Part shown: positions 1 to 64,000 of the stretch, in pieces
How the letters are laid out: each line of letters begins with the position of its first letter
How positions within the stretch are numbered: the stretch's first letter is position 1
Origin: a virus
Lineage: Duplodnaviria > Caudoviricetes
Direction: 5' to 3' (one strand)
IMG/VR virus record: IMGVR_UViG_3300018089_000001
Span: 121,487-185,486 of that record
Length of the DNA: 64,000 nt
The notes under the pieces: model-generated
Told to the model about the DNA's origin: nothing
The model's database searches: none
The model's input: the letters and a program-made list of their open reading frames with translations, nothing else
Position numbers and translations under genes: made by a program

Positions 1-2199
1 CGGCGGGGAGCCGGCCGAGGCGAACGTCTGGGAGCCCCTGATCCCTGACTCGGAGGTCCAGGGGACGTCTGATCCGAATGCGCTGTTCCTGGGGGTCGAG
101 ACTCCGGCATTAGGAGAGCCGGCGAAGTTCCCGCTGGGGGATCCGAAGAGATGCCGCGGGTTCGGAGTGGAGGCGCCGTCGCTGAACACGGTCCGCATCC
201 CACGGTCCTTCTGCCAGACGGCGTAGTTCCGCATGAACTGGCCGCCGTCCAGGCCTCCACCCGAGGCGGGGTCGTTCCCATCGGTCGTGCTATCGAAGAT
301 CGCGGGCCCCTCCCAGAGCAGGAAGCTATCGCGATAGAACCGGTTCACGTTCGACCCGGTCCCCGCGTACATGCGACGGAACCCCTCGTGGATCCCGGCG
401 AGGAAGGAGAACGTGTCGCCGGGCGAAGTGTACACGCGGACCAAACGGGGGTCGTTCCGGATGGGATGGGCATTCCCCCAGGTCAGGTTCGGACACCTGA
501 TGGCCACGCCGAGGTTTCCGAGCGGGTACGGGTCACCGGAGGACGACCCCTGGATCAGCTCCACCCAGACCTTGACGTCCACGAGCCTCCCCGACGCGCT
601 CACTGGGATGAGGATCGAGGCCGGCGCCCAGGCGGATGACTGCTTGGACGACCCCTCTCCGGGGACCAGGGCGTCCTCGGCGACTCCGGTGACGGTGCTG
701 AACAGGGAGCCGCTGGCGGCGACGAACGACTGCGGGACCCAGGAACCGGACCTGATGACGGTGTCAGAGGCGGAGGCGGACTTCCGGACCATGATGGTCT
801 GCAGCCTCGCCTCCTTGCTGAAGTGCAGCGTCGCCGAGGCGGGGACCGGGGAAGACTCCAGCGGAGCAGTTCCGCTGGTGAATGTGTTGAAATACCTGTT
901 CTCGACGTCACTCGACGAGAGAGACACCGCGACGTATGCCTGATTGAAACCGATCGACGCATGGGTCCAGGAAGGACTCTCGAACGTCCCCGTCAACCCC
1001 GCATCGATCACGGTGACCGAGGGGAATGGAATCCTCTCGATGTTGCTCACCGGTTGGGCCAGCAGCGTCGCGGCGAGCTTGCTCTTCTCGTATCCCCTGC
1101 CAAGGGTCACCGATCCCTGAATCAGCAGGGATGACGATCCGATGACCGGCGAGTACGGCTCGTATGAGACGTTTGGACTGATTAGCGACGACATCACGCT
1201 GCCGCTGACCCTGAGGGAGTCGATGTCTGGGGCGTGCTGGACCTGGGCCCTCACAGAGCTGTTGAACTGCGGTGAGCCCGTGACGACCCCTCCCAACTGA
1301 CGGGCGAAGTTCTCAAGCGCCTGCGTCATGTTCACGAGCACGCCGGAGGCAACGGCGGAGCCCGTGCTCATGTAAAGCGCCGCCATATCGAACGTTTCGT
1401 TGGCTCCGACCCACCCGGTCTGCCCGTAATAGAAGTTCGCTGACGCGGTGATGAAGCCCCCGGGGACCGGGGAAGTGTTGGCGATCAGGGTCACACCCGT
1501 GTCAAGGGACCTTATTCCGAAGCTTGCGACCCTTTGTGAGTAATCGATCCCACCCAGGGCGACGTGCCACTCACCCACCCTGAATCCCGCCGTACCGCCA
1601 GGCACGTCGCACTCGAGGAAACCGAAAGTTCCGGACCCGATGAACTGGTACGTCGTGCCGTCCCGTCCCGCAACGACCCAACCCTGCCTGAAACCCCCGT
1701 CGATCTTCCCGAAGACGTTACCGAACGACCCGGTGAACGACCGCCACCGCCCCACATACCCGAAGAGCAGGTCGGAACCAGTCAGGATGTTGAAGTTAGC
1801 CCCACCATCGAAACGAGATCCCCGGGAGCTTCCAGTGAACGTGACCGCGAGGTCGCTGCCGCTCAGCCACCCAAGGGTTCCGTAGACCGCGTTCCCACCG
1901 GTGCTTGTATCGAACTGGAGGGCCAGCGGGGTTGACGGAGTGAACGAGGCCGTGAGGGACCCGGTGGTCTCATCCATGAGCCATCCGTAGTCCCAGCGTC
2001 CGAACCCGATGGCCGCAGCCATCTGGACGGATGAGCTCGGGTACACTCCCGCGGGGATGTTCGGCGTGACCATCACCGACCCCGGTCGGGTCCGGGTAAC
2101 CGAGGGACCGGGAACGAATCCCGCGGCCGGTGAGACGCCACGGCGGCCGTTCGTGAACCGCATCCCGCGACGGGGCCTGTAAACCTTGGTCTTCTTCAC
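1..2199 (-). CDS. virion structural/tail protein (partial, runs off window start)
   Basis: Not in ORF track. GTG overlapping the stop of the upstream gene (GTGA); hand-translated from 2199 to ~780 without a stop (MKKTKVYRPRRG..., Ser/Gly/Thr-rich), continuation to base 1 assumed; follows baseplate genes. Confidence 0.7.
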   Translation of the reverse strand, partial: MKKTKVYRPRRGMRFTNGRRGVSPAAGFVPGPSVTRTRPGSVMVTPNIPAGVYPSSSVQMAAAIGFGRWDYGWLMDETTGSLTASFTPSTPLALQFDTSTGGNAVYGTLGWLSGSDLAVTFTGSSRGSRFDGGANFNILTGSDLLFGYVGRWRSFTGSFGNVFGKIDGGFRQGWVVAGRDGTTYQFIGSGTFGFLECDVPGGTAGFRVGEWHVALGGIDYSQRVASFGIRSLDTGVTLIANTSPVPGGFITASANFYYGQTGWVGANETFDMAALYMSTGSAVASGVLVNMTQALENFARQLGGVVTGSPQFNSSVRAQVQHAPDIDSLRVSGSVMSSLISPNVSYEPYSPVIGSSSLLIQGSVTLGRGYEKSKLAATLLAQPVSNIERIPFPSVTVIDAGLTGTFESPSWTHASIGFNQAYVAVSLSSSDVENRYFNTFTSGTAPLESSPVPASATLHFSKEARLQTIMVRKSASASDTVIRSGSWVPQSFVAASGSLFSTVTGVAEDALVPGEGSSKQSSAWAPASILIPVSASGRLVDVKVWVELIQGSSSGDPYPLGNLGVAIRCPNLTWGNAHPIRNDPRLVRVYTSPGDTFSFLAGIHEGFRRMYAGTGSNVNRFYRDSFLLWEGPAIFDSTTDGNDPASGGGLDGGQFMRNYAVWQKDRGMRTVFSDGASTPNPRHLFGSPSGNFAGSPNAGVSTPRNSAFGSDVPWTSESGIRGSQTFASAGSPP

Positions 2200-5105
2200 T
2201 CGTCATCCCCGCGGTCAACGATCGTAATCGAGCCGCTCACCTCGATGCGACCCTCGACGATCGGCCTGAGTTGGTACTGGTATTTCGGCCGCTCAAGCAT
2301 GTGGCTCTCGACGATCAGCTCGTCACCCTTGAACTGGGCCCGCGCGGGCAACAGGCGCTCGACGAGCGTGGCGAAGCTGGAATCAAAGAAGTCCAGCATG
2401 TCGACGAACACCCTGAAGTTCAGGCGACCCTGGAGCCTCTTGAAGTAGGTCTCCCTCATCTGCCTGATTCCCTCGTAGTCCTCGCGGTACTTGTTCACAG
2501 GCAGTCCGATCACCCGGGTGAGCTCATCGTACGAGGTCATGATGTGGGAGATGTCCTCGTTCAGGGCGTCGTACATGTTGAGCTCAAGGGAGACGAATCG
2601 CTCGTCTCGATACGCGTCGAACGGGTCGATGCGGGAACCGCTAAACACCCGGACCTTCTCCTGGTTCCAGCCGTAGTCGATCCCGGGGATGTACGCGTAG
2701 TCCTCGAGGAACTTGGTGAAGTTCACCTGGCTCGGACGGAAGCCACCGGCGGTCCCCGTCACAGAGTTCAGGGTGGAGTCCATCAGCGAGAACGACCCGT
2801 TCGCGTCGGCCGTGGAGGCGTCCGCCATCCGCCAGTGAACAATCAAGTCGGAGTTTCCGATCGAGACGTCGCGTCCATAGCTCTCGAAGTGGGCCGCGTG
2901 CGCGAACAGCTCAGACGCTGACAGGTCGGTGTCCCAGAGGCGTAGCTCCTGGGCCCAGAACTGACCGCTAGATGGGACCAGTACCGAGCTACCGACCTCC
3001 ATGAGTCTGTATCCGCTCGCGGCGTCGGATGCCGTCAGCAGGCTGGACGTCGAATAGGCGAGGTCGCCGGCGTCGTAGCGGATCGCCCGGAGCGAGTTCA
3101 GGCCCGTTTGGGTGTTCCGAGTGAATGAGATGTTGTAGAAGTTGTCGTCGAACAGCGAGGCCGAGGTCAACTGGACCCTCCCGAAGGAGGAGGTGACGTA
3201 GACGTTCCCTGTCTCACTGGAGGCCCCGGCCTTCTCGTACCAGGCGGCCACATACGTCGTGCCGCTCGAGAGAGTCCAGAGGGCTCCGGAGAGTTCGGTC
3301 GGGACGAGCGTCGCATCCGTCGAGAGAGGGAACCTCACCCGCAGTTCGACGGAGAAGCTCGACCCGCTTGGGATCAGCGCGCTCGTTGCCTGAACGGTCG
3401 ATCCGCTCAGGAACGTCAGCGCGTAGACGCTCTTCTCGGCGGTGACCCTAGTGAGGGGTAGCGTCGACTCGTCCTTCCGCGCATACTCCTTCAGGCGGAT
3501 GAAACCGTTGTCTGCCCCATACGAACGCAGGAGCGCCCGCACCGACTCCGCGGTGCCCTTAGTCTTGTAAATGTACGGGAGGTTCTGGAGGACGCGGCGC
3601 CAGAGCTGGGACTTCACCTCAGACAGCCTCGTCTCGAGCGAAGCGTTGGCGTCCGGACCGACACGCACGTTCCTCCCGACGAAGTACCGAAGCGCGTCGG
3701 TGTTGGCGAAGCTCCCCTGAAGCTTCCACCCCAGGAAGTCGCCGACCCCCTCGAGGAGCCCGTCGGGCGCCTGATCGAAGTCACCGAAACTAACGCGATG
3801 CAGGTTCGGCAACTGGTTCACGTACAGCTTGATCCTGTCGAAGTGCCTGGCCAGGGTCAGCGCGAAGCTCGAGAACACCGCCTGCGAGGTCGGGTCGGGA
3901 CCGGAGAAAGCCTCGGGAAAGAGGGTGAAGATCAGGCTGGGATTGCTGCGGTCGTAAAGCACCCCTGACTGCTGGGCGTCCACGATGTACGAGACGACGT
4001 TTGGATCGTCAAGGCTCAGTATCGGGTCCGCGACGTCATTGACGTACGATCCCGACCCGAGGACGCCGGAGAAGAAGGACTGAATCCTTCCGTCAAGCGA
4101 GTGGCCCGACCTGTCCCTGACGACGCTGGCGTATGTCGACGGGGTCTGCGGACTCGCGTCGTTGAACTGCCACGACGCGAGGAGGTCCGACTGGGCGTAA
4201 ACCTTCCTGTTGTAAGTTCCGCTGAGCTGCTGGGAGGTGCGGGCAGCGGACCAGACGCTGACCGAGTCGAGGCTGCCCGTGAATGGCCGGACCACCTTCC
4301 CCGAGACGGACCCGGAGCCCATGTAGAATGACCCGGATGCGAGGTCAAACCTGGACTGTAGAAGCAAGCTGGCGCTCGACACGAGGACCGGAAATGTACC
4401 GGTGGTCCCCACGTAGAGGGAGACGCTGCCTGTCGCTGTCGTATGGTCAATGACGGCGGCGAAGAACGACGGCATCGCCGCGAGCGCCCCCGTGACGGTG
4501 ACGCTAGTCGACCCCGAGACCACCTGGAACCCTATCGCCGAACCGGTGGTGAACACGGTGTAACCGTTTGAGGTCCCCTGCCGGAGCTTCTGGAACACCA
4601 CGAGCACGTCGTTTGACCCCGTCATGGGGGGCACGTGGACCCATCCTTGTACGGAGAGCGACCCCGTCCCGGGGCTCATGAATGACGTCCGGGAGGAGCC
4701 GTCCTGCGTGCCCACGTCATCGACCCTGACGTATGACGCGGAGACCGACGGGTCGAACCTAAGGTGACCGGACCAGCTCGGCCACCCGCTGAGAAAGAAC
4801 CGCTGGAAGCCGTCGAGTGAGTTCAGGAACTGCTGGGCGTCGTCCGCCGTTCCGCCGACAGGGTACGAGTTCAACACGTCATCCGCCGTGAGGGTCACGT
4901 ACGACTCCGCGGAGTTGAACGTGACGAAATTGGCGAAGTCAGAGTAGTCGACGAGCAGGTCGACGCTGTCGCTTCCGGAAGACAGCGTCGAGACGAGGGC
5001 GTTCTCGGAGTCGACGTCGGAGAACGATGACGCGTGCTGGTCCTGCACCGCGGCCGAGCCGCCGGCCCCGATGGTCCCATCGAATAGCTGGAAGATGTCC
5101 GGCAT
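2196..5105 (-). CDS. baseplate wedge/tail protein with LamG (ConA-like) domains
   Basis: FTGSLDSVSVWSAART and QELRLWDTDLS LamG-like motifs; YIYKTKGTAESVRALLRSYG baseplate wedge motif. Confidence 0.7.
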   Translation of the reverse strand: MPDIFQLFDGTIGAGGSAAVQDQHASSFSDVDSENALVSTLSSGSDSVDLLVDYSDFANFVTFNSAESYVTLTADDVLNSYPVGGTADDAQQFLNSLDGFQRFFLSGWPSWSGHLRFDPSVSASYVRVDDVGTQDGSSRTSFMSPGTGSLSVQGWVHVPPMTGSNDVLVVFQKLRQGTSNGYTVFTTGSAIGFQVVSGSTSVTVTGALAAMPSFFAAVIDHTTATGSVSLYVGTTGTFPVLVSSASLLLQSRFDLASGSFYMGSGSVSGKVVRPFTGSLDSVSVWSAARTSQQLSGTYNRKVYAQSDLLASWQFNDASPQTPSTYASVVRDRSGHSLDGRIQSFFSGVLGSGSYVNDVADPILSLDDPNVVSYIVDAQQSGVLYDRSNPSLIFTLFPEAFSGPDPTSQAVFSSFALTLARHFDRIKLYVNQLPNLHRVSFGDFDQAPDGLLEGVGDFLGWKLQGSFANTDALRYFVGRNVRVGPDANASLETRLSEVKSQLWRRVLQNLPYIYKTKGTAESVRALLRSYGADNGFIRLKEYARKDESTLPLTRVTAEKSVYALTFLSGSTVQATSALIPSGSSFSVELRVRFPLSTDATLVPTELSGALWTLSSGTTYVAAWYEKAGASSETGNVYVTSSFGRVQLTSASLFDDNFYNISFTRNTQTGLNSLRAIRYDAGDLAYSTSSLLTASDAASGYRLMEVGSSVLVPSSGQFWAQELRLWDTDLSASELFAHAAHFESYGRDVSIGNSDLIVHWRMADASTADANGSFSLMDSTLNSVTGTAGGFRPSQVNFTKFLEDYAYIPGIDYGWNQEKVRVFSGSRIDPFDAYRDERFVSLELNMYDALNEDISHIMTSYDELTRVIGLPVNKYREDYEGIRQMRETYFKRLQGRLNFRVFVDMLDFFDSSFATLVERLLPARAQFKGDELIVESHMLERPKYQYQLRPIVEGRIEVSGSITIVDRGDDE

Positions 5106-6466
5106 CAGGCGACCTTGAACCGGACGCCGCCGTCGATCACCTGCTGCCGTCCCTGATCGAAGACCAGGAAGACGATCCTGTACGAGTTACCCGAGTGCAG
5201 GTTCCGCATGAAGAAGCGGAAAGAGTTGCCGTTGGCCCCGTAGGACAGGCGCGTGTGCTGCAGGCTACCGGTTCCGAAGGGAACGACCCTCTCACGTGTC
5301 GAGTCATTCTCGATCGCGTAGTAGGCCTGCTCGACGATGTACGGCACGGACCCCAACGAGGCGGTCTGGAACACAGGCAACGCGTGGGCCCGTCTCCTGA
5401 ACATGACCTCGAAGGTCACCAGCTCATCGGGCATGTACTCGTCCTGTAGGTTCCTAACGCGAGCGGTGAGCGGCTGCTGGGCCACCGAGGCCGCAGGACC
5501 CGCGGGGACGAACGAGAAGTTTCCGGTGAGGAAGGCGTATGACCCCGATCCCCACGAGTCGAAGAACACGGAGCCGCTGTACGAACCGGTGGCGAGGGAG
5601 AACGACGCACTGTACAGGCCCGTTCCGACATGCGACGCAGTGAGCACCCGAAGGGCCCCGCTTGCGTCTGAGATGCCCACCGTGACGAAGTTACCGGGGA
5701 GGTCCTGGTACGTCCCACCGACGATATTGTAGAGCCAGAGGGACCCCGTCCGACCCCATTGCATGTTGGACCGGTCGTCCCTGACGTAATCGGCCGCGCG
5801 GACCTCGATGTACGGCGCTCGGTCGGAGAACGACGTCTGGCGCGAGTAGAACTTCTTTTGGAAGTAGTCGGTGTACAGCGAGTCTGCCTCGATCGAGGCC
5901 GGCAGCGTCACCCCGACGCCGTTGTTCGCTAGGGTGGAGCTGATCCAGGCCTGCACGATGGGAGTGACGTCGACCTCGAGGTCCTCGAAGCCGGTATCGA
6001 AGTGGACGGAGGCAGTGGGGGACGTGGCGAAGTCCCCGCCGGGGACCGTCCAAAAGGACGTCGAGGTTCGCTTCGTCCAGTTGGCGAAGCCCAAGTCGCC
6101 CAGGCGGATGACGTCCTGGCCGGTGCCCTCGTCCCATCCCGAGGCCACGGGCCGGACGAGGAGGTCGAAGCTCGACGGCTGCGTGCACCCCGCGGTCTTG
6201 TGGTTCATCCGCAGGACGAACGACTGCCCGACCGGTATGTCCCCCGAGGCGGTCAGGGCCGAGAACTCCGAGAGATCGAACTGGAGGAGGGCCCGTCCGA
6301 GGCTCGAGGAGGCGATGTCCGTCGTTGCTCCGGAGACCCCGGCCAGCTTGAACACATCCAGCTCCTCCGAGGCCCCCAGGTTCGATCCGGTAGCCCGCAC
6401 CGCCGACCGCGGCGGGTAGGCATTCGTGATGAACGTGTCCCGGACGGGATAGATCCGAAAGATCAC
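5105..6466 (-). CDS. DNRLRE-domain virion protein
   Basis: DTFI..NLG..RALLQFDLS..WDEGTG..DVTPIVQAW..FYSR pattern. Confidence 0.6.
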   Translation of the reverse strand: MIFRIYPVRDTFITNAYPPRSAVRATGSNLGASEELDVFKLAGVSGATTDIASSSLGRALLQFDLSEFSALTASGDIPVGQSFVLRMNHKTAGCTQPSSFDLLVRPVASGWDEGTGQDVIRLGDLGFANWTKRTSTSFWTVPGGDFATSPTASVHFDTGFEDLEVDVTPIVQAWISSTLANNGVGVTLPASIEADSLYTDYFQKKFYSRQTSFSDRAPYIEVRAADYVRDDRSNMQWGRTGSLWLYNIVGGTYQDLPGNFVTVGISDASGALRVLTASHVGTGLYSASFSLATGSYSGSVFFDSWGSGSYAFLTGNFSFVPAGPAASVAQQPLTARVRNLQDEYMPDELVTFEVMFRRRAHALPVFQTASLGSVPYIVEQAYYAIENDSTRERVVPFGTGSLQHTRLSYGANGNSFRFFMRNLHSGNSYRIVFLVFDQGRQQVIDGGVRFKVA

Positions 6467-8289
6467 TTCGCGCTCCCAACGATGTCACGGGTCGGATACT
6501 TCACCTGAAAGACGGCCTCGGGTGGACAGACCAGCATTCCGTCCTGGAGGTTATCGGCGACGTTGAACCGGTCGTCGGAGTACGTGACGCCGTCCGAGGA
6601 CCCGAAGACATTCCTGAAGGAGAGCTCGTACACGGAGACGACCCCCGCGGTCCCGTTGAGCACGGCGATCACGTCGGAGACGATGATCGGCTGCCCGATC
6701 TGCATCCTGTCCTGGGCGAAGTAGTCGGCCAGCCTGTCGGTGCACGAGAGGAGCACCTCGGACCGGTTCCTTCCCGGGGAGACCGTGATCCCAAAGTGCA
6801 CCCTGATGTCAAGGATGTCGCCGTCGAGGATGTTGATCCCGTCGGTGAGGAGCTTGAACTGGCGCAGGTATGTGGCCAGGTTTGACTTCAGGGTAGGCGT
6901 GGCCTTCGCGAGTACGCCGTCAACGTCAAGCGCGAGGACGTGGATGTCATACGCGAATCTCCCGACCGCGGAGGGCTTCACGAAGACCTTCTCCGGTCTC
7001 CCGAACTTCGCTGGGATCGAGAGGCACCTCGCCACGACGTCCTCGCGGGTGACGACGCGCTGCTGGGCGGCGAAGAAGGCCGCGGCGTTGGCCTTGATCT
7101 CCCTGATCGTCTCGGCTCCTCCCCCTCCCGTCATGGCCACCTGGTTCAGGCATCCGATCGACCCCTCCACGCGGCCCTTCGTCACCGGATCGAGGTTCGT
7201 GGAGGCGAAGCTGAGGATCGCGTTGGAGACCTGCCGGACCGTCCGGGCCGGCACGTTTGTCTCAGCGCCTCCACCCACCCGGTAGGTCACCGTCAGTGTC
7301 GTGTTGTGCGGCGACAGGCCGAGGCTGCGGGTGCGCAGGAAGTTCTGGGGATCTATCGCGAAGCTGTTGAACGTCCTCCGCCCGGCCAGCGGGAGGGAAT
7401 AGGAGGCCACGTTCGGAACAAGCTCGTCGTCGAAGCTCACCCCGTCTCCTGAACCGAAGACCAGGGTGGAGACCCCCGTCTCGATGTCGCGGTCGACGAC
7501 GAACCTATACGGGGCAGACTGGAGCCTGAGCACGTATGGCACGGTATCGACGTCGCTATTGGTGTTCGTCTCTGGGACGAAGACCCAGTCCTGGGCGAGA
7601 TAGTCCACCTCGAACCACTCGTTCCCCTGGGAGTCGACAACGCTGATCACCTCGATCACGTCGACCTGGCCCAGGTCGATCCTCCGAAAGGCCTGGAAAT
7701 CGGTGACGCTGAAGTTCTCCGTGACGGTCCGGCCGGCCACCACGTCGACTGTCCTCTGGATAGCGAACGACGTCGGAACGCCCGTCGTGGCGTCGAACGA
7801 TGAGCCCGTGACCGCCCTTCCGATCGACGCGGAGAACGGGACGTCGTCCAATGTCTCGAATGGAGTCCCGTTCTTGGCGATCCCCTGCGAGCCTTTCATG
7901 AGAACGGGGGTGTATGAGTCGTCGGGGACCACGTTTCCGAATTGGTTGACAGTCGCTGGCACCACGAGGGCCCATGAGAGCTGCCCGACCGACGGGCGCT
8001 TGCCCTGCGGCCGATAGCCGCGGGACTTGGCGTTCGCGATGACGTTTCGTAGCTGGGTCGCCGAGTCCCCGCCCTCGTTGTAGGCCTGGTCGATGTAATA
8101 GTTCAGGCCGTCGCCCACGTACGCCGCGAACTCCAGGAGGGCCATGCCCGCTGAGGACTCGTTGAAGTCCGTGAATGAGCCCGTGGCATACGCGTTCGCA
8201 TACGTGATGAGGTCCCGCTTCAGCGACTTGAAGTCGCGGTTCAGCAGGCTGACGATCCTCTGCTTCCTAACGTCGAGTGCCATCGGCAA
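6463..8289 (-). CDS. baseplate wedge subunit (T4 gp6/baseplate J-like)
   Basis: DFKSLKRDLI..DFNESSAG..YVGD; FGSG; YRVGGG; AQQRVVTRED. Confidence 0.9.
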   Translation of the reverse strand: MPMALDVRKQRIVSLLNRDFKSLKRDLITYANAYATGSFTDFNESSAGMALLEFAAYVGDGLNYYIDQAYNEGGDSATQLRNVIANAKSRGYRPQGKRPSVGQLSWALVVPATVNQFGNVVPDDSYTPVLMKGSQGIAKNGTPFETLDDVPFSASIGRAVTGSSFDATTGVPTSFAIQRTVDVVAGRTVTENFSVTDFQAFRRIDLGQVDVIEVISVVDSQGNEWFEVDYLAQDWVFVPETNTNSDVDTVPYVLRLQSAPYRFVVDRDIETGVSTLVFGSGDGVSFDDELVPNVASYSLPLAGRRTFNSFAIDPQNFLRTRSLGLSPHNTTLTVTYRVGGGAETNVPARTVRQVSNAILSFASTNLDPVTKGRVEGSIGCLNQVAMTGGGGAETIREIKANAAAFFAAQQRVVTREDVVARCLSIPAKFGRPEKVFVKPSAVGRFAYDIHVLALDVDGVLAKATPTLKSNLATYLRQFKLLTDGINILDGDILDIRVHFGITVSPGRNRSEVLLSCTDRLADYFAQDRMQIGQPIIVSDVIAVLNGTAGVVSVYELSFRNVFGSSDGVTYSDDRFNVADNLQDGMLVCPPEAVFQVKYPTRDIVGSAK

Positions 8290-8295
8290 TCTACC

Positions 8296-8682
8296 TCACA
8301 CCGCGGGGAAGTTCACGACCAGGTTGATCGGGACGTTCCCGTAGACGATCTCCAGCCTGATCCTGAAACCAGGGTCAGGGACAGACGGATCCTCGCTCGA
8401 GAAGGCCACGAAGACCCCCTGGAGCCTCAGGAAGGGCATCCACTTGGCCAGTTGGGACTGCACCCGCGAGGCGATCGAGACCTTCAGGGAGCTGGTCATC
8501 GGCTCAAACAGGAACTCCCGAAGGTTACATCCGAAATCGAAGTGCATCACCCGTTCGCCCCAGTTAGTGACGAGCAGCGAACGGACGTTCGACTTGATGG
8601 CCTCGACGATGCTGTCGCTCGACTCGAGGTACCCGATGGAACCGGTGGAGAGCGCGAAGGGAAAGCTGACTGAGATCGACAT
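8296..8682 (-). CDS. gp25/GPW-family baseplate protein
   Basis: LLVTNWGERVMHFDFGCNLREFLFEP. Confidence 0.9.
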   Translation of the reverse strand: MSISVSFPFALSTGSIGYLESSDSIVEAIKSNVRSLLVTNWGERVMHFDFGCNLREFLFEPMTSSLKVSIASRVQSQLAKWMPFLRLQGVFVAFSSEDPSVPDPGFRIRLEIVYGNVPINLVVNFPAV

Positions 8683-8683
8683 C

Positions 8684-9124
8684 CTACGTGACCGGGACCA
8701 CGGAAGGCACTCCCGCGGGAGTCACAACCGTGACCGCGATGCCCAGCGTGTAGGTATGGAGTGCATCCGCAATCGCAGACAGGGCCCTCTCTGGGTCCGT
8801 GTTCCGCAGCTGGGACTGCCCGACCGCTCGCAGGGCGGGTGAGAGCAGCGGCACGAGCGTGGTCGTGCCGGCCAACCCGGGTCCCGCCCATGCGACGGCG
8901 GTCCACATGGCCCGGAGGGTCTGGTCGAGGGCGTCGAAGAACGGACCGGCGGTCGGAATGGGAGCCAGTGCCGTCGGGACGGTGCCTCCCGCGACCGCGG
9001 ACTTGGCGTACGAGGCGTACGCTTGGGCCCAGAGTCGCACGGCCTCAGCAGACGACCGTGGCATCCCCTCCTTCCTGAAGAGGGGTCGGAGGGCCGAGCG
9101 CAGGGCATCCGCCGAGACGCTCAC
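8684..9124 (-). CDS. hypothetical structural protein
   Basis: Translationally coupled ORF in baseplate operon. Confidence 0.6.
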   Translation of the reverse strand: MSVSADALRSALRPLFRKEGMPRSSAEAVRLWAQAYASYAKSAVAGGTVPTALAPIPTAGPFFDALDQTLRAMWTAVAWAGPGLAGTTTLVPLLSPALRAVGQSQLRNTDPERALSAIADALHTYTLGIAVTVVTPAGVPSVVPVT

Positions 9125-9708
9125 CGCGCCCTGCTTCGCTGGGAGAAGACGGCCGGCGGGAGGGGCGGAGGCGGCCCGGAGGGCCCCGCGGGAGTCGGAA
9201 TGACCACGGAGTCCCAGAAGGTCGAGAACTGGTCCGCGAGGATCAGCCGCTCGCTCGCACCCTCTCCCAGGAAGACGTCTCCCTCGATCACCACCCGGCC
9301 GGATGACTCAATCAGGAGGTACGCCTTGCCGACCGAGACCTTCAGGTCAGTCCGAGGCGTGATGCGGATGCAGTCAGCCCGGAGCATCGCGGCGGAGACC
9401 GCCCGCGACTCCCGGCCGATCGCGGAGGTCCCGGCGACTGCGTCCGGATCGGTCTTGGCGGACAGGTAGAGGGTCGACCGGTCCCGATCGAACGACGGGT
9501 CCCCGGCGTCCCTGCCGACGACCAGGAGGGCCGCGCCCGCGGCCCTTCCAGCCCCGGGGGAGTCGACTGAGCCGTATCCGCTGTCGACGGACCCCGCCCT
9601 GTCCCTTCCCAGGAGGAGGGTGGCGTTGTTGGCTCCTGCCAGGAAAGCGTCACCGGTCCTCCGGGAAAGCGAGGGGACGTCCTCGAACACCATGTCGCGC
9701 GACATCAC
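9121..9708 (-). CDS. baseplate spike C-terminal-like protein
   Basis: Beta-strand repeats and C-terminal IPTPAGPSGPP apex-like motif; next to gp25. Confidence 0.55.
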   Translation of the reverse strand: MMSRDMVFEDVPSLSRRTGDAFLAGANNATLLLGRDRAGSVDSGYGSVDSPGAGRAAGAALLVVGRDAGDPSFDRDRSTLYLSAKTDPDAVAGTSAIGRESRAVSAAMLRADCIRITPRTDLKVSVGKAYLLIESSGRVVIEGDVFLGEGASERLILADQFSTFWDSVVIPTPAGPSGPPPPLPPAVFSQRSRAR

Positions 9709-10301
9709 CCGTCCTTAAAGAAGTCCATGCCGTTGGGCATGGGGGCGAGCGAGGCATGCTCGTCGCTCGTGTCGTACTCCGGTCCGTTCGGCTCGAAGAA
9801 GTCCATGCCGGTCCTCGGCGAGGACGGCGCGGTGTACGAGTCGGTCCCCTTGAAGCTGTTGGCCGAGTCCTGGCCGGGCACGCGGGACACCCAGACGCCG
9901 TGGTCCATCCCGGTCCCCTCGAAGACCACGTAGACGTGCTCCCCCGGCGAGACCGGGATGGACAGCTGGTCAGCGGACAACAGCGGCCAGAACACCCGCG
10001 TGTCCGCGTCGTCAAGGAGCCTGTCGAGGCCGTCCGTGAGGATGCGACCCTTGATCGATCCCCGGGGATTATCCGGACCCACGGTGGCACCGTAGTGTCT
10101 CGACCGACCGCTCCGGTCCGTCACGTCGATCCCACCGGAGCCGTCCTTGTTCTGGAGCAGGCCTCCCTCGAGGTCCACGGCGAGGACGACTGCCCGATGG
10201 TAGTGCCGGGACGGCCCGTGCTCACCCCGAGCAGCGCGGACGAGCAGGTCCCCAAGGATCAGCTCAGGCCGACGGTACCAGTCATTCCCCCGCCCGTTCA
10301 T
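9705..10301 (-). CDS. baseplate hub/gp5-gpV N-terminal OB-fold-like protein
   Basis: RGSIKGRI..WPL..IPVSPGEHVYVVFE. Confidence 0.6.
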   Translation of the reverse strand: MNGRGNDWYRRPELILGDLLVRAARGEHGPSRHYHRAVVLAVDLEGGLLQNKDGSGGIDVTDRSGRSRHYGATVGPDNPRGSIKGRILTDGLDRLLDDADTRVFWPLLSADQLSIPVSPGEHVYVVFEGTGMDHGVWVSRVPGQDSANSFKGTDSYTAPSSPRTGMDFFEPNGPEYDTSDEHASLAPMPNGMDFFKDG

Positions 10302-10452
10302 GCTCGCTCAGCTCCCCCCGGATGACCCTGGCCTCCTCCCGGAGATGAGCGAGGCGGATCCACTTCGGGCCGATCTCGCGGACGATGGAGTCCATCTCCG
10401 AGGCGATGGCCAGCAGCCGGCGTCCCCGCTCGATCGCCTCAGTTCGATCCAT
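10282..10452 (-). CDS. small hypothetical protein (MDRTEAIERG...)
   Basis: Overlapping helical ORF filling the gap between neighbours. Confidence 0.5.
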   Translation of the reverse strand: MDRTEAIERGRRLLAIASEMDSIVREIGPKWIRLAHLREEARVIRGELSEHERAGE

Positions 10453-10753
10453 CCTCGGCCTCCTTGAACGGCATCCCGATCTCCTTGGCGATCTCGTCGG
10501 AGTCCGACGAGTCGTCCTCGGAACTCGGACGCCGGGCAAGCGCCTTGACGAGGGTGGCCTTCACCTGATGCTGTCGGGTCGCAGCGTCCATGAGCTTCGC
10601 CACGTACTCAGCGATGCCGACCCGACCGTCCGAGTACTCCTCGATCAGACGGTCGAGGAAATCGGTCAGACGACCGCGGTCGTCCCCGATGTCCCGGACC
10701 AGGTCCTCGACGATCTCCGAGAGCTTCCGCTCCTCGTCATCCCTCTTCTCCAT
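10439..10753 (-). CDS. hypothetical protein
   Basis: Coupled ORF after sigma factor. Confidence 0.6.
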   Translation of the reverse strand: MEKRDDEERKLSEIVEDLVRDIGDDRGRLTDFLDRLIEEYSDGRVGIAEYVAKLMDAATRQHQVKATLVKALARRPSSEDDSSDSDEIAKEIGMPFKEAEDGSN

Positions 10754-11411
10754 TGTCGAACCTTCCCCGGAAGGCCTGGTACAACTCCTTCATCTGGTTG
10801 ATGTTGTGGGTGACCTGCTTGGTGGTCAGACCCGTCATCTCCTTGATGTAGAGGAACACGGCCTTCCGGTTGTAAATACTGACCAGATGGGGATTCTGGA
10901 GAAGGAAGACGATGGCGTCCAGGACCTGGACCTCCTGCGGCTTCTTCAGGACGGTCCGCCACCTGTCCATGTTTCTGAACAGGGACACCCAGAACTCCCG
11001 CTCCACGATCCTGTCCTCGTGGGAGGCCAGCACCAGGGACGGGTCGTTCCGGACCACATCGTGGTCGATCCCGTAGAAGTTCTCCGTCTGCTGCTTGAGC
11101 CTCTTGTTCTTGTCCCTGATCCGACCCACGAACCAGTGCTTGACCACCACGTTGAAGTACGAGAAGGCCTTCTTCCCCTTCATCGGATCGAACTTCGGGA
11201 GGGTCTCGAAGACCGTCGAGAGGCACTCGTCCTTGAGGGTGTCGGGGTCGTCGATCTTGTAGAACCCGTAGAGGTACATCTGGCTCTCGATGAGCTTCGT
11301 CAGGGCCGGCCTGATCCCCTCATCAAAGATGCGGTTCTTCGTGGCCGGGTCCTTCTCCGCCACGAACTCCGCGATCTTCGCGTCCACCTCTGGTCCGAAG
11401 TACATCGGCAT
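10737..11411 (-). CDS. phage late-transcription sigma factor (T4 gp55-like)
   Basis: LPKFDPMKGKKAFSYFNVVVKHWF resembles gp55 region-2 FDP..FxYF motif. Confidence 0.75.
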   Translation of the reverse strand: MPMYFGPEVDAKIAEFVAEKDPATKNRIFDEGIRPALTKLIESQMYLYGFYKIDDPDTLKDECLSTVFETLPKFDPMKGKKAFSYFNVVVKHWFVGRIRDKNKRLKQQTENFYGIDHDVVRNDPSLVLASHEDRIVEREFWVSLFRNMDRWRTVLKKPQEVQVLDAIVFLLQNPHLVSIYNRKAVFLYIKEMTGLTTKQVTHNINQMKELYQAFRGRFDNGEEG

Positions 11412-11414
11412 CCT

Positions 11415-11729
11415 TCACTCCACGTCGGGCCTGGGAAGGGGCCTGTCGTCCCTCGGCGGAGCCGCGGACCGCACCGCCCTCGTGATCTGGTCAATCTCCT
11501 CCAGGGCCCGCACGTTCCTGTTGTGGAACGAGACGACCTCCGGGTTGTCGGTGAGCAGGTCCAGGGACAGCATCCTCCTGAGATCCTCGGCGTAGCCGAA
11601 GAGCACGGGCATGATCTGCTGCCAGATCGAGTCGAACTCAAGCAGCCGCTTGGCAGCCCGAAACAACAACACCCCCAACGCCCCGTTGGCGATGAGGGAG
11701 AGGACTAGGAATACCACAACCCAGATCAA
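11415..11729 (-). CDS. membrane-anchored hypothetical protein
   Basis: N-terminal hydrophobic helix. Confidence 0.6.
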   Translation of the reverse strand: MIWVVVFLVLSLIANGALGVLLFRAAKRLLEFDSIWQQIMPVLFGYAEDLRRMLSLDLLTDNPEVVSFHNRNVRALEEIDQITRAVRSAAPPRDDRPLPRPDVE

Positions 11730-11926
11730 GCGGACCCCTTTGAGTACCCGTCGGTGGCCCAGCCACCGCCCTTGAGGTGAAACGCGGGAGCCGATATCAG
11801 CATCCGCATGGCCACCTGTCCGTCACACCCCTCCTCGCAACAGAGGGGATCCGACTCGTCGTGGACCGACCTCTCGAGCTCCACGGTGACCCCACACTTT
11901 GGGCACCTGAAGTCGTATCGGGCCAC
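11726..11926 (-). CDS. FmdB-family zinc-ribbon protein
   Basis: YDFRCPKCG..C..C..ISAPAFHLKGGGWATD. Confidence 0.85.
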   Translation of the reverse strand: MARYDFRCPKCGVTVELERSVHDESDPLCCEEGCDGQVAMRMLISAPAFHLKGGGWATDGYSKGSA

Positions 11927-11928
11927 AC

Positions 11929-12120
11929 TCAGCTCCAGAACGAGGGCCCGACGGACTCCCGCCAGGGATCAGAATTAGGACTCAGCGAGAGCTTCCCGTC
12001 CCTCTCGACGAGGTCCATGTCACGCAGCAGCTGGGAGATGTCGACCCCCTCAGCCAGGCCCTTTCGCAGGCACGCCATGATGCCCAGGAGGGCGTCGTCA
12101 GCAAGCTTCACAGGTTCCAT
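11929..12120 (-). CDS. hypothetical protein
   Basis: Coupled small ORF. Confidence 0.55.
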   Translation of the reverse strand: MEPVKLADDALLGIMACLRKGLAEGVDISQLLRDMDLVERDGKLSLSPNSDPWRESVGPSFWS

Positions 12121-13025
12121 CCCAACAGTCCAATGGTTGCACCCAGGTCAGCGATGGCCGTCCTGGGCTTCGTAACTACGGTCGCGGCGGCCGCATTCGC
12201 GAACTGCGTCGCGGTATAGATGTCGCGTCCCTCGACCATCATCGCAGCCAGGCCTGCAAGGAATGTGTCCCCGCACCCACACACGTCGATCTCATCGACG
12301 ACATGGGCCCTCATCCGCACGGTGTGGCAGACGAACGTGCCCGGCTGCTCCGTCTCCCTCCGAGTGGTGACGCGGACCCCGCCGGGGCCGTCCGTGACCA
12401 CGAGGAAGCTGAAGAAGTCCTCGGGGGAGTGGTGCCTCTCGAGGGCGGCCTCCCACTCCATTCGGTTCAGCTTGGCGAGGAGCGTGCGTACGCCGCCCGA
12501 AGCGAAGGACGTGAGGTCGGTCATCTTGGTGTCGACCAGCAGCTTGCTCCGGTGCTCCATGAGCAGGGGTAGGGAGGCGCCGACCGTCCCCGAGCCGTAG
12601 TCAGACATCACGATCAACTCGGGATCGCTTCCCGCGAGGTACTCCTCAAGCGAGCGACGGACGGCCTTCGACTGGAAGTCGTAATAGTCCGACCCGTCCA
12701 CACGAAGCAGCGTCTCGCCACCCATGATCACCCGCTCCTTGCAGAGCGGCTCGTCGAAGATGCAGCGCTCGACGTCAACCCTGCTCCCAGAGAGGAACTT
12801 GATCAGGCGCGCGAGCGGCGCGTCAAGGACCCCGATCAGGTCGACCTGGATCTTCGGTGCTAGGGCCGCGAGATTCAGGGCCACGTTCGCGGCCCCACCG
12901 GGCCGCACGTTACGCCCGATCTCGACCACGGCTCGAACCGACGGGGCGTCCGGACACATCTTCTTGAAGACGCACTCCCGGTACACGTCCGCGATGATGT
13001 CACCGATTACTAGGACCCTCTTCAC
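12108..13025 (-). CDS. hldA: heptose-7-phosphate kinase (RfaE domain I, PfkB family)
   Basis: VLVIGDIIADVY, PGGAANVALNL, SDYG, DVCGCGDTF, ANAAAA. Confidence 0.85.
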   Translation of the reverse strand: MKRVLVIGDIIADVYRECVFKKMCPDAPSVRAVVEIGRNVRPGGAANVALNLAALAPKIQVDLIGVLDAPLARLIKFLSGSRVDVERCIFDEPLCKERVIMGGETLLRVDGSDYYDFQSKAVRRSLEEYLAGSDPELIVMSDYGSGTVGASLPLLMEHRSKLLVDTKMTDLTSFASGGVRTLLAKLNRMEWEAALERHHSPEDFFSFLVVTDGPGGVRVTTRRETEQPGTFVCHTVRMRAHVVDEIDVCGCGDTFLAGLAAMMVEGRDIYTATQFANAAAATVVTKPRTAIADLGATIGLLGWNL

Positions 13026-13028
13026 TCC

Positions 13029-13493
13029 TCACGCTCCCAATAAGGAGGTGGTGGACCAACCGGGAAGCAAATCCACAGTCCTCACCTCGCTACCCGACCA
13101 TCGTATCACTGTACTCGGATCGTAGTCTGAGCCCTTGACGACGAGAGGCGGCTTGAGCATGTCCATGAGCCGCTGGGGCGTCCGCTCATCGAAGATGACC
13201 ACGGTGAACGGCCAGAAGAGATGACTGAGCAGGTCCGCTCGGCTGGAGTGGGGAACGACTGGCCTCCCAGGCCCCTTCAATCCCCTCACCGATTCGTCGG
13301 AGTTCAGGGCGACGACGGCCTGCAGGCCCTGCATGTGACACAGCACAGACAGGTGCCGGAGGAGGTGGATGTGCCCGGAATGAAGCACGTCAAAACATCC
13401 GTTGGCCACCCCACACCTTCCTTCAAGGAGGCGCAGGAGTGTGCTCTCCTCGAGGGCATCGAGATGGATGACCCTCCGCGAGACCTCATTCAT
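13029..13493 (-). CDS. hldC: heptose-1-phosphate adenylyltransferase (RfaE domain II)
   Basis: NGCFDVLHSGH, LNSDESVRGLKGPGRP, VKGSDY, STT. Confidence 0.9.
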   Translation of the reverse strand: MNEVSRRVIHLDALEESTLLRLLEGRCGVANGCFDVLHSGHIHLLRHLSVLCHMQGLQAVVALNSDESVRGLKGPGRPVVPHSSRADLLSHLFWPFTVVIFDERTPQRLMDMLKPPLVVKGSDYDPSTVIRWSGSEVRTVDLLPGWSTTSLLGA

Positions 13494-14493
13494 CGGTGAC
13501 GGCGCGGCCCTTCTGGGACTCCCAGTTGCGGTCCTGACGGATTCCCAAGTTGCGACGATGCAGCGCCTTGAAGAGATTTCCCTTCAACCCATCGTCTGCC
13601 ATGTTGCCGACCATGTCCCTAGAGCAACCGAGCTGTTCCGAGATGAACGCGAGGCTCTGGGTGTCCTTGACGAAGCAGTGGCCACCGTAGCCGAGGTTCC
13701 CATCGGGCCCCGGGACGCCCATGTGACTCGTCCCGATCCTCCGGTCGAGCTGCGTGAGGAGCTTGACCGTTTCATAGTCGACCCCCAGCCTCTGGCAGAT
13801 CAGGTACAACTCGTTCGAGATCATGACTCGCGCCGTCAGGTGGACATTCGTGGACAACTTGGTCATCTCGGCCTCCTCAGGGGAGCAGTGGACGATCGCC
13901 ACCGGTCCATCGGGATGACCCGCGTAGGTCTCCGCCTGTCTGTCGGGCCAGACCCCCTCGAAGTACTTGAAGACCACCCGGGCGTCCTCCAGGTCACCGC
14001 CGAGAAGGACCCGGTTCGTGGTCTTGAAGTCCCGGACCGCGTTGGCCTCCGTCAGAAACTCGGGCGAGAAGAGGAGCCTGAGCGCGTACCTGTCCTGCAT
14101 CTTCCGAGTGAAACCGGGCGGGACGGTGCTCTTGAGGACGACGACGAAGTCGTCGAGGGACCTCCCGAGCTTGATGGTGGCGTTCTGGATGTCCTGGAGG
14201 ACGCTCTCCACGATGCCTGTGTGGCACTCTCCCGACGGTCTCATGGGCGTCGGGACGGCCACGAAGATCACCTCGGCGTGGGCGACCACGCCGAGGATTT
14301 CTGGAGAGAGCAGCACCTTGTTCAGTTCCTCGCGTCCCTCGTAACCGGCCTTGTCATAGACAATGACCCCACCGACGTGCGGCCTGAACAGCTCGACGAC
14401 CGCGTTACCGATGAAGCCGTACCCGACCTGTCCGACAGTCGCCTTGGAGATGTCGAAGTCCTCGATGAAGGTCGGGGAGTTGATGTCGATCAC
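13486..14493 (-). CDS. ugd: UDP-glucose/GDP-mannose dehydrogenase
   Basis: GYGFIG, VPTP, KSTVPPG, SPEFLTE, GYGGHCFVKD; start moved to coupled GTG. Confidence 0.9.
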   Translation of the reverse strand: MIDINSPTFIEDFDISKATVGQVGYGFIGNAVVELFRPHVGGVIVYDKAGYEGREELNKVLLSPEILGVVAHAEVIFVAVPTPMRPSGECHTGIVESVLQDIQNATIKLGRSLDDFVVVLKSTVPPGFTRKMQDRYALRLLFSPEFLTEANAVRDFKTTNRVLLGGDLEDARVVFKYFEGVWPDRQAETYAGHPDGPVAIVHCSPEEAEMTKLSTNVHLTARVMISNELYLICQRLGVDYETVKLLTQLDRRIGTSHMGVPGPDGNLGYGGHCFVKDTQSLAFISEQLGCSRDMVGNMADDGLKGNLFKALHRRNLGIRQDRNWESQKGRAVTDE

Positions 14494-15536
14494 TTCTTGC
14501 CCTCGCTGAAGAAACGGTGGAATCGCTGGGCCTGGACCGCCCAGCTCTCGGTCAGGGCGAAGCTCCTGGCGTTGTGCCCGAAGTCCTCCCACTGCCCGGA
14601 TGAGACCAGCCTAGATATCGCCTCTGGCCACACCGAGGGGTCCGCGACGATGCCCGTGAGGCCGTCCTCGATCAGACGGGACGGGGACCCCATGCTCGGG
14701 GGGTACAGCACGAGGCTCCCGGCCGCCATCGCCTGCCGGTGGCACCGGGAGGACGGCTCCAGAAACGTCGAGGAGTACGGCAGGACCCCCGCCCCGTTGA
14801 AGAGGTCCCAGAGCAACGGGCCGTTCCGTAGCCCCGGCATGTGTCGGACCCCGGGATGGCTGAAGAACGGCTGGAAGCGCGTCACTGACTCGGGCCTGAC
14901 GTAGTCCGGGTAGGTCACCGTAAGGTGAAACCGCTGATCCATCCGCCATAGGCGGAGGAAGGGGTTAATGAGTGCCTCGAGCCCCCTGCCTGGGTCGGAG
15001 GCCCACAGGAGGTGATGGGGGTCCTTGGCCTTGGGGTGATACACCTCGGTGTCCACGCCGAGCGTGAGGCCCTCGTAGAGGCGTGACTCCGGTATGACTC
15101 CTCGCATCTCGCGGCCCAACTGCTCCCTGTGCCACGTCGGAAAGACGAGTATCCCGTCGAGCTGGCCGTCGAGGAAGGCCCTCGAGACGGGTCGCTTCCA
15201 ATCATCGCCGTACGAGTGGTCCTGGGACAGGAGGACGTTCCTAGAGAGCGGATCGTAGAGCTCGTCAAACCACCGGCGCCAGTGGACGACAACGTCGTAG
15301 GAGTCCTTCACGACGTCACGGTAACTCGCCTCCGTGATGCAGCGGATCGAACCACCTCCAAGCGCCGAAAAGTCCTCGGAGTACGCGATCGGCTCGGGAT
15401 GGACAAGGTCCACGTCGATCCGAGCGTGACGGGCGTAGTACCAGGGAAGCTCGAGGTGGTACCGCACGAAGGTCGGCCAGTACCCTGCGGGCATGTCGGA
15501 CGGGGAGCGCTTGACTCCGACAAAGGCGACCCTCAT
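14490..15536 (-). CDS. glycosyltransferase (GT4-like)
   Basis: WASDPGRGL, YSSTFLEPS..QAMAAG. Confidence 0.75.
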   Translation of the reverse strand: MRVAFVGVKRSPSDMPAGYWPTFVRYHLELPWYYARHARIDVDLVHPEPIAYSEDFSALGGGSIRCITEASYRDVVKDSYDVVVHWRRWFDELYDPLSRNVLLSQDHSYGDDWKRPVSRAFLDGQLDGILVFPTWHREQLGREMRGVIPESRLYEGLTLGVDTEVYHPKAKDPHHLLWASDPGRGLEALINPFLRLWRMDQRFHLTVTYPDYVRPESVTRFQPFFSHPGVRHMPGLRNGPLLWDLFNGAGVLPYSSTFLEPSSRCHRQAMAAGSLVLYPPSMGSPSRLIEDGLTGIVADPSVWPEAISRLVSSGQWEDFGHNARSFALTESWAVQAQRFHRFFSEGKK

Positions 15537-16132
15537 CCCCAGAGGTCCCCCTTCTCAAACCTGCACTTCAGGCTCCAGTTTGCGGCCTGGTGCTCCTGCT
15601 CCTCGATGATGTCGAAGCGGAGGCCACAGGCAGCGGCCTGCTCGATCAGACTGGAGAACGTGAAGCAGACGTGGTGAAAGTTCCCCGGGTAGTCCTGCCC
15701 ACCGAACATGCGCCGGACGGCGGCCTCGAGGACCTCCTCGTACGCCTGGCCGCAGTTACTGCACTGAGCGCTAGGCCTTCGATCGGAACCGTGGTCATCG
15801 ATATATCCCTGCATCCATTCCCCGCAGCGATTGCATTGGAACCTGCCGCGTCGGCAGATCACCGCCCCGAGAATCTCCGCGTCAGGGACCTGGATGACCA
15901 ACTGGCCGCCGGGCCTAAGGATCCGGTAACACTCCATGAGGATAGCCGCGGTAGAGCCGTACGGAAAGTGCTCGAGGAAGTCCAACATCAGGACTTCCTC
16001 GACGCTCTCTGAATCGAACGGCCACGGGAACTTCGACAGGTCAGTCACTCTGTCGACTCCAGGCAACTCTCGGGAGTCCACGTTGACGTATCCCGGCCTG
16101 ACGTCGGTTCCGCATCCAAGGTTGATCCTCAT
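15533..16132 (-). CDS. SAM-dependent methyltransferase
   Basis: INLGCG, FLEH, RILRPGG; CxxC..CxxC insert. Confidence 0.85.
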   Translation of the reverse strand: MRINLGCGTDVRPGYVNVDSRELPGVDRVTDLSKFPWPFDSESVEEVLMLDFLEHFPYGSTAAILMECYRILRPGGQLVIQVPDAEILGAVICRRGRFQCNRCGEWMQGYIDDHGSDRRPSAQCSNCGQAYEEVLEAAVRRMFGGQDYPGNFHHVCFTFSSLIEQAAACGLRFDIIEEQEHQAANWSLKCRFEKGDLWG

Positions 16133-16383
16133 TCCTCCGCCTCCTGCTTGAGGATCTCGGCCTTTCTCTCGGGACCACCGCGGTTATAGTTCCCGACGGA
16201 ACCGTCGGAGCGCACGACCCGGTGACAGGGGACCGTGGGATCGTAGTTGCGAGCCATAATCGATCCCACGGCCCGGACGGCGCCTTTCGAGACGCCAGTG
16301 GCCAGGGCGACCTGCGTGTAGGTCATGGTCTGCCCCCGGGGGATCTTCCGGACGACCTCGAGCACCCGTTCCTTGAATGTCAT
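16129..16383 (-). CDS. ogt: O6-methylguanine-DNA alkyltransferase (MGMT C-terminal domain)
   Basis: IPRGQTMTY, RAVG, PCHRVV active site. Confidence 0.9.
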   Translation of the reverse strand: MTFKERVLEVVRKIPRGQTMTYTQVALATGVSKGAVRAVGSIMARNYDPTVPCHRVVRSDGSVGNYNRGGPERKAEILKQEAEE

Positions 16384-17297
16384 CGGTTCCTCTCGATGAA
16401 GTCGACAAGTTGCACCGCCCGGTTATTGGGTCGATGTTTGTCCATGACGGCGTCGTACATCCACTTGCCGAGTTGCTCATGACGGGCCAGTGCGAACTCG
16501 ATGCTCGGAACGAGCGTGTCCTCGGAGTGGAACGGAATGAACGGAATGTCCGTCCGGTCGCCTCCGTAGATGGAGTTCGAGACGAGGGCGGTGCGGGTCA
16601 TCGCCACCTCGAAGTGACGGCACTGGAGCCCGTAGCCGCTCCCGAAGGGTTGGCCGACGTCGGTGGCATGGTTCAGGACGACCTTCGAGCGCTGGTAGAT
16701 TTCGACCGTGTCGCCGTACAGCCCGTCCCTGCGCGCGTCGCCAGGGTAAATGCCGCCTGAATAGACGAACATCCACCCCCTCTGCCTGGCGGCCTCGGAG
16801 ACGATCTCACACATCCTTCGTCGCGAGGAGTGGGCCACCGGATCACCCACGCTCCCTATGAAAGACACGTCGATGTCCCGCGTGATCGGCTCGGGGGAGG
16901 GGCAGTAGAGCTCGTCGTCCGCGGTGAGCAGCAACGTCTCCGCCGCGCGGTAGCCCATTGACCTGGCGACGCCGGCACCGTGGTCATCGAAACTGAGCAG
17001 CAGGTCGGCGTACCTCCGCATGTCCAGCATCATCTGCCGGATGTGGGGGAAGCGGGCGTCGTCGGGCTGATAGACCACGACGGGTCCCTTGAGGCCTCCC
17101 AGGTGGTGCTCGCCTCCCACGCAACTCTTAAAGACGACGGTCACGTCCGCGTCAACTTCAAGGGCCGACCATTGGGCCGGGTGGTTGGGGTCGATCGTGT
17201 TGACCGAGTGGCCCATCCGCTTCAACCCCTTCGCGAAGGCGATCTCCGTGCCGAAGGGGGCGTTGACGACGAACGGCCCGATGAGGTTCAGTTCCAT
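16380..17297 (-). CDS. glycosyltransferase (CgeB-like)
   Basis: DIDVSFIGS, YQRSKVVLN, RHFEVA. Confidence 0.75.
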   Translation of the reverse strand: MELNLIGPFVVNAPFGTEIAFAKGLKRMGHSVNTIDPNHPAQWSALEVDADVTVVFKSCVGGEHHLGGLKGPVVVYQPDDARFPHIRQMMLDMRRYADLLLSFDDHGAGVARSMGYRAAETLLLTADDELYCPSPEPITRDIDVSFIGSVGDPVAHSSRRRMCEIVSEAARQRGWMFVYSGGIYPGDARRDGLYGDTVEIYQRSKVVLNHATDVGQPFGSGYGLQCRHFEVAMTRTALVSNSIYGGDRTDIPFIPFHSEDTLVPSIEFALARHEQLGKWMYDAVMDKHRPNNRAVQLVDFIERNR

Positions 17298-17409
17298 AGG
17301 AAGCTCCCGGGGTCATACCCCAAGGCGATCGCCGCCCATTTCGGAGGCAGGCGGCAGGTTATCGCGGCAAAGTGCGCCGCCCCTACCCAAGCCCACATCT
17401 CAAGCCACG

Positions 17410-17775
17410 TCACGGCTCGATCCGATAGCTATCGGAGTCCTCGTGGTGGCTGCTGAACTCCACGAGCACCGCTGGTACGGTGAGCGCCGTAATGCGATGC
17501 GGGGTATTCGGAGGAATCACGATGGAGTCCCCCTGGTCAAGCACGTGAGTGAGGGAGGCCGCGTTGCCGGTGTCGACGATGGTGATGCCGAAGCGACCGG
17601 ACTCGACGTACATCGTCTCATGCTTGACGGCGTGGAAGTGCAGGGACGTGGATCCGTTCAGAACCTCGAAATGCAACCGCTTGCCGCAGTAGAGGTGATT
17701 GTTGACGATCCACTCCTCCCAACCCCAGCGCTTGCTCGGACTGTGCCTGTCGAGCAGGGTCTCAACGCTTGCCAT
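17410..17775 (-). CDS. cupin (sugar isomerase-like)
   Basis: KRWGWE, SLHFHAVKHETMYV, PHRI, DSYR. Confidence 0.8.
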   Translation of the reverse strand: MASVETLLDRHSPSKRWGWEEWIVNNHLYCGKRLHFEVLNGSTSLHFHAVKHETMYVESGRFGITIVDTGNAASLTHVLDQGDSIVIPPNTPHRITALTVPAVLVEFSSHHEDSDSYRIEP

Positions 17776-18694
17776 AGATCTCCTCGATCCCTTCGCGGGT
17801 CGACGGGGAGCCGAGTCCGCAGTTCCTCGCCTTGATCCCGGCGCAGGTGTAGTCCTGGTACCTCCCGACGACGCTCGGGGGGATCTGCACCTCGAGCACG
17901 TGGGTCCGCAGGTTATTCGTCGCCTGCATGATGTAGTTGTCGAGGTCCCTGAAGGTCGTGGCGAAACCGGTCCCGAGGTCCTCGATCTCCCGGTGCGTCG
18001 GCTCGTCGTGGTCCCTCGTGAGCATCTCGGCGTAGGCCACGACCTTCTCGGCCACCGTCGTCACGGGGACGAAGTCGCGGGCCGCGTCGAGGCTGTGGAC
18101 GTCGATCAGGGTCCCCTTCCGGTACGCCTGCGCGATCTTGAAGGGCATGGAGGCCATGGCCCCCTTGTGGTCCTCGTTGGCCCCGAATACGTTGAAGAAG
18201 CGCAGGATCGCGAGCTCCCCCCGGGACTCCATCAGCGCCCGCTCGGCGAGCGCCTTCGACAGTCCGTACGGGTTGTTCGGGAACCCGCGCGCCCCGTACA
18301 CCGCGGCGCTCGAGGCGAAGACAATGCCAGGAACGAGTGAAGTCGGGTTGCGGTTGCAGGCCTCGACGAGGCGCCGCGTGTAGTCCACGTTCCGGTAGAA
18401 CAGGTCGCCGCTCTGGCCCATGTCAGTCGTATCGACCACCGCGCCGAGGTGCACGATCGCGTCGGGCCGGTAACCCTCCCCCAGCCACTTGAGGAACTCC
18501 TCGGGACGCAGGACGCGCTCAGCCCGCGAGAACGTCCTGTAGACTGAGGGGAGGATCGAGGCGTGCATCTCCTCGAACCTCGACACCTGCGCGTCCCAGA
18601 AGTCCACGAGAACGGGCGCGTGCCCCCGATCGATCAGCCGGGAGGCGACCTCCTGCCCGATGAAACCGGCAGCTCCAGTCACGACGATCACCAT
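17762..18694 (-). CDS. hldD: ADP-L-glycero-D-manno-heptose 6-epimerase-like
   Basis: TGAAGFIG, ASSAAVYG, YGLSK, RFFNVFGANEDHKGAMASM, YQDYTCA. Confidence 0.85.
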   Translation of the reverse strand: MVIVVTGAAGFIGQEVASRLIDRGHAPVLVDFWDAQVSRFEEMHASILPSVYRTFSRAERVLRPEEFLKWLGEGYRPDAIVHLGAVVDTTDMGQSGDLFYRNVDYTRRLVEACNRNPTSLVPGIVFASSAAVYGARGFPNNPYGLSKALAERALMESRGELAILRFFNVFGANEDHKGAMASMPFKIAQAYRKGTLIDVHSLDAARDFVPVTTVAEKVVAYAEMLTRDHDEPTHREIEDLGTGFATTFRDLDNYIMQATNNLRTHVLEVQIPPSVVGRYQDYTCAGIKARNCGLGSPSTREGIEEIYGKR

Positions 18695-18697
18695 GCC

Positions 18698-19585
18698 TCA
18701 CCCCCACACGAACTTCGCGAAGTCATCCGCCACCGCCTCGGGCTCACGCTGGTCCCTGAAGAACTCATGGACCATCCACCTGGAACACCACGGGCGGTTC
18801 TTCGTGGCGACGTTCTCGTAGGCCATCAGGCCGAAAGTCGGTCGATCGAGCGAGGCCGCGACGTGCATCATGCCGGTGTCGTTCCCGAAGTACGACCCGC
18901 AGCGGGCGACCTCCAGGAAGGCCGATGAGATGTTCGCCGTCACCGGTCCCAGGTCACCCACCTCACGGGAGATGGGGATGATGGTCTGGGCCAGGTCGGC
19001 GGCGTTGCCGGTGGCTCGAAACCGAGCGGTCGGCCGCAACTCACGACACCGCCTGATGAAGCGAACGTACCGATCGTTACCCCAATGCTTCGTGCTCCAG
19101 AAGCTGGCCGCGTCGCGCTTGAAGCCCAGTCCGAGGTACACCAGGTCGGGATCGACGTCGGGCCTCGTCGAGATGAACGACAGCGCGGGAGTCTCGCCCG
19201 AGAACCCGAGCTGCCTGGCATCGTCCATCTGGTACTCCACCTCGTGCTTCAGCCACGAGGAGAAGCCGAGGACCGGCGAGAAATCGGGACGCGGACGACA
19301 GTCGATGACCGCGTCCGCGTCGAAATGGGTGCCGTTGGTCCAGCGGCCATCGAAGGGGATGGCCATGACCGCGACGTCGTACCGCTGCCCGCCCGCGTTA
19401 GCGAGGTGCAGCTTCTCGATGAAGCCCCCGCGCTGCAGCTCGAGGAACACGTCGATGGCCCCGGCGTCGTCCGGGCCGTGCCCGGCGAGGACGTCCACGG
19501 TGCCAAGCGTCCCGAGGGCCTTGATCATCGGGACGCTCATCACGGCATTGCCGATCCCGAAGGTCTTTCCGACGAGGACGCGCAT
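18698..19585 (-). CDS. GT9 heptosyltransferase-like
   Basis: GIGNAVM..P, KHWG, GNDTGMMHVAA. Confidence 0.85.
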   Translation of the reverse strand: MRVLVGKTFGIGNAVMSVPMIKALGTLGTVDVLAGHGPDDAGAIDVFLELQRGGFIEKLHLANAGGQRYDVAVMAIPFDGRWTNGTHFDADAVIDCRPRPDFSPVLGFSSWLKHEVEYQMDDARQLGFSGETPALSFISTRPDVDPDLVYLGLGFKRDAASFWSTKHWGNDRYVRFIRRCRELRPTARFRATGNAADLAQTIIPISREVGDLGPVTANISSAFLEVARCGSYFGNDTGMMHVAASLDRPTFGLMAYENVATKNRPWCSRWMVHEFFRDQREPEAVADDFAKFVWG

Positions 19586-20298
19586 CAGGGCTTCTGGCAG
19601 CTGAAGACGAGGTCCGGGACCGACATCTGCACCGCGGGGACCAGCGACACTCCGATCCACAGAGGAGGCGGCGGGTCGAACCGCAGTCCGTCGGTGTGCA
19701 TCCGCATGTCCGCGAAGCCCGCGTTGGCGAAGATCTGCCGCATGTCGTGGAGGTTGTAGAACGCCACGTGCCCCCCGTGGTACACCTCGGTGTCACCCGA
19801 GGTGTGCGGGAAGACGCCGTTGACCACGAGGCTCTGGAGGTGCCGCCAGTACTGAATGTTCGGTGTGTTAATCAACACCCGACCACCGGGTCTGAGGACC
19901 CGATGACACTCCCTCGCGAATTTCTCCGGATCAAGGACATGCTCGATGAAGTCGAGCGCCGTGATGAGGTCCGCCGAGCCCTGTTCGAACATGGAGAGGC
20001 CGATGGCGTCGACGTTAGCCAGGACGAAGCCACTGCCTTTTGCCAAAGCGGGAGCCCGACAGGCCTCAGCGATCTCAACAACGTATCGATGCGGAAACAG
20101 GTCGCGCAGGGAGTATCCGAGGTTTCCAGTGGCGCCGCCCACATCGACCAACACCCCCGATGTAGGAAAGCCTCCAGCGCGGATCAAAGCGGCAGCCCGA
20201 TCGATGCGGCCGTTCCCTCCGGAGTACGGAGCAGTCGCTGACTCCTCACCTTTCCGCGCAGCGAGATCGTCGTAGAGTTTCTTGAACGCATCAGGCAT
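19585..20298 (-). CDS. SAM-dependent methyltransferase
   Basis: DVGGATG, DFIEHVLDP, RVLRPGG, NTPN. Confidence 0.85.
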   Translation of the reverse strand: MPDAFKKLYDDLAARKGEESATAPYSGGNGRIDRAAALIRAGGFPTSGVLVDVGGATGNLGYSLRDLFPHRYVVEIAEACRAPALAKGSGFVLANVDAIGLSMFEQGSADLITALDFIEHVLDPEKFARECHRVLRPGGRVLINTPNIQYWRHLQSLVVNGVFPHTSGDTEVYHGGHVAFYNLHDMRQIFANAGFADMRMHTDGLRFDPPPPLWIGVSLVPAVQMSVPDLVFSCQKP

Positions 20299-21352
20299 CT
20301 TTTAGCCATTCTACCACATCACGCCAGCGGGCCTTCACGGAGAGGTCGTCCAAGGCACGGCGGTGGCCCTGTTCAGCGATCTTTTCCCTATGAACGGGGC
20401 CGCTGTGCCTCGTGTCATAGGGAGAGATTCCGAGGAACCAGCGTATCTGGTTCTCCAACTGGTTCTCAGAACTGAAGTATGCGCAGTGAACGAGGCCCTG
20501 AAAGTCCTCACGCATGCCCGGATCGTCGATCTCCTGCGAGAGCATGAATGAGCCGACGTAGGGGATCTCGTAGGCCCGCATCGTCTTGCCACGGTCGGCT
20601 GCACCACGGAGGTTCAGGGCGATCCGCGACCTCTGGATGACGTCGAAGTACTGGGCCTTCGGGACGAAGTTCCCGAACGAGTCCGGCTCAGTCTCGAGAA
20701 CCAGATGCAGGCGTAGATCCGGGAAGGCGCGTCGAATGAACTCGACGTACCGCTGCCTGTCCGGATGGCTGTTGTACCCGATGAAGGACACGTCGATGTC
20801 CTTCGCGGGGGGCTCCGCGGGCCTCGTCCAGTAGTGATCGAAATTGCACGACCACCCGATCCGGCGGGCCTTGAAGGGTAGGGTCGCGTAGCCGGGATAC
20901 CAGTTGTCGAGCAGCATCGCCTGCAGCCTGTCCCCGTACAGGGAGGCCACGAACTCCGGGGAGTGGTTCCAGAAGCGGTCGTGGCCCGCCACGACGACGA
21001 CGCGGGCGTCCGTCGTATGGAGGCCGAGTATCCGGTACCTCTGGAAGCTCTCCATCCGCTCGTCGAGCCAGATGCGGGTGATGGGAGCGACATCGATCGG
21101 GCGCACCCTCTTTCCACCGACCGTCAGGCCGCGATCGTCGGGGATCGACCGCACGAAGCCGAGGGTCCTCCGTTCGAGGCCCCAGTCGGGTTGCCTCGTC
21201 CCGTTCAGGACGTCCCACCACTCCCGGTGCTTCTCCTTGTACGGCACGTCGACCAGGTTGACGCCGTTGGCGAGCAGCCCAGCGCGGCACAGGTCGAGTG
21301 ACCAGTCTCCCCCGTCACGCAGGTCGATCAGGAACTCCAACCCGTCAGGCAT
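20291..21352 (-). CDS. glycosyltransferase (CgeB-like)
   Basis: DIDVSFIG, RSRIALN, RAYEIP. Confidence 0.75.
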   Translation of the reverse strand: MPDGLEFLIDLRDGGDWSLDLCRAGLLANGVNLVDVPYKEKHREWWDVLNGTRQPDWGLERRTLGFVRSIPDDRGLTVGGKRVRPIDVAPITRIWLDERMESFQRYRILGLHTTDARVVVVAGHDRFWNHSPEFVASLYGDRLQAMLLDNWYPGYATLPFKARRIGWSCNFDHYWTRPAEPPAKDIDVSFIGYNSHPDRQRYVEFIRRAFPDLRLHLVLETEPDSFGNFVPKAQYFDVIQRSRIALNLRGAADRGKTMRAYEIPYVGSFMLSQEIDDPGMREDFQGLVHCAYFSSENQLENQIRWFLGISPYDTRHSGPVHREKIAEQGHRRALDDLSVKARWRDVVEWLKDA

Positions 21353-22019
21353 CGAAGTCCTCGAAGTACCGCGACGGGATCTGGGACAGGAACGTCCGCA
21401 TGTGGTGTAGGCCGATGTTCGTCTCCCACGTCCAGTGGAGGGTCAGGACGACGTCGTGGCCCCGGTCGCTCTTCTCCATCATCCGGAGGTGCGACTCGCG
21501 CGTGAGCAGCTCGTCGCAGCGGCCGTACTCGTGCGGGGCGACGCTGTGGACACACATGCCGCCGAAGAAGTCCCGGACGTCCGTGTCCGTCTCCGGGCCC
21601 GAGGTGAACCACCGGAAGCCGACCTCGTCGAGAAGACTCGCGGTCCGCCAGTCGATGACGTTCCGCGGGGGCATGTAGATCCTGACGGGCCTGTTGACCA
21701 CGGCCTCCAGAGCGAGGCGATGGTCCTCGAGCTGGCCGGCGACCTGCCTCGTCGAGAGGTACGGCTCGAACTGGTTCCCGCCGCTCCTGTCCAGCCGCGC
21801 CTCGTCGTGGTCCGTGCCGTGCATGCCGATGACACAGTCAGTCTCCCTCTGCAGGGCCAGCAGGTCCTCCGCCGTGCACCTTCCGGGGATGACCCCAAGG
21901 AGATACCTCTTCCCGCCGATGAGCGCGCTCAGCTCACGGTGGAACTCACGGAAGGCCGCCAGCGTGTGCTGCGGCTCCCCCCTCGTCTGGGGAAAGTCGT
22001 CCACTCGTACTCTGATCAT
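21345..22019 (-). CDS. polysaccharide deacetylase-like (DUF2334)
   Basis: RVDD, GVIP, MHGTDH, YMPPRN, TLHW. Confidence 0.7.
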   Translation of the reverse strand: MIRVRVDDFPQTRGEPQHTLAAFREFHRELSALIGGKRYLLGVIPGRCTAEDLLALQRETDCVIGMHGTDHDEARLDRSGGNQFEPYLSTRQVAGQLEDHRLALEAVVNRPVRIYMPPRNVIDWRTASLLDEVGFRWFTSGPETDTDVRDFFGGMCVHSVAPHEYGRCDELLTRESHLRMMEKSDRGHDVVLTLHWTWETNIGLHHMRTFLSQIPSRYFEDFDA

Positions 22020-22632
22020 GCGGTTTCCTCAGGATGATCTCGATGGCGTACTCCCCCACGGGATGCACGTCCTCGGGAAGGGTGTAGTCGTAGCCGGCGT
22101 CGATGACCCGGAAGTCCATCACGTCGACGTTCCCCAGGGCGTTGGCGCACTCGCCGACCAACGAGAGCGTGTGGGGATCCTCGTACCTGTCGGGCAGCCA
22201 GAAGCTGAGGTGCCCGCCGCCTCCCTCGCGGTCATGGGGGTTCCAGCGACTGGGATGGGTCCTCCTCTTCTCGTAGAGGTCCCGATGGGGGACCGCGACG
22301 ATGAGGTTGCCGCCGGGCTGGAGCACCCTCCACCAGTTGCGAAGAGCCGCCCGAGGATCGGGGAGGTGTTCGAGGATGTGGGAGGCGTAGACGGTGGCGA
22401 AGGAGCCGTCGGGGATTCCCGCAAGGGTCTGGGCGTCCCGCGGTCCCGGGCTATTCACGCAGGTCAATTGACTCTCACTCTCGACGTAGGTCCACTGGTA
22501 ATCCCAGTGGACCGTCCCCAACAGCGGAAGCGGGTCGACGCCGGATCCGATGTCCAACACCGGTAGTCGGACGAACCGCTGATACCACTGTTCCTGCATC
22601 CTTCGCGGATGCGCCTTGCTGGTCTCAGCCAT
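21946..22632 (-). CDS. SAM-dependent methyltransferase
   Basis: LDIGSG, SHILEH, WRVLQPGG. Confidence 0.8.
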   Translation of the reverse strand: MAETSKAHPRRMQEQWYQRFVRLPVLDIGSGVDPLPLLGTVHWDYQWTYVESESQLTCVNSPGPRDAQTLAGIPDGSFATVYASHILEHLPDPRAALRNWWRVLQPGGNLIVAVPHRDLYEKRRTHPSRWNPHDREGGGGHLSFWLPDRYEDPHTLSLVGECANALGNVDVMDFRVIDAGYDYTLPEDVHPVGEYAIEIILRKPHDQSTSGRLSPDEGGAAAHAGGLP

Positions 22633-23293
22633 TGAGGACCCTCTCCATCGCGGGCAGGACGACCTCCCCGTAGATCGCCTCGGGGCGCAGGTGGACGCCG
22701 TCATCGGAGACGAACCGCGCGGCGTCGGGCGGGCAGATCACATGGACCCTACTCGATCCCACGATGAGCATCTCGGGCAAGACGGCCGTCAGGAACCTCC
22801 TGAGCGTCTCCATGCGACCGAAGGCCAGGTTCCCGCAAGGGGCGTTGAAGTGCGCCGGCGTCTCCCCACCGAGGGGATAGTGGAAGCCGAAGTACACGAA
22901 GACGTTCCCCTTGACCCTTCCGGTGGCGAGCAGGTCCTCGTCTATGAACGACCGGTATCGCGTCACCAGCTCGAACGCCTTGGCCGCCATGAGCGTGTTA
23001 TCGGGACGGAAGTACCGACGGTTATGGTACCGCATGTCGACCTCTCCGAAGACGAGGCCGACGTTCTGGACGCCGCCCTTGTCATCCAGGGTCGCAAGGA
23101 CGTGCTTCCGGGCACCCCTCTCCGAGTCTTCATGCAGGAGACCCCACATGGTGGCTCCCGAGAGCTCGCTGCCGGTCGTGTCCAGGGTCACGATCCCACG
23201 CTCCTCATGGAACACGCCGGGCTCCCCGGTGTTCAGGAACGGAAAGAAGACCCGCCAGTGTGAGTCCCCGAAGACATACACCTCATGCGACAC
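22625..23293 (-). CDS. SGNH/GDSL-like hydrolase or acyltransferase
   Basis: FGDSH, FGEVDMR, DGVH. Confidence 0.6.
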   Translation of the reverse strand: MSHEVYVFGDSHWRVFFPFLNTGEPGVFHEERGIVTLDTTGSELSGATMWGLLHEDSERGARKHVLATLDDKGGVQNVGLVFGEVDMRYHNRRYFRPDNTLMAAKAFELVTRYRSFIDEDLLATGRVKGNVFVYFGFHYPLGGETPAHFNAPCGNLAFGRMETLRRFLTAVLPEMLIVGSSRVHVICPPDAARFVSDDGVHLRPEAIYGEVVLPAMERVLNG

Positions 23294-24314
23294 GCTCGAT
23301 CTCCTCGACGTAGGAGCGCCACTCAGAGCAAAATCGTTCCGATGATAGATCACGCTCAACAAGCATCCGGGAGTTCGACGAAAACCTATCATGAAGAAAT
23401 TCGTCAGCGAGACATGCGCGAACTTTCTCTAGGGTGACCCCCGGCTTCCTTTCCTTCCGATCAATGACTGTTCCTAGCCATGGAACAGACCAAAGATAGC
23501 CCACGTCGTATCCAACAACTGGAACTCCGCAAGCCAATCCCTCAGCCACAAACATGCTGTTGCCCTCAAATGCTGAGGGATGGACAATGAGGTTCGCCTG
23601 GGATAGGACTTCCGGTTTCGTCCAGAGTCGATCGGAGAAAAGTTGGAACATCCCATAGGCTTCGTCGAGGCTCAGCACGTCGGCGTCGAGTTCCCTCTGG
23701 AGGAGCTCAATGTGGTCCCACCCCTTGTTCAGGTTCGATCGGTCGTTGACCCCATGGAGGATGAGCGGGCGGTGTAGATACGAACACACATACTCACGCG
23801 GTCGATAGAGCGTCGTGTCCACGCCGTTGTTGATCACGCGATTGACCGCGAAGCCCCACTGCAGACGCATCTGCTCGGCGATGAAGTCTGAGACTGCCGT
23901 GATCCGCTTCCCGAGTTTAGTCCACCGCCGCCTGAACGACACCTGGGCCGCGTGGTGCAACGGCATGTCGGGTTCCCTACCCGCCAGGACGTCCTCATGA
24001 GTCAAATGCGACCAGATGCCGTGGCTGTGACTGATCGCGAACGGGAGGGCGTCGAGGCCGTCGGCCCAGAACCCGTCGGCCACGACCACGTCGTCCAGGC
24101 GGACCTTCCGCGACGCGAGCAGGTACTGGTTCAGGACCCGCGCCTTCTGCCATTCGGACAGCAGGGCGTCCGAGCCCGCGTCGTGTGGGCAGTCGTCCCA
24201 GCAGAAGTGCCGGCACTCGCGCTCGGGAAACGAGGCATGGAGGTCCCGATTGAACTTCGGGACCCCGCCGCCGGCGTCGAGACCGGTGTATGAGACCGTG
24301 ACGAGGCGACGCAT
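23283..24314 (-). CDS. glycosyltransferase GT4
   Basis: AVSD, NNGVD, PSAFEGNSMFVAEGLACGVPVV. Confidence 0.85.
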   Translation of the reverse strand: MRRLVTVSYTGLDAGGGVPKFNRDLHASFPERECRHFCWDDCPHDAGSDALLSEWQKARVLNQYLLASRKVRLDDVVVADGFWADGLDALPFAISHSHGIWSHLTHEDVLAGREPDMPLHHAAQVSFRRRWTKLGKRITAVSDFIAEQMRLQWGFAVNRVINNGVDTTLYRPREYVCSYLHRPLILHGVNDRSNLNKGWDHIELLQRELDADVLSLDEAYGMFQLFSDRLWTKPEVLSQANLIVHPSAFEGNSMFVAEGLACGVPVVGYDVGYLWSVPWLGTVIDRKERKPGVTLEKVRACLADEFLHDRFSSNSRMLVERDLSSERFCSEWRSYVEEIERVA

Positions 24315-24736
24315 CAGAAGGAGCCGCTGAGGACGGTGACCCGTCCGACGTCCTCGAGCGACCCGCTCCAGTTGAGCGGCACCTTCACGAGGTGAACCTC
24401 ATCGGTGAGACCCCGCCCAACATACACCGGGAAGTTACACACGTATAGACGGCCGATGTATGCGCCACGCGCATGCACCTGCTCCGAGGTCACCGTCACG
24501 GGCTTGAAGAGCGCCGAAGACTGGAGGACGCTTCCCACGTTTTCAGAGGTGACGATGCGGTACTGGTCATCAAACTCGACGCCGCTGTCAGACACGGCCT
24601 GGGCCATGTCGCTCACGGTGAGCGCCAATGTCTGGAACCAATCGCGCGCCGTGCCTGCGAATGTCCCTGAGACGGGTGTGCCCGTCGTCTCATCGACAAA
24701 ACTGCCCGGGACGCGACACCAGAAATACTCAACCAT
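24314..24736 (-). CDS. hypothetical protein
   Basis: Coupled ORF (MVEYFWCRVP...). Confidence 0.55.
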   Translation of the reverse strand: MVEYFWCRVPGSFVDETTGTPVSGTFAGTARDWFQTLALTVSDMAQAVSDSGVEFDDQYRIVTSENVGSVLQSSALFKPVTVTSEQVHARGAYIGRLYVCNFPVYVGRGLTDEVHLVKVPLNWSGSLEDVGRVTVLSGSF

Positions 24737-25541
24737 TGCGGATCCTCTCCTTGTCGGCCTCGCTCTCCGGCAGCTCACGCTTGAGCCACGTACTCCGATC
24801 GTAGCCTGCGTGTTGGACAAGACCGGGGACGACCAGGCAGGTGCGACCGGTCCGACAGACGGAGTTCTCGTGGTTCCTAATGAGCCACCAGTCGACCCCG
24901 CTGCCAATCCCGTCGTTCGGCTTCGCGCGGACCCGACCGGTCTCCGGATCGAGACGGGGGATCGGCATCATGCTCTCCCAGTACTGACGGGTCCCCAGCA
25001 TCTGGGCGGCCCTGATCCAGTCCTTGAGGAGCATGCCACCCGTCAGGTTGTACTTGATCGGATGCTCCACGCACTCCAGACCGGTGGCGAAGCCGACGTT
25101 GTAGAGCCTCTCGTAGGCCCTGAAGCGGGAGGCGAGCAGCGGCAGCCAGTTCGGGGTGTATAGGAGGTCGTCCTGACACATCACGACATACGGCGCCACC
25201 CTCTCGGGGTCTCCGTGGGTGGGATGGGCGTACCAGTCGTTCACTGACTTGATGTGCGCGATCGCCCGGTTGATGGTCGGACCGAGGCCCTCGTTCTCGT
25301 TGGACCGCAGGATGTAGTCGGCGTTCATCTGCAGTTGCCGCAGGTACTTCGTCTGGACGGACATCTGATAGGCGGACATGTCCTCCGGAGAGACCCCCTC
25401 CGTGTGTCCGTCGAAGCATAGCGTCAGGCGAAACTGGCTCCTCTCCGTGTTCTTTAGAAGGGAAGCCAGAGACGACACGGTGAGCGGGATACGCTCAGCG
25501 GTCGGTTTGATCGTGACGAAGATGTCAGCTATCAGCGCCAT
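24729..25541 (-). CDS. glycosyltransferase GT2-like
   Basis: FDG, NEGLGPTIN, QDD motif, VQHAG. Confidence 0.7.
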   Translation of the reverse strand: MALIADIFVTIKPTAERIPLTVSSLASLLKNTERSQFRLTLCFDGHTEGVSPEDMSAYQMSVQTKYLRQLQMNADYILRSNENEGLGPTINRAIAHIKSVNDWYAHPTHGDPERVAPYVVMCQDDLLYTPNWLPLLASRFRAYERLYNVGFATGLECVEHPIKYNLTGGMLLKDWIRAAQMLGTRQYWESMMPIPRLDPETGRVRAKPNDGIGSGVDWWLIRNHENSVCRTGRTCLVVPGLVQHAGYDRSTWLKRELPESEADKERIRNG

Positions 25542-25860
25542 CGGTGGGTCCTTGCTTACTCGGATCACCCGGGATGTAATCGCAGATGTACCCGACCTTC
25601 TGGGCCCTCATCATCGTCTCATAGAGGTTGGGCTTCCCGATTCCAGCGATCTCCTGCATCCGGCGATATCCCCTCTTGACTCGCCAGCGGTAGTACAGAT
25701 ACCACGCCGCGAACCGGAAGGCCCTCTTCGCGTAGTGCTTGGCCCTTCGGACAGCGCGGCTGAACCGCGAGTTCCCCGGCCTCCGGGGCTTGAGGGGTCC
25801 GTAGCTCATCTGGACCGCGAGCATCTCGAGCGGCCGATCGTCCCTCACTTCCCAGCCCAT
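25525..25860 (-). CDS. hypothetical protein
   Basis: Coupled ORF (MGWEVRDD...). Confidence 0.45.
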   Translation of the reverse strand: MGWEVRDDRPLEMLAVQMSYGPLKPRRPGNSRFSRAVRRAKHYAKRAFRFAAWYLYYRWRVKRGYRRMQEIAGIGKPNLYETMMRAQKVGYICDYIPGDPSKQGPTDGADS

Positions 25861-28800
25861 CAGACCCATCCCTTCATCGAGGCCGGCGCCTCGATCTCCA
25901 GTTCGAACGTCGCGGCGGGCCCGTGCTCCCCGCCTCTCTTCCTGAGTTCCTCGGCCTTCCGCGCGACGTCGTCGTCGGTCGTCACGTCCGGAAACCTCGG
26001 CTCCGGTGGGGTCTGATACAACACAGACCACTGCTTGTCCCAGAAATCCCGGAAGTTCCGGACCTTCCGCGGGAGGTCGGCCCAGCTGTAGTGCCAGACT
26101 GACGGCAGCGAGGCGAACAGGGCGTTCATCTGCCGCCCGTATTCCGCCGGGTCCCGCTGGCGCAGCCCGTCGAGCTCCTTGGTATAGAACCCGCGGTGCT
26201 TGACATGGTCACCGGTGACCATGTCGATCAGTTCGCACCCGTCGGACATGCCGCGCTTGGCATAGATCCTGCCGGTCTTCGGATCGATGACCCGCGCCTG
26301 CGCGTTGATCCCGTGGGTGATGCGCAGGTTATTCCGACTGAGCCGCCACTTCCAGGAGTGGCGGTCGGTGCGGACATGCCTATCGTCCCCCCAGAGCTCG
26401 ACCACTGGGAGATGCACGACGTCGACGTCGGCGGGGAACCTCTTGCAGAGCTCGCGAATCTTCCCGTAGTCCCGCTCGTGGACCACCTCGTCCGCGTCCT
26501 GCTGCCAGAGGAACTCCGTCTCGGGGGAGACCATGGCCCGGCCGAAGGCCTTCTGCATGCCGTCCATGCCGGGCTCCTCGGGGTCCCACTCACGCGTGAT
26601 GAGCTTCAGCTTCCCGACGGCCAGGGGATGCAGCATCGCCAATTCCTGGACTTTCTCCCGGCTGCCGTCCGTCGACCCACCGTCCACGACGATCACCTCG
26701 TCGCAGAAGCCGAGCATACTGACGATGCTCTGGACATACGGATAGCCGTGCGTCAGCGGATTGAGGATGTGGGTGTAACCCGCGATCCGCGGCCTGTACG
26801 GCTTGAACCTGACCTCCTGACCGGGCCTGAGGCAGTCCATCGCCTCGAGGAAGACCCGCTCGACCGGGATGCCGTTGATGCACGGGTCATCGGTGTCGAC
26901 GGCGCAGGTGTCCTTGTAGCAGGCCCGCTCGCAGCCCTTCCGGTCAGTCGTCTCGATGAGACGCAGGCGCCGCGAGGCGTCATACACGAGGGTCCCGCAC
27001 GCGATGCCCTCACGCTCCATCTCCGCGAGCTGGAAGTCCTTCGGACCGGTGCTCCGGGGGTATGAGCTGCCAAAGATCGCGATGACCTTGCAGCCGACCG
27101 CGTTCGCCACGTGCATCGGGTAGGAGTCGATGCAGGCGATCGCGCCGACGTCGTCCAGGACGGAGACCAGCTCGATGTGGGACCGGCCCCTCGCGTCGAA
27201 ATCCACGGGACCCACGGGGACGTCGTCGGAGGCCCCGACCTGGACCACCTTGATCCCATTGTCCCGCAGGTTGCGCACTAGCTCAGACCAACCGGCCCAC
27301 CGGCGGGCCGTCTTCTGGCCACCGGCGTGGACCGCGATCCAGGCGCCCACGTTCAGTCCCGGAAACTGTACCCGGGAGAGCTCGCTTCCCCTGGGAAAGA
27401 CGGGCGGCTGGGCCTCGACGCCGCAGTGGTTCGCGAACTCGTCGATGAGGTTCCTGCCCCGTCCGCGGTGGACCCAGTTCGACCAGGCCATCTGGACCGC
27501 CAGGTTCGGGGTGTAGACCTCGTCGAAGATGTCCTCGAGGATCGAGACGTCCTGCATCCAGGGCTGCCACTCGAGCAGCTCATCCACCAACAGGGAGCCG
27601 TCCCCGAGTCGAAGGTCCCTCACGATGTCGAAGTACCTGGGGGAGGTGGCGAAGTAGACCCGATGTCCCGGGTGCTTGTCCCTCAGGGCCCGCACGACGC
27701 CAGTGCTGAGGAAGATGTCCCCGGCTGACATCGGCATGGTGTAGACGAGCGCGGGACCCTTCTCCCGGACCCTGCGCCTGTTCTCGCGGACGAAGTCCCT
27801 CCGGGACTTCGGGGACGCCTGGGCCAGCTGGTCGACGCCCCGCGCCAGCAGGTCGCAGAAGGCCGCTCCGGCGGAGGCAAGCGAGTACCGCTGGGCGATG
27901 TGCTGGGCCAGTTCGGCGGCCCACTGGCGCGGGGTGTCTGAGTTCAGGGCCATCTTCTGGAGCTTGACGCAGACGTCGGTCTCCCTGGGCACGGCCCAGT
28001 TCGTCCCGGCCTCCATCACTCCCTCCCAGGCGCACTCCTGGGGGATGGGCTGCATGTCACACTCGAAGGGGACGAAGAGGCGCTTCCCGTCCTTGTGCAG
28101 GAAGTCGAGGTGCCCGGACCAGTTGGTGGCCATGACGGGCAGGCCGCACGCGGCCGCCTCGATCATTGGCAGGCCGAAGCCCTCGCCGTGGGTCAGGCTG
28201 ACGGCGGCGACCACGCGCGGGTCGTTATACAGCGCGGCCATCTCCGCCTCGGAGAGCCTGCCGTGGATGACCCGGATCGTCGGGAACTCCCCGCAGCCGG
28301 TCGAGGCCTTGATCTCCGCCACCCGCCGCTTGACGAGCTCGAAGTCCACCGTGGAGTAGTTCACGATGGAGGTCTTCAGGACCAGGCCGACGGACCTGCT
28401 CCCGGCGAAGGTCTTGCAGAAGTACTCGACCAGCCGCGTGACGTTCTTCCGGTCCTTGCCGTGTGGCTTGTCGAGGCCCAGGCCGACGAAGACGAAGCTC
28501 CGCTGCGGGAGGTCGTACTCGGTCAGCGTCGCCTCGGCCGGACGGTACACCGAGGTGTCGACGCCCTCCGGGATGACCATGATCGGCTTCTCGAGGTGGA
28601 GCTTCGACCCGTCGGACCCCTGGTACTCGACCATGAACGACGTGCGGGAGTGCTCCGAGGGGACGACGACGACGTCGACCTCCTGGTTGCACTTCATGAT
28701 CCACTGCGGCGAGACCCGGTCGACCTCGATCCCCGCGGTGACCCCGATCGTCAGCGGGGCCCGTCGCTTGAACTCGTTCGGAATCGTGACCTGCACGGCG

Positions 28801-29012
28801 ACCTCGGGGTCGGCGTGGGTGCCCTGCAGAGCCATGATCCAGACGAACTCCGTCCCATTCAAGATCGGCGTGTCCCCCCATTTGATCGACTCGACGCGTA
28901 CGTCGTACAGTCCGGTGTCGACGACGGACCTGAGCAGCTGACGGGCATGGACGCCGTAGCCGGAAGCAGTCAGAACGGGACCGGTGAACTGGAGCCTCGT
29001 CTTCGCCATCAT
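25860..29012 (-). CDS. multidomain glycosyltransferase GT4-GT9-GT2 fusion
   Basis: SGYG..GEGFGLPMIEAAACG (GT4); SAGD..IDSYPMHVA (GT9); VVDGGSTDGS..QDADE (GT2). Confidence 0.85.
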   Translation of the reverse strand: MMAKTRLQFTGPVLTASGYGVHARQLLRSVVDTGLYDVRVESIKWGDTPILNGTEFVWIMALQGTHADPEVAVQVTIPNEFKRRAPLTIGVTAGIEVDRVSPQWIMKCNQEVDVVVVPSEHSRTSFMVEYQGSDGSKLHLEKPIMVIPEGVDTSVYRPAEATLTEYDLPQRSFVFVGLGLDKPHGKDRKNVTRLVEYFCKTFAGSRSVGLVLKTSIVNYSTVDFELVKRRVAEIKASTGCGEFPTIRVIHGRLSEAEMAALYNDPRVVAAVSLTHGEGFGLPMIEAAACGLPVMATNWSGHLDFLHKDGKRLFVPFECDMQPIPQECAWEGVMEAGTNWAVPRETDVCVKLQKMALNSDTPRQWAAELAQHIAQRYSLASAGAAFCDLLARGVDQLAQASPKSRRDFVRENRRRVREKGPALVYTMPMSAGDIFLSTGVVRALRDKHPGHRVYFATSPRYFDIVRDLRLGDGSLLVDELLEWQPWMQDVSILEDIFDEVYTPNLAVQMAWSNWVHRGRGRNLIDEFANHCGVEAQPPVFPRGSELSRVQFPGLNVGAWIAVHAGGQKTARRWAGWSELVRNLRDNGIKVVQVGASDDVPVGPVDFDARGRSHIELVSVLDDVGAIACIDSYPMHVANAVGCKVIAIFGSSYPRSTGPKDFQLAEMEREGIACGTLVYDASRRLRLIETTDRKGCERACYKDTCAVDTDDPCINGIPVERVFLEAMDCLRPGQEVRFKPYRPRIAGYTHILNPLTHGYPYVQSIVSMLGFCDEVIVVDGGSTDGSREKVQELAMLHPLAVGKLKLITREWDPEEPGMDGMQKAFGRAMVSPETEFLWQQDADEVVHERDYGKIRELCKRFPADVDVVHLPVVELWGDDRHVRTDRHSWKWRLSRNNLRITHGINAQARVIDPKTGRIYAKRGMSDGCELIDMVTGDHVKHRGFYTKELDGLRQRDPAEYGRQMNALFASLPSVWHYSWADLPRKVRNFRDFWDKQWSVLYQTPPEPRFPDVTTDDDVARKAEELRKRGGEHGPAATFELEIEAPASMKGWV

Positions 29013-30073
29013 CCCCTCGCGATGATCAGGCCGGAGCTGCCGGCCCCCATCTTCCGCTCGTATGCGTCCAGGACCTCGAGGCCCTGGAACAGATCGATCA
29101 TCGGCTCCCAGCCGAGGACGTCCCGGGCCTTGGTGACGTCGGCGAGCGTCACGTTCGCTTCACCGGGCCTGGGTGGGACGTACTCGACGTTGACCGCGCT
29201 ACTGATCATCGCGTTCGCAAAGTGCCGCGCCTCGATGATCGAGGCCAGCTCCGCGATGCTGTAGTTGCGGCCCGCCCCGATGTTGAAGACCCCCGTGGCC
29301 TCGTGGTTCATCATGGCGAGCATGTTCGCCCGCACGACGTCCCCCACGAACGTGAAGTCCCGCCGCTGCGTGCCGTCACCGACGATCGTCATCCTCTGCC
29401 CGAGCCTGAGCTGGCGGCGGAAGATCGCGATGACAGTGGCGTACCGGCCCTCCTCCTGATGACGGGGTCCGTAGACGTTGAAGTACCGGAGGCTGACGGT
29501 GGAGATCCCGTACAGCCGGTGGTATACGTCCATGACGTCCTCGCCCGCCTTCTTGCTCACGCTGTACGGGTTGAGGCAGTCAGTGGGAAGGTCCTCGTGT
29601 AGACCCTTCACGTGGGGACCCGGCTTGGGCCCATCAGGAGAATCAACGCACCAATGATGCCCATCGTAGTTTGGGTCAAAAACCCAATCATTCCTTCGAC
29701 CGTACGCCGACGAGCTCGCGGAGTAGACGATCCGGGCCACGCCCATCTGCCGGGCCGCCTCGGCCACGTTCACCGTGCCAACGACGTTGGTCTCGACGGA
29801 GTGCCGCGGGTCGGCGATGCCCGTCTGGATGCGGGAGTCGGCGGCGAGGTGGAACACGCACGATGCGTGGTCGCACGCCCGCCTGACCAGGTCGAAGTCC
29901 AGGATCGAGCCCCGGATGACCTGCAGCTTGGGATGCCGCCGCCACCGCTCGAGGTTGGCGTCCCGACCCTCGGAGAAGTCGTCCAGGACCCGGACCTCCA
30001 TCCCCTGCGTGAGGAGCTCGTCAACGAGGTTCGAGCCGATGAAGCCGGCCCCGCCCGTCACGAGGACCGGCAT
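29009..30073 (-). CDS. NAD-dependent epimerase/dehydratase (GalE/WbpP-like)
   Basis: TGGAGFIGS, YSVSK, RYFNVYGP, RDFTFV. Confidence 0.9.
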   Translation of the reverse strand: MPVLVTGGAGFIGSNLVDELLTQGMEVRVLDDFSEGRDANLERWRRHPKLQVIRGSILDFDLVRRACDHASCVFHLAADSRIQTGIADPRHSVETNVVGTVNVAEAARQMGVARIVYSASSSAYGRRNDWVFDPNYDGHHWCVDSPDGPKPGPHVKGLHEDLPTDCLNPYSVSKKAGEDVMDVYHRLYGISTVSLRYFNVYGPRHQEEGRYATVIAIFRRQLRLGQRMTIVGDGTQRRDFTFVGDVVRANMLAMMNHEATGVFNIGAGRNYSIAELASIIEARHFANAMISSAVNVEYVPPRPGEANVTLADVTKARDVLGWEPMIDLFQGLEVLDAYERKMGAGSSGLIIARG

Positions 30074-30387
30074 CAGAACTCTCCCTTGAACGAGGGGGGC
30101 TCGGTAGCCTCGGCCTTCTGGACCACGGTCCCGAGGAAGTTCTTGATCAGGCAGGTCTGGATCGTCTGGTTACCGATCCTGTGGGACGTCACTCCGATCA
30201 TGTCACAAAGGACGACGTCCCCCGCCTTGAACCCGTCGGCCTCAGGAGCGTTCTCGTCGAGTGCGACGATGCTCGCCAGGCGGTACTGGTTCGTAACGTT
30301 GCCGGGAACGTACAGGCTCCCGACCTTGTCCGCCTCGTCGATCGTCTTGATCCAGGCGTACCTGTTGCGTGGCTTCAGTTCGAACAT
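30073..30387 (-). CDS. groES: co-chaperonin GroES-like
   Basis: LKP..GSLYVP..IVAL..FKAGDVVL; ~100 aa. Confidence 0.7.
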   Translation of the reverse strand: MFELKPRNRYAWIKTIDEADKVGSLYVPGNVTNQYRLASIVALDENAPEADGFKAGDVVLCDMIGVTSHRIGNQTIQTCLIKNFLGTVVQKAEATEPPSFKGEF

Positions 30388-30395
30388 GGTCTCCT

Positions 30396-31721
30396 TCAGA
30401 TGCTGGCCGTCCTCAGTCCGATCTTACCACGGCGGGAGGCGTGTTGTTCCATGGCCTTGGTCAGGCCGGCGTCCCAGCCATCGAGCATGGTCTGCATGCC
30501 AAAGGTCCTGGTCGCCCACTCCCGGGCCTCCAGTCCGATCTTCCGGCGGGCCGTGCGGGGGATCCGATAGACCTTCTCCAGGGCGTCGGCGACCTGGTCG
30601 TCGTTGACCCGGTCGTCGTAGATGTACGGGACCTGCTGCGATCCCACGAGATTGCGGGCCGCTGGAAAGACCGGCACGCCCCACCACCTGTGGGTGTTCC
30701 TCCGGGACTTCGCGACCTTCGTGAGTCTCTCCTGGTCAGAGAAGTCCCGCTGGTCCTGCCACCAGTCACCGACCTGAAACTGCAGGCCGCCGGTCATGTT
30801 CACCACGATCGGGGTACCCGCGTAGAGTGCCTCGAGGGTGCCCAACCCGAAGCCCTCGTTGTTACTGATGTTGATCACGCAGTCAGCACAGTTGTACATC
30901 ACGTTCAGCTGCGAGGCGTCCACCCGTCCCTCCGAGAGGAGGAGGAGGTCCTGCACATCGAGCCTCCTCGCGACCGCGTTCACGTCCTGGCCCTCGGGGT
31001 CACCCGGGGCCGTGTGCATGAGCAACGCGACGCGGTCCCTCCCGACTCGCTTGGCAAGCCGAGCGAACGACTCGAGCACGTCGCCCGTCATCTTCCGCCT
31101 GGCGTTGCGGTTGTTCCACATCAGGATGAACTCGCGGGAGGCGAAGGGTCCGTAGTGGCGCCGACGGGCCTCGAGGACCTCGCTCTCCGGGAGGGGCCTG
31201 AACAGGTCGGCCGGCTCCGCGTGGGGGACATAGCTGTACCGCTCCTCGGGATACCCGAGTCCCTGGAGGATCCCGAAGGTCTTCAGGGACAGGGTCATGA
31301 TGTAGTCCGTGGCCTCGTAGATGGGCCGGTTGAACTCGGGAGTCGGGTCGTTGTCCCACACGTGCCAATAGACGAGGGGGCAGACCGCCCGCACCTCGTC
31401 CTCCATCTCCCAGACCCAGTAGAAGAACCTCGGGTCCGTGAAGAGGACCACCGCGTCCGGCTTCAACTCCGCGAGCATCCGCCGAAGCTTGTCCTTGTCC
31501 CCGTGCCCGTCGACCGGATGGATCACCCAGTTGCCCTCCCCGAACTCGTCAGGGGACACCTGTTGGGGTGTGTAATCCGGGTGTTTGATCGCCCCGCCGA
31601 GGCAGGTGAAGCTGTACTTCCCTGTCTTGAGCAGGCCGCTGATTGTATATTTCGCTTGAATGCCGACGCCTGACGGAACAAGCGGGTGGTCACTGAGCCA
31701 GAGTATCTTCTTGCGGGTCAC
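30396..31721 (-). CDS. glycosyltransferase GT4
   Basis: NRNARRK, NEGFGLGTLEALYAGTP. Confidence 0.85.
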   Translation of the reverse strand: MTRKKILWLSDHPLVPSGVGIQAKYTISGLLKTGKYSFTCLGGAIKHPDYTPQQVSPDEFGEGNWVIHPVDGHGDKDKLRRMLAELKPDAVVLFTDPRFFYWVWEMEDEVRAVCPLVYWHVWDNDPTPEFNRPIYEATDYIMTLSLKTFGILQGLGYPEERYSYVPHAEPADLFRPLPESEVLEARRRHYGPFASREFILMWNNRNARRKMTGDVLESFARLAKRVGRDRVALLMHTAPGDPEGQDVNAVARRLDVQDLLLLSEGRVDASQLNVMYNCADCVINISNNEGFGLGTLEALYAGTPIVVNMTGGLQFQVGDWWQDQRDFSDQERLTKVAKSRRNTHRWWGVPVFPAARNLVGSQQVPYIYDDRVNDDQVADALEKVYRIPRTARRKIGLEAREWATRTFGMQTMLDGWDAGLTKAMEQHASRRGKIGLRTASI

Positions 31722-31742
31722 CCCGTAAGTGGCCTCGGCGTG

Positions 31743-32627
31743 TTACTCAGACCGCGGGCAGTGCTCGGTTCCGAGGAAGGGGCACGCGGCGCGTCTCTCC
31801 TGCTTGGTCCGCCGGTCTATCCAGACCCTCTCGCACGCCTCGGGGTTCTTCTCGTATGCGTACGAGTGCATGCCCGAGATGGACCTCTGCATGTACTCCA
31901 GGGCCTGCTCCGTGGCCCTCGGTCCCGCGGAGACCTTCCGGACGTCCACCGTCAGCTCGTCCGCCGTCCGGGGGTCCTTCTTGAGGAGGATGAAGGCCAC
32001 CGAGACGTTCCTCGGGTCGGCGCCCATCGTCTTACAGAAGAAGTGCTTGTACAGGAGGAGCTGGGAGATCACCTCCATGTCCTGGAACTTCTGGGCCGGC
32101 CAGCCCCAGGAGCATGTCTTGAAGTCAGCGATGTAGATCACCGTCTTCCGCTTCAGACGCTTCACGAAGGTGATGTCGATGAAGCCCTTGAACATCATCT
32201 CCAGCCCGTCGGTGCGGGAGATCGGCTGCATCAGCCGCATCTCAGACACGAGGCTCCTGATGCCCTGCAGCTCGGGATGCCTGAGGCAGTCCCGATAGAA
32301 CCGCTCGATGAAGGGCCGGACCCGATAGGCCTCCTCCACGTCGGAGGAATGGGTCAGGTTCAGCTCGAGGAGTGAGCGGTCGTACATCTCCAGGGCGTGC
32401 GCGGTGGCCTTGGCCACGTCACCCGGGGAATCAGGATCGTACAGGATCTCCAGGCCGGCGTGGACGGCCTTGCCGAACTCTATCTGGAACGATCGGTCGT
32501 CTGGGGCCAGCCCGTAGACCTTCGTCAGGAGCCAGCGCCACTGGCACTCGTTGAAGAGCCTGAGCTCGCTGAAGGAGACGTGCTCCCGGAGCTGTCCGCA
32601 GAGCGGCAGGTGGACCCTTCTTGACAC
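31743..32627 (-). CDS. PD-(D/E)XK nuclease (RecB/Cas4-like)
   Basis: SFSE..CQW, GKAVH, GFID..IADFKT, QLLLY, C-terminal Cys. Confidence 0.85.
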   Translation of the reverse strand: MSRRVHLPLCGQLREHVSFSELRLFNECQWRWLLTKVYGLAPDDRSFQIEFGKAVHAGLEILYDPDSPGDVAKATAHALEMYDRSLLELNLTHSSDVEEAYRVRPFIERFYRDCLRHPELQGIRSLVSEMRLMQPISRTDGLEMMFKGFIDITFVKRLKRKTVIYIADFKTCSWGWPAQKFQDMEVISQLLLYKHFFCKTMGADPRNVSVAFILLKKDPRTADELTVDVRKVSAGPRATEQALEYMQRSISGMHSYAYEKNPEACERVWIDRRTKQERRAACPFLGTEHCPRSE

Positions 32628-32776
32628 GGCCTCTCCTCTCCCAGGTACTGGGCGTTCATACCGCAACACTCGTCTCCGCAGAATGTGAGCCCGCAGTGCG
32701 GACACTCAGAGGGTGACGCGCCCTTGAAAATCGCACCGCATCCGTAGACCGGATCGCACCCATACCACCAGGTCAT
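32525..32776 (-). CDS. small Cys-rich protein
   Basis: MTWWYGCDPVYGC..CPHC..CGDECCG; overlaps next gene. Confidence 0.35.
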   Translation of the reverse strand: MTWWYGCDPVYGCGAIFKGASPSECPHCGLTFCGDECCGMNAQYLGEERPCQEGSTCRSADSSGSTSPSASSGSSTSASGAGS

Positions 32777-32919
32777 CAGGGGAACCTCGCGGCCCGCTGC
32801 AGGGTCCGCCAGTCCCGCATGACGATCCGCGGGCCGGGCCAGTCGCTCCGGAGATCGATCGGAACGAACCCGGAGCGGGTCAGGCGGAACCACCCGATGC
32901 CGCGGAACGTCAGCATCGG

Positions 32920-33282
32920 TCAGTGCGTCTTATCGATCGCGACCAGGGTCACGCCCTCCGGGCAGTGCCCCCTCTTCACCTCGACGAACGTGCTGTCCGC
33001 CCGGAACGCTCCGATGATCCTGTGCTCCTGTCCGTCCAGGACCACGCGGTCGGAGGCAGTCGCCTCCGCCTCCGCGGCGCGGGCGGTCTCGTACTTCCTC
33101 ACCGCGGCCGCGGCGACCTTCAGCCTCTTCTCGAGGTCGTCGGCCCGCTTGGTCTGGTACGAGTGCTTGTCCGTCTGCTCCTTGAGCAGGGCCTCCAGCT
33201 CCGCGATGCGCGTGTCTCTCTGCTGGACCTGCACGGCAAACTGGTCGATCACCGGTACGTCCACGGGAACATTCTCTGGCAT
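32920..33282 (-). CDS. coiled-coil hypothetical protein
   Basis: ORF with TAAGGT-N6-ATG. Confidence 0.65.
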   Translation of the reverse strand: MPENVPVDVPVIDQFAVQVQQRDTRIAELEALLKEQTDKHSYQTKRADDLEKRLKVAAAAVRKYETARAAEAEATASDRVVLDGQEHRIIGAFRADSTFVEVKRGHCPEGVTLVAIDKTH

Positions 33283-33378
33283 ACCAGTACCTTACCACGC
33301 GGACGAATTGTTTGACGCGGAAACAAATCGGGCCCGACGTCTCCGTCGGGCCCATCGAACACCGCATCACGTGCAACC

Positions 33379-33466
33379 TGGCGGATGGCAGAGGATTCGA
33401 ACCCCCGGCTTTCGCTGACCCGCGGCTAGCAACCGCGGTCCCGGACCGACTCCGGGTTTGCCATCC
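33379..33466 (-). tRNA. tRNA-Ser(GCT)
   Basis: Cloverleaf, long V arm, encoded CCA. Confidence 0.85.
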
Positions 33467-33468
33467 AA

Positions 33469-33645
33469 TTACAATCCGAGTTCCTTTCGAGCCTGGCCCA
33501 TCGTCACATGGTAAGTGACCGTGGCCTGATGCCACCCCTTATCAGGGATGACGACAGAATCCTGGAACCAGCGAAACACCGCGTCGTCTGGAAGATGCGA
33601 CATCGCGGCCACCAGCTCCTTAAGGGTCGTGGTCTTCGTTTCCAT
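33469..33645 (-). CDS. small hypothetical protein (METKTTTL...)
   Basis: 58-aa ORF filling the space between two tRNAs. Confidence 0.5.
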   Translation of the reverse strand: METKTTTLKELVAAMSHLPDDAVFRWFQDSVVIPDKGWHQATVTYHVTMGQARKELGL

Positions 33646-33647
33646 CG

Positions 33648-33716
33648 TCGCGGCGGGGAGACTCGAACCCCCGGAGATCGCCTTATGAGAGCGTCCCGGC
33701 CCCTGGCCTCGCCGCG
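33648..33716 (-). tRNA. tRNA-Met/Ile2(CAT)
   Basis: CTCATAA loop, GGTTCGAG T arm; short D arm. Confidence 0.65.
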
Positions 33717-33777
33717 ATGTCTAGCGGGCCCCAGCGGGCCCGCGGAGTGACTCAAACTTGACAGGCCACCTTCCCCA

Positions 33778-34227
33778 TCACTTAGAGATGGCGATGGCGT
33801 AGAAGGCCTCCGACTCATTCCGACAGCGCCACCGCCTGATCAGGGCGGGCCGCGAGAGGGAGTGGACGCCGTTCTCCGCGAGGTTGCGTCGCGTCCGGGC
33901 GGAGTCCGCCACGATGACCCGGCCACCAACGCTCGCCACGACGGCGACCCAGTGCCTCCACTGGTCGATGCAGACCAGACAGGGCCGGCCCTCGGCCACG
34001 TTGGAGCGGACGAAGGCCCAGGCGGCCGGTCCGTCCATGCCGCCCCAGGGGGTGGCCTTCAGACCGAGCCCGCGGATCGCGCGGATGAGCTGCGACTCGT
34101 CCGTCCCGTCGGGACCGGACTCCGCCAGCCGCCTCACCCGCGACTCGGAGACGCGGACGCCGAGGGCCTGACAGGCGTTGACGACCGCAGCCGAACCGCA
34201 GCTCCACTCCGTGGCCTGATACCTAAT
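33778..34227 (-). CDS. C39-like cysteine peptidase (probable ATT start)
   Basis: RYQATEWSCGSAA..GT..HWVAV..VADS catalytic C/H/D. Confidence 0.75.
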   Translation of the reverse strand: MRYQATEWSCGSAAVVNACQALGVRVSESRVRRLAESGPDGTDESQLIRAIRGLGLKATPWGGMDGPAAWAFVRSNVAEGRPCLVCIDQWRHWVAVVASVGGRVIVADSARTRRNLAENGVHSLSRPALIRRWRCRNESEAFYAIAISK

Positions 34228-34254
34228 CTCGAGTCCCTGCTATATCTGGGGAGC

Positions 34255-34977
34255 ATGGCTGGAATATACTCGCTGATCGATCCACGGACAGGAATCGTAA
34301 GGTACGTGGGGAAAACTACACACTCTCTTAGTAAGAGGTTGAAATCTCACCTTGGAGACCGCAGCCAAACCGCAAAGACTCGCTGGATCCATGAACTGCT
34401 CTCAGAGAGCATGTCTCCATTGATCCAATGGCTCGAAGAAGGAGACCTCAATCTCAACGAGAGGGAGATCTGGTGGATCAACCAACTACGATCAGAAGGT
34501 GTGGACCTGACGAATAGCACCGACGGAGGCGACGGCGGAAGGATCGAACTGGATGTACAATCGAAGCAACGCTGGATCGAAAAACTCTCTCTTCGTAGAC
34601 GAGAATGGTGGCAACGTGCCAGCATTGATGCAAAGCAGAAACAGGCAGCGTCTGTCTCGCAACACTGGCAAAACCTCTCCAACGAAGAGAGGAGCATCAG
34701 ATCTGAATCGATCCGAAGCGGACTCAAGGGGATGCCCTCCCCGCTTAGGGGGCGCAAGCAGTCTGAACAGCAGAGAGAGCGCCTGAGGAGCGCTCTCTCT
34801 GACCCATCTGTCAGATCAAAAATGTCAGAGGCGCGGAGAGAATGGTGGAAGAAAAACAAGGATAGGCCAAGACCACCTGTCGCTGACTCAACTCGAGAGA
34901 AACTACGAAAGGCTGCCCTCAAAAGGGAGGAGCGAAAGAGGTCCCAGAGGGATTCGAACCCACGACCATCCCGTTAG
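34255..34977 (+). mobile_element. GIY-YIG homing endonuclease with NUMOD3-like tail
   Basis: GIYSLIDPRTG.VRYVGKT..RLKSH, E..WI, LTN..GG; lower GC. Confidence 0.85.
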
Positions 34978-35013
34978 AACCGGGAAGCTCTTGTCCACTG
35001 AGCTTATGGGACC
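34939..35013 (-). tRNA. tRNA-Arg(TCT)
   Basis: Cloverleaf, loop GTTCTAA. Confidence 0.85.
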
Positions 35014-35014
35014 C

Positions 35015-35091
35015 TGGAGTGCGACCTCGGGATCGAACCGAGCAACAGGCGGGTTGCAGCCGCCGCCCTTCATCCAGCCGGGACGTCGCAC
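35015..35091 (-). tRNA. tRNA-Cys(GCA)
   Basis: Loop CTGCAAC, U73, CCA. Confidence 0.85.
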
Positions 35092-35101
35092 AGAACTTCG
35101 T

Positions 35102-35371
35102 TCAGAGGATGCGTCTCAGGAAGTTGAGGAGCGCGTCCGCGTGGTCGTGGGAGAGGGAGAGCAGGCCGCGGAGGCCGCCGTGCGTCGGACTGGCCGTCCG
35201 GTCCCTGTCCAGGACCTCCCAGAGGGCAGCCCTCTCCAGGGGGGAGAGGACGACCGCCTTCGGATCGAGGTAGCCGCCGAGGGCCTCCGTGACCGCCACG
35301 AGGCCCGCCAGCGGGTCCTCGTCGGGAAACGGCCCACCCGGGAAGATGGGTTCGTCAGTGGTCTCACTCAT
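35102..35371 (-). CDS. hypothetical protein
   Basis: GGAGG SD upstream of MSETTDEP. Confidence 0.55.
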   Translation of the reverse strand: MSETTDEPIFPGGPFPDEDPLAGLVAVTEALGGYLDPKAVVLSPLERAALWEVLDRDRTASPTHGGLRGLLSLSHDHADALLNFLRRIL

Positions 35372-35386
35372 CTCTGGATTCCTCCG

Positions 35387-35457
35387 TAGCCCTGTGGAGA
35401 ATCGAACTCCATCCCGATGATTGAAAATCATCTCGACTGCCGTTATCTGACAGGGCC
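35387..35457 (-). tRNA. tRNA-Glu(TTC)
   Basis: Loop TTTTCAA, T arm GTTCGATTC. Confidence 0.8.
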
Positions 35458-35943
35458 TCTTGCTTTCCGCAGTGCCTTCGCTCTCGTCGAGAGAGGGAAT
35501 TTCCCCACATTTCGACCGCTGTAGGTCGATGTAAGGGCATGACACATCGCACAAAGCAACCTTAGGTTGCTTCGATCGTTGTTGTCTGGGTTTCCGTCAA
35601 TGCGATCCATCTGGATTGGAGCGGGCTGGCCCAACCACTCCATGATTCCACAGTTCTCGCAGCGACGTCCCATTTCACGTAGCAGATGAAGTTTACGAGC
35701 GCCGTCTGATTTCAGAGCACCCCAGCTGCGATCCATCACCGGAATCACACGGATCTTACAAAGATTGCAGTGGACCTTTGTGCCAAACTCGCGATTGTAC
35801 ACAGCACCACATTGCGTGCAAGTTCTAAACTTTCGGAGGCGCTCACCGACATCGCGCTGTGAACACTTCCTTGAGCAAAACCGTTTACGCGATGATGGCT
35901 TGACTTGAAATGAAATTCCGCACTTACAAGTGCGATCTTCCAT
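35443..35943 (-). mobile_element. HNH endonuclease with N-terminal Zn fingers (catalytic His replaced by Arg)
   Basis: CENC..QMDRIDGNPDNN..NLRLLCAMCH. Confidence 0.8.
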
Positions 35944-35991
35944 ACGTCCTTCCGTTAGACTGACGGGGCCAAGCTGCCATAGAATTATGCC

Positions 35992-36219
35992 ATGAGGGCA
36001 TGCATCTACGTTCCGTTCGTCTCCTGTCGAGGCGTGGAGTACGAGCTGGAGATCGAGCCGTCCGACGACGGACGGATACACGCGGTGGGACGCTTCGTCG
36101 AGGACGAGCGGGGGACCGTCACGGCCGAGCCGCTCGGACTGAGCTGGGACGGCCTGATCCCCATGTCGCAGGACCTGCGGGTCGCGATCGTCAGCTGGCG
36201 ATCCGATCCGGGAAACTAG
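35992..36219 (+). CDS. hypothetical protein
   Basis: TAGAAT-N6-ATG; high-GC3 ORF. Confidence 0.6.
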   Translation: MRACIYVPFVSCRGVEYELEIEPSDDGRIHAVGRFVEDERGTVTAEPLGLSWDGLIPMSQDLRVAIVSWRSDPGN

Positions 36220-36221
36220 GG

Positions 36222-36294
36222 TGCGGACGATGGGATTCGAACCCACCACCCCCTGATTGGCAACCAGGCGCTCTACCGAATGAGCTACGTCCGC
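36222..36294 (-). tRNA. tRNA-Gly(GCC)
   Basis: Loop TTGCCAA. Confidence 0.9.
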
Positions 36295-36334
36295 GTGTCA
36301 GCAGGCTACTACCCGGCCTGCCAGCGGTATCAGT

Positions 36335-37951
36335 TCACTTCACGAAGCCGGCCATCTCGGCCGCGAACCTCAGGATCCCCTCGCCCCAGCCGCCGAGGAC
36401 GTACGTCCGCCGGTAGAACTCGGGCATGATGGTGTCCTGGTAGCCGGCGACCTGCACCAGGAAGACGTTCACGTCGGGGTTGACCTCAGCGCGGTACTTC
36501 CTGACCAGCTTGGCGACGTCGATGTGGCGACCGTCCCAGGCGTAGTCGCGGTACTCACCGGGCTTGATCCCGTACAGGCCGCCGTGGCCCGCCTGCATGT
36601 CCGAGAACACGAAGACGTTGTCCCACCTGACCTTGCCCGCGATCGCGTCCCGCCAGAACATCCAGATCCCGTTCTCGGTGGACTGCCCGATGTCCCGGGC
36701 CAGCGACTCCGCGCGGGCGAGCTGGTCGAACGCCGAGGCGAGCTTGCGCACCGGAAAGACCTTGAGGTCGTCGCCGAAGACTCCGAGGCTGCCCTCGTCG
36801 GACGCCATGGCCGCGATGATGCCGGTCAGGTTCGCGATCGTGGACACCCGCATGCTTCCCATCGAGGAGGTGGTGGCCCCCTGCGCCGAGCCGCTGTTGT
36901 CACACAGCGAGATCGTCCTGCCCGGGAGACGCGGGACGTTGTCCAGCGAGGTACGCAGGCATCGCTCGATCGCATCGAGCACGGTGGCCGGGGCGATGTC
37001 CTGGACGGCCAGGTACGCCGAGTAGTATCGGAACGGCAGCTGCTTGCCCGCGGCCGCGCCCTCGACGAGCTTGTCCACGAAGACCGACGGGTCGATCCCC
37101 TTCTGGAGGACGTTCCGCACGTTCCTGAGGAGAGCCATGTGGCCCATCACGTCGATCGCCTTCCGCCAGTTCTCCGGGGTGGAGCCGCCGGTCGAGATGA
37201 TCGACTCCCAGGTCTGGTCCGTGGAGACCAGCTTTCCCTTCATCAGGGCGTCGAGCGCCGCGGTCCGCTTGGGATGGACGAGGTTCACGACGTCGAGCGT
37301 CTTGACCGTCCGGTTCTCCATGCGGTACTTGGCGAGCTGATACTCCGTCAACCGCGTCAGCTTGTCCGCCCACGCCTTCTTCAGCGAGTTCGGGATGGGC
37401 GCGTCCTTGCCGAAGCGCCAGACGTGATAGGCCAGCCCCACCGCCGGCTCGTCGGCGCGCTGGATGATGTCCGGCGCGTACTGCCGCACCAGGCCGGTCC
37501 CGCGAACCTTGGGGTGACGCGCGGCCCGCACGAGGATGACCTGCGGGGTCGTCCTGATGTGCTCGGCCTGCCGCAGCCGCACGGCCTCCTTGAGAGTGCG
37601 GACCGGATCGTGGTCGAGGGCCCGGTCGATGGCCGACTCGATCGCCTCGGCCGGCGTCTTCCCACGCCACTCCTGGGGATCGATCGCGTCGAGCGTCTTC
37701 CGCAGCTCGACGCGCTGGGCGTCGGTCAGGAAGGACGGGACCGATGTGTGGTGAGGCACCGGTCGCTTGACACGCCTGTCCTCCGGATCGGCCTCGTAGT
37801 ACTTCGGCTCACCGAAGAAGCACGAGCTCGCGGCGATCCTGAGGGCCTTGACGGGATCGTTGATGTCATATGACTCGCCGCCCATCCAGTTCAGGTGAGG
37901 CGTCGGCGCCTCGGGCGCCTGCTTGGTCTCGTGGAACCGGGACATCGTCAC
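36335..37951 (-). CDS. rsr: Ro60/TROVE-domain RNA-binding protein (TROVE + vWA)
   Basis: YQLAKY, TWES.IS, MGHMALLRNVRN, QLPFRYYSAY, DNSGS (MIDAS), SDMQ. Confidence 0.92.
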   Translation of the reverse strand: MTMSRFHETKQAPEAPTPHLNWMGGESYDINDPVKALRIAASSCFFGEPKYYEADPEDRRVKRPVPHHTSVPSFLTDAQRVELRKTLDAIDPQEWRGKTPAEAIESAIDRALDHDPVRTLKEAVRLRQAEHIRTTPQVILVRAARHPKVRGTGLVRQYAPDIIQRADEPAVGLAYHVWRFGKDAPIPNSLKKAWADKLTRLTEYQLAKYRMENRTVKTLDVVNLVHPKRTAALDALMKGKLVSTDQTWESIISTGGSTPENWRKAIDVMGHMALLRNVRNVLQKGIDPSVFVDKLVEGAAAGKQLPFRYYSAYLAVQDIAPATVLDAIERCLRTSLDNVPRLPGRTISLCDNSGSAQGATTSSMGSMRVSTIANLTGIIAAMASDEGSLGVFGDDLKVFPVRKLASAFDQLARAESLARDIGQSTENGIWMFWRDAIAGKVRWDNVFVFSDMQAGHGGLYGIKPGEYRDYAWDGRHIDVAKLVRKYRAEVNPDVNVFLVQVAGYQDTIMPEFYRRTYVLGGWGEGILRFAAEMAGFVK

Positions 37952-37980
37952 TGCCTTTCTCTCGGAGGAGTGGAGGAGTT

Positions 37981-38047
37981 GGCGGAGGAAGGGCGGGCGC
38001 GGTGTTTTTCACCCAATAGAAGTAACCGCTCCCAAGTCACTGCCGCC
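37981..38047 (-). ncRNA. Y-RNA-like 1 (Pro TGG-like loop)
   Basis: GGCGG/CCGCC stem, CAGTGA..CGGTTACTTC..GAA..TTCCT scaffold next to TROVE. Confidence 0.7.
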
Positions 38048-38050
38048 TAG

Positions 38051-38118
38051 CGCATCCGGATCGAATTGAACGACCATCTCCCGATGTTGAGTCAGGGCTC
38101 TGCTTGAGCTACGAACGC
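38051..38118 (-). tRNA. atypical tRNA-like gene, anticodon CAA, short V arm
   Basis: Cloverleaf with 5-nt D loop, loop CTCAACA. Confidence 0.5.
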
Positions 38119-38125
38119 AAGTCGC

Positions 38126-38260
38126 ACGTCGGAGAATACCGCCCACGGTGTGTTAGCGTGCTACCGTTACACCAAGGACCCATGGAGTGGGCCCCCCAGG
38201 ACTTGAACCTGGACCTCTCTCTTACAAGGAGAAGTAACCGCAGGACATCACTGCCGACGT
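38126..38260 (-). ncRNA. Y-RNA-like 2 (YrlA-type) containing a circularly permuted tRNA-Thr(TGT)
   Basis: Scaffold plus anticodon arm, T arm, loop-closed acceptor stem and D arm in permuted order. Confidence 0.8.
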
Positions 38261-38271
38261 ACGGAAAGTGT

Positions 38272-38363
38272 CGCAATGCGAAGGAAGTCGACGACGGGTT
38301 TTTCGTTTTCGGTTGAAAACCGAATGATGTTGAAGTAACCGTCACCATCACTGTCGCATCGCG
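38272..38363 (-). ncRNA. Y-RNA-like 3 (Glu TTC loop)
   Basis: Scaffold plus TTCGG-TTTTCAA-CCGAA hairpin. Confidence 0.72.
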
Positions 38364-38366
38364 TCG

Positions 38367-38435
38367 TGCTCCCGGACCGAGTCGAACGGCCGGCCTCCCA
38401 GACCAGCTGGGCGCTCTACACTGAGCTACGGGAGC
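38367..38435 (-). tRNA. atypical tRNA-like gene with 5-nt anticodon loop (CTGGT, Thr-like)
   Basis: Good acceptor/D/T arms; CCCAG-CTGGT-CTGGG. Confidence 0.55.
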
Positions 38436-38439
38436 TAAA

Positions 38440-38503
38440 GGGGAAGGAAGCTCGGAGCGGGGTTGTTCTTGGCATGAAGTAACCGCTTACCGTCACTGTC
38501 CCC
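38440..38503 (-). ncRNA. Y-RNA-like 4 (Gly GCC loop)
   Basis: Scaffold plus TTC-ATGCCAA-GAA; CATAAT 5 nt upstream. Confidence 0.72.
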
Positions 38504-38539
38504 AAGCCATTATGGCACTGTCGTTAGCAGTGCCGCTCG

Positions 38540-38612
38540 AGCGACCGGCGGGTCTCGAACCCGCCACCCCACGGTTGGGAACCGTGCGTTCTACCGGATG
38601 AACTACGGTCGC
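38540..38612 (-). tRNA. tRNA-Gly(CCC)
   Basis: Loop TTCCCAA. Confidence 0.9.
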
Positions 38613-38617
38613 GTCGG

Positions 38618-38689
38618 AGCAGGAGACGGGACTCGAACCCGCAGTCTTCTGGTTGGAAGCCAGGTGCCCTGCCGTTGGGCCACTCCTGC
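38618..38689 (-). tRNA. tRNA-Gly(TCC)
   Basis: Loop CTTCCAA. Confidence 0.9.
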
Positions 38690-38693
38690 AAAC

Positions 38694-38991
38694 GGTCACG
38701 GGCGAGAGGTGTGCTGTCACGCCAAAGACTCAGACGGAGCTGTGTCGGCCATGGTCCGACTCATCGCCTCGTCGGAGGGCCCACGCCGTTCAAGGCGAGC
38801 GTGGGATCCGATCTGCGCCCTAATCCGCCGTTCCCAGCGGTCTCCGTGGGGACAGGCGCGGTGCCTTGATACGTCCGCGCCCTTCCTTACGCCCGGGTCA
38901 GAAGCCTTATCGCCCTTCGCTGCCGGGACCCCGTCGTCACTCTTTAAAGGATGGCTGCTCTTAGGCCAACCTCCCTATCGCTCTCGTGACC
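38694..38991 (-). ncRNA. ~300-nt RNA mimicking the 23S rRNA L11-binding (H43/H44) domain with a large insertion
   Basis: GGAGGTTGGCCTAAGAGCAGCCATCCTTTAAAGAGT...GCGTGACAGCACAC; ends pair GGTCACG/CGTGACC. Confidence 0.7.
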
Positions 38992-39068
38992 TGGTAGCGC
39001 ATCCGGGTGTCGATCCCGGTTTTCCCGGCTGAGAACCGGGCGTACTAGCCAACGTGTACTAATGCGCC
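38992..39068 (-). tRNA. tRNA-Glu(CTC)
   Basis: Loop TTCTCAG; CCA; T loop starts with A. Confidence 0.8.
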
Positions 39069-39069
39069 G

Positions 39070-39145
39070 TGGCGCCCCGTACGGGAATCGAACCCGTCTT
39101 GACCCGATCGACAATCGGGCGTCCACGCCAGTGGACCTACGAGGC
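39070..39145 (-). tRNA. tRNA-Asp(GTC)
   Basis: Loop TTGTCGA; GCCA end. Confidence 0.85.
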
Positions 39146-39153
39146 ATTCAGAG

Positions 39154-39227
39154 TGGGCCGCCTCGGACTCGAACCGAGAACTGTCTCCTTAAGAGGGAGG
39201 TGCGATGCGCTATTTCACCAGCGACCC
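39154..39227 (-). tRNA. tRNA-Lys(CTT)
   Basis: Loop CTCTTAA. Confidence 0.85.
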
Positions 39228-39333
39228 GAATAGTTCCCGGTCTCTCCCGGGCGTCAAGCCTCATCTGAGCGGTTGGGCTTTCTCCTCTGCACCGCGTGTC
39301 GCCCGGTGTGCTCCGGCGCCGGCCAAGACTGCG

Positions 39334-39415
39334 TGGGAGACCGTGGAATCGAACCACGTCGTGCATGACGACCGCTGATTTACAGTCAGGTGCCTTACCG
39401 GTCGGCCAGTCTCCC
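39334..39415 (-). tRNA. tRNA-Tyr(GTA)
   Basis: Loop CTGTAAA, long V arm. Confidence 0.85.
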
Positions 39416-39522
39416 AATCGATCACCCGGATGGACTGGCATCCCCCGGGATCCCCGATGCTCTCCTGCCAGGGATCACATCGAGCGCCGCGCTCTGCCTT
39501 AAGAGGGCCACGCGGCGTCTAG

Positions 39523-39600
39523 TAGCGGAGCCTTGGAATCGCACCAAGCTATTCCGGGTTATGAGCCCGGCCCTGAATGCACTAGCTCAGGTTGCCCGCA
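39523..39600 (-). tRNA. tRNA-Met(CAT), initiator-like, divergent
   Basis: CCGGG-CTCATAA-CCCGG with 3 G-C pairs; irregular acceptor/T loop. Confidence 0.6.
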
Positions 39601-39720
39601 TAAACTCGGCCGTCTCTCCGGCCTGTCACGACTGTTCCCGGCGTGGACCAACTCACTTGTTCCCCGACCCGTGATCAGCGGGCCGACTGACTATCCGGAG
39701 GCTCGTCGTCTCCTTGGTCG

Positions 39721-39794
39721 AGGTTCCGGAGGGACTCGAACCCCCACTCATCTCGTTAGGACCGAGGTGCCTTGTCCTGTTGGGCTACGGAACC
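39721..39794 (-). tRNA. tRNA-Arg(CCT)
   Basis: Loop GTCCTAA. Confidence 0.85.
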
Positions 39795-39799
39795 GCTTG

Positions 39800-39870
39800 T
39801 ACTCCGGGAGGGACTCGAACCCCCAACTCCCCGCTCATAGGGCGGGAACTCTACGTTGAGTTACCGGAGC
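39800..39870 (-). tRNA. tRNA with anticodon TAT (Ile-AUA?)
   Basis: CCCGC-CCTATGA-GCGGG; good cloverleaf. Confidence 0.65.
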
Positions 39871-39884
39871 ATGTGGCCATCATA

Positions 39885-40049
39885 TCACCTCGGTGGACGG
39901 ACGGAGGTCAAGGCCGCGAGGTTGAAGTTTCCGTCCCCGCTCCGCTTGGCGCGGTCGCCACGTGGCTTCTCGAACTGGCCCAGCCGACGCTTCCACCACA
40001 GGAAGAACGTCTGGGCGCAGTGGAAGCAGGTGCTGTCGCAGTGCTGCAT
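39885..40049 (-). CDS. small Cys/His protein (MQHCDSTCFHC...)
   Basis: AGGAGG SD, 54 aa. Confidence 0.55.
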   Translation of the reverse strand: MQHCDSTCFHCAQTFFLWWKRRLGQFEKPRGDRAKRSGDGNFNLAALTSVRPPR

Positions 40050-40068
40050 CGCGACCTCCTTGTTTTTG

Positions 40069-40140
40069 TCGAGGTGACAGGGATCGAACCTGCGACTCCC
40101 AGGCCCCCAGCCTGGTGCGCTACCGCTGCGCTACACCTCG
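40069..40140 (-). tRNA. tRNA-Pro(GGG)
   Basis: Loop CTGGGGG. Confidence 0.9.
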
Positions 40141-40146
40141 ATATCG

Positions 40147-40230
40147 TGCCAGTGGTGGGACTCGAACCCACACGTCCTCGCGGACACAGCGACCTCAACG
40201 CTGCGCGTCTTCCGACTCCGCCACACCGAC
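40147..40230 (-). tRNA. tRNA-Leu(GAG)
   Basis: Loop TTGAGGT, long V arm. Confidence 0.9.
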
Positions 40231-40296
40231 ATAACTGCTGGAGCTCCCCGCTGCCCGGGACTTGCGCATCGGACGCGCGTTCGACCGATGGCTCCA

Positions 40297-40374
40297 TGGT
40301 CTAGGTGAGAGGGCTCGAACCTCCGAACCTCGCGCTCCCGAAGCGCGCGCTCTACCGAACTGAGCTACACCTAG
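40297..40374 (-). tRNA. tRNA-Pro(CGG)
   Basis: Loop TTCGGGA, CCA. Confidence 0.9.
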
Positions 40375-40569
40375 ATGGCGCCCCGATTTACTGCAGGCCT
40401 CGGGGCCACGGCACACTTGAAGTTGAAATCGACTGCGGGGGCTTTCCACATGTTCCCCGCGATGATTCGTCGGCTAGGGACCGCCGCGAGTGGTCCCCCG
40501 GTCCCCGCGAAGGACCGCCAGGCCTAGAACTTAGTCCTCCCCGGCACGTACTCGGGGACGTCGACTCCG

Positions 40570-40653
40570 TGCCGGTGGGGAGACTCGAACTCCCACGGGG
40601 TTTCCCCCACCACGTTCTGAGCGTGGCGCGTCTTCCGACTCCGCCACACCGGC
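40570..40653 (-). tRNA. tRNA-Leu(CAG)
   Basis: Loop CTCAGAA, long V arm. Confidence 0.9.
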
Positions 40654-40659
40654 ATTCCG

Positions 40660-40726
40660 CGGGCCCACCAGGACTCGAACCCGGCTCAGCGGTTTTGGAG
40701 GCCGCCATCCTCCCTGAGGTGGACCC
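40660..40726 (-). tRNA. tRNA-Trp(CCA)
   Basis: Loop CTCCAAA; short D arm. Confidence 0.75.
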
Positions 40727-40734
40727 AATCGAAG

Positions 40735-40806
40735 TCGGGATGACTGGTGTCGAACCAGCCGCCTCCTGTGCCCAAGACAGGCGTCGCTCCCCGCGACTAC
40801 ATCCCG
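40735..40806 (-). tRNA. tRNA-Pro(TGG)
   Basis: Loop CTTGGGC. Confidence 0.85.
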
Positions 40807-40838
40807 ATGTTGACGGATGGCGTGGTCTTTGCCGGGTT

Positions 40839-40849
40839 ATTGTACCACA
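40839..40849 (-). promoter_or_regulatory. extended -10 promoter (TGTGGTACAAT) inside tRNA array
   Basis: TGn-TACAAT in intergenic gap. Confidence 0.45.
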
Positions 40850-40896
40850 CCTACCGACGCGATCACCTCTCGGCGTCACCGCTCGGTTACCCATCG

Positions 40897-40968
40897 TGCG
40901 GCCTAGTGGGATCGAACCACTGGTCTCCGCCGTGTCGAGGCGGTGCCTTCCCGCTTGGCCAAGGCCGC
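40897..40968 (-). tRNA. tRNA-Val(GAC)
   Basis: Loop TCGACAC. Confidence 0.85.
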
Positions 40969-41014
40969 ATTAGCCCGAAATTTCCAGCCTCGGGACGGGG
41001 CATTCTTCTAGGCG

Positions 41015-41082
41015 TACCCCATAGAGGACTCGAACCTCTCCTCCGTGGTTCGTAGCCACGGGCCTGATCCTTCAGATGGGGC
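41015..41082 (-). tRNA. tRNA-Arg(ACG)
   Basis: Loop CTACGAA; short D arm. Confidence 0.8.
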
Positions 41083-41093
41083 GTGTCGCTCGG

Positions 41094-41161
41094 TGCCTCG
41101 TGGGAGAGTCGAACTCCCTCGTCACCCTTCGGAGGGGCGAGTCTGTTCCGTCAGACGAGGC
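41094..41161 (-). tRNA. tRNA-Arg(CCG)
   Basis: Loop CTCCGAA; short D arm. Confidence 0.8.
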
Positions 41162-41162
41162 G

Positions 41163-41236
41163 TGGTGGGGAGGGATGGGTTTGAACCACCATCCAACGGC
41201 GTTTGGGCCGCCCGTTCTCTCTTGACGTACCTCCCC
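41163..41236 (-). tRNA. atypical tRNA-like gene with 6-nt anticodon loop (CCAAAC)
   Basis: Perfect GGGGAGG/CCTCCCC acceptor + ACCA and T arm; no readable anticodon. Confidence 0.55.
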
Positions 41237-41237
41237 G

Positions 41238-41313
41238 TGGTCGCTGGGCCCAGAGTCGAACTGGGTTCTCCCGCTTTTCAGGCGGGCGCTTGGACCTCCC
41301 AAGCTGCTCAGCG
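41238..41313 (-). tRNA. tRNA-Phe(GAA)
   Basis: Loop CTGAAAA, CCA. Confidence 0.85.
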
Positions 41314-41318
41314 TTCCG

Positions 41319-41392
41319 TGCGTGGTGAGGGAATCGAACCCCCGCGTCGTCTCCGTGTAAAGGAGATGCCTTTCCGACTTGGCCAACCACGC
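41319..41392 (-). tRNA. tRNA-Val(TAC)
   Basis: Loop TTTACAC. Confidence 0.9.
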
Positions 41393-41396
41393 GTCG

Positions 41397-41467
41397 TGCT
41401 TCATAGAGGGGTCGAACCTCTGTGGGTCGCTTATCGGGCGACTCCTCTGCCGTTGAGGTAATGAAGC
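41397..41467 (-). tRNA. tRNA-Ile(GAT)
   Basis: Loop CCGATAA. Confidence 0.85.
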
Positions 41468-41472
41468 ATTCG

Positions 41473-41545
41473 TGGATCCCAGGGGACTCGAACCCCTCGC
41501 CTCCAGCGTGCCACGCTGGCGCTCTCCCGGATGAGCTAGGAACCC
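41473..41545 (-). tRNA. tRNA-Ala(GGC)
   Basis: Loop GTGGCAC; G3:U70. Confidence 0.85.
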
Positions 41546-41657
41546 ATTGATCTCAGAAACTCTGCGTATCGGAGGTAGCGGATCAATCGGCCTCCCTTTC
41601 GGTATGAACGGCCCCGCCACAGCCTCTTCTCCGGATTGTGCCTGCGCTTCTTCATCG

Positions 41658-41729
41658 TGGAGGTGAGGGGAGTCGAACCCCTTACTCGGCCTTGCGAAAG
41701 CCGCGTGTTCCCAATTATACCACACCCCC
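41658..41729 (-). tRNA. tRNA-Ala(CGC)
   Basis: Loop TTCGCAA; G3:U70. Confidence 0.85.
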
Positions 41730-41809
41730 AAAAGGTGGGCCTCGTACGCGGAGGGCCCGGTCCACGGCCCATACGCAACCCGTACCGCGCTCACGGTTGC
41801 ATGGAAAGT

Positions 41810-41961
41810 TGGGACCGCCCGGGCTCGCACCGGGTGCACAGGCGGGTCAGCTACTCCCGCGCCTCGCGAGGTCTCCGCGACGCCGTGTCCGATTCAAAGT
41901 CGGGCGTGCGTCCGTGTTGGCGGGGTCGTCCGGCCTTCCAGCCGTCTCCCGTCTCGGTCCC
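41810..41961 (-). ncRNA. oversized tRNA-like RNA (~150 nt) with Gln TTG-like loop
   Basis: GGGACCG/CGGTCCC-A acceptor, CCCGG-TGCGAGC-CCGGG T-like arm, CCGA-CTTTGAA-TCGG. Confidence 0.5.
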
Positions 41962-41965
41962 GTAA

Positions 41966-42136
41966 TCATCTCTGCCCGTCGTCGATCAGCGAACACGGAC
42001 ACTTGTGTTTCACAGGCAGGATGCACCTACCCTTAGACCTCATGGTCCCATACCGAACCCGAATGAATTCGGGACACCGATTCGGGTCATTCCGCTTCCA
42101 GGGGTTGTCTCCCCATTGCGGAGTGCGTCTCTTCAT
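41966..42136 (-). CDS. small basic hypothetical protein
   Basis: 56-aa ORF between RNA genes. Confidence 0.35.
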   Translation of the reverse strand: MKRRTPQWGDNPWKRNDPNRCPEFIRVRYGTMRSKGRCILPVKHKCPCSLIDDGQR

Positions 42137-42141
42137 CTTCG

Positions 42142-42214
42142 CTCCAGGAGCAGGGCTCGAACCTGCCAACACGTAGGTAACAGCTACGCGGCTAACCAAA
42201 TCGCCTTTCCTGGA
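42142..42214 (-). tRNA. tRNA-Asn(GTT)
   Basis: Loop CTGTTAC; U1-A72, G73. Confidence 0.85.
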
Positions 42215-42218
42215 AAGG

Positions 42219-42291
42219 AGGGCCGTGTAGGGATCGAACCTACGACCAATCGGTTAACAACCGAACGCTCTACTCTCTGAGCTAACGACCC
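42219..42291 (-). tRNA. tRNA with GTT anticodon on a Lys-like body
   Basis: GGGTCGTTAGCTCAG..; loop TTGTTAA. Confidence 0.8.
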
Positions 42292-42297
42292 ATTCGG

Positions 42298-42369
42298 AGC
42301 TGGCGGCGGGACTCGAACTCGCATCGGGCGGTTTACAAGGCCGCCATGTTGCCATTACACCACGCCAGC
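42298..42369 (-). tRNA. tRNA-Thr(TGT)
   Basis: Loop CTTGTAA. Confidence 0.9.
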
Positions 42370-42375
42370 ATGCAG

Positions 42376-42446
42376 TTCAGGGTGAAGGACTCGAACCCTC
42401 ACAGCGGGGGTCAAAGCCCCGCGTCCTGCCGTTAGACGAACCCTGA
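42376..42446 (-). tRNA. tRNA-Gln(TTG)
   Basis: Loop CTTTGAC. Confidence 0.9.
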
Positions 42447-42452
42447 ATGTAG

Positions 42453-42523
42453 TTGAGAGGGTAGGGATCGAACCTACACCCTTCGGGTCAGAACCGAAGA
42501 TCCTTCCACTAGACGACCTCTCA
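42453..42523 (-). tRNA. tRNA-Gln(CTG)
   Basis: Loop TTCTGAC. Confidence 0.9.
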
Positions 42524-43016
42524 ATGATCGCTGGTAAACAATATTCTTGGAGCCGAACGTCGGAGTCTGCGAGTGACAGTTTGGACAAATGATGCGGAGG
42601 TTCTCGCGTCGGTTGTCACGCTTATCTCCGTTGATGTGATCGACCTGCAAGCGAAGCGGAGCGCCATTCCATGTCAATCCCTGTCCGCACTCGCATCGTT
42701 CATCCCGACCGTCATCAACCAGTAGTCGGAGCAGACCACCGCTCTTGAATCTCGTGTCTTTTTGAAAGACACGCTCTCGATATTCTGGAGTCGATCGGTG
42801 CCGTCGCTTCGATGAGCCGTAGTAGGGAACCAACTCGATCCCCAACTCAGACATCCTCATACGGAGAACCGCGTACCCAATTCGACCGTATCCCAAATCA
42901 GACAAGCCGCGAATGACATCGGCAATGTATCCCGATCGATTCGCGAGCTCCCTCAGAGTCTCTTCCGGACAGTTGGCGATTCTTGAAGCTGCACTATTTG
43001 CACGCCGTCGACGCAT
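42474..43016 (-). mobile_element. HNH homing endonuclease
   Basis: CECG..LQVDHINGDKRDNRRENLRIICPNCHSQT; lower GC. Confidence 0.88.
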
Positions 43017-43028
43017 TTTACCATTTAG

Positions 43029-43101
43029 AGCTGCCCACGGGGATCGAACCCGTCGCCTCCCGCTTACGAAACGGGCGCGCCTCCGTTGGCGCATGGACAG
43101 C
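43029..43101 (-). tRNA. tRNA-Thr(CGT)
   Basis: Loop TTCGTAA. Confidence 0.9.
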
Positions 43102-43106
43102 AGTCG

Positions 43107-43181
43107 TAGGCCCCCTCGGACTCGAACCGAGAACTCGCCGGGTAAAAGCCGGGTGCGATTACGCGATTTCGCCAGGGACCC
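43107..43181 (-). tRNA. tRNA-Lys(TTT)
   Basis: Loop CTTTTAC. Confidence 0.85.
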
Positions 43182-43186
43182 ATGAG

Positions 43187-43260
43187 AGCTGGTGATGGGG
43201 ATCGAACCCACATCCTATCGCATACCAAGCGATCGTACTTCCGTCCTGTACTTCACCAGC
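43187..43260 (-). tRNA. tRNA-Thr(GGT)
   Basis: Loop TTGGTAT. Confidence 0.9.
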
Positions 43261-43419
43261 AGAGTCGTCGCGGATAGGGGACTCGAACCCAGCACACCGA
43301 CTTCGTGCCGGCCCCCCACCATGAGAGCTCATGGCCGTGAAGCGGCGCCGCCGCACATGCCACTCGGTGCTGTCCTCCGCGTGCTGGACAGTTTTGCCAC
43401 GTGTCCGGGTGGGGTCTCG

Positions 43420-43491
43420 TGCGGACGGCGGGATTCGAACCCGCAGCATCTGGATTTTGAATCTGGACCGTAGACCTATCTCGTCGTCCGC
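43420..43491 (-). tRNA. atypical tRNA, anticodon CAA, short V arm, mismatched anticodon stem
   Basis: Perfect acceptor and T arms; loop TTCAAAA. Confidence 0.5.
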
Positions 43492-43523
43492 ATGGCGGGC
43501 CTTTTTGAGAGATGCCCAGCTCT

Positions 43524-43598
43524 TGGGGTGATCGACGGGAGTTGAACCCGCTCCCCCAGGGACACAACCTGGGATGCAGCCGTTACACCTCGATCACC
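43524..43598 (-). tRNA. tRNA-His(GTG)
   Basis: G-1:C73, CCA; loop TTGTGTC. Confidence 0.9.
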
Positions 43599-43600
43599 GG

Positions 43601-43670
43601 TGCGCGGGGGTAGTCTTGACCTACCAATTTCCGGATAAAAACCGGACGTGTTGCATTACACCACCCACGC
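43601..43670 (-). tRNA. second tRNA-Lys(TTT)-like, divergent T loop
   Basis: TCCGG-TTTTTAT-CCGGA; T loop GTCAAGA. Confidence 0.65.
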
Positions 43671-43739
43671 TCAGTGGGGCTCGCAACCCCACGTTGCACA
43701 TGATACGATATTCGATTGTCAGGGAACCCGGAAACTATG

Positions 43740-43824
43740 CGGAGCGTTGAGGATTCGAACCCCTGCCCTCTCGGGCCTCCCGGTTTTCGAGGCCGGTGCC
43801 GGCACCCGACCGGCTTAACGCTCC
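43740..43824 (-). tRNA. tRNA-Ser(CGA)
   Basis: Loop CTCGAAA, long V arm. Confidence 0.88.
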
Positions 43825-43841
43825 AATTTTTTGCTATCCTA

Positions 43842-43979
43842 TCACTTCTTCGAAAGCTCGAGGGCCCTCTCTACGATCTCCCGAATCATGTTTCTCGAGT
43901 ACTCTCGGACACCCTCGTCCATTCGATGGACGTCGTACCTCTCCTCGAGTATCCTCTCGACGATTTCCTCTATCGTCAT
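43842..43979 (-). CDS. small acidic helical protein (MTIEEIVERIL...)
   Basis: 45-aa ORF between tRNAs. Confidence 0.5.
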   Translation of the reverse strand: MTIEEIVERILEERYDVHRMDEGVREYSRNMIREIVERALELSKK

Positions 43980-43983
43980 CTCG

Positions 43984-44068
43984 CGGATGGGGTGGGATTC
44001 GAACCCACGGAACCTTTCGGCTCTCCCGGCTTCCAACCGGGTACTATAGACCGCTCTGCCACCCATCC
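43984..44068 (-). tRNA. tRNA-Ser(GGA)
   Basis: Loop TTGGAAG, long V arm. Confidence 0.9.
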
Positions 44069-44073
44069 GAATC

Positions 44074-44574
44074 TCACTTTGCGGAAGAAGCAGGAGTCGA
44101 ACCCAACCCCCTAAGGGGCACCTGACGTTCAAAATCAGTAGCCGGCCTCTCGGCTTTCCTCTTCCATTTCAACTTCTTACTACGATAAGTTTCAGTCTGC
44201 GAGTGACAGTTGGGGCAAAGAAGCTCGAGATTGACTAACCGATGATCCGTGCTGACTCCATTGACATGATTCAATTCGAGTGAGAGTCTCGAACCATTCC
44301 ATTCAGAGAGTCCACACTTTTCGCACCTGTATTGTTTCAGCCCTTCCTTGACCAACCTGATTGAGAGCTTTGCAGTAGCATACTCAGGGTGCCTCCCATT
44401 GAGAATGTCATCGAGCTGCTTCTTTTTCCCCTGGCCACTAGACTTCTTGACTCGGTACAAACCGAACTTAGTAGCGAGATCTCTGAACTGTCGAAAACCG
44501 AGACCGAGCTTTGCTGCGGCCTGTCCCATATTCGCAGTGACAGCGATAGCCTCTTCGAGTTGCTCCCTTGTCAC
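44074..44574 (-). mobile_element. HNH homing endonuclease
   Basis: CEKC..LELNHVNG..NLELLCPNCHSQT; low GC. Confidence 0.88.
44082..44165 (-). tRNA. tRNA-Ser(TGA)
   Basis: Loop TTTGAAC, long V arm. Confidence 0.8.
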
Positions 44575-45116
44575 GCTGACCTTCGCCGGCGTCCCTCCGC
44601 GTGCGGCTTACGCCGCTCCTCCTTGTGCTTCACGGCGTGGTCCGCGGCGTGGGACGCCGCGAAGGCCTCCGGCTTGATGACCGCGTTGAAGCCCTGCCCC
44701 ATGACCAGCCCGACGAGCTCCTCGACGTACTTCGAGGACTTGTGGGCCGGGTCGGTGTTCGCGTCGATGTGGACCGCGCTGACGTTGATCGGGACGTGCG
44801 TCCCCACCTCGGGGTTCGAGGAGAGCTCCATCGCGAGCTCGACCGACCGCCAGACCTCCTTCCAGAGGCGCTCACGCAGGACGTTGACCCGCGGGATCCG
44901 CTCCCGGCAGAAGAAGACGCGTCCGCCCCTCCCAGGGCCGTCGCCCGTGGTCTTGTGGAGGACCACGACGGTGACGTACTCGGTGACGGCCTTGACCTGC
45001 TGGCTGTCGCAGGCGACGATGACCTGGGCGTGTGGGAAGTCACGCAGCTCAAGCTCGATGGCGGACCGGAGGTCCACCTCTTGCCCAGACAGCGTCTTCC
45101 ACTTCTTCTCGATCAC
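44571..45116 (-). CDS. ykuK: RNase H-like YkuK-family protein
   Basis: VACDSQ, GGRVF, LRERLWKEVWRS, HIDAN, IKPEAFAASHAAD; AGGAGG SD. Confidence 0.85.
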   Translation of the reverse strand: MIEKKWKTLSGQEVDLRSAIELELRDFPHAQVIVACDSQQVKAVTEYVTVVVLHKTTGDGPGRGGRVFFCRERIPRVNVLRERLWKEVWRSVELAMELSSNPEVGTHVPINVSAVHIDANTDPAHKSSKYVEELVGLVMGQGFNAVIKPEAFAASHAADHAVKHKEERRKPHAEGRRRRSA

Positions 45117-45322
45117 ATCGTCCTCCTTTTGAGGCCATCCTATCCCGGCTTTGACCCGGGCGGACTCGATGTGGTCGTTCCCGGGCTCTCTAGCTCAATT
45201 CCCCTGCGGGGCGAACGCGCGGCTCTGAAGCACGATGCCGCCGACGGTCCGCTTGGACCAATCGTAGCACTCGTGCCTGGCAGGCGTATTTGAGAGCGAG
45301 AGCATCATCGGGTTACTCTTCT

Positions 45323-45328
45323 ATTATA
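45323..45328 (-). promoter_or_regulatory. -10 element (TATAAT) heading the ykuK/tRNA transcript
   Basis: Perfect TATAAT with upstream A-tract in an intergenic gap. Confidence 0.5.
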
Positions 45329-45358
45329 GGCCGGTCGTGTGTAGACGGAAGTCTTTTT

Positions 45359-45844
45359 TTACGTGGCCGGGCACGCCTCGAGCGTCAGGCCATCCGCTGA
45401 GACATACTCCCGGAAGTGGGCCGGAGCGCTGAGGCCACTCAGGAACTCGATCGTCCAGTACGCCAGGTCATAGGGTCCCCTGGCGCTCCCCGGCTTGATG
45501 TACGGGATCTCCCGGGCCACCTGCTCGATGGAGGCCCGGAGCCACCGGTCCCGGGGAAGGCACTCCGCCGAGTCGACGGACCAGAGGGCCTGGACGACTC
45601 CGTCCGTAAGCAGGACCTCGGCCACGGCGTCGCGGTCCTCCGGCGGCTTGTCCTCGTCCGGCGGGAAGACCGAGCTCAGTGTCCTGTAGATGTGCGGCCG
45701 GAACCTCCACTCCCGGAACCTCTCCAGGGAGCCGGGGACGGCCCAGGCCATGAAGTTGGGGCCGGTCGCGATGAACGGTCGCAGGCCGCGGACCTGGGGA
45801 TGGACGTCCCAGCAGTACCGCTGGATGAGGAACTCACGCGTCAC
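45359..45844 (-). CDS. hypothetical protein
   Basis: ORF in coupled run. Confidence 0.6.
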   Translation of the reverse strand: MTREFLIQRYCWDVHPQVRGLRPFIATGPNFMAWAVPGSLERFREWRFRPHIYRTLSSVFPPDEDKPPEDRDAVAEVLLTDGVVQALWSVDSAECLPRDRWLRASIEQVAREIPYIKPGSARGPYDLAYWTIEFLSGLSAPAHFREYVSADGLTLEACPAT

Positions 45845-46193
45845 GGTTCACCACCCTCGTCTTGCAGAGTCCGCAGGAGAACCACTGGGCCTCCTCGAAC
45901 GTCATCGGGTCGTCCGACGCCCGCCACCCCTCGTAGAGCCGATGGGCCATCGGGTGCGGACACATGACGCCCCAGCCGTGGAGCGTCTCGACGTAGATCT
46001 GCCCGACGTTCCAACGGGCGGCCCCCGCGGAGTTCGTGATGAACTCCTGCGTCAGGAGGCCCTGGACTTCGGGCGTCAGATCGCTCCAGCGCAGCAGTGG
46101 TCCGGTGCGTCGCGCTGCCTGGAACGAGTTGCGGTGTAGGGCCAGCGCGCGCTGGTCAGTTCTTCGGCTCCCACTCTTCGTCGGGGTCGTCAT
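45834..46193 (-). CDS. hypothetical protein with C-terminal Zn ligands
   Basis: CPH..CGLC. Confidence 0.5.
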   Translation of the reverse strand: MTTPTKSGSRRTDQRALALHRNSFQAARRTGPLLRWSDLTPEVQGLLTQEFITNSAGAARWNVGQIYVETLHGWGVMCPHPMAHRLYEGWRASDDPMTFEEAQWFSCGLCKTRVVNRDA

Positions 46194-46446
46194 CCGCCTC
46201 AATGTCCTCGAAGGCTATGAGTTGGCTTCCCAGGAAAAGGACGGCCTCGCTCACCGCCTGGTACTGGAGAGCGAGGGCGAGGGCCTTGGCCTCATCGGAA
46301 TCTGGAGACCTGATCTCGGCCTCGGCGCGGAGCATCAGGTGGTCGAGGACTCCCGAGAGGGCCCCCTCGATCTGCTCCCGCGTCATCGTGCTGTGGACCG
46401 CCATCTCGCGGGCCACAATCTGCAGTGGACTCAGCTTGTTATCCAT
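46156..46446 (-). CDS. hypothetical protein
   Basis: Coupled ORF. Confidence 0.6.
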   Translation of the reverse strand: MDNKLSPLQIVAREMAVHSTMTREQIEGALSGVLDHLMLRAEAEIRSPDSDEAKALALALQYQAVSEAVLFLGSQLIAFEDIEADDDPDEEWEPKN

Positions 46447-46886
46447 TCGAGGTACTTTCGTAGCTCCTTGTCCGTGGGTCGGACGTCGAGCTCTCCTCGA
46501 ACAAATATCCGGTAGCTGTCGGATCCGTACTTTCCGATTCCAGGCAGGTCCATCGGGTCCCGACCGTCCCAGAGACAGGCGTACGCCGCGGACATCCGCC
46601 GCAACGCCTCGGCCCTCCTGTTCTGGAGTCCGAGCTGGCTCAGCAGCGTCCGCAGCTCCTCGGGATCCGCCGTCGCCATGTGCAGGGGCGTCGGCCAGAG
46701 GGCGAAGAGGTCGCGGTGGACGGACTCGAAGGCCCGCCCGGTGCAGAGGTTGAGGCAGACCGCGCAGCAGAGGACGGCCCAGGGATCAAAAGCGTATCTC
46801 TCTTGAAAAAGGTTCAACGGAGAGATCAGCTGTCCTTTTTTCCGTAGCGCGTACTCCAGAATTTTTGGTGTTGGGCCTCGCTCCAT
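46431..46886 (-). CDS. MBD4-like HhH-GPD DNA glycosylase
   Basis: SPLNLFQE..DPW..LN..LGL..R..LPGIGKYGSDSYRIF..PTDKELRKYLEW. Confidence 0.85.
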   Translation of the reverse strand: MERGPTPKILEYALRKKGQLISPLNLFQERYAFDPWAVLCCAVCLNLCTGRAFESVHRDLFALWPTPLHMATADPEELRTLLSQLGLQNRRAEALRRMSAAYACLWDGRDPMDLPGIGKYGSDSYRIFVRGELDVRPTDKELRKYLEWITS

Positions 46887-47284
46887 TTCCTTCCTGCAGT
46901 GTGTTTGTTGCCCTTCATGCGATTTGAGAGATACGCGCTGTATTCCGGCGAACCAAGTTTCATGCGAACCTTAGGTTGCGGCGCATCGGAATAATCTGCC
47001 TGCAGGTAACGGATAGCAGCCTCTAATACTGACACGTCTTCCTTGAACAGTCCGATCGCGTGATTGCAATCATTGCAAAGTAAACCTCGAATGCGGTTTG
47101 TAATGTGACAGTGATCGACAGAAAGATTACGAATGGAGCCGTCACGCTTTCTAGTCTTCTCTGCCTTACCACAAATCGCGCAAATTCCACCTTGCTTTGA
47201 ATTCAACTGCTCAAAGATTTCCTGCGTCGCCACGCCGCTTTTGGCGATGATTCCCAGCTTAGCTTTCGGAGGAAATTTCTTCAC
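46826..47284 (-). mobile_element. endonuclease VII-type homing endonuclease with NUMOD3-like tail
   Basis: QGGICAIC..LSVDHCH..IRGLLCNDCN..IG; AT-rich. Confidence 0.85.
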
Positions 47285-47299
47285 AACGGCTTCCGCGGG

Positions 47300-47653
47300 T
47301 CACGCGTCCGGGATCGCGTCAAGGCTGTGCCCACCGTGGCGACTCTTGATGACCCTAAGCCTGCCGTCGTCATAGACGCCGATGATCACGTCGGCGTCGT
47401 GTTTCTCGGAAAGCCTGAGAGTGGAGCTGACGTGCCATACACCGAGGTAATGGCGCCATATCCACCAATTCCCAGACCGACCTCGGCAGTCCCGTTCGAT
47501 CCCTGGACGCTGTACCGCCGGAATCTTTGGCAAGACCCTGCGCCAACACGAGACGTCGGCCGCCGCGGCAGGGGGCCTGAGGTCACACTCGGCGGAACAG
47601 GCCACGCTTGTGAAGAGCTGGATCATGGGCGCGGAGCAGTTCGGACATTGCAT
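47300..47653 (-). CDS. Zn-finger protein, paralog A
   Basis: CPNC..LFTSVAC; WRRVLPKIPA; VIKSRHG. Confidence 0.65.
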   Translation of the reverse strand: MQCPNCSAPMIQLFTSVACSAECDLRPPAAAADVSCWRRVLPKIPAVQRPGIERDCRGRSGNWWIWRHYLGVWHVSSTLRLSEKHDADVIIGVYDDGRLRVIKSRHGGHSLDAIPDA

Positions 47654-47674
47654 GCGTCGACATCCGTGTTGGGG

Positions 47675-48037
47675 TTACGCGTCAGGAACTTCTTCGATGC
47701 GGCAGCTCCCGTACCGGTTCTTCACCACGCTCAGCGTGCCGTCGGGATTGACCCGTGCCATCATAGCGCAGTAGAGGAGGTCGTCCCGTGAGACCCCCCG
47801 CTCACAGTACCATATCGGTCCAAAGACCATCATCGGCATCTCCCATACGAACCACTCAACGCCGCCCCACCACAGGGCCTTCTGCTCGACTACGGGTCTC
47901 ATAATCGCAGGGACCTTCGGGAGGATCCGGCGCCAGTCCGAGCTCACGGGACCCTTGCCGCAGCGATCGTTCGGGCAGTACACGCTCGTGAAGAGCGGAC
48001 GTAGATCGGACCCGCACGTGGGACACTCCCGCGTCAT
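47675..48037 (-). CDS. Zn-finger protein, paralog B
   Basis: CPTC..LFTSVYC; WRRILPKVPA; VVKNRYG. Confidence 0.65.
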   Translation of the reverse strand: MTRECPTCGSDLRPLFTSVYCPNDRCGKGPVSSDWRRILPKVPAIMRPVVEQKALWWGGVEWFVWEMPMMVFGPIWYCERGVSRDDLLYCAMMARVNPDGTLSVVKNRYGSCRIEEVPDA

Positions 48038-48870
48038 GCCCGCTGACACCTCCCGCAGAGGAACGTCGCCCGCCCATCGAGCTGGACCCTCGTGACGGCT
48101 TCCCCACAGGAGCCACACGCGGAGCGTCTGTAGACTTTCAACCAGGAGTATGTGACCTGCGGGATGGAGTGAAGCACAGCACACCGCAGGGCCTCGTGGA
48201 GCACAGGAATGAGGCCTGGGTAGACCTGGTTGGCCGGTTGGCGGGGATCGACGCCCGCGAGGTGGCAGGCCTCGTTCGCGTAGATGTTGCCGATGCCCGC
48301 GATGAACGACTGGTCCATCAACAATGACTTGACGGGCCGCCGGCAGTTCACAACGCCGTCCGCGAAGTGTCGGAGCGACGCGACTTCCCGACCATGGAGC
48401 ATGTTAGGAGTCCGCATCAATTCAGGACCGACATCGGGCAGCATCCCACTCATCTCCATGCTGCCGAAGAGGCGGGCGTCGTGGAAGCGCAGGACCCGCC
48501 CGTCCCCGAAGAGGAACCTCACCCGCACGTCCGAGTCGGACGGCTCACGGGCCCCCTCGACGTAGTCGAAGGTCCACGGCTCGTGCTCCCAGTCGAAGTA
48601 CCCCGTCATCGCGTTGTGGACGCGAATGTAGAAGCAGCGTGAGTCCGGGTCGTCCTGATACGGGATCAGGAAGAGGACGACCTTGCCGACCCTGCAGACG
48701 TCCCGCACGGGAAGCGGATTGAGGTACCAACCGTCAGCTCCCGCGGGACCCTCGGGACACGCGAAATACTTCCCGTTCCACCTGACGGTCTCCAGGCCGA
48801 CGAGGGTGTTCCCCACGGCGTAGCGCCGGACGACCCCGGTGATCGCGTCGACCTCAGGCAGCTCTGGCAC
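48034..48870 (-). CDS. mutM: formamidopyrimidine-DNA glycosylase (Fpg/Nei)
   Basis: MPELPEV, DARLFG, LLMDQSFIAGIGNIYANE, C-terminal Zn finger. Confidence 0.93.
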   Translation of the reverse strand: MPELPEVDAITGVVRRYAVGNTLVGLETVRWNGKYFACPEGPAGADGWYLNPLPVRDVCRVGKVVLFLIPYQDDPDSRCFYIRVHNAMTGYFDWEHEPWTFDYVEGAREPSDSDVRVRFLFGDGRVLRFHDARLFGSMEMSGMLPDVGPELMRTPNMLHGREVASLRHFADGVVNCRRPVKSLLMDQSFIAGIGNIYANEACHLAGVDPRQPANQVYPGLIPVLHEALRCAVLHSIPQVTYSWLKVYRRSACGSCGEAVTRVQLDGRATFLCGRCQRA

Positions 48871-49177
48871 GGCGTCGCTCCCTCCACCATCGGCGGAACG
48901 CGCCGAGCGGCCTGACCTCGAGGAGCCACTCGCCCCGCAGGACGATCCGGCCCTCGTGGACCCGCGTCACGATCCCGAAGACGTAGCGGTCCCCGAGGGC
49001 CACGCCGGGGAAGGACGACTCGGAGTCGACGATCCTGATGTCCAGGTCCCGCTCGTAGCCCAGCGCCTCGAGGCGCTTGACGGCGGCGTCGATGGCCATG
49101 ATGATCGACCGGGTCGTCCGGTCGATCGCCGCGATCGGCTCCGATCCGTCGACCTCGATGACGTCCTCGCGGTCCAT
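48854..49177 (-). CDS. hypothetical protein
   Basis: Coupled ORF. Confidence 0.6.
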   Translation of the reverse strand: MDREDVIEVDGSEPIAAIDRTTRSIIMAIDAAVKRLEALGYERDLDIRIVDSESSFPGVALGDRYVFGIVTRVHEGRIVLRGEWLLEVRPLGAFRRWWRERRRARAA

Positions 49178-49488
49178 CAGTTCGTCCCCTCGGCCGGGGG
49201 CGCCAGGGCGCCGGCGACGAGGTGTCCGTTGAAAGTGAGCTGTGGGCCGTCCGCGCTAGGCTCCATCCGCCAGAGCTTCCGCGCGTCGTCGAGGACGCCG
49301 GCGAACTCCTCGTTCGACACCCCTTCACAGACCAACGCGCCGGCTACGGCGACGGCCAGGGCGCTGGAGGCGTGACGGACATCGAAGCCGTCGCTGGCGA
49401 GCTGGAGAACCAGCTTTCTGAGCGTGGTTCGGCCGGCTTCGACCAGCTCCGCTGCCTGCCGTAGGGTCATGTTCTCACCATTTGCCAT
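49177..49488 (-). CDS. hypothetical protein
   Basis: TATAAT-N6-ATG start (MANGENMTL...). Confidence 0.6.
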   Translation of the reverse strand: MANGENMTLRQAAELVEAGRTTLRKLVLQLASDGFDVRHASSALAVAVAGALVCEGVSNEEFAGVLDDARKLWRMEPSADGPQLTFNGHLVAGALAPPAEGTN

Positions 49489-49564
49489 TTTTGGATTATA
49501 AGCCGGCCGGGAACAGCGGGAGACGGACGCGCCCGCCAAGGCGACAGCGATATAATCTTTCTTG

Positions 49565-49981
49565 ATGGGGAACCCCGGAAACCAGCGGATACTCTTCCTC
49601 GACGACTCCGCGTGGCGACACGCGGAGTTCCTGAGGGTCACCGAGTCGAGGGGACTCGAGATCCACAGGGCCCACACCGCGGAGGAAGCGATCAGGCTCC
49701 TAAACGAGCGTGAGTTCCACCAGGTCTTCCTGGACCACGACCTCGACGAGTCCGACGTCATGTGTCGGGTGGGAGAGCCCACGGTCGCTGCCACCGGCAT
49801 GGCGGTGGTGGACCACATCCTCAGCATGGAGCGACCCCCGCTCAACGTGCTGATCCACAGCTGCAACGCGCCCGCCGCCACCGAGATGCATCTCAGGCTC
49901 GACCGGCATCCCGCCGGGATCAGCGTCAGCCGCTGCCCGTTCCCGTTCCTACTGCAGGCGCTGGGGTCGCAGAGACGCTGA
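49565..49981 (+). CDS. cyclic-phosphate-processing receiver-domain protein
   Basis: ILFLDD, FLDHDL, TG, IHSCN..M; divergent TATAAT promoter. Confidence 0.8.
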   Translation: MGNPGNQRILFLDDSAWRHAEFLRVTESRGLEIHRAHTAEEAIRLLNEREFHQVFLDHDLDESDVMCRVGEPTVAATGMAVVDHILSMERPPLNVLIHSCNAPAATEMHLRLDRHPAGISVSRCPFPFLLQALGSQRR

Positions 49982-50360
49982 CGCGTCCGACGCCGGGTCT
50001 AAACCGGACGTGCCAGGAGGGCACGTCCGGGCGACCCGCCGCCCTGTAAGTCTCGAGCCTCCGGTGTCCGTCCCAGAGCGACGGCGGGCCGTCGAGCGTG
50101 GCAGCGACCAGCGGGACGGAGTCGACGTCACCCCGCCTACCCAGGAGCTGACGCAGGGCGGGGTACCCACCGGGACGCACGGCGTGTCCCCGCTTCGGGT
50201 TCGTCCGCCACCCCGTCGACAGTGGGATCCGCTCGAAGGAGACCTCGCAGTCGAGGCGGCCCGGCGCGAGCGCCGCCTCGATCCGCGCCGCCGTGAACTC
50301 CGCGATGGCCCTCGCGTCGTCGTCGTACCGGCGGTCCCAGGTCCTCACGGCTGAGGCCAT
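49926..50360 (-). CDS. ParB-N-like protein
   Basis: LWDGHRRL. Confidence 0.55.
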   Translation of the reverse strand: MASAVRTWDRRYDDDARAIAEFTAARIEAALAPGRLDCEVSFERIPLSTGWRTNPKRGHAVRPGGYPALRQLLGRRGDVDSVPLVAATLDGPPSLWDGHRRLETYRAAGRPDVPSWHVRFRPGVGRVSVSATPAPAVGTGTGSG

Positions 50361-50400
50361 GAGGAGTCCGACGAGCTCACTCCGGCTGAGGGGGCGCCCG

Positions 50401-50655
50401 TCAGTAGACCTCAGGCTCGCCCTCCGCGGGTCCGGCCGACAGGCCGGACATCAGGTCGTCGTAGTCGTCCATCGTCAGGGTCCTCCCCTCGCCCGCCAGC
50501 GACTCGATCGCCTCCGCGAGCCGATGGAGCGCGACGTCCCCGCTGGCCTCCTCCCGGCTCCACTCGAGGAGCCTGATGAGGAGCTCCATGTCGACGGAGA
50601 GGCCGCGCGGCGCGCGGGCCTCCCGAAGCACGAACAGGCGGGAGACGCGGGTCAC
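50401..50655 (-). CDS. hypothetical protein
   Basis: DMELLIRLLEWSREE..DVALH. Confidence 0.55.
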   Translation of the reverse strand: MTRVSRLFVLREARAPRGLSVDMELLIRLLEWSREEASGDVALHRLAEAIESLAGEGRTLTMDDYDDLMSGLSAGPAEGEPEVY

Positions 50656-52727
50656 CGGCCCCTCCCCACGACCCTCATGATCTTGGCGAGGCCGGACTTC
50701 GGGGCGAAGTCCACGGGCTCCGTGTTGGGTCCCTCGTCCATGCCGTACATCGGGAGAAGTCGACCGATGCCGACGGGACCGCGCTTGGACGGATCGGGGG
50801 CCGGGTCCTCCTCGCAGTCGGCCACCGCGTCCTCCATCATCGCGACCAGACGGGTCGCGGCGCTCTCGTTCGCGGCCGGTCCGCCCGTCTCGGGGTCACG
50901 CCCGTCGTGCTCGAAGACCGCCCGGGCCACAGTCAGGAACTTCTTGACCATGATGCGCGGGACCCCGCGGCGCAGCACGATCGTGTAGACGTCGTCGATG
51001 TTCGCGGCCCTCCGGATCTCACTGAAGAGGGGGTCGCTCGCGTCGAAGTCCTCGAAGCCCCTCGCCTTGGGCATGTCGGTCAGGATGTCGTACATCGCCG
51101 CCTCGGCGCGCAGGCCGTTCTCGTCGGGACGGGGCAGCCAATCGGGGACGGCTCCGGTCCCCAGCGCGCTGGGGACCGGAGCCTCTGGCTCTATCTCCTG
51201 CTCCTCCTCGGCCGGCTCGTCCTCGACGGGCTCGCCCTCCTCCTCCGGCTCCGCCGTCTCGTACTCCTCAGGCACCTCGAAGGCGTTCCCGAAGCCGAAG
51301 AGCGCGACGGAGAGGGCGTCGCGGAACCCCTTGCGGGGCCTGTCACCCCACGCGTCGGCCACCGCAGCGCTGAGGGCGTCCTCGTCCTCGGCCGAGGAGG
51401 CCGCCTCCCACAGCGGGTCGTCCGGGCCGACGCCGTACTCGTTCACGAGCCGATACATCGCCTGCTCAGGGGCGGAGCCGGTCGGATCCGTGGCGGGGGT
51501 CCAGTCCGGGAAGTCTCCGGCCGCGGCCTCCTCGGTCTCCCCCTCTTCCCCGGGGGCCTCCTCCTCGCCCCCCTCGCCGCGCATCTCGGCCTCGAGGTCG
51601 GGGCCGCCCTCGCTGGGCGGGTCGAGGAGGCTCGGCCAGTTCTCCGCGAGCCACTCGTGGATCCCGGCGTACTCGTCGTCGAACTGCTCGTCCCCCAGCG
51701 TCTGGAGCTCCACGCCGGAGTCCGGCGGGATCTCGTTGCCCATCGCGTCGGTGACCGTCGCGGACTCGCCGTCCCAGGTCACCCTACCGGGAGAGAGCCT
51801 CCCCTGGTAGCGGAGCATCGCCCGCAGCTCGATTCCCCCGGGGGCCTCCCCTCCCTCGTCACCGCCGACGTCGACGTCGGCGAACGGGCTGGCGGCGTCC
51901 GGTTGGGTCTTGTCGGCGGCGTCGTCCTCCCACTCCGCGGGGTCGACGTCGGCCTCCGCCTCCGGCTCCGGGGCGGGCTGGGGAGGACGCGGCCTGAAGC
52001 CCGGCCGGCCGGCCTGCGAGAGGTCCGTGCGCGGCTGGCCCACTTTGAACGGCGTGGCGGGCTCCTCGGGGGCCGCCGAGGCCCGGGCCGCCAGCTTCCT
52101 CTCCGCGTCCTGCACGTCCGCCTGGTCGGCCCGCCCGGAGTTGACCAGGTGCTGGCTAGCCACGAGCATGGCCTCGGCCCGCATGCGGGCCGGAAGCGTC
52201 ATGACGGACCGCATGACGGAGTTCATGTCCGTCATGGCGCGCCACTGCGCCAGCTGCCTCTTCAGCTCGATCCCGCCCATGTACTCCTCGAGCTTGTCGA
52301 GGGCGTCGCCGACGGGGTCCTCGGCCTCCATCTCCGGGGCCTCTTCCCCCGTGGGGGCCTGCCGCAGCGGGGCGTCGAGGCCCCACTGGTACGAGGCGGC
52401 GCCCCTGAATCCACGGCGACCCGACCTGGTGATGACCAGCGGACGATCCTGGGAGAGGCCGTACCGCGCCTTGTCCCGGTACCGTTCCTTCGAGGACTTT
52501 GGGTCGTACTTCGCGACCCACTTGTTGAAGATGGTCGAGAACTGCTGCTCGGTGCCCATGCCTCCGGCCGCGGTGTAGATCCGGTAGGCGTCGCGGATCG
52601 TGAAGCTCCGCGGCTCCCCGGTCTCCGGGTCGATCGGCTGCTTCGCCGCCCAATCAAGCACCGCCCAGGAGGCGTCCCCGCGGGTCCGGGCCATCTCAAT
52701 GAGATCGTAGAGCTCGAGGAGCGTCAT
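50652..52727 (-). CDS. large acidic protein with internal repeat (possible virion/ejection protein)
   Basis: 691 aa, Glu/Pro-rich linkers, two DWxP..AMY..DPL repeats. Confidence 0.75.
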   Translation of the reverse strand: MTLLELYDLIEMARTRGDASWAVLDWAAKQPIDPETGEPRSFTIRDAYRIYTAAGGMGTEQQFSTIFNKWVAKYDPKSSKERYRDKARYGLSQDRPLVITRSGRRGFRGAASYQWGLDAPLRQAPTGEEAPEMEAEDPVGDALDKLEEYMGGIELKRQLAQWRAMTDMNSVMRSVMTLPARMRAEAMLVASQHLVNSGRADQADVQDAERKLAARASAAPEEPATPFKVGQPRTDLSQAGRPGFRPRPPQPAPEPEAEADVDPAEWEDDAADKTQPDAASPFADVDVGGDEGGEAPGGIELRAMLRYQGRLSPGRVTWDGESATVTDAMGNEIPPDSGVELQTLGDEQFDDEYAGIHEWLAENWPSLLDPPSEGGPDLEAEMRGEGGEEEAPGEEGETEEAAAGDFPDWTPATDPTGSAPEQAMYRLVNEYGVGPDDPLWEAASSAEDEDALSAAVADAWGDRPRKGFRDALSVALFGFGNAFEVPEEYETAEPEEEGEPVEDEPAEEEQEIEPEAPVPSALGTGAVPDWLPRPDENGLRAEAAMYDILTDMPKARGFEDFDASDPLFSEIRRAANIDDVYTIVLRRGVPRIMVKKFLTVARAVFEHDGRDPETGGPAANESAATRLVAMMEDAVADCEEDPAPDPSKRGPVGIGRLLPMYGMDEGPNTEPVDFAPKSGLAKIMRVVGRGR

Positions 52728-52774
52728 GTCACTGCAAGGTATGCCGCGGATGGTTGGTGTGGTACCATAGGGGG

Positions 52775-53098
52775 ATGTTGATAGCCATGACGGTCGTCGC
52801 CTCCCTGTTCGCCTACGCCTTCGTCGGGGGCGTCGTCCACCGGGCGCTCGTCCTCCACGGGAACCGCGTGACGGGCAACGTCGAGGACGTCGCCGCCTGC
52901 ATCTGGCCGCTCATCCCGGTCATGTTCCTGGTCAGCTGGACGTATTCGGTGCTGAGGTGGGCGTTCGTTCAGCCGATCCGGGCCGGCCAGCTGGTACCCG
53001 AGCTCCCGGGTCGGCTGCTCGCGTGGGCCCACTCACGGGAATGGAGGCCGGGCCGAAGACGGGGCGACCGCATCCCGCCGGCCCGCGTGGTCCGGTGA
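52775..53098 (+). CDS. membrane protein
   Basis: Two TM segments; TGGTACCAT-N6-ATG. Confidence 0.6.
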   Translation: MLIAMTVVASLFAYAFVGGVVHRALVLHGNRVTGNVEDVAACIWPLIPVMFLVSWTYSVLRWAFVQPIRAGQLVPELPGRLLAWAHSREWRPGRRRGDRIPPARVVR

Positions 53099-53314
53099 GG
53101 CGGCCCTGCCCGAACTGCGGGGCCGAGGTCCCGGTCGTCCCGGGCTTCCGCAACTTCACGGTGGCCCACGTCCGGCCTTCGCCGGCGCCGGTCGTCGGGC
53201 AGCGGAAACTCGTGTTCTGCCTTCCCGCGGTCCAGCGGGGTCCGGGCTGGGAGCTGCCCGAGTCGACCCGGCGGCAGGCCTGGGAGGACGACTCGCTCTG
53301 GGACGGGCTCTAGC

Positions 53315-53848
53315 TCAGGGACCCCAGGCGATCAGGTTGCCGTGCCCACGCCCGCGGTCGTCGAAGCGGGTCCCGAAGACGCGGGTCGACATCCCGATCG
53401 ACTCGAAGTCCGCCGGGGCGGGACCCCAGTGGTGGAACTCGGGGTCCGCGGGGTCCCTCCCTTGCGGCTGGAACCCCCACGGGCAGGAGACCAGCACGCG
53501 GCGGTGCTCCCCCATGAGGCGGGTCAGGCACGCCAGGGCGTCGGCCCGGGGGACGTGCTCGGGACCCTCGTCCCAGAAAACCAGGCCGAACGAGCGGCCG
53601 GCGAGGGGCCTCGGGTCCCGGACGTCACCCCTGATGAGGTCGGACGTGTGGCGCGTCGCGGACGCGAGTCCGGACTCCATGACGTCCATGACGGCCAGGG
53701 AGGGCCCGCCGAGGGCGGCCCGGAACTCGGTGGCCCACCACGGACTGGTGTCGCCCCGATGGCCGACGTAGAGGAGGGAGCCCACGGGGGCGCGGGCGGG
53801 GGCCCACTCGCGGGCCAGGAAGTCGAAGGCGAGGCCGACGGTCGGCAT
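53315..53848 (-). CDS. methyltransferase-like protein
   Basis: LLYVG, MDV, GDVR, PEHV, SCPWG. Confidence 0.65.
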   Translation of the reverse strand: MPTVGLAFDFLAREWAPARAPVGSLLYVGHRGDTSPWWATEFRAALGGPSLAVMDVMESGLASATRHTSDLIRGDVRDPRPLAGRSFGLVFWDEGPEHVPRADALACLTRLMGEHRRVLVSCPWGFQPQGRDPADPEFHHWGPAPADFESIGMSTRVFGTRFDDRGRGHGNLIAWGP

Positions 53849-53882
53849 GATGGACAGGTATGGCCGGTGGTAGGATGGGGAC

Positions 53883-54251
53883 ATGCCACCACCGCCATCC
53901 AGGGGAGACCTGGAGGACATCTTCTGGTCCGCCGCGCTGGCCCTGCTCAGCGGACGGGCAGCCGTCATCCACGGGGACATGGGGCGTGAGTCCCGCTACC
54001 CGCAGGTCAGGCTGGACATGCGCCTGGTCATGGCCGACCGGGACCCCGTACCCGACGACCCGCGGCAGCTCCGGCTGGCGGTGGCGACGATGCTGGCCGA
54101 ACGGATCGGGATGCGGCTGACACCGACGGCCCCGCCGACGACCGGCACAGTGTCCGTGTCAGCCCCCATCGCGCCGGACCAGCCGACCCAGCCGCCCCGG
54201 AGGGACGAGGACGACAGCCGGACCAGGTTCTCGCTGCTGGAGCTCGACTGA
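53883..54251 (+). CDS. hypothetical protein
   Basis: TGGTAGGAT-N6-ATG; ends RFSLLELD. Confidence 0.6.
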   Translation: MPPPPSRGDLEDIFWSAALALLSGRAAVIHGDMGRESRYPQVRLDMRLVMADRDPVPDDPRQLRLAVATMLAERIGMRLTPTAPPTTGTVSVSAPIAPDQPTQPPRRDEDDSRTRFSLLELD

Positions 54252-54481
54252 TGGCGGGGACGACGGCCGAGGGGATGCGGGCCGCGCTGCGGGCCGCGAT
54301 CACGGACAGGGACAGCGCGGCGTACGTGGAGGGGATGGAGGCCCTGCTGGAGACCGAGGAGGGACCGGGGTGGGCCACGGAGGGACTCGCGGAGGACGAC
54401 CTGGAGTGGACCTCGCGCCACATGCACCTCCGGACGACGGAGGACGGGAGGGTCGTGATGTCCCTCCGGGTGCTCGATTGA
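54251..54481 (+). CDS. hypothetical protein
   Basis: Coupled ORF. Confidence 0.55.
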   Translation: MAGTTAEGMRAALRAAITDRDSAAYVEGMEALLETEEGPGWATEGLAEDDLEWTSRHMHLRTTEDGRVVMSLRVLD

Positions 54482-54777
54482 CGGGCGCCGGGTGCTGGCG
54501 GGGGGCCGACCCGGGCTGCTCGGCCGGCTGCAACACGGCCTGGGGATGGGCCTGCAGCTGCGGGGCCCAGCACGACCGGGAGACGTGCGGCGCGGAAAAC
54601 TGCCGGCGCTGCTGGGAGGCCGAGTGGCCGCGGCAGCGGGCCCAGTTCATCGTGAGGGTGACTCCTGATGGCCGGGAGCTCTTCCAGTGCGTCGGGTTCG
54701 ACCGGTGCGGGTGGTGGGTGGAGATCAGGGACGGGGCGTGCGAGGAGTGCGCCCAGACAAAAGGAGATGAGGAGTGA
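54478..54777 (+). CDS. Cys-rich hypothetical protein
   Basis: Multiple CxxC; TTG start coupled. Confidence 0.5.
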   Translation: MTGAGCWRGADPGCSAGCNTAWGWACSCGAQHDRETCGAENCRRCWEAEWPRQRAQFIVRVTPDGRELFQCVGFDRCGWWVEIRDGACEECAQTKGDEE

Positions 54778-54956
54778 AAAGACAATTGACTGCGCGTGAG
54801 CACGCGCTCAACCACATGCAGCAGAAATTCTGTAGGATCCTGAAGCAAAGGCCTGTCGAAGAACAGGTGGAAGGGATGAGGCAGTTGCTGGGGGACATCC
54901 TCGATTTTCTGCGCAAGCATGATGTCTCCCCTCCTCAACAAGTTGAGGTAGAATAA
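54774..54956 (+). CDS. small hypothetical protein (lower GC)
   Basis: GAGGAG SD, GTG start. Confidence 0.5.
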   Translation: MKRQLTAREHALNHMQQKFCRILKQRPVEEQVEGMRQLLGDILDFLRKHDVSPPQQVEVE

Positions 54957-54960
54957 CCAC

Positions 54961-55260
54961 ATGCCGAAGACACTCGCGGCCGCCCTCGTCATGGCGGCCC
55001 TCCTCCCCCTCCCGTCATGCAAGCGCGTGCCCTCCGCCGAGGTCCCGCCCCCGGTGGCCAGGGGCTCCTGCCTGGTCAACCGCTGGTACGGCGGGGTCGC
55101 CGTCGACCAGGACTGCAGCATGGGCGGCTACGCCTGGCACTGCACCCAGGCGATCGGGGACGACTCCCCGGCGGCCTGCACCCGCGGCCCCGAGGTCGGG
55201 GAGGCCCCGGCCCGGGTCGTCCCGAACCCGACGCCCGCCGACGCGGGGGCGAACCCGTGA
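54961..55260 (+). CDS. putative lipoprotein
   Basis: Signal peptide ending LPSC. Confidence 0.55.
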   Translation: MPKTLAAALVMAALLPLPSCKRVPSAEVPPPVARGSCLVNRWYGGVAVDQDCSMGGYAWHCTQAIGDDSPAACTRGPEVGEAPARVVPNPTPADAGANP

Positions 55261-55514
55261 GGACCGCGTACGTCGTGACGTGGTGCGGGTACCTGGCCGA
55301 CCCCAAGCCGACCCCCCGCCTGACGCCGGACCGCCCGGCCGCGGTCGCCGAGGTCGAGCGCCTCCTCGGCCGGGAGACCGTCCGGGCGCTCCCGGAGAAC
55401 ACGCGCGCGGTCCGGGAGTTCCTCGAGGGCCGGCAGTCCTGCCTGATCGCCTGGTCGGCCCCCTTCCCCCACGGGGGGCCGTTCGCCTTCGTGACCGAGG
55501 TGGAGGTCCCGTGA
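55257..55514 (+). CDS. hypothetical protein
   Basis: Coupled GTGA. Confidence 0.55.
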   Translation: MRTAYVVTWCGYLADPKPTPRLTPDRPAAVAEVERLLGRETVRALPENTRAVREFLEGRQSCLIAWSAPFPHGGPFAFVTEVEVP

Positions 55515-55966
55515 CGGACCGCGAGTGCTTCGAGGCCGTCCGGGCCCACCTGCTGGCCCAGGGACGACGGGCCACCCTCGGGGACACCGGCCGCTGCCGG
55601 TACCGCGTCGTCGAGCCCGACGGGACGGTGCTGCGGTGCGCCGTGGGGTGCCTGGTCCCGGAGGAGGAGTACGTCGAGGGCATCGAGGGCTGCCCGGCCC
55701 ACGACATCGCGCCCTTCCTGACGGACGCGGGGGTGCTGCCCCCGTGCGCCGCGCGTCCCGATGCCCACGCCCGGCGGCTGACGCTACTCCAGCGGCTCCA
55801 GCGGGTCCACGACGCGGTCGACCCCGCGGGCTGGCGGGACGCGCTGGACCGCCAGGCGGGATCGTTCCACCCCGACGGGGCCCTCGCGGCGCTGCCCACG
55901 TGGGACGAGACGGTCGCGGCCGCGGGCCTCATCGGCCTCATCGGCCATCCGGTCCCCCCGAAGTGA
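55511..55966 (+). CDS. hypothetical phage protein
   Basis: HLLAQG..CRYR..CAVGCLVP..LQRVHD. Confidence 0.65.
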   Translation: MTDRECFEAVRAHLLAQGRRATLGDTGRCRYRVVEPDGTVLRCAVGCLVPEEEYVEGIEGCPAHDIAPFLTDAGVLPPCAARPDAHARRLTLLQRLQRVHDAVDPAGWRDALDRQAGSFHPDGALAALPTWDETVAAAGLIGLIGHPVPPK

Positions 55967-55984
55967 CCTCCCAGGAGCCCGGCG

Positions 55985-56350
55985 CGCGGGAGGGGAAAGC
56001 CGCCGAGGCCTCACGGGAAAACCCCCCGGGACCGTCGCGGGGAAAGAGGAGCCGAGGCGGTCCCGCGGGAAAACGGGGTCCCGGCTTCAGTGACAGGAAA
56101 GCCGTCGCGGTCCCGCGGGAAAAACTCAGGCCACGGCGCGCGGGGGGTAAGCCGGGCCCCAGGAATACCAATATTCCCCATGAACCCAATACCATTATTG
56201 GTATTGAAATTTTTGGAATTCAACTATTTAAAATTGGAATATAATATACATTCATAATAAAGGAAAGGGTATATAGGTATTAATTTTGGTATTATAATTT
56301 TGGTATTTCAATAGGAATTATTAGAATTTAATATCAACCCATAATAAAAC
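55985..56350. other. GGAAA repeats followed by an extreme AT-rich island (origin/packaging/UP-like)
   Basis: Six GGAAA(AA) units, then ~190 nt almost all A/T with TTGGTATT/TTGGAAT repeats. Confidence 0.6.
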
Positions 56351-56452
56351 GCAACCCAGTGGAGGGGTGGTCCGTCGTGGGCTCGAGTCACCGCACACCG
56401 GCCGAACCGGGATGTCCCCGGGGTCGGACCGGAGCCAGGAGACTCAAGCACC

Positions 56453-57007
56453 ATGTCGACCAAGATCCAGACCCCCGCCTACGCCCGCTTCGTGAACCAG
56501 CTCGTCGCCAAGTTCCAGTCCCTCGACATCCCCCTCGTCCCCGTGGCCGAGGAGGGCGCCAAGGACGGGTTCCACGGCAACGAGGGGTGGGTCCTGTTCC
56601 AGGTGATCGGCACCGAGGACAAGCTCTACGCGCGGCGGACCAGGGGCGGTGACCCCACGACGATCCACACCAGCATCCCCTTCGACCTCATCCCCCCGGC
56701 CCTCGTCAAGGAGGACCTCCGGGGCAAGGTGGGGAAGATCGAGGCCTCGATCAAGGTCGACCTCGAGGGGATCGCCTCTGGGCTGCTCCCGGTGTACAGG
56801 GACCGCCTCCTCAACGGCGACAAGCTCCGCGCCTCCAAGGCGCCCGTCCGGCGCGCCTCCGGGGGCGCCTCCCCGGCGGCCCTCGACTCCTCCGAGCGCG
56901 CCGAGCTGGACGCCCTCCGGGCCGCCCAGGCCGCCCAGAAGGCCCAGTTGGAGCGGGAGGAGGCCGACCGCCGGGCGGCCGCCGAGGCCTCGGTCTTCCA
57001 GGCCTGA
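56453..57007 (+). CDS. hypothetical early protein
   Basis: AGGAG SD; strongly C3-biased codons. Confidence 0.75.
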   Translation: MSTKIQTPAYARFVNQLVAKFQSLDIPLVPVAEEGAKDGFHGNEGWVLFQVIGTEDKLYARRTRGGDPTTIHTSIPFDLIPPALVKEDLRGKVGKIEASIKVDLEGIASGLLPVYRDRLLNGDKLRASKAPVRRASGGASPAALDSSERAELDALRAAQAAQKAQLEREEADRRAAAEASVFQA

Positions 57008-57213
57008 GGCCCCGCCTCCGGGCGTCGCAACCGTGAGGCGCCTCACCGAAAGACCCCGGCCCTCCGCCTGGGGGAAAGCGGTGTTTCCGGCGCCCGCTGT
57101 CACTGAACAACATTCGAGGCCCCTCCCGGGCCACTGACCAGGAGCACGACCGGCCCTTGGCCGTCCCTCCTCCTGGCCGGTAACGCGGGAGAGACCGCGA
57201 GAAGGAGGCCGCC

Positions 57214-57390
57214 GTGGCCGAGACGAGCACGAACGAGTCCGAGACCCTCCGCTTCGCCCGGGCCCTCCGCGCGGAGATCGACCGGGAGTACTACCACGCC
57301 GACTCCGGCCCGGTCTCCGAGGCCCTGCTGGCCGTCCGGGACGCGATCGACCGGGCGATGGAGTCGGCCCTCGGGGTGGTCCGGGACTAG
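57214..57390 (+). CDS. small hypothetical protein
   Basis: AAGGAGG SD + GTG. Confidence 0.6.
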   Translation: MAETSTNESETLRFARALRAEIDREYYHADSGPVSEALLAVRDAIDRAMESALGVVRD

Positions 57391-57769
57391 GAGCGACGGG
57401 GCCCGGAGGGGGCTCTGAGGGACTCCGGGGGGCTCTGAGGGGCCTTCACAGCTTTCAACTCCGCTTGAAAGTTGCGGGGTCTCCCGGGCCCGACTGGGCC
57501 GCCGGGCCTCGGGGACTCCCCCTCCCCCTCCCATCCCCCACCGGCGCCACGGTCCCGGCCGCCCCGCGGCCCGTCCGGGGGGACGGGCCGCGGGGCGGCC
57601 GGTCCGCCGCTCCGGGTCCCCCGCGCGCGCGTGGGGGGTAAATATGATGCCGTCCCCCTCTGGGGAGCCGGGGCCCGTCCGCGGGTCAAACCGGTCACCA
57701 TCCCACGCGGGGGGGACGGCCTCCGATCGGGTCCGGAGTCGACTTCCCTCCGGACCGGACAGGAGCGAC

Positions 57770-58000
57770 ATGCACTACGTCGTCCAGCACCTCCGGCTCG
57801 ACCGGCGGGACCGGGAGACCGGCCACCCCGTGGTCGACCTCCGGCTCTACGCGGACCCCGCCGTCGCCTGGAGCGAGGCGGCCCGGCTCGCGGGCATGCA
57901 CGGGCTCGGGGCCCACGGGACCGACGGCTCGGGCCGGCCCCCGGCGTACGCCGGGCCGGCCGGGTCGGTCGACGTCGTCCCGCTGGAGGTCCGGTCGTGA
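57770..58000 (+). CDS. hypothetical early protein
   Basis: After repeat leader. Confidence 0.65.
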   Translation: MHYVVQHLRLDRRDRETGHPVVDLRLYADPAVAWSEAARLAGMHGLGAHGTDGSGRPPAYAGPAGSVDVVPLEVRS

Positions 58001-58398
58001 CCCGGGCCACGCTCTCCGTGCGGAGCCCCCTCGGGTACGGGGACGTCGGGGACGGGTGGCGGCGGCGCCGCTCTTGCGGGGGGAACTGAGGTGGAGGGGG
58101 CCCTCGGTTTCGTCCGCTGGTACGTGCTGGCCCGGCTGTCGGCGGTGGCCCTGGAGCTCGGCCGGTCCGCGGACGGGAGCCCCCCGCCTGACGCGGCGGT
58201 CTGCGAGGCCTGGTACGCGCTCAGCGACCTCGCCTACGTCGCGCTGCGGGACGGGTGATGCCTCCGGGACGGAGGCGAGGGGAGGGCCGGACGTGTTGCG
58301 GGGCCACGGGTCCCGCCGTTCCGATCGGGTCCGGGAACGGGCGTATGGTCCGCATCCGCGGATCGCTCGCCCCCTCCCCCGGGTCCGACAGGAGCGAC

Positions 58399-58599
58399 AT
58401 GGGTGACATCGATGTTGTCGCGGCCGGCGCCGCGCCGGCGGTTCCGACGGAGCGGGGGCGGCGGGCGGCCGCCGGGGAGGAGGCCGCGGCGCGGTGGTCC
58501 GCCGCGTGGCGGGCCTTCGTCGACGGCGCGGTCCGGTGGTACGGGGCCCGCTGCCTGGCCGGGGAGGGGCCCGAGCCTCTCCTCCGGGACCCCCGGTGA
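58399..58599 (+). CDS. hypothetical early protein
   Basis: After repeat leader. Confidence 0.55.
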   Translation: MGDIDVVAAGAAPAVPTERGRRAAAGEEAAARWSAAWRAFVDGAVRWYGARCLAGEGPEPLLRDPR

Positions 58600-58986
58600 C
58601 GCGGTGGGCGCTCGCCGCGTGCGCCGTCCTCGGGCTCGTCGGGTACGCGGCGGCGGGGCCCGGGACGGGCGGCCCCCGCGCCGCGGTCGACGAGGCCTGC
58701 CTGTTCCTGGCGGGCCTGCTCGTCCTCGTCGGGGTCCTCGGGGCCGGGCCGTGAGGGCCCGCGGCTCCGGGGCGCCGCCGGCGGTCGCCGGGGTCGTCGT
58801 CCGGGTCGTCCACGACCCGGGCTCCGGCGCCGAGGCCGCGCTGGCCGCCCTCCTGGTCGAGCTCGCCGACCGGCTGCGGCGGGTCCCGGGCGTGGCGGCG
58901 GTGCGGGTCTCCCTCGGGTGAGGGGGGGGGCCCGCCGCTCCGATCGGGCCCCGGGTCCACATCCCCCGGGACCGGACAGGAGCGAG

Positions 58987-59304
58987 ATGACCAAGAGCGA
59001 GCGGTACGCCGTGACCGTCTTCCACGGCGAGTCGGAGGCCATCCACGCGGTGGAGGGGCCCGCGGTCGGGGACCTGACCCGGGCCGTGCTGGGGTGCATC
59101 CCCGGCTGCCGGGTGCTGGTGGGCCCGGAGGGCGACGCCCGGTCGCCCGCGGACACCCTCGGGGGCCTGGTCCGGACCCTGGTCGGGATGATGGCCCGGG
59201 GGGTCGACCCGGCCACGCCGGTCCGGGTGGCCGCATACGGGGCGACGGAGCCGCGGCGGCCGCGGCCGGACGCGGAGCACGCCCGCGGGCGGGTGCTGCT
59301 GTGA
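58987..59304 (+). CDS. hypothetical early protein
   Basis: After repeat leader. Confidence 0.65.
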   Translation: MTKSERYAVTVFHGESEAIHAVEGPAVGDLTRAVLGCIPGCRVLVGPEGDARSPADTLGGLVRTLVGMMARGVDPATPVRVAAYGATEPRRPRPDAEHARGRVLL

Positions 59305-59427
59305 ACCGGGTCGCGGTCGAGCGGCGCTGCCACTGAGGGCTCCGGCCGCCGGACGGCGGTCCCGGGGACGCCGGGGGGGCACCCCCGCCGCGCCCGGGGG
59401 TTCCGTCCCCCGAGAGGAGAGGATGAG

Positions 59428-59583
59428 ATGCGAACTGTCCTGATCGTGTTGGGGCTCGCCGCGTGCGGGCCCGCGCCGGTGGCCCGCACGGCCGCCCTCC
59501 GCGTGACCGTCACCGCCGTCTGCCCGGCCGAGCCCGCCCGTCCGGTCGCTCCGGCCCCGGCGGCGGCTCCGGTCCGCCGGTGA
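59428..59583 (+). CDS. small lipoprotein
   Basis: MRTVLIVLGLAAC lipobox; GAGGAGAGG SD. Confidence 0.55.
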   Translation: MRTVLIVLGLAACGPAPVARTAALRVTVTAVCPAEPARPVAPAPAAAPVRR

Positions 59584-59963
59584 GGGCCCGGGAGGACCGG
59601 GGTTGGGTCTGGAAGTCCCCCCCGTCCGACGCCGGGGACGCGGGGGACGTCGAGCGGGAGCTCGCCCTCAGGATGCGGATCGAGGCGCTCCGCCGCGACG
59701 CGGTGCGGGCCGTCGGGCGGGCCATGGCCGCCGTCCGGGCGGGGCGCCCGTGATCCTCCTCCTGGAGGTCGTGGGCGCCCTGTTCGGGCTCGGGCTGCTC
59801 GGCTCGGGGGCCCTGCTGGTGCTGTGGGCGCTCTGGGAGCTCGTCTCGGCGCCGCTCCGGCGGGACGGGTGATGTTCCCGGGCGGGGGCCGCGGGCCCGC
59901 GGGACGGTCTGAGGGGACTCCCTCCGGTCGTCCCGCGGTCCACACGGACCGAGGAGGAACGCG

Positions 59964-60485
59964 ATGTCTCAGAATGACGCGGGGCCGCTCGCGGCGGCCA
60001 TCGGGGCGCTGCTGGCGGACCCGAGCGCGCGGCTGCTGCCGCTGATCCTGAACCCCCCGGCCTTCCCGGGGGAGGAGGAGTGGGCGTTCTACGACGCCGT
60101 GGTCCGGCCGCTGCTGGAGCGGCACGGGTGGGTGCTCGAGGACGAGCACGTCCCGATCGCCTGCGCGGAGCACTGGCGGATCGAGCTGGACAACATCAAC
60201 GAGAGCGACGTGGACGAGGGGCCGCTCGGGTCGATCGCGGCGGCGCTGCTGCTGATGGAGCCCGTCTCCGACGCGGCCCGGGCGTACCGGGCCGACCCGG
60301 CGACGCTCACGCCGCTCGCCGTGGCCGTGACGCCGCTGGTCCGGGCGGTGATCGCGGAGGTCGGGCGACTGGGCCGGGCCGCGCCCCTGAACGTGGACGT
60401 CCCCGGCGAGGGCCTGTCCGCGTACGGGGCCTCGGACATGTTCGCGGCGGTCGTCCGGGACGCGGGGGGCGGGTCAAAGGACTGA
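59964..60485 (+). CDS. hypothetical protein (MSQNDAGP N-terminus)
   Basis: GAGGAGG SD. Confidence 0.7.
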   Translation: MSQNDAGPLAAAIGALLADPSARLLPLILNPPAFPGEEEWAFYDAVVRPLLERHGWVLEDEHVPIACAEHWRIELDNINESDVDEGPLGSIAAALLLMEPVSDAARAYRADPATLTPLAVAVTPLVRAVIAEVGRLGRAAPLNVDVPGEGLSAYGASDMFAAVVRDAGGGSKD

Positions 60486-60547
60486 CCGGGGGAGCCGGTC
60501 GCGGCTCCGATTGCGGGCCCGTTGGGCCCGGAACAGGAGACACGACG

Positions 60548-60931
60548 ATGGACGGGAAGCTCAGGAGCGACTATCCGATCGACCTCAATGCCCTAGAGGC
60601 CCTCGCGGGGGAGATCCGGGACGACGTGGGGGGATACGCGGCGACGCTGCGGTTCATGGTGGACCTGCGGTACTACCAGGTCTGCCGGGGACTGCGGGTG
60701 TCCCGGGAGGGTGGACTGGACAGGTCCGCCAACCGGGGCTGGACCTCGGCCCACATGGACGAGCTGCTGGCGAGGGCCCGGGCCGAGGCGGGCCGCCTCG
60801 ACCGGTTCCTGGCGGCCCTCTCCCCGGCCGACTTCGCCGGCGGGCCGACGTTCCTCGAGAACCTCGAGGCGTGGGTGGCGGACGGGATGCCCGGACCGGT
60901 CGAGGACGGGCCCACCCCCTGGCCGGACTGA
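60548..60931 (+). CDS. hypothetical early protein
   Basis: After repeat leader. Confidence 0.7.
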   Translation: MDGKLRSDYPIDLNALEALAGEIRDDVGGYAATLRFMVDLRYYQVCRGLRVSREGGLDRSANRGWTSAHMDELLARARAEAGRLDRFLAALSPADFAGGPTFLENLEAWVADGMPGPVEDGPTPWPD

Positions 60932-61020
60932 CGGGACGGAGGGCCCGCGGGGCCCACGGGAGCGTCGGAGCGGGGACGCTCCGGCGCCCCCGTGGTCCGA
61001 ACGGACCGAGGGAGGAAGCG

Positions 61021-61260
61021 ATGTCTCAGAATGACGCGGGGCCGCGGGGGCCGGCCGTCGGCTCCCCGACGGCCGGGCGGAGGCGGCTGGCGCTGCGGCC
61101 GCTGACGCTGCGCGGGCTCACGCTGCGGGACGACGGGGCCGGTCCGGCCCCGAGCGGCCGGGGGTGCACGGGCGTCGGCTGCACGGGCGTCGGCTGCACC
61201 GGCCGGGGATGCAGCGGGGGCGGGTGCTCGGGCGGATGCGACACCCGGAGGGGGTGCTGA
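61021..61260 (+). CDS. lanthipeptide-precursor-like peptide
   Basis: GGAGG SD; leader RRRLALRPLTLRGLT; core of seven S/T-x2-3-C units. Confidence 0.65.
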   Translation: MSQNDAGPRGPAVGSPTAGRRRLALRPLTLRGLTLRDDGAGPAPSGRGCTGVGCTGVGCTGRGCSGGGCSGGCDTRRGC

Positions 61261-61329
61261 CGGCGGGGGAGGGGGCGGCGCCCCCGATCGGGTCCCGGAC
61301 GACGCCGGGACCGGACAGGAGGAACCGCG

Positions 61330-61791
61330 ATGAGTGAGAAGAGAAGCGCCGCGGCGGCGCTGCTGCAGGCCCTGCTGCACAGGCTGGACGCCCGTGAGAC
61401 GGACGCGGCGAACAAGCGTCACCGGGCGCTGGACCCGGACACGAGGGCCGTCGAGGGCGCCCGGCTGTCCGTCTTCAGCGAGCTGCGGGAGGACGTCCGG
61501 GCCGTCCTCGGGCAGCTCACCGGGGAGGAGCCGCCGGCCCGGCGGTATCCGCTCCGGACCGTCAGTGTCACGTGGCACACGACCCACCCGAACGTCGCCC
61601 GCCGGCGGATCGACCACCTGCGCCAGGCCCATCGGATGGACGCGGCGACCCCCGAGGGGCTCCTCGGGCGGGCCCTTTGGGCCGTCGAGTGTTACCTCCG
61701 ATCGGACGACTACTCCGGTCTGGAGGAGGCCGAGGCGCTGGTGCTGCGGCTGGCGGAGCTGGCCGGGCTCCCGCTGCCGGGGGACCCGTGA
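61330..61791 (+). CDS. hypothetical early protein
   Basis: AGGAGG SD in repeat leader. Confidence 0.7.
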   Translation: MSEKRSAAAALLQALLHRLDARETDAANKRHRALDPDTRAVEGARLSVFSELREDVRAVLGQLTGEEPPARRYPLRTVSVTWHTTHPNVARRRIDHLRQAHRMDAATPEGLLGRALWAVECYLRSDDYSGLEEAEALVLRLAELAGLPLPGDP

Positions 61792-62165
61792 CGTCGGGGC
61801 CGCTGTACGCCGCGCTGCGGCACGCGGGCCGCAGGGGGTCATACCACGTGACCCTGGACGTGTACGCCGACCCGGAGTCGGCGGCGCTGGTCCTCCTGCT
61901 CGAGCGGGACGGCCACCGCGGGATCGGACGGGCAGCGCCCCCCGGACCGGGACGGGTCGCCGTGCCCTCCCCGTACCCGGGGTATGAGATGGACGTCGAT
62001 CCGCTCGAGTTGGCCGCCATGGCGGCCCAGCTGCGGGCCGGGGCGCCGCTGTCCACGCGTCGGGACCCCGACGACCCGGACTACTCGGAGGAGGACGGGT
62101 GGGGCGAGGCCCACCTGATCGCGGTCTCCCCACCGATGCCGGGCCTTCCGGGGGCGCCGCCGTGA
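61788..62165 (+). CDS. hypothetical protein
   Basis: Coupled GTGA. Confidence 0.55.
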   Translation: MTSGPLYAALRHAGRRGSYHVTLDVYADPESAALVLLLERDGHRGIGRAAPPGPGRVAVPSPYPGYEMDVDPLELAAMAAQLRAGAPLSTRRDPDDPDYSEEDGWGEAHLIAVSPPMPGLPGAPP

Positions 62166-62377
62166 CGGTCTACGTCCTCTGGACGCCGTCCGCGGTCTGG
62201 ATCGCCCCGGGCGTCACGGCCGCGGACGCCGCGGACCAGATGCTGCGGGCGATGGGCCCGGACCACGAGCACCGCCGGTTCCTCGAGGACGGCGCGTACC
62301 GCCGGAACCTGGTGGGCACGCCGAACGCGGTGAGGGTCGTCCGGACGTTCGCCGCGTCGGACCTCGCGTACTACTAG
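62162..62377 (+). CDS. hypothetical protein
   Basis: Coupled GTGA. Confidence 0.55.
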   Translation: MTVYVLWTPSAVWIAPGVTAADAADQMLRAMGPDHEHRRFLEDGAYRRNLVGTPNAVRVVRTFAASDLAYY

Positions 62378-62395
62378 GGGGCCGTCGCTCCGGTC

Positions 62396-62468
62396 GTTTA
62401 TGGAATTTCATTCCATGTTTTTGGAATTTATTGTTCTTCCATAATACACCGGATTGGTGTGTTGTTGG
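62396..62468. other. second AT-rich island
   Basis: TGGAATTT x2, shared with the 56.2 kb island. Confidence 0.55.
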
Positions 62469-62548
62469 GGTGTCGCGCGCGTAGCGTCGCGCCGATCGGA
62501 CGTCGGAAAAGGGCGAGTCCTTCTCCCCGGCGTCGGACAGGAGCGACG

Positions 62549-63256
62549 ATGGCGATGAAGCTGAGGATCGTGATGTACGACGACGCTCTACCGGAGCATC
62601 TGCGGATCGAGCCATCCGGTGGGATCGGGATCGAGCTCGACCCGCGCGTCGAGTCCCGGATCATCCAGGAGGAGGTGTGGACGCAGACGGTCTGGCCCGA
62701 GGGGGAGTCGCCGCTGGCGGAGATGCTCGCGCAAGCGACGGACCCGACGGGTCCGGGCGAAGCGGTTCGGAGGATGTTCCTGGTGGTCCGCCACGTGCCG
62801 CACTCCCCGTCGGGAATCATGGCGTTCGCGTCCCCGGCGGAGGCCGGGGAGTACCGGGACCCCGACGGGGGGACCTTCGAGACCGTCACGGAGAGGGGGG
62901 TCCGGCGGGTCCTCGGGACCTGGGCGACGGTGGACCCGCGCGGGTTGGAGCCCGGGCCGAGGGCCCTGAGCGAGTGCGCCTGCTCCGGCCTGGGACCGGG
63001 GCTCGCCTACCCGACCCACCCGCCGGAGAGCGGGACCCGGTTGGCCGGACCCCGGCTCTCCCAGTGGTGGCCCGGGACGTACCTGCTCTACCAGCGGGGC
63101 ATCGAGTACTTCCGTCCCGGCGAGGAGCCGGACTGGCTGGCGCGGCCGGGTTCACCGCCGGCCCTTCGCCACAGGGTGGGCATGCTGCCTGCCTACCGCG
63201 ACGAGGCCACGGACGAGCTGGTGCCCGTGCTGCGGGTCCCAGAGAACCAGGCCTGA
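62549..63256 (+). CDS. hypothetical early protein
   Basis: After repeat leader. Confidence 0.7.
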   Translation: MAMKLRIVMYDDALPEHLRIEPSGGIGIELDPRVESRIIQEEVWTQTVWPEGESPLAEMLAQATDPTGPGEAVRRMFLVVRHVPHSPSGIMAFASPAEAGEYRDPDGGTFETVTERGVRRVLGTWATVDPRGLEPGPRALSECACSGLGPGLAYPTHPPESGTRLAGPRLSQWWPGTYLLYQRGIEYFRPGEEPDWLARPGSPPALRHRVGMLPAYRDEATDELVPVLRVPENQA

Positions 63257-63465
63257 TGCGGGGTCGAATCCAGGTAGTCCGGATCGGTGCGATCGCGGTC
63301 GCTCTCGTCCCGGACACCCCGGAGCGGGTCGAGGCCGGCCACTGGGGCGCGCACGTGACGCGGTGCGGCAAGGGCGCGCCGGTCCGGGTGTTCGTCCGGG
63401 CGCTCGGCGGGACCCTGGTCATCCAACACATCGAGGCCGACCGGCTCGCCTCGATCGGGGGGTGA
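63256..63465 (+). CDS. hypothetical protein
   Basis: Coupled TGATG. Confidence 0.5.
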   Translation: MRGRIQVVRIGAIAVALVPDTPERVEAGHWGAHVTRCGKGAPVRVFVRALGGTLVIQHIEADRLASIGG

Positions 63466-63554
63466 GGACGGGGAGGCCCACGGGCCCACGGGATCGTCGG
63501 AGGGAGCGTCCTCCGGGGACCCCGTGGTCCAATGGACCGGAAGGAGAGGAACGC

Positions 63555-64000
63555 ATGGAGAAGACGAGGGAGCTCGTGACGCAGGCGCTACGGGCGACGA
63601 TCGATCAACTGGCCGAGCTGCGACAGCTGCTCGACGGGGGGCTCGTGTCGGATGCGGAGGTGGCCGTCGCGGCGGTCGACCTGATGGCGACCCGTTGGAT
63701 GACATCGGAGATGCGGGCCCTGTACCCGCAGTCCGTCGGGGCCGTGACGCCCACGCGGCCGACGCTGGTCCACTTCCTGCCCGACGACCGGACGATCGGG
63801 CCGTTCCTCGACGAGGCCGCGGCGTCGCGGTGGCTGCACGACGTGCCGAACGCGCTGTTCGACAGCGTCGAGCGGCTCGAGCACGCGCGGGCCAACGCCG
63901 ACGTCCTGCTCTCCAAGCTGGAGGGACCGGACACGCCGCCGGACGCCCCGGTCCCGGAGATCACGTACCCCTCGGAGTGGAACGCGGACCTCGAGCCGGA
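63555..64000 (+). CDS. hypothetical protein (partial)
   Basis: MEKTRELVTQ..; hairpin + AGGAGAGG SD. Confidence 0.65.
   Translation, partial: MEKTRELVTQALRATIDQLAELRQLLDGGLVSDAEVAVAAVDLMATRWMTSEMRALYPQSVGAVTPTRPTLVHFLPDDRTIGPFLDEAAASRWLHDVPNALFDSVERLEHARANADVLLSKLEGPDTPPDAPVPEITYPSEWNADLEP

What the first reader, a model, noticed from the sequence alone, without database searches (positions are those of the whole stretch)
37981..38503. Ro60-linked array of four Y-RNA-like scaffolds, each displaying a different tRNA anticodon loop
Seen: four minus-strand elements just upstream of TROVE share terminal stem-CAGTGA-stem-CGGTTACTTC-[insert]-AAC-stem-TTC(C)T-terminal stem. The inserts present N-T-anticodon-purine loops: ATTGGGT (Pro TGG; loop boundary ambiguous), CTTGTAA (Thr TGT), TTTTCAA (Glu TTC), ATGCCAA (Gly GCC). 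The Thr and Glu loops are identical to this phage's own tRNA loops; Gly matches 6/7 and Pro 5/7. Known: bacterial and phage Ro60 genes are flanked by Y RNAs, and YrlA mimics tRNA but uses the anticodon-stem position for Ro binding. Inference: a modular constant-scaffold + variable-anticodon system in which Ro60 presents anticodon baits. These could decoy host anticodon nucleases (PrrC, RloC, AriB-type) or engage tRNA-modifying or repair enzymes.
Basis: partly seen in the sequence, partly recalled or inferred. Interest (0 to 1): 0.95.

Follow-up and report, generated by a model that had tools for sequence, protein, structure and literature searches.

The report
Phage Ro60 Y-RNA array, tRNA-like heads
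Four small Y RNA genes sit just upstream of a phage Ro60 gene; they share one protein-binding scaffold and carry different heads, two of which copy a tRNA anticodon arm, which is a new twist on a known kind of RNA rather than a new system.

Summary
Four minus-strand elements (38440-38503, 38273-38362, 38127-38259, 37981-38047) share one scaffold: terminal stem, bulged N, AGUGA, stem 2, GGUUACUUC, a variable head, an A-rich strand, stem 2', UUC(C)U, terminal stem. The last one ends 35 nt before a TROVE/Ro60 gene.

A covariance model seeded on a related locus finds all four and nothing else in the 185-kb genome. It also finds 273 co-oriented copies in 107 other TROVE loci, and both stems covary strongly. 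These are Y RNAs of the YrlA/Yrl kind, with an R-G-Y-G-A box in place of the published GNCGAA. Rfam's YrlA model misses them.

The anticodon reading is partly right. Y3 is a YrlA-type, circularly permuted, complete tRNA mimic, and its "V arm" has the anatomy of an anticodon arm. Y2 carries a free-standing 5-bp/7-nt anticodon-like hairpin. About a quarter of family members carry such hairpins (18/78 and 33/145, against about 2-3 in shuffles). Y1 is marginal (3-bp stem). Y4's loop belongs to a recurrent UUGG motif.

Matching the phage's own tRNAs is near chance. The decoy function is untested. The scan's first readers had already noted the permuted tRNA on this same stretch.

The parts
38440..38503 (-). 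Y1: short Y RNA. Scaffold plus a UUC/GAA 3-bp stem with the 7-nt loop AUGCCAA.
   Evidence: Motif match; fold; CM R2 gives 44.8 bits, E=6.1e-8.
38366..38435 (-). Aberrant tRNA-like spacer, called Pro(tgg). Its anticodon arm is 2 nt short. It starts 4 nt after the 3' end of Y1 and ends 3 nt before the 5' end of Y2.
   Evidence: ARAGORN; Rfam tRNA 53.3 bits with a shortened anticodon loop; sequence.
38273..38362 (-). Y2: Y RNA whose head holds a free-standing anticodon-arm-like hairpin at 38308-38324 (UUCGG-UUUUCAA-CCGAA).
   Evidence: Fold z=-3.0; CM R2 gives 50.2 bits, E=2.7e-9; passes the strict anticodon-arm test with 5/5 pairs.
38127..38259 (-). Y3: YrlA-type Y RNA. Order of parts: scaffold; anticodon-arm-like hairpin 38217-38233 (UUCUC-CUUGUAA-GAGAG); linker AGGU; T arm 38196-38212; closed acceptor-like hairpin; D arm; A-rich linker.
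   Evidence: Fold z=-2.6; CM R2 E=1.6e-5; un-permuted, ARAGORN calls tRNA-Thr(tgt); A15:U48 Levitt pair; T-arm region resembles a mycobacteriophage YrlA.
38050..38118 (-). Aberrant tRNA-like spacer, called Leu(caa). It has no long variable arm, C at position 37, and a 5-nt D loop without GG. It lies 8 nt after Y3 and 2 nt before Y4.
   Evidence: ARAGORN; Rfam tRNA 37.9 bits; cloverleaf is the minimum-energy fold.
37981..38047 (-). Y4: short Y RNA. Scaffold plus a UUC/GAA 3-bp stem with the 8-nt loop UAUUGGGU (UUGG class).
   Evidence: Fold; CM R2 gives 48.2 bits, E=8.6e-9; UUGG enrichment in short members.
37948..37952 (-). An AGUGA box between the Shine-Dalgarno-like AAAGG and the Ro60 start codon (ATG 37943-37945). 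It is a candidate Ro60 operator or a remnant of a fifth Y RNA 5' half.
   Evidence: Sequence; enriched in this TROVE clade but not in a second clade.
36335..37951 (-). Ro60 (TROVE) gene, 536-538 aa.
   Evidence: Pfam TROVE 4.9e-12; matches Thermus phage phiLo Ro60 (9KOP/9L5Y) at 7.5e-19; 36-38% identity to Bacillus phage G gp540 and a Nitratidesulfovibrio phage.

Best explanation
This is a cluster of four Y RNA genes of the bacterial/phage YrlA-Yrl kind. They are most likely co-transcribed with the surrounding tRNA array and the downstream Ro60 (TROVE) gene.

Inferred processing: RNase P and RNase Z-type cuts at the flanking tRNAs and at the two interleaved non-decoding tRNA-like spacers release the individual RNAs.

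The constant module is the Ro60-binding scaffold, by homology of architecture with known Y RNAs. It consists of the terminal stem, a bulged nucleotide, the AGUGA/UUC(C)U internal loop, stem 2, and the GG-UUAC...A-rich-CC junction.

The variable heads are the effector modules. Y3 carries a complete, circularly permuted tRNA mimic: anticodon-arm-like hairpin, 4-nt variable loop, T arm, closed acceptor stem and D arm, with the chain opened between positions 26 and 27, where the Ro60 stem is attached. Y2 carries only an anticodon-arm-like hairpin. Y1 and Y4 carry minimal loops of recurrent sequence classes.

Most likely function (inferred): the RNAs gate phage Ro60 and tether it to different partners during infection. 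Candidates are host PNPase, as in RYPER complexes, and proteins that recognise tRNA elbows or anticodon arms. This would serve surveillance or turnover of structured RNA, tRNA above all.

What is shown: the family, the structure and the anticodon-loop grammar. What is inferred: Ro60 binding, processing and partners.
For: - Specificity: four exact motif copies against 0 by chance. CM R2 finds only these four in the whole genome.
- Family size: 78 hits in 28 of the 34 sources searched and 195 hits in 79 further loci of a different TROVE clade. In the replication set all hits lie on the TROVE strand. Copies come in clusters of 1-5.
- Covariation: the terminal stem is 96.9% paired and stem 2 is 91.7% paired. 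All 14 of their pairs show double changes. The covariation score is 0.685, against 0.166 in shuffles and at most 0.12 when partners are slid.
- Link to known Y RNAs: R2 also hits the intergenic regions next to the TROVE genes of Bacillus phage G, crAss001, Caulobacter phage CcrPW and Streptomyces phage BRock. Phage G and a CcrColossus-type phage are already reported to have Y RNAs (PMC12135203, citing Chen 2014).
- Same layout as a mycobacteriophage YrlA: stem, box, stem, CGGUUAYC, V hairpin, T arm, acceptor-like stem, D arm. UUAC corresponds to the published YUAY (PMC4201824).
- tRNA tertiary grammar: the Levitt pair is G15:C48 in 27 members, A15:U48 in 9, and other in 7.
- Anticodon-arm module: strict hairpins occur in 18/78 members against 1.9±1.4 in shuffles, and in 33/145 against 2.7±1.6 in the replication set. 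The loop profile is C32 U33 N N U36 A37 A38 in both sets with no condition placed on the loop. Un-permuted YrlA-type members are called tRNAs in 15 of 23 cases, mostly with the hairpin's triplet as anticodon.
- Co-transcription: no promoter- or terminator-like site on the minus strand in 36200-39400.
- The protein is a Ro60 homologue.
Against: - No expression or binding data exist. The record is a metagenomic virus of unknown host.
- The literal GNCGAAN0-1G box is absent, and Rfam YrlA (RF02553) gives no hit even at E<=10.
- The UUC/GAA helix at the base of the heads has no covariation.
- Alignments made by the model lean towards its structure.
- About three quarters of family members lack an anticodon-like hairpin, so it cannot be essential to Y RNA function.
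- The un-permuting test tried many cut and trim variants.
- The published topology, with the Ro60 stem as anticodon stem and the hairpin as a long variable arm, cannot be excluded from sequence alone. UUAC could pair with a GUAA that follows the D arm in some members.
- The genome has no RtcB or Rnl2-type ligase that would tie the locus to tRNA repair.
Confidence: 0.82

Rival explanations
1. The anticodon-like loops are baits held on Ro60. They titrate or competitively inhibit host anticodon nucleases (PrrC, RloC, AriB, VapC or colicin-like enzymes) or tRNA-modifying and repair enzymes, and so protect the tRNA pool during infection.
For: - Anticodon-loop grammar (U33, R37, A38, free positions 34-35) is selected in about a quarter of the family, in two independent sets.
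- Triplets are diverse.
- The loci sit inside large phage tRNA arrays.
- In Salmonella the rsr-yrlBA-rtcBA operon is switched on by anticodon-loop cleavage. Its authors suggested that YrlA might competitively inhibit the nuclease (PMC7790460).
Against: - No direct evidence exists.
- The stems bear no likeness to the cognate tRNAs.
- Matching the phage's own anticodons is near chance: 37 of 64 triplets are covered.
- A decoy should mimic host targets, and the host is unknown.
- Position 36 is strongly biased to U, and CUGYUAA-type loops recur. That looks like a conserved loop type rather than free display of anticodons.
- Y4 and many short members carry non-anticodon motifs.
- Most members lack the hairpin.
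Confidence: 0.12
2. The anticodon-like hairpin is an inherited remnant of the tRNA (or tRNA dimer) from which these Y RNAs arose. It is kept only as a stable, nuclease-resistant U-turn hairpin, and no partner reads it as an anticodon arm.
For: - A dimeric-tRNA origin of YrlA has been proposed (bioRxiv 10.1101/312249, citing Sim and Wolin 2018).
- ARAGORN calls a tRNA directly on the 5' part of two Y RNAs, at L006:3333-3404 and L123:6186-6255. That is what a vestigial first tRNA would give.
- The hairpin is dispensable in most members.
- The 5' strand always reuses the invariant UUC.
Against: - The loop grammar is maintained across TROVE clades only about 25% identical, while positions 34-35 drift freely. 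This points to selection on the loop, not mere descent.
- Free-standing copies exist without any T or D arm: Y2 in the window, plus members of L017, L025, L037 and crAss001.
Confidence: 0.3
3. The elements are not functional RNAs. They are decayed tRNA pseudogenes or a repeat family that happens to lie near TROVE.
For: - They lie in a tRNA array with two defective tRNA-like genes between them.
Against: - There are 273 further copies next to TROVE genes in 107 loci. All 195 in the replication set lie on the TROVE strand. Compensatory changes occur in all 14 pairs of the two stems.
- There are no copies elsewhere in the genome.
Confidence: 0.03

Closest known systems
YrlA / YrlB Y RNAs of bacteria and mycobacteriophages (Chen et al. 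2014, PMC4201824; Rfam RF02553)
   Same: - Encoded just upstream of Ro60 and on the same strand, with several copies per locus.
- The 5' and 3' ends pair. A conserved box sits in an internal loop, followed by a second stem and the YUAY motif (here UUAC).
- One member per locus carries T arm, closed acceptor-like stem and D arm, with a covarying 15:48 pair.
- The layout is colinear with the mycobacteriophage ScoobyDoobyDoo Y RNAs.
   Different: - The box is AGUGA (family-wide R-G-Y-G-A) rather than GNCGAA.
- The Rfam model does not detect these RNAs.
- The hairpin that Chen et al. call a poorly conserved V arm here has a 5-bp stem and a 7-nt loop with anticodon-loop grammar. Salmonella YrlA is stated to lack an anticodon loop (bioRxiv 10.1101/312249).
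- Here the hairpin also occurs alone, without the tRNA-like core (Y2).
Yrl1/Yrl2 of Thermus phage phiLo with phiRo60 (PMC12135203; PDB 9KOP, 9L5Y)
   Same: - A phage Ro60 with Y-like RNAs just upstream. The window's protein matches phiRo60 at E=7.5e-19.
- Stem-bulge-stem architecture.
   Different: - phiLo has two RNAs with a CGAA box.
- No tRNA-like or anticodon-like head is reported.
- Binding to Ro60 and host PNPase was shown there by experiment and is untested here.
Deinococcus radiodurans Yrn1
   Same: A Ro60-bound Y RNA with a T-arm-like hairpin and a potential anticodon arm with a 5-bp stem (PMC4201824).
   Different: - Yrn1's loop has 6 nt.
- The orientation of its arms differs, and both strands of the metazoan-type Ro box are kept.
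- It is thought to have evolved independently.
tRNA mimics with an anticodon-domain mimic (TYMV tRNA-like structure; tmRNA with SmpB)
   Same: An L-shaped tRNA mimic that includes a stand-in for the anticodon arm.
   Different: - Those have free CCA ends, are aminoacylated, and act in replication or ribosome rescue.
- Here the acceptor end is closed by a loop and the mimic hangs on a Ro60-binding stem.

Membership tests
Y RNA of the YrlA/Yrl kind | Encoded within a few kb of a Ro60 (TROVE) orthologue and on the same strand | tested here: met
   Y4 ends 35 nt before the TROVE ATG, on the same strand. The same holds for 195 of 195 hits in the replication loci.
Y RNA of the YrlA/Yrl kind | 5' and 3' ends form a stem that flanks an internal loop or bulge carrying a conserved box, followed by a second stem | tested here: met
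   Folds. Covariation in all 14 pairs of the two stems, with a score of 0.685 against 0.166 in shuffles.
Y RNA of the YrlA/Yrl kind | GNCGAAN0-1G motif near the 5' end (Chen 2014) | tested here: not met
   The box is C-AGUGA in all four elements. Across the family it varies as R-G-Y-G-A/U, including GGCGA. It is therefore a U-for-C variant at the homologous position, not the literal motif.
Y RNA of the YrlA/Yrl kind | Conserved YUAY between the Ro-binding stem and the V/T region | tested here: met
   UUAC in all four elements. In 145 replication members it reads TTAC, ATAC or CTAC in 132.
Y RNA of the YrlA/Yrl kind | At least one member per locus has a tRNA-like domain (T arm, closed acceptor-like stem, D arm, 15:48 pair) | tested here: met
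   Y3. In the discovery set, 15 of 28 loci have a member with a T arm; many loci are partial.
Y RNA of the YrlA/Yrl kind | Reaches the gathering score of Rfam RF02553 | tested here: not met
   No YrlA hit at E<=10 in 37850-38620. The model also scores a true mycobacteriophage YrlA at only 28.8 bits against a 69-bit threshold, so it is narrow.
Y RNA of the YrlA/Yrl kind | Bound and stabilised by Ro60 in vivo | not testable with these tools
   Needs immunoprecipitation or EMSA.
tRNA anticodon arm (as a mimic) | 5-bp stem, 7-nt loop, U33, purine 37, followed by a 4-5-nt variable loop and a T arm | tested here: met
   Y3 meets all features. Y2 meets the stem and loop features but has no T arm. Y1 has only a 3-bp stem. 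Y4 fails, with an 8-nt loop.
Anticodon-nuclease decoy | Is bound or cleaved by, or inhibits, an anticodon nuclease | not testable with these tools
The triplet matches to the phage's own tRNAs are near chance.

The most novel reading that the evidence does not exclude
Phage Ro60 RNPs display anticodon stem-loop mimics, either alone or as part of a complete permuted tRNA, which are read by anticodon-recognising proteins. The Y RNAs would then act as Ro60-anchored competitive inhibitors or sensors of host anticodon nucleases, or as sponges for position-37 and other tRNA-modifying enzymes. The variable 34-35 dinucleotide would set the specificity.
Probability: 0.12. Interest if true: 0.85.

Novelty: new variant of a known kind. 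Interest (0 to 1): 0.5.

Why it matters
Y RNAs next to phage Ro60 genes are known, but their effector ends are poorly understood.

First, this locus belongs to a large phage Y RNA subfamily that the Rfam model misses: hundreds of copies, and more than 560 TROVE loci in IMG/VR for one clade alone.

Second, the stem-loop filed in the literature as a weakly conserved variable arm obeys anticodon-loop grammar in about a quarter of members. This makes some YrlA-type RNAs complete, permuted tRNA mimics, whereas Salmonella YrlA is described as lacking an anticodon loop.

This narrows the search for the unknown YrlA effector to proteins that read anticodon arms as well as tRNA elbows. It supports the tRNA-dimer origin model. 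It also gives a concrete substrate for testing the published suggestion that YrlA could inhibit anticodon nucleases.

Tried and rejected
- Near and distant DNA searches of GenBank phages gave no close relative. The only hit was a 62-nt match of the Y3 T-arm region to a mycobacteriophage YrlA.
- Rfam, at the gathering threshold and at E<=10, found only tRNAs and noise.
- An exact-pattern scan of IMG/VR returned mostly chance matches: only 10 of 119 loci held a TROVE gene. I used it for leads only.
- My first rule-based closure finder was too loose, and I replaced it with a covariance model.
- MAFFT alignments of the elements were out of register in the 3' half. I therefore seeded the model on one sequence and iterated.
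- Minimum-energy hairpin counting undercounts anticodon-like loops, because RNAfold closes the 32-38 pair.
- I dropped the idea that the loops mimic the phage's own tRNAs. The stems differ, and triplet matches are near chance.
- I looked for a tie to tRNA repair. The genome has no RtcB or Rnl2, only a CCA-adding-type nucleotidyltransferase far away. The neighbouring ORFs are HNH endonucleases, glycosyltransferases and a PD-(D/E)XK nuclease.
- The AGUGA box in the Ro60 leader as a general autoregulatory site did not replicate in a second TROVE clade.
- UUAC pairing with a GUAA after the D arm is possible in some members, but AUAC variants show no compensating change.

Full report
**What is there.** The window comes from a 185-kb IMG/VR virus record. 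It carries 41 tRNA genes on the minus strand.

On that strand, between tRNA-Gly(CCC) and an ORF of 536-538 aa, lie four elements that share CAGUGA-N(6-8)-CGGUUACUUC. The pattern occurs four times in the window and 0 times in 100 shuffles. It occurs nowhere else in the genome.

The ORF is a Ro60 homologue. It matches Pfam TROVE at 4.9e-12 and the solved Ro60 of Thermus phage phiLo at 7.5e-19. It is 36-38% identical to Bacillus phage G gp540 and to a Nitratidesulfovibrio phage protein.

Each element folds the same way: terminal stem, internal loop, stem 2, apical part.

Between Y1 and Y2, and between Y3 and Y4, sit two defective tRNA-like genes. One has an anticodon arm 2 nt too short. The other is called Leu but has no long variable arm, has C37, and has a D loop without GG. 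No promoter- or terminator-like site is found on the minus strand in 36200-39400.

**It is a family.** Twenty-one IMG/VR loci encode relatives of the protein at 39-63% identity. Most carry one to four copies of AGUGA...GGUUACUUC beside the gene.

I built a covariance model from one short member of another locus and iterated it once to give R2. R2 found 78 elements in 28 of the 34 sources searched. These included all four window elements (E from 2.7e-9 to 1.6e-5) and no other site in the window or in the whole genome.

On that alignment the terminal stem is 96.9% paired and stem 2 is 91.7% paired. All 14 of their pairs show compensatory double changes. The covariation score is 0.685, against 0.166 in shuffles and at most 0.12 when partners are slid. 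The alignment was fitted to the model, which favours the structure, but the slid controls use the same alignment. The 3-bp UUC/GAA helix at the base of the heads does not covary.

For replication I fetched 79 further loci from a different TROVE clade, about 25% identical to the window's protein. They gave 195 hits at E<=0.01, all on the TROVE strand. Copies come 1-5 per locus.

**Relation to known Y RNAs.** Chen et al. 2014 (PMC4201824) define YrlA by four features:
- a 5' GNCGAAN0-1G box;
- a conserved YUAY that begins the V region;
- a "less-conserved" V stem-loop;
- then T arm, closed acceptor-like stem and D arm.

A mycobacteriophage locus shows the same order as the window's elements. This is the only GenBank phage with DNA similarity to the window, over the T arm of Y3. 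Its order is stem, CGAA box, stem, CGGUUAUC, hairpin, T arm, acceptor-like stem, D arm.

The window's UUAC corresponds to YUAY. AGUGA occupies the place of (G)GCGA. Across the family the box varies as R-G-Y-G-A/U, with GGUGA, GGCGU, AGUGA and GGCGA the commonest forms.

R2 also hits the regions flanking the TROVE genes of Bacillus phage G (five to six copies), crAss001, Caulobacter phage CcrPW and Streptomyces phage BRock.

Rfam's YrlA model does not detect the window's RNAs. It scores even a true mycobacteriophage YrlA far below its threshold. So these are Y RNAs of the known kind, in a box variant that the curated model misses.

**The anticodon claim.** In Y3 the hairpin directly after UUAC has a 5-bp stem and the loop CUUGUAA. 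It is followed by a 4-nt linker (AGGU), a T arm, a closed 7-bp acceptor-like hairpin and a D arm.

If the chain is cut in the acceptor loop and rejoined where the Ro60 stem is attached (positions 26/27), ARAGORN calls a tRNA-Thr(UGU). The same treatment gives a tRNA call in 15 of 23 T-arm-bearing members, mostly with the hairpin's triplet as anticodon. Many cut and trim variants were tried, so this is a demonstration rather than a test.

The nucleotide before the T stem covaries with D-loop position 15: G:C in 27 members, A:U in 9, other in 7.

Y2 has a perfect 5-bp/7-nt hairpin (UUUUCAA) with no other tRNA part.

I set a definition in advance: five pairs with at most one open, a 7-nt loop, Y32, U33, R37, A38, and T loops excluded. 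Under it, 18 of 78 members have such a hairpin, against 1.9±1.4 in dinucleotide shuffles (maximum 8 in 500). In the replication set, 33 of 145 do, against 2.7±1.6.

With no condition placed on the loop, 5-7-5 hairpins near UUAC show C32, U33, flat 34-35, U36, A37 and A38 in both sets. So anticodon-loop grammar is a real and replicated feature of about a quarter of this family. The literature describes this hairpin as a weakly conserved V arm, and states that Salmonella YrlA lacks an anticodon loop (PMC4201824; bioRxiv 10.1101/312249).

- Y1 has only a 3-bp stem. Its AUGCCAA loop resembles AUGCUAA and AAUGCAA in distant phages.
- Y4's loop has 8 nt. It belongs to a UUGG class found in 7 of 33 short members, against 0.9 expected. 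It is a conserved motif, not a displayed Pro anticodon.
- The window's tRNAs cover 37 of 64 triplets. Four matches to the phage's own anticodons therefore have about an 11% chance.
- The stems of the Y hairpins do not resemble the cognate tRNAs.
- In other loci the Y loops match the cognate phage tRNA loop fully in 2 of 6 cases and at 5-6 of 7 positions in the rest. That is what shared loop grammar alone would give.
- Position 36 is biased to U, and CUGYUAA loops recur. The "anticodons" are therefore not freely variable.

**Function.** Nothing here tests function.

By homology of architecture, the constant module should bind Ro60 and the heads should bind effectors. This is how Y RNAs work in Deinococcus, and as shown for phiLo Ro60, Yrl RNAs and host PNPase (PMC12135203).

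The tRNA-like spacers lie 2-8 nt from the Y RNA ends, and similar odd tRNA calls occur among Y RNAs in other loci. This suggests RNase P/Z punctuation of one long transcript.

The decoy idea has a published precursor: Hughes et al. suggested that YrlA might competitively inhibit the anticodon nuclease that triggers the rsr-yrlBA-rtcBA operon (PMC7790460). The phage genome has no RtcB or Rnl2 ligase.

I give the decoy or sponge reading about 12%. I give a purely vestigial hairpin about 30%. The rest goes to a hairpin that completes a tRNA mimic read by some tRNA-binding partner.

ARAGORN's direct tRNA calls on the 5' parts of two Y RNAs fit the proposed tRNA-dimer origin.

**Verdict.** This is a new variant of a known kind. 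First-reader notes of this scan on the same stretch had already proposed the permuted tRNA-Thr and the non-decoding spacers. I reached both before that look-up and tested the first of them here.

Noticed in passing
window 37943-37975 (-), and the Ro60 leaders of L005, L009, L010, L017, L025: An exact AGUGA box lies between the Shine-Dalgarno sequence and the Ro60 start codon in 6 of 17 distinct loci of the window's TROVE clade, with AGUGU or AGUAA variants in five more. Among 167 other SD-bearing ORF starts it occurs twice. It could be a Ro60 operator (autoregulation) or the remnant of a Y RNA 5' half. It is not enriched in a second TROVE clade (5/73 against 41/395 controls).
   Followed up: partly
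window 37930-37955 (-) compared with 38233-38256 (-): The first codons of the Ro60 gene (GGCAGUGA-CGAUGUCC-CGGUUCC) resemble the 5' half of Y3 (GGCAGUGA-UGUCCUG-CGGUUAC). The leader before them holds two copies of ACUCCUCC, which can pair with the AAGG-C-AGUG stretch.
   Followed up: no
window 38366-38435 and 38050-38118 (-): Two non-decoding tRNA-like genes are interleaved with the Y RNAs, 2-8 nt from their ends. Odd tRNA calls also sit among the Y RNAs of L005, L006, L007 and L010. They are probably RNase P/Z processing handles.
   Followed up: partly
window 38514-38534 (-): A 7-bp hairpin (GGCACUG / CAGUGCC) with the 7-nt loop CUAACGA lies between tRNA-Gly(CCC) and Y1. The loop also follows the Y-U-NNN-R-A pattern. 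Fold z-score is -2.4.
   Followed up: partly
short family members, e.g. window 38010-38025 (-), L009:3899-3968, L018:3599-3668, L037:8739-8808, L042:4075-4137 (-): A UUGG (often AUUGGC or UUGGUGA) motif recurs in the apical loop of short Y RNAs from unrelated phages: 7 of 33 against 0.9 expected. It could pair with CCAA or with a tRNA 3' CCA end. This is pure speculation.
   Followed up: partly
L006:3333-3404 and L123:6186-6255: ARAGORN calls a tRNA (Pro tgg, His gtg) directly on the 5' part of a YrlA-type Y RNA, spanning the scaffold 5' strand, the anticodon-like hairpin and the T arm. This is what a vestigial first tRNA of a tRNA dimer would give.
   Followed up: no
window 35443-36249 (-) and 44074-44574 (-): Two HNH endonuclease ORFs sit inside the tRNA array (PHROG E=4e-18 and 8.5e-32). 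One of them lies directly downstream of the Ro60 gene.
   Followed up: no
L005:2908-3246: A related phage carries a tmRNA gene (tag ANDNSYAAPLSAAA) in the same tRNA/Y RNA/Ro60 block.
   Followed up: no

What the first reader, a model, noticed from the sequence alone, without database searches (positions are those of the whole stretch)
38126..38260. Complete circularly permuted tRNA-Thr(UGU) embedded in a Y-RNA scaffold
Seen, 5'->3': anticodon arm TTCTC-CTTGTAA-GAGAG, short variable loop, T arm CCAGG-TTCAAGT-CCTGG, acceptor 3' strand GGGGCCC, linker ACTCCAT, acceptor 5' strand GGGTCCT, D arm GTGT-AACGGTA-GCAC. The permutation point is the D/anticodon junction. Known: YrlA has T, loop-closed acceptor and D arms in this order but no separate anticodon arm. 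Inference: a full but unchargeable tRNA mimic, and a possible evolutionary intermediate between tRNA, YrlA and the minimal copies.
Basis: partly seen in the sequence, partly recalled or inferred. Interest (0 to 1): 0.8.

Follow-up and report, generated by a model that had tools for sequence, protein, structure and literature searches.

The report
Phage Y RNA with full tRNA-like cloverleaf
This is a phage-encoded Y RNA of the known YrlA type, sitting just upstream of the phage's Ro60 gene, whose tRNA-like part also carries a conserved hairpin that looks like an anticodon arm; that hairpin is the stem-loop the literature calls 'V', so this is a new, well-formed member of a known family and not a new kind of RNA.

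Summary
The closing stem extends to 38263/38123.

The element lies 175 nt upstream of a TROVE/Ro60 (Rsr) gene on the same strand, in a 185-kb phage with 41 tRNAs. It is one of four Y-RNA-like modules that share CAGUGA-N6-8-CGGUUACUUC.

It is homologous to the published YrlA of Mycobacterium phage ET08 (my covariance model: 64 bits). It has the same layout as RNAs next to Ro60 in Myrna-like phages, Bacillus phage G, Streptomyces phage Karimac and about a dozen metagenomic phages.

The T, closed-acceptor and D arms covary, and so does the claimed anticodon arm. In relatives the hairpin keeps 4-5 bp and a 7-nt loop with U33, R37 and A38, followed by a 4-5-nt AGGUC-type connector, while the middle triplet varies. 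So 'Thr(UGU)' is only nominal.

This hairpin is the 'V' stem-loop of Chen et al. 2014. Resemblance of YrlA to permuted tRNAs is already in print.

'Unchargeable' is unproven: M. smegmatis YrlA, also with a 7-bp acceptor, is cut by RNase P and gains CCA.

The scan's first readers had already noted this stretch in two other notes.

Verdict: a new member of a known kind, with a useful structural refinement. Interest is moderate.

The parts
38254..38263 (-). 5' strand of the closing (outer) stem, CGUACGUCGG
   Evidence: Pairs with 38123-38132 in the fold. Sequence.
38245..38253 (-). 5' internal-loop strand CAGUGAUGU. It holds a bulged C and an AG that pairs with CU of the 3' strand. Presumed Rsr-binding motif.
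   Evidence: The motif CAGUGA-N6-8-CGGUUACUUC occurs 4 times in the window and 0 times in shuffles. It recurs next to Rsr genes in other phages. Binding to Rsr is inferred.
38238..38244 (-). 5' strand of the inner scaffold stem, CCUGCGG
   Evidence: 7 bp with 38142-38148. Covaries in relatives: GAGACGG/CCGUCUC in L004, and ..CAG/CUG.. in L021-L023.
38234..38237 (-). Junction UUAC, the conserved YUAY of YrlA
   Evidence: Invariant GUUA in A1. YUAY is described in PMC4201824.
38217..38233 (-). Hairpin UUCUC-CUUGUAA-GAGAG: the anticodon-arm look-alike, equal to the 'V' stem-loop of YrlA
   Evidence: 5 bp plus a 7-nt loop. Covariation and invariant U33 across 14 relatives. Homologous block in ET08 YrlA.
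38213..38216 (-). Connector AGGU, equivalent to the variable loop; U48 can pair with A15
   Evidence: 15:48 covaries among relatives, A:U or G:C.
38196..38212 (-). T arm CCAGG-UUCAAGU-CCUGG
   Evidence: 3 of 5 pairs with double changes; GG/CC invariant.
38175..38195 (-). Loop-closed acceptor stem: GGGGCCC, then A plus CUCCAU, then GGGUCCU
   Evidence: 7 of 7 pairs. Outer four pairs covary in relatives.
38157..38174 (-). U8-G9, D arm GUGU-AACGGUA-GCAC, and G26
   Evidence: The D arm is identical in L073 and near-identical in Myrna-like phages.
38149..38156 (-). Junction CUAACACA (conserved YUAA after N26)
38123..38148 (-). 3' scaffold: inner stem CCGUGGG, internal-loop strand CGGUAUUCU, outer stem CCGACGUGCG
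   Evidence: A UAUUCU-type 3' motif recurs in relatives.
36335..37951 (-). Rsr/Ro60 homologue (538 aa, TROVE domain), the presumed protein partner
   Evidence: Pfam TROVE 46.2 bits against a cut-off of 23. Also.
37978..38047 (-). Sibling minimal Y module (copy 1), between the tRNA-like unit and rsr
38290..38360 (-). Sibling Y module (copy 3)
38440..38503 (-). Sibling Y module (copy 4), with UUC-AUGCCAA-GAA hairpin

Best explanation
The element is a phage-encoded Y RNA of the YrlA class.

Its 5' and 3' ends form a two-part stem that holds a conserved asymmetric internal loop. On the 5' strand this is a bulged C followed by AG-UGA; on the 3' strand it is UAUU-CU. This stem is the likely docking site for the phage Ro60/Rsr ring, which is encoded 175 nt downstream.

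The stem carries a tRNA-like module built from:
- a conserved 5-bp, 7-nt-loop hairpin with a U-turn signature;
- a 4-nt variable-loop equivalent;
- a T arm;
- a 7-bp acceptor stem closed by a 7-nt linker;
- a D arm.

Together these can fold as a complete cloverleaf that is circularly permuted at the D/anticodon junction.

The RNA is probably cut out of a polycistronic tRNA/Y-RNA transcript by tRNA-processing enzymes. It probably works like other Y RNAs, tethering Rsr to, or gating it for, a tRNA-binding or RNA-degrading partner such as host PNPase.

What is shown here: the anatomy, conservation, covariation, linkage to Rsr, and homology to a published YrlA.

What is inferred: Rsr binding, processing, the partner, and whether the hairpin occupies the anticodon-arm position in three dimensions (about even odds).
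For: Linkage to Rsr:
- The element is on the same strand as, and 175 nt upstream of, a TROVE protein.

Relatives next to Rsr genes:
- The same architecture lies next to Rsr genes in 20+ phage contigs and in cultured phages: Myrna group, ET08, Bacillus phage G and Karimac.
- Model R1, built from the focal element and 6 relatives, finds the published ET08 YrlA at 64.2 bits, E = 2e-15.
- The CGGUUAC, GAGAGAGGU and GC(U)UAAAC blocks are shared with ET08.

Covariation:
- T, acceptor and D stems.
- The hairpin.
- The inner scaffold stem, by direct reading.
- The Levitt pair 15:48 is A:U in 6 relatives and G:C in 6.

Hairpin conservation:
- Loop position 2 is U in 14 of 14 relatives, position 6 is a purine in 14 of 14, and position 7 is A in 13 of 14.
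- Hairpins of this kind accompany T arms in 14 of 18 cases, against 9 of 93 modules without such a hairpin (Fisher 8e-9).

Fit to a class I tRNA:
- The connector after the hairpin is AGGU(C)-like, as in class I tRNAs.
- G26 and A44 are in place.

Precedents from the literature:
- M. smegmatis YrlA and YrlB are processed from one precursor upstream of rsr, and its YrlA is cut by RNase P (PMC4201824).
- The Ro60 of Thermus phage phiLo binds two phage Y-like RNAs and host PNPase (PMC12135203).
Against: - No expression, binding or probing data exist for this RNA.
- The Rfam YrlA model gives no hit here even at E <= 10.
- The literal GNCGAAN0-1G motif of YrlA is replaced by GUCGGCAG/CAGUGA.
- The hairpin's 5' strand (UUC) is part of the motif GGUUACUUC, which is also conserved in minimal modules that have no tRNA part. 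One minimal module (L104 at 6462) has a 5-bp CUGAUAA hairpin without T, acceptor or D arms. The hairpin may therefore belong to the scaffold and not to the tRNA mimic.
- ARAGORN's call of the re-permuted sequence as tRNA-Thr carries little weight: 365 of 550 constructs with a shuffled hairpin were still called tRNAs.
- The relatives are not phylogenetically independent, so the counts overstate the support.
Confidence: 0.75

Rival explanations
1. The family is the same, but the published topology applies. The helix that continues the scaffold (GUUA pairing with UAAC just after G26) is the anticodon-stem equivalent, as in the Salmonella YrlA crystal structure. The hairpin then projects as a long variable arm, as in a class II tRNA. 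It would not be a complete permuted tRNA but a YrlA with a V arm that happens to have a 7-nt loop.
For: - Chen et al. 2014 name this stem-loop V and say the conserved YUAY begins it (PMC4201824).
- In the 6CU1 structure the conserved UA sits in the anticodon-like stem and makes a kink (bioRxiv 10.1101/312249).
- UUAC can pair with CUAA/GUAA, which follows N26 in most relatives.
- L084 at 289-135 has a true 5-bp stem directly after N26 that leads into the Y module, and it has no hairpin.
Against: - UUAC is nearly invariant, so its pairing shows no compensatory change, and the one change seen (AUAC in L091) is not compensated.
- A full 4-5-nt AGGU(C) connector follows the hairpin. In class II tRNAs positions 44-45 precede the variable arm, and only 1-2 nt follow it.
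- Variable arms do not normally keep a 7-nt U33/R37/A38 loop.
Confidence: 0.35
2. It is a true permuted tRNA gene. The transcript would be circularised or spliced at the scaffold and opened at the acceptor linker, giving a working tRNA-Thr(UGU), as in Cyanidioschyzon.
For: - All cloverleaf parts are present.
- The acceptor is 7 bp with A73.
- Relatives with an open acceptor ending in ACCA exist in L073 and L084.
Against: - There is no bulge-helix-bulge motif.
- No RtcB ligase is encoded in the phage.
- The phage already has tRNA-Thr(UGU) at 42296-42369.
- The triplet is not conserved among relatives.
- The scaffold is conserved and linked to Rsr, which an intron-like spacer would not need.
Confidence: 0.03
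3. It is two unrelated tRNA remnants, or a junction between two tandem tRNAs, with no function of its own.
For: - The element sits inside a dense tRNA array.
- Junctions between tandem tRNAs give weak YrlA-like scores. Examples: Rfam YrlA 19 bits at 38588-38643 and partial R1 hits at tRNA junctions.
Against: - The acceptor strands are 7 of 7 complementary and covary in relatives.
- The whole element, scaffold included, is conserved next to Rsr across distant phages.
- The fold z-score is -3.6.
Confidence: 0.03

Closest known systems
YrlA (Y RNA-like A), in particular the YrlA of Mycobacterium phage ET08 and of M. smegmatis (Chen et al. 2014, RNA 20:1715; Rfam RF02553)
   Same: - Encoded just upstream of rsr on the same strand.
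- A 5'/3' stem with a conserved 5'-strand motif.
- YUAY, then a stem-loop ('V'), a short connector, a T arm, a closed acceptor-like stem, U-R, and a D arm.
- A Levitt pair that covaries.
- A total length of about 141 nt, against about 147 nt in M. smegmatis.
- A 7-bp acceptor, as in M. smegmatis.
- ET08 shares the GAGAGAGGU block and is found by my model at 64 bits.
   Different: - The 5' motif is CAGUGA (GUCGGCAG) instead of GNCGAAN0-1G.
- The hairpin is a full 5 bp with a CUUGUAA loop, against 3 bp with AUUGAAA in ET08.
- The D arm is GUGU/GCAC instead of GCUC/GAGC.
- The Rfam model does not detect it.
- It is one of four tandem Y modules interleaved with tRNA-like units.
Salmonella Typhimurium YrlA tRNA-like domain (PDB 6CU1; bioRxiv 10.1101/312249)
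   Same: T, closed acceptor and D elements that keep the tRNA tertiary-contact nucleotides, and a conserved UA near the junction.
   Different: - In Salmonella the anticodon-like stem is formed by the strands that lead to the Ro-binding module, and there is no separate hairpin.
- Its acceptor is 6 bp and is not cut by RNase P.
- Here an extra 17-nt hairpin sits exactly where an anticodon arm would.
Circularly permuted tRNA genes of Cyanidioschyzon merolae and some archaea (Soma et al. 2007)
   Same: The 3' half precedes the 5' half, and the acceptor is closed by a linker.
   Different: - Those genes are matured to normal tRNAs by a splicing endonuclease and a ligase at a bulge-helix-bulge motif.
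- None of that machinery or motif is evident here.
- Here the ends carry a conserved Ro-binding scaffold.
Yrl1/Yrl2 of Thermus phage phiLo with its Ro60 (NAR 2025, PMC12135203)
   Same: Phage-encoded Y-like RNAs directly upstream of a phage Ro60, with a stem-bulge-stem scaffold.
   Different: Those have a CGAA motif, and no tRNA-like module is reported for them.

Membership tests
YrlA-class Y RNA | Encoded within about 4 kb of a Ro60/Rsr (TROVE) gene on the same strand | tested here: met
   The element ends at 38123 and rsr starts at 37951, both on the minus strand. TROVE scores 46.2 bits.
YrlA-class Y RNA | T stem-loop followed by a closed acceptor-like stem-loop and then a D stem-loop, with tRNA-type conserved nucleotides | tested here: met
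   The element keeps U8, A14, A15:U48, G18 G19, G53:C61 and the UUCAAGU loop, and the stems covary.
YrlA-class Y RNA | GNCGAAN0-1G motif near the 5' end (proposed Rsr contact) | tested here: inconclusive
   The literal motif is absent. The counterpart in the same position is GUCGGCAG/CAGUGA, which is conserved in this clade. The published ET08 member also deviates (GCCGAGAG).
YrlA-class Y RNA | Conserved YUAY that begins the V region | tested here: met
   UUAC at 38237-38234; GUUA is invariant in A1 and A2.
YrlA-class Y RNA | Reaches the Rfam RF02553 gathering score (69 bits) | tested here: not met
   No hit at E <= 10. The published phage members also fail this cut-off: ET08 37.4 bits and phage G 36.2 bits. 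The cut-off therefore does not define phage YrlAs.
YrlA-class Y RNA | Sequence and structure homology to a published member | tested here: met
   R1 finds ET08 YrlA (L148 at 762-900) at 64.2 bits and the Myrna group at 63-82 bits. blastn gives 83% identity over 62 nt to ScoobyDoobyDoo.
YrlA-class Y RNA | Bound by Rsr in vivo | not testable with these tools
   Needs immunoprecipitation or a gel-shift assay.
Canonical tRNA | Cloverleaf in the native 5'->3' order, recognised by tRNA models | tested here: not met
   Neither ARAGORN nor the Rfam tRNA model hits 38123-38263.
Permuted tRNA gene matured to a working tRNA | Bulge-helix-bulge junction with splicing endonuclease and ligase, and a mature tRNA product | tested here: inconclusive
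   I saw no BHB motif on reading the sequence, and there is no RtcB in the phage. Host enzymes and RNA products could not be tested.

The most novel reading that the evidence does not exclude
In this phage clade the Ro60-bound Y RNA carries a complete tRNA body that includes a working anticodon stem-loop mimic. The same composite exists in both circular permutations:
- closed acceptor with an open Ro-binding stem, as here;
- open acceptor ending in ACCA with the Ro-binding stem closed by a GNRA loop, as in L073 and L084.

[quoted passage not shown] The phage would then hold a tRNA decoy or bait on Rsr, either to protect or police its large tRNA set or to blunt tRNA-cleaving defences.
Probability: 0.18. 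Interest if true: 0.75.

Novelty: new member of a known kind. Interest (0 to 1): 0.42.

Why it matters
Y RNAs and Ro60 are widespread, but what the tRNA-like half of bacterial and phage Y RNAs binds is still unknown.

This element and its relatives show that, in many phages, the stem-loop the literature treats as a poorly conserved 'V' arm is in fact a well-conserved anticodon-arm look-alike: 5 bp, a 7-nt U-turn loop, and a class I variable loop after it. That narrows the search for partners to proteins that read the whole tRNA, not only the elbow.

It also fits the published idea that YrlA arose from a tandem tRNA pair. A tandem duplicate of one tRNA, trimmed at both ends, gives exactly this permuted order. 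The Myrna-group copy still has ACCA after the acceptor 3' strand.

The open-acceptor relatives found here, outside the window, would let that evolutionary path be tested.

In practical terms, the Rfam YrlA model misses this clade, so phage Y RNAs are under-annotated.

Tried and rejected
1. ARAGORN on in-silico re-permuted sequences. All 11 were called tRNAs, and the focal one was called Thr-UGU. But 365 of 550 constructs with a shuffled hairpin region were also called, so I do not count this as evidence.

2. Recent derivation from a tRNA of the array. The best global identity is 71%, to tRNA-Lys(CUU). That lies inside the tRNA-to-tRNA range (mean 59%, maximum 78%). The phage's tRNA-Thr(UGU) is not among the top ten.

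3. Pattern scan of viral contigs for CAGTGA-N5-9-GGTTACTTC. It returned 119 stretches, but only 15 bases are specified and the database is very large, so most single hits are probably chance. I used only loci that also encode an Rsr relative (tblastn) or that share a contig with one.

4. Promoter and terminator scan of 37800-39000. Nothing was found.

5. RtcB in the phage genome. None was found.

6. Scan of bacterial genomes with the Myrna-group Ro protein, to reach M. smegmatis YrlA. It found no relative, so I could not inspect the V arm of the experimentally studied bacterial YrlA.

7. The supplement of Chen et al. 2014 and two Wolin reviews are not held.

8. The minimum-energy registers of the hairpin (4-nt loop) and of the D stem (GUGU/ACAC). 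I rejected them because relatives cannot form them.

Full report
**Setting**

The window is the last 64 kb of a 185-kb phage record from IMG/VR. On the minus strand it carries 41 tRNA genes between 33.4 and 44.1 kb.

Within this array, at 36335-37951 (minus), lies a 538-aa ORF with a TROVE domain (46.2 bits, cut-off 23). This is a Ro60/Rsr homologue.

The finding lies 175 nt upstream of that gene on the same strand.

The motif CAGUGA-N6-8-CGGUUACUUC occurs four times between the last ordinary tRNAs and rsr, against none in shuffles. The focal element is the second of these four modules counted from rsr. The modules are interleaved with tRNA-like units.

**The observation**

- The 5' and 3' ends pair over 10 bp (38263-38254 with 38132-38123).
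- Next comes an internal loop. CAGUGAUGU lies opposite CGGUAUUCU, with a bulged C and AG pairing with CU.
- Then a 7-bp inner stem (CCUGCGG/CCGUGGG).
- From there the 5' strand runs: UUAC; hairpin UUCUC-CUUGUAA-GAGAG; AGGU; T arm; GGGGCCC; ACUCCAU; GGGUCCU; UG; D arm GUGU-AACGGUA-GCAC; G; CUAACACA.

The nucleotides that make tRNA tertiary contacts are all in place:
- U8 and A14;
- A15 with U48;
- G18 and G19;
- G53:C61;
- T54-type U with A58;
- G26 with A44;
- G45 and G46.

The fold is well below that of shuffles (z = -3.6). No tRNA finder calls the element in its native order.

**Relatives**

blastn linked the T-acceptor-D core to Mycobacterium phage ScoobyDoobyDoo, just upstream of its 'Ro-like RNA binding protein'. 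Myrna and Phabba have the same element 25-45 nt upstream of Ro.

Searching viral contigs with the Rsr protein gave 21 loci. Many carry the same motif upstream of rsr.

A covariance model built from seven elements (A1, R1) then found further full-length copies:
- L139, L091, L023, L100 and L020;
- Bacillus phage G;
- Streptomyces phage Karimac (weak hit);
- at 64.2 bits, the YrlA of Mycobacterium phage ET08. This is one of the representative sequences in Figure 1D of Chen et al. 2014 (PMC4201824).

ET08 reads ..GUCGG-UUAC-CUC-AUUGAAA-GAG-AGAGGUC-T arm-... It shares the block GAGAGAGGU with the focal element. The focal RNA is therefore a homologue of a published YrlA.

The Rfam YrlA model scores ET08 and phage G at only 36-37 bits (gathering score 69) and misses the focal element entirely. 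Failure of that model says little about membership.

**Is the hairpin real, and what is it?**

RNAalifold on A1 supports the T, acceptor and D stems with compensatory changes.

I cut out the 17 nt before the connector in 14 relatives and counted a 5-bp stem:
- 88% of cells pair.
- 17 cells have changes on both sides, against 4.9 +/- 2.1 in shuffles (0 of 500).
- Sliding the partner drops pairing to 58% or less.
- I chose each register to maximise pairing, which inflates these numbers somewhat.

The loops are: CUUGUAA (focal and L139), UUGGUAA, CUAGUAA, CUGAUAA, CUGUUAA, AUGUUAA, CUGUGGA, AUGCGGA, UUGCAAA, CUUCAAA, CUGCUAA, AUGCUAA, plus AUUGAAA (ET08), AUUAUGA (phage G) and CUAUGAA (Karimac).
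- Position 2 is always U.
- Position 6 is always a purine.
- Position 7 is almost always A.
- The middle triplet varies freely.

That is the anticodon-loop (U-turn) signature. It also means that 'Thr(UGU)' is only a label.

The connector that follows is 4-5 nt and often AGGUC-like. Its last base covaries with position 15 of the D loop.

Among Y modules in Rsr-linked loci, hairpins of this kind accompany a T arm in 14 of 18 cases. Of the 93 modules without such a hairpin, 9 have a T arm. These are not phylogenetically independent, and the motif filter was loose.

**Two ways to read the same secondary structure**

Chen et al. [quoted passage not shown] The focal hairpin is that stem-loop.

In the Salmonella YrlA crystal structure, which has no such hairpin, the anticodon-like stem is made by the strands that lead to the Ro-binding module. 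The conserved UA kinks that stem.

Here UUAC can pair with the CUAA that follows G26. The published topology (scaffold helix under the D stem, hairpin as a variable arm) is therefore a serious rival.

Points against the published topology:
- A complete class I variable loop follows the hairpin.
- The hairpin has anticodon-arm dimensions and a U-turn loop.
- The UUAC/CUAA pairing shows no compensatory change.

Points in its favour:
- The UUC of the hairpin belongs to the motif GGUUACUUC, which minimal modules also keep.
- One minimal module (L104 at 6462) has a 5-bp CUGAUAA hairpin with no T, acceptor or D arms.

I put about even odds on the hairpin taking the anticodon-arm position. Only a structure or probing can decide.

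**Other forms in relatives**

Two large phage contigs hold the reverse permutation.

- In L073 (4556-4412, minus) the order is: acceptor 5' strand; D arm (identical to the focal one); A26; a Y module whose outer stem is closed by GCAA; UAC; hairpin UUCUA-CUGCUAA-UAGAC; UAGA; T arm; acceptor 3' strand; ACCA.
- In L084 (289-135, minus) a normal anticodon stem, GCGGU/ACCGC, carries the closed Y module in place of the anticodon loop. This RNA also ends in ACCA.
- A third L084 element (about 410-290) has a D-anticodon-T body inside the scaffold.

In the Myrna group the acceptor 3' strand is followed by ACCA, then 3-4 nt, then the 5' strand.

These forms fit an origin from tandem tRNA copies, as proposed in print, but they do not give a direction.

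**Function**

Nothing here tests function. I reason by homology from three published cases.
- Deinococcus and Salmonella Y RNAs tether Rsr to PNPase.
- The Ro60 of Thermus phage phiLo binds two phage Y-like RNAs and host PNPase.
- M. smegmatis YrlA and YrlB are cut from one precursor upstream of rsr. Its 7-bp-acceptor YrlA is cleaved by RNase P and gains CCA.

On that basis the most likely reading is an Rsr-bound Y RNA. It would be released from the tRNA/Y-RNA transcript by tRNA-processing enzymes. It would possibly be nicked in the ACUCCAU linker, with its tRNA-like half serving as the handle for a tRNA-binding or RNA-degrading partner.

The phage has no RtcB. It already has a tRNA-Thr(UGU). 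The re-permuted sequence is no closer to that tRNA than tRNAs are to each other. Maturation into a working tRNA is therefore unlikely.

**Verdict**

The element is a new and unusually clean member of the YrlA family, not a new kind of RNA. The resemblance of YrlA to permuted tRNAs is already in the literature.

What is worth keeping is that the 'V' stem-loop of phage YrlAs is a conserved anticodon-arm look-alike tied to the T-acceptor-D module.

The first readers of this scan noted the same stretch and the four-module array in separate notes. My checks agree with the shared architecture. They only partly agree with the claim that every module shows an anticodon loop.

Noticed in passing
window 37978-38503 (minus): There are four tandem Y-RNA-like modules upstream of rsr. 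All share an outer stem, a bulged C with AG-UGA, an inner stem ending in CGG, UUACUUC, a payload, CCG, and a pyrimidine-rich UUCCU/UAUUCU strand. Only the focal one has T, acceptor and D arms. Copy 4 has UUC-AUGCCAA-GAA. Copies 1 and 3 do not show a 7-nt U33/R37 loop.
   Followed up: partly
window 38050-38118 and 38366-38435 (minus): tRNA-like units are interleaved with the Y modules. The 'tRNA-Leu(CAA)' has no long variable arm and scores only 37.9 bits. The 'tRNA-Pro(UGG)' has a shortened anticodon loop in the Rfam alignment. They may be processing signals and not decoding tRNAs.
   Followed up: partly
L073:4412-4556 (minus) and L084:135-289 (minus): These are tRNA-shaped RNAs with an open acceptor that ends in ACCA. 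Each carries a Y module, closed by a GCAA loop, either between the D arm and an anticodon-like hairpin (L073) or in place of the anticodon loop (L084). This is the reverse circular permutation of the focal element. I found no description of it in the papers I could read.
   Followed up: partly
L084: about 290-410 (minus): A Y scaffold whose payload is a D arm, an anticodon-like arm (UUCC-CUAUUAA-GGAA) and a T arm. The conserved ACUUCG pairs with CGAGG after the T arm, like an acceptor stem. Rfam tRNA hits positions 3-68 of the model.
   Followed up: no
L003:2472-2609 (minus); L144 and L145 at 401-536: The Myrna-group YrlA has ACCA directly after the acceptor 3' strand, then 3-4 nt, then the 5' strand. 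It looks like the junction of two tandem copies of one tRNA. It is unannotated in all five GenBank records.
   Followed up: partly
L003:2312-2712 (minus): ScoobyDoobyDoo has three Y-like modules upstream of Ro: one minimal, the Myrna-type YrlA, and a second YrlA-like element with a long acceptor insert (Rfam YrlA 28.8 bits).
   Followed up: no
Rfam RF02553 against L148, L146 and the window: The Rfam YrlA model scores the published ET08 and phage G elements at 36-37 bits (gathering score 69) and misses the focal clade. Phage Y RNAs will therefore go unannotated by standard pipelines.
   Followed up: yes
L004:1908-2248 (plus); L084:1956-2310 (minus): Phage-encoded tmRNA genes lie within 1-2 kb of the Y-RNA/rsr cluster in two relatives.
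   Followed up: no
L023:6650-6773 (plus): A DUF3800-I RNA (Rfam RF02969, 55.6 bits) lies next to a tRNA, downstream of rsr, in one relative.
   Followed up: no
window 38104-38351: Two mechanical ORFs (70 aa on the plus strand, 80 aa on the minus strand) overlap the element. Given the conserved RNA structure they are most likely not genes.
   Followed up: no

What the first reader, a model, noticed from the sequence alone, without database searches (positions are those of the whole stretch)
38694..38991. Split mimic of the 23S rRNA GTPase-associated centre (uL11/thiostrepton site) in the tRNA array
Seen: GGAGGTTGGCCTAAGAGCAGCCATCCTTTAAAGAGT, then ~210 nt of hairpin-rich insert, then GCGTGACAGCACAC, closed by GGTCACG/CGTGACC and bounded by tRNAs. 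Known: 23S H43-H44 reads approximately GGAUGUUGGCUUAGAAGCAGCCAUCAUUUAAAGAAAGCGUAAUAGCUCAC, binds uL11 next to the uL10 stalk, and is needed for RelA activation and translational GTPases. Inference: an rRNA-mimic ncRNA that sequesters uL11/uL10, dampens the stringent response, or decoys rRNA-targeting toxins or thiopeptides.
Basis: partly seen in the sequence, partly recalled or inferred. Interest (0 to 1): 0.85.

Follow-up and report, generated by a model that had tools for sequence, protein, structure and literature searches.

The report
Phage RNA copying ribosome's GTPase centre
In the middle of its 41-gene tRNA array, this uncultured T4-like phage encodes a 298-base non-coding RNA whose two ends fold into a faithful, self-closed copy of the piece of 23S ribosomal RNA that binds protein uL11 and meets the translation GTPases. 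It belongs to a large phage RNA family that I could not find described, and it most likely works away from the ribosome as an imitation of that site.

Summary
The 5' part matches 23S positions 1055-1090 and the 3' part matches 1091-1104. A 216-nt structured insert separates them, a 16-17 bp stem closes them, and tRNA-Glu and tRNA-Gly flank them within 0 and 4 nt.

It is not a stray rRNA fragment. The same split layout occurs in Pseudomonas phage Astolliot, in other cultured phages (GAP32, CBB, pf16, XacN1 and others) and in over 120 distinct IMG/VR elements. Across these, pair 1058-1080 takes all four Watson-Crick forms. The closing stem and the base of the insert covary. The known tertiary base triple 1072/(1092-1099) switches together (C/C-G or U/U-A), as it does in real rRNAs.

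Elements lie on the same strand as neighbouring tRNAs (521 to 1). No protein partner is conserved nearby, and this phage encodes no uL11, bL12 or RelA.

Rfam 15 has no match, and eight literature searches found no description. This scan had already noted the family on many other genomes, also without finding a paper.

Function is untested. Most likely it is cut out by tRNA-processing enzymes and binds host uL11 as a decoy. A role as a decoy for toxins aimed at this site is the main rival. A1067 and A1095 are only 81-88% conserved (G1095 here), which argues against a thiopeptide sponge.

The parts
38694..38991 (-). Whole ncRNA gene (298 nt): split mimic of the 23S GTPase-associated centre
   Evidence: Sequence read. 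Family covariance model built without it: 62.5 bits, E 1.8e-19, model 1-172/172, only hit in the window.
38974..38991 (-). 5' strand of the closing stem (H42-like; equivalent to 23S ~1038-1055)
   Evidence: Pairs with 38694-38709: 7 bp, a small 3x1 internal loop, 4 bp, a U-C mismatch, then 3 bp (MFE fold). In the family this stem covaries at all 10 pairs counted.
38939..38973 (-). H43 with the 1067 loop, plus the 1082-1090 junction strand (23S 1056-1090). A1067 = 38962, C1072 = 38957.
   Evidence: U1060, A1088, U1082, A1086, G1087 and the pairs 1057-1081, 1059-1079 and 1062-64/1074-76 are invariant in 81 members (some of these positions were fixed by the search pattern). Pair 1058-1080 is G-C here and takes all four Watson-Crick forms in the family.
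38727..38938 (-). Variable structured insert (212 nt) between 23S positions 1090 and 1091
   Evidence: The basal helix GAC/GUC is paired. In the family the first three pairs are paired in 80, 80 and 72 of 81 members, with covariation. The predicted fold is multi-hairpin. It shows no blastn similarity to other members' inserts or to other parts of 23S.
38723..38726 (-). Conserved UUUG linker between the insert helix and the top of H44
   Evidence: UUUG in 67 and UUUA in 10 of 81 members.
38709..38722 (-). Top of H44 and return strand (23S 1091-1104). C1092 = 38721, G1095 = 38718, G1099 = 38714, A1101 = 38712.
   Evidence: The triple 1072/(1092-1099) is C/C-G here. In 122 members it is C/C-G in 77 and U/U-A in 36, with 9 mixed. 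A1101 pairs with U1090 (79/81), whereas the real rRNAs seen here have U or C at 1101.
38694..38709 (-). 3' strand of the closing stem
38992..39068 (-). tRNA-Glu(CUC) with encoded CCA, directly upstream; its 3' processing would define the 5' end of the RNA
   Evidence: ARAGORN; Rfam tRNA 44.4 bits.
38616..38689 (-). tRNA-Gly(UCC), 4 nt downstream; RNase P cleavage at its 5' end would define the 3' end of the RNA
   Evidence: ARAGORN; Rfam tRNA 67.1 bits.
33329..33354 (-). Terminator-like hairpin after the last tRNA of the array, the likely end of the shared transcription unit
   Evidence: 11-bp stem with 9 G-C pairs, followed by a T-rich tail. No promoter-like or terminator-like site lies next to the element.

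Best explanation
The element is a gene for a stable non-coding RNA. It belongs to a large phage family of 'split GAC' RNAs.

Shown: its two ends rebuild the secondary and tertiary architecture of the 23S rRNA GTPase-associated centre. This comprises H43 with the 1067 loop, the U1060-A1088 and U1082-A1086 contacts, the 1072/(1092-1099) base triple and the H44 hairpin. A stem of its own replaces the rest of H42 and closes the domain. A lineage-specific structured insert leaves H44 between positions 1090 and 1091 through a three-way junction with a conserved UUUR linker.

Inferred from position: it is co-transcribed with the tRNA array and released by the tRNA-processing enzymes, with RNase P cutting at the downstream tRNA and 3' processing occurring at the upstream tRNA.

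Inferred from mimicry: off the ribosome, the folded domain binds a host component that recognises this site. The most likely candidate is ribosomal protein uL11, whose C-terminal domain binds exactly this 58-nt domain in isolation. The RNA would then act as a decoy or sponge for the uL11 / stalk-base module during infection. Possible consequences include fewer uL11-bearing ribosomes and weaker RelA activation.
For: - Sequence and layout.
- Family: Astolliot has the same layout. There are 81 and then 122 distinct split elements, and cultured phages on Pseudomonas, Cronobacter, Pectobacterium, Erwinia, Serratia, Yersinia, Xanthomonas, Aeromonas and Paenibacillus carry it.
- Covariation: pair 1058-1080 is GC 46, UA 43, AU 25, CG 7. 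On alignment A1, 92.6% of cells pair against 74.6% when shuffled, the covariation score is 0.450 against 0.131, and 0 of 500 shuffles reach the observed value; slid controls give 37-55% paired.
- Tertiary triple: it switches jointly in 113 of 122 members. Real cyanobacterial and CPR (candidate phyla radiation) 23S genes show the same coupling in 49 of 52.
- Insert junction: basal pairs are paired in 80/81, 80/81 and 72/81 members; the UUUR linker is present in 77/81.
- Model test: a covariance model built without this sequence finds it at E 1.8e-19. The same model also scores real 23S centres at 49-59 bits, which shows how faithful the copy is.
- Context: 69 of 84 loci hold tRNAs, 521 on the same strand against 1 opposite, often 10-20 nt away. 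No promoter or terminator lies beside the element.
- No conserved neighbouring protein. The phage record has no uL11, bL12 or RelA/SpoT gene, so any partner must come from the host.
- Established knowledge (Conn et al. 1999; Wimberly et al. 1999; Conn, Gutell and Draper 1998; recalled, not read here): uL11 binds the isolated 1051-1108 fragment, binding depends on its tertiary fold, and the 1072/(1092-1099) triple covaries in rRNA.
Against: - No binding, expression or processing data exist.
- uL11 binding is inferred from mimicry alone.
- The insert sits inside H44 and could alter or block protein binding. Its 3D position relative to the uL11 surface was not modelled.
- Free uL11 is a small pool and uL11 is not essential in E. 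coli, so the benefit of a sponge within one infection cycle is unclear.
- The hypervariable insert (27-364 nt, many unrelated classes) is not explained by a simple sponge model.
- The 2D energy model prefers pairing AAAGA (1084-1088) with the UCUUU that ends the insert over the native junction. The z-score of the whole fold is only -1.94.
Confidence: 0.5

Rival explanations
1. Decoy substrate for toxins or antibiotics that attack the GTPase-associated centre. The free copy would soak up an rRNA-directed ADP-ribosyltransferase, nuclease or thiopeptide, so that ribosomes keep working during infection. This would parallel phage tRNAs that replace or outcompete tRNAs cut by defence nucleases.
For: Tre23, a bacterial toxin, ADP-ribosylates H44 at 1095-1098 of this centre and blocks EF-G GTPase (PMC8661411). 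Defence systems that cleave rRNA and tRNA on infection exist (bioRxiv 10.64898/2026.07.14.738597). The element always travels with tRNA arrays, whose proposed role includes countering attacks on translation. U1094 and A1098 are near-invariant.
Against: No anti-phage system aimed at this centre is known to me or was found. A stoichiometric decoy must compete with tens of thousands of ribosomes. The antibiotic-contacting bases are relaxed: 1067 is G in 17% of members, 1095 is not A in 12%, and this copy has G1095. Positions 1096-1097 are free to vary.
Confidence: 0.2
2. Binding platform for something other than uL11 that normally docks at this centre: a translational GTPase, RelA, or the elbow of tRNAs, which touch A1067/uL11 in the A/T state. 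This would titrate or chaperone that partner.
For: The whole factor-facing fold is preserved. A1067 and A1095 are still A in 81-88% of members. The element is co-expressed with tRNAs.
Against: Factors bind the centre weakly without the sarcin-ricin loop and the stalk proteins. The inserts contain no sarcin-ricin-like or other 23S-like segment. The relaxed 1067/1095 positions argue against a strict factor contact.
Confidence: 0.1
3. Cis-acting element of the tRNA-array transcript. It would be a uL11-responsive or purely structural module that controls processing, stability or read-through of the polycistronic tRNA precursor, by analogy with r-protein leaders that mimic rRNA.
For: It is strictly co-oriented with tRNAs and often abuts them. 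rRNA mimicry for r-protein feedback is an established principle.
Against: Its position in arrays is not fixed: first, middle or isolated, and 15 of 84 loci have no tRNA in the fetched flank. It forms a self-closed domain like an independent RNA. No downstream gene is consistently associated with it.
Confidence: 0.08
4. Y-RNA-like partner of the phage's own Ro60 protein, which is encoded about 740 nt downstream in the same array.
For: A TROVE/Ro60 ORF lies at 36338-37951. The RNA has paired 5' and 3' ends, as Y RNAs do.
Against: No Ro60 gene occurs in the other ~120 loci. Rfam YrlA does not match. The closing stem has no conserved Ro-binding sequence across the family.
Confidence: 0.03
5. Non-functional debris: a captured fragment of host 23S rDNA, perhaps carrying an intron.
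For: High identity to rRNA. The insert follows a U and ends in G, as group I introns do.
Against: The element is conserved, with compensatory changes, in more than 120 unrelated phages. It has its own closing stem. Family-specific differences from rRNA exist (U1090-A1101, the UUUR linker). Inserts can be as short as 27-45 nt. Rfam gives no group I intron match at E up to 10. Astolliot's copy does not match its Pseudomonas host at pair 1058-1080 (plus my recollection that Pseudomonas 23S matches E. coli here).
Confidence: 0.02

Closest known systems
GTPase-associated centre of bacterial 23S rRNA (top of H42, H43, H44; E. coli 1051-1108; the 58-nt uL11- and thiostrepton-binding domain)
   Same: Near-identical sequence over 1055-1090 and 1091-1104. 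Same helices, the same tertiary contacts conserved, and the same covariation of pair 1058-1080 and of the 1072/(1092-1099) triple. A model of the phage family scores real rRNA centres at 49-59 bits.
   Different: It is a stand-alone gene in a phage tRNA array, not part of a 23S gene. H42 is replaced by a short closing stem of free sequence. H44 is interrupted between 1090 and 1091 by a 27-364-nt insert with a UUUR linker. Pair 1090-1101 is U-A. A1067 and A1095 are less conserved.
rRNA-mimicking leaders of ribosomal-protein operons (for example the L10 leader, Rfam RF00557, and the L1-binding site in the L11 operon mRNA)
   Same: These are RNAs outside the ribosome that imitate an r-protein binding site of rRNA.
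   Different: Those are cis-regulatory 5' leaders of cellular r-protein mRNAs and resemble rRNA only loosely. This element is a processed, self-closed RNA in phages, next to tRNAs rather than r-protein genes, and copies the rRNA almost base for base. There is no Rfam match.
Large structured RNAs of tRNA arrays and phages (GOLLD, ROOL), and the small stable RNAs of the phage T4 tRNA cluster (species 1 and 2; from my own knowledge)
   Same: Non-coding RNAs embedded in, and co-transcribed with, phage or mobile-element tRNA clusters, with function unknown (GOLLD in Mycobacterium tRNA arrays is cited in PMC12286853).
   Different: No sequence or structure relation. Rfam models of GOLLD and ROOL do not match, and T4 itself did not appear among the hits. 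None of them is an rRNA copy.
Protein-sequestering decoy RNAs (6S RNA, CsrB/RsmZ, phage RNA anti-CRISPRs; from my own knowledge)
   Same: The proposed mode of action: an RNA that imitates the natural nucleic-acid ligand of a host protein and titrates it.
   Different: The imitated ligand here would be a ribosomal RNA domain. Sequestration has not been shown.

Membership tests
23S rRNA GTPase-associated centre (as a fold) | H43 helices 1057-1059/1079-1081 and 1062-1064/1074-1076 with a nine-base 1065-1073 loop | tested here: met
   All pairs present in the window copy. 100% paired in 81 members, and pair 1058-1080 covaries through all four Watson-Crick types.
23S rRNA GTPase-associated centre (as a fold) | Tertiary contacts U1060-A1088 and U1082-A1086, and base triples G1071/(G1091-C1100) and 1072/(1092-1099) | tested here: met
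   The bases are present in the window copy and invariant in the family, although several were fixed by the search pattern. The 1072 triple, which was not fixed, covaries: C/C-G 77, U/U-A 36, mixed 9. Real rRNAs show the same coupling in 49 of 52. Formation in 3D was not tested.
23S rRNA GTPase-associated centre (as a fold) | A1067 and A1095 at the tips of the two loops (factor and thiopeptide contacts) | tested here: inconclusive
   The window copy has A1067 but G1095. In the family, 1067 is A in 107, G in 23 and U in 2; 1095 is A in 107 of 122.
23S rRNA gene (membership proper) | Lies within a full-length 23S rRNA gene with a contiguous H44 and a complete H42 | tested here: not met
   It is flanked by tRNAs at 0 and 4 nt, Rfam gives no LSU match in the window, H44 carries a 216-nt insert, and it has its own closing stem.
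Phage 'split GAC' RNA family (undescribed; defined here from 81-122 members) | 5' half ending AGAGU, an insert with a paired base, a UUUR linker, and a 3' half GYGUNNNARCACAC with A1101 | tested here: met
   The window copy has AGAGU, GAC...GUC, UUUG and GCGUGACAGCACAC.
Phage 'split GAC' RNA family (undescribed; defined here from 81-122 members) | About 10 bp or more of closing stem formed by the flanks; same strand as adjacent tRNA genes | tested here: met
   Stem of 16-17 bp, inside a 41-tRNA array all on the minus strand. Family values: stem; 521 to 1 strand bias.
Phage 'split GAC' RNA family (undescribed; defined here from 81-122 members) | Match to a covariance model built from other members | tested here: met
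   Model R1 built from 20 members without the window sequence: 62.5 bits, E 1.8e-19, full model length.
uL11-binding RNA | Binds uL11 (C-terminal domain) with a dependence on the tertiary fold | not testable with these tools
   Inferred only from conservation of the fold and of the H43 minor-groove bases.
Ribosomal-protein leader (rRNA mimic, cis-regulatory) | Located in the 5' leader of an r-protein operon | tested here: not met
   It lies between tRNA genes. No uL11 or bL12 gene is present in the phage record. No Rfam leader family matches.
Group I intron within an rRNA exon fragment | Conserved catalytic core (Rfam RF00028) and a size of about 200 nt or more | tested here: not met
   No Rfam match at E up to 10. 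Family inserts go down to 27-66 nt and fall into unrelated classes.
Y RNA (Ro60 partner) | Ro60-binding stem and association with a Ro60 gene | tested here: not met
   Ro60 is nearby only in this window. YrlA does not match the element. The closing stem sequence is not conserved.
GOLLD / ROOL / other Rfam families | Match to the Rfam covariance model | tested here: not met
   Only tRNA matches at gathering threshold in the window, and nothing on the element at E up to 10.

The most novel reading that the evidence does not exclude
Many large phages, and at least one bacterial tRNA-array element, carry a trans-acting, portable copy of a ribosomal functional centre. The copy is released from tRNA precursors and assembles with host uL11 (and possibly stalk proteins) into an off-ribosome particle. 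This particle either disarms the uL11-dependent stringent alarm or absorbs attacks aimed at the ribosome's factor-binding site. The hypervariable insert would carry a lineage-specific second function. That would be a new class of viral counter-measure acting through rRNA mimicry.
Probability: 0.45. Interest if true: 0.9.

Novelty: categorically new. Interest (0 to 1): 0.8.

Why it matters
Phages are known to carry tRNAs, tmRNAs and a few ribosomal proteins. A free-standing gene that copies a functional domain of ribosomal RNA has not, as far as I could find, been described. The copy is good enough to preserve a tertiary base triple, and it is spread across phages of Proteobacteria, Firmicutes and many uncultured lineages. 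That implies strong selection for something that recognises the ribosome's uL11 and factor-binding site outside the ribosome.

It gives a directly testable handle on how large phages manipulate or protect host translation, whether through the stringent response, uL11 supply or toxins aimed at the centre. It also supplies a natural set of over a hundred sequence variants of a textbook RNA tertiary fold. Carriers in culture (Astolliot, pf16, GAP32, CBB, XacN1) make the experiments feasible.

Tried and rejected
- Rfam at gathering threshold and at E up to 10: only tRNAs.
- blastn of the whole element against 50,697 phage records: only the 38-nt core in Astolliot.
- Relatives of this particular insert: none in IMG/VR or in JGI metagenomes. 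The single hit there, L123, is a class A member with a different insert. No covariation test of the window's own insert was therefore possible.
- Inserts against other parts of 23S, including the sarcin-ricin loop: nothing significant.
- Conserved neighbouring proteins: none. The best clusters were an HNH endonuclease in 8 of 84 loci and a TerD protein in 5.
- Phage-encoded uL11, bL12 and RelA/SpoT: absent.
- Ro60 link: rejected as a family feature.
The terminase is only 36% identical to those of Flavobacterium and Microcystis T4-like phages, so the host remains unknown.
- Literature: eight full-text searches found no description. The IMG/VR catalogue of about 10,000 candidate structured RNAs (PMC10690425) reports no rRNA overlap, and its supplements are not held as text, so I could not check whether the motif is listed there anonymously.
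- The plus-strand ORF 38598-39032 (144 aa) overlaps two tRNA genes and the structured RNA in a 64% GC genome; I treated it as spurious.

Full report
**What is there.** The element reads on the minus strand from 38991 to 38694.
- An 18-nt 5' strand begins GGUCACG.
- A 35-nt stretch follows that aligns with E. coli 23S positions 1056-1090. This is H43 with the 1067 loop, plus the UUUAAAGAGU junction strand.
- Then come 212 nt of GC-rich insert, a UUUG linker, and 14 nt that align with positions 1091-1104 (GCGUGACAGCACAC).
- A 3' strand pairs back to the 5' end, with CGUGACC outermost.

A genuine E. coli-type 23S copy turned up among the database hits (L102).

The element begins directly after the encoded CCA of tRNA-Glu(CUC) and ends 4 nt before tRNA-Gly(UCC). 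It sits inside an array of 41 tRNA genes, all on the minus strand. The core motif occurs once in the window, against 0.03 expected, and once in the 185-kb virus record.

**It is a member of a large family.**
- A blastn search of cultured phages found the 38-nt core in Pseudomonas phage Astolliot. Reading that locus showed the same split layout, a closing stem and a tRNA-Met 17 nt downstream.
- After removing duplicates and four real, contiguous 23S genes, I had 81 and then 122 distinct split elements. Inserts run from 27 to 364 nt, with a median of 176.
- A 36-nt query also found the element, unannotated, in cultured phages: GAP32, CBB, Serratia phage BF, fHe-Yen9-04, the pEa_SNUABM series, Kaldavass, XacN1, XaC1, XbC2, Aeromonas 4_4572, pf16, UNO-G1W1, Milchi and Paenibacillus Pd_22F.
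- A scan of one genome per prokaryotic species returned mostly real 23S genes. It also returned about a dozen split elements, in MAG contigs with tRNA arrays and in one complete chromosome. In Acidithiobacillus sp. M4-SHS-6 (locus L156) the element heads a 38-tRNA array.

**The structure is under selection.**
- Pair 1058-1080 is Watson-Crick in 121 of 122 members and uses all four pair types: GC 46, UA 43, AU 25, CG 7.
- On an 81-sequence alignment, the ten pairs of the closing stem all show double changes. Overall, 92.6% of cells pair against 74.6% in shuffles. The covariation score is 0.450 against 0.131, and 0 of 500 shuffles reach it. Sliding the partner by 1-3 columns drops pairing to 37-55%.
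- The most telling signal is tertiary. Base 1072 changes together with pair 1092-1099: C with C-G in 77 members, U with U-A in 36, and 9 mixed. The real 23S genes of cyanobacteria and CPR (candidate phyla radiation) bacteria recovered show the same coupling, U with U-A in 49 of 52. This is the known GAC base triple (Conn, Gutell and Draper 1998, from memory).
- U1060, A1088, U1082, A1086, G1087-C1102, G1071 and A1073 are invariant or nearly so. Several of these positions were fixed by my search patterns, so their invariance is partly by construction. The 1058, 1061, 1072, 1080 and 3'-half positions were not fixed.
- A covariance model built from 20 other members finds the window element as the only hit: full length, 62.5 bits, E 1.8e-19. 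The same model scores real 23S centres at 49-59 bits, which shows how close the imitation is.

**How the family differs from rRNA.**
- The insert always leaves between 1090 and 1091.
- Its first three base pairs covary (paired in 80, 80 and 72 of 81 members).
- Its 3' strand is joined to G1091 by UUUG (67) or UUUA (10).
- Pair 1090-1101 is U-A (79/81), where the real rRNAs seen here have U or C at 1101.
- H42 is replaced by an ordinary helix of free sequence.
- The two adenines that face factors and thiopeptides are relaxed. Position 1067 is A in 81% and G in 17%; position 1095 is A in 88%. The window copy has A1067 and G1095.
- Inserts fall into many unrelated classes. One class of 18 members shares a CACCCCG-tetraloop-CGGUAAGG module, and another class has 8 members. 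The window's insert is a singleton. None resembles another part of 23S.
- I found no relative of the window's insert in IMG/VR or JGI metagenomes. Its predicted five-hairpin fold (z = -1.94) is therefore untested.

**Context.**
- 69 of 84 representative loci contain tRNAs: 521 on the element's strand and 1 on the other.
- 33 loci have a tRNA within 150 nt downstream and 31 within 150 nt upstream. The distance from the core is typically 10-20 nt, so the closing stem abuts the tRNA.
- In the window there is no promoter-like or terminator-like site beside the element. A strong terminator-like hairpin follows the last tRNA.
- Co-transcription and release by RNase P and tRNA 3'-end processing are therefore likely, but this is inferred.
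- No protein family is a consistent neighbour.
- The phage record has no uL11, bL12 or RelA/SpoT gene, while the positive controls for those searches worked.
- The phage is a distant T4-like myovirus: its terminase is 36% identical to those of Flavobacterium and Microcystis phages. GC content is 63-65% and the host is unknown.

**What it probably does.** What is conserved is the fold and the H43 face that uL11's C-terminal domain recognises in the isolated 58-nt fragment (Conn et al. 1999 and Wimberly et al. 1999, from memory). The factor- and antibiotic-contacting adenines are looser, and no phage partner protein is encoded. On that basis, the simplest mechanism is an off-ribosome particle with host uL11, that is, a decoy or sponge for the stalk-base module. 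I put this at about 0.5.

- The main rival (0.2) is a decoy for agents that attack this centre. Such agents exist: Tre23 ADP-ribosylates H44 at 1095-1098 (PMC8661411). Defence systems that cut rRNA and tRNA on infection also exist. However, none is known to aim at this site during phage defence.
- Binding of a GTPase, RelA or tRNA elbows (0.1) and a cis role in the tRNA precursor (0.08) remain open.
- A Y-RNA-like role with the nearby Ro60 (0.03) is unlikely. Ro60 is absent from the other loci.
- The debris or intron reading (0.02) is contradicted by the covariation, by the family-specific features and by inserts as short as 27 nt.
- The hypervariable insert and the conserved UUUR linker are not explained by any of these models.

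**Novelty.**
- Rfam 15 has no family for it.
- Eight full-text searches found nothing on a phage-encoded mimic of this centre.
- Mizuno et al. 2019 describe phage bL12 and bS21 proteins but no such RNA.
- The IMG/VR catalogue of about 10,000 candidate structured RNAs reports no overlap with rRNA predictions. Its tables are not held as text, so an anonymous listing there cannot be excluded.
- Subscription journals are not covered by the paper library.
- Earlier notes of this scan record the same family on many other genomes (139 findings). Each confirmed the observation and found no publication. My analysis was done independently on this window and agrees with them.

**Limits.**
- There are no expression, processing or binding data.
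- E-values from the quickly calibrated model are rough.
- Shuffle controls do not correct for phylogeny, although the members come from very different phages and the slid controls support the signal.

Noticed in passing
window 36338-37951 (-): A 538-aa ORF with a TROVE (Ro60) domain lies inside the tRNA array, about 740 nt downstream of the element. No Ro60 gene occurs in about 120 other family loci, and Rfam finds no Y RNA nearby.
   Followed up: partly
window 38019-38042, 38231-38253, 38332-38353, 38476-38498 (-): There are four copies of the motif CAGUGA-N6-9-CGGUUACUUC (0 expected by chance) in the spacers between the element and the Ro60 ORF. AGUGAC and GUUACU can pair into a 6-bp hairpin. 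It could be a promoter, a processing signal or a protein-binding site.
   Followed up: partly
window 38050-38118 (-): The 'tRNA-Leu(CAA)' is only 69 nt long, which is too short for a long-variable-arm Leu tRNA, and it scores weakly (37.9 bits). It lies 98 nt before the Ro60 start, and further tRNA-like fragments lie at about 38120-38250. It may be the tRNA-like module of a Y RNA rather than a tRNA.
   Followed up: no
window 48000-64000: GC content rises from 61-65% to 70-74% over the last 16 kb of the record. The large ORFs there have no Pfam match. This could be a different genome module, a host flank or a chimeric assembly.
   Followed up: no
L001 (Pseudomonas phage Astolliot OM982621) about 2655-2990: A second, more divergent split copy of the same centre lies directly upstream of the first. 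It has U1072 with GUG...AAC and an insert of about 290 nt of the 'UUGCGAG...CCCGUAGAGCAUUUGG' class. Some phages therefore carry two classes in tandem.
   Followed up: partly
L156 (Acidithiobacillus sp. M4-SHS-6 chromosome, NZ_CP175559) 3530-3990: A split member with a long closing stem heads an array of 38 tRNA genes in a complete bacterial chromosome. The family is therefore tied to tRNA arrays as such, not only to phage genomes.
   Followed up: partly
window 38598-39032 (+): A 144-aa open frame on the opposite strand spans the element and overlaps both flanking tRNA genes. It is probably spurious in this GC-rich genome, but gene callers may annotate it as a hypothetical protein, as happened over the element in phages Kaldavass and Milchi.
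   Followed up: no
window 33379-44068 (-): The array holds 41 tRNA genes covering all 20 amino acids. It ends in a strong terminator-like hairpin at 33354-33329. Several spacers of 100-500 nt (for example 39416-39719 and 42524-43027) were not examined for further RNAs.
   Followed up: no
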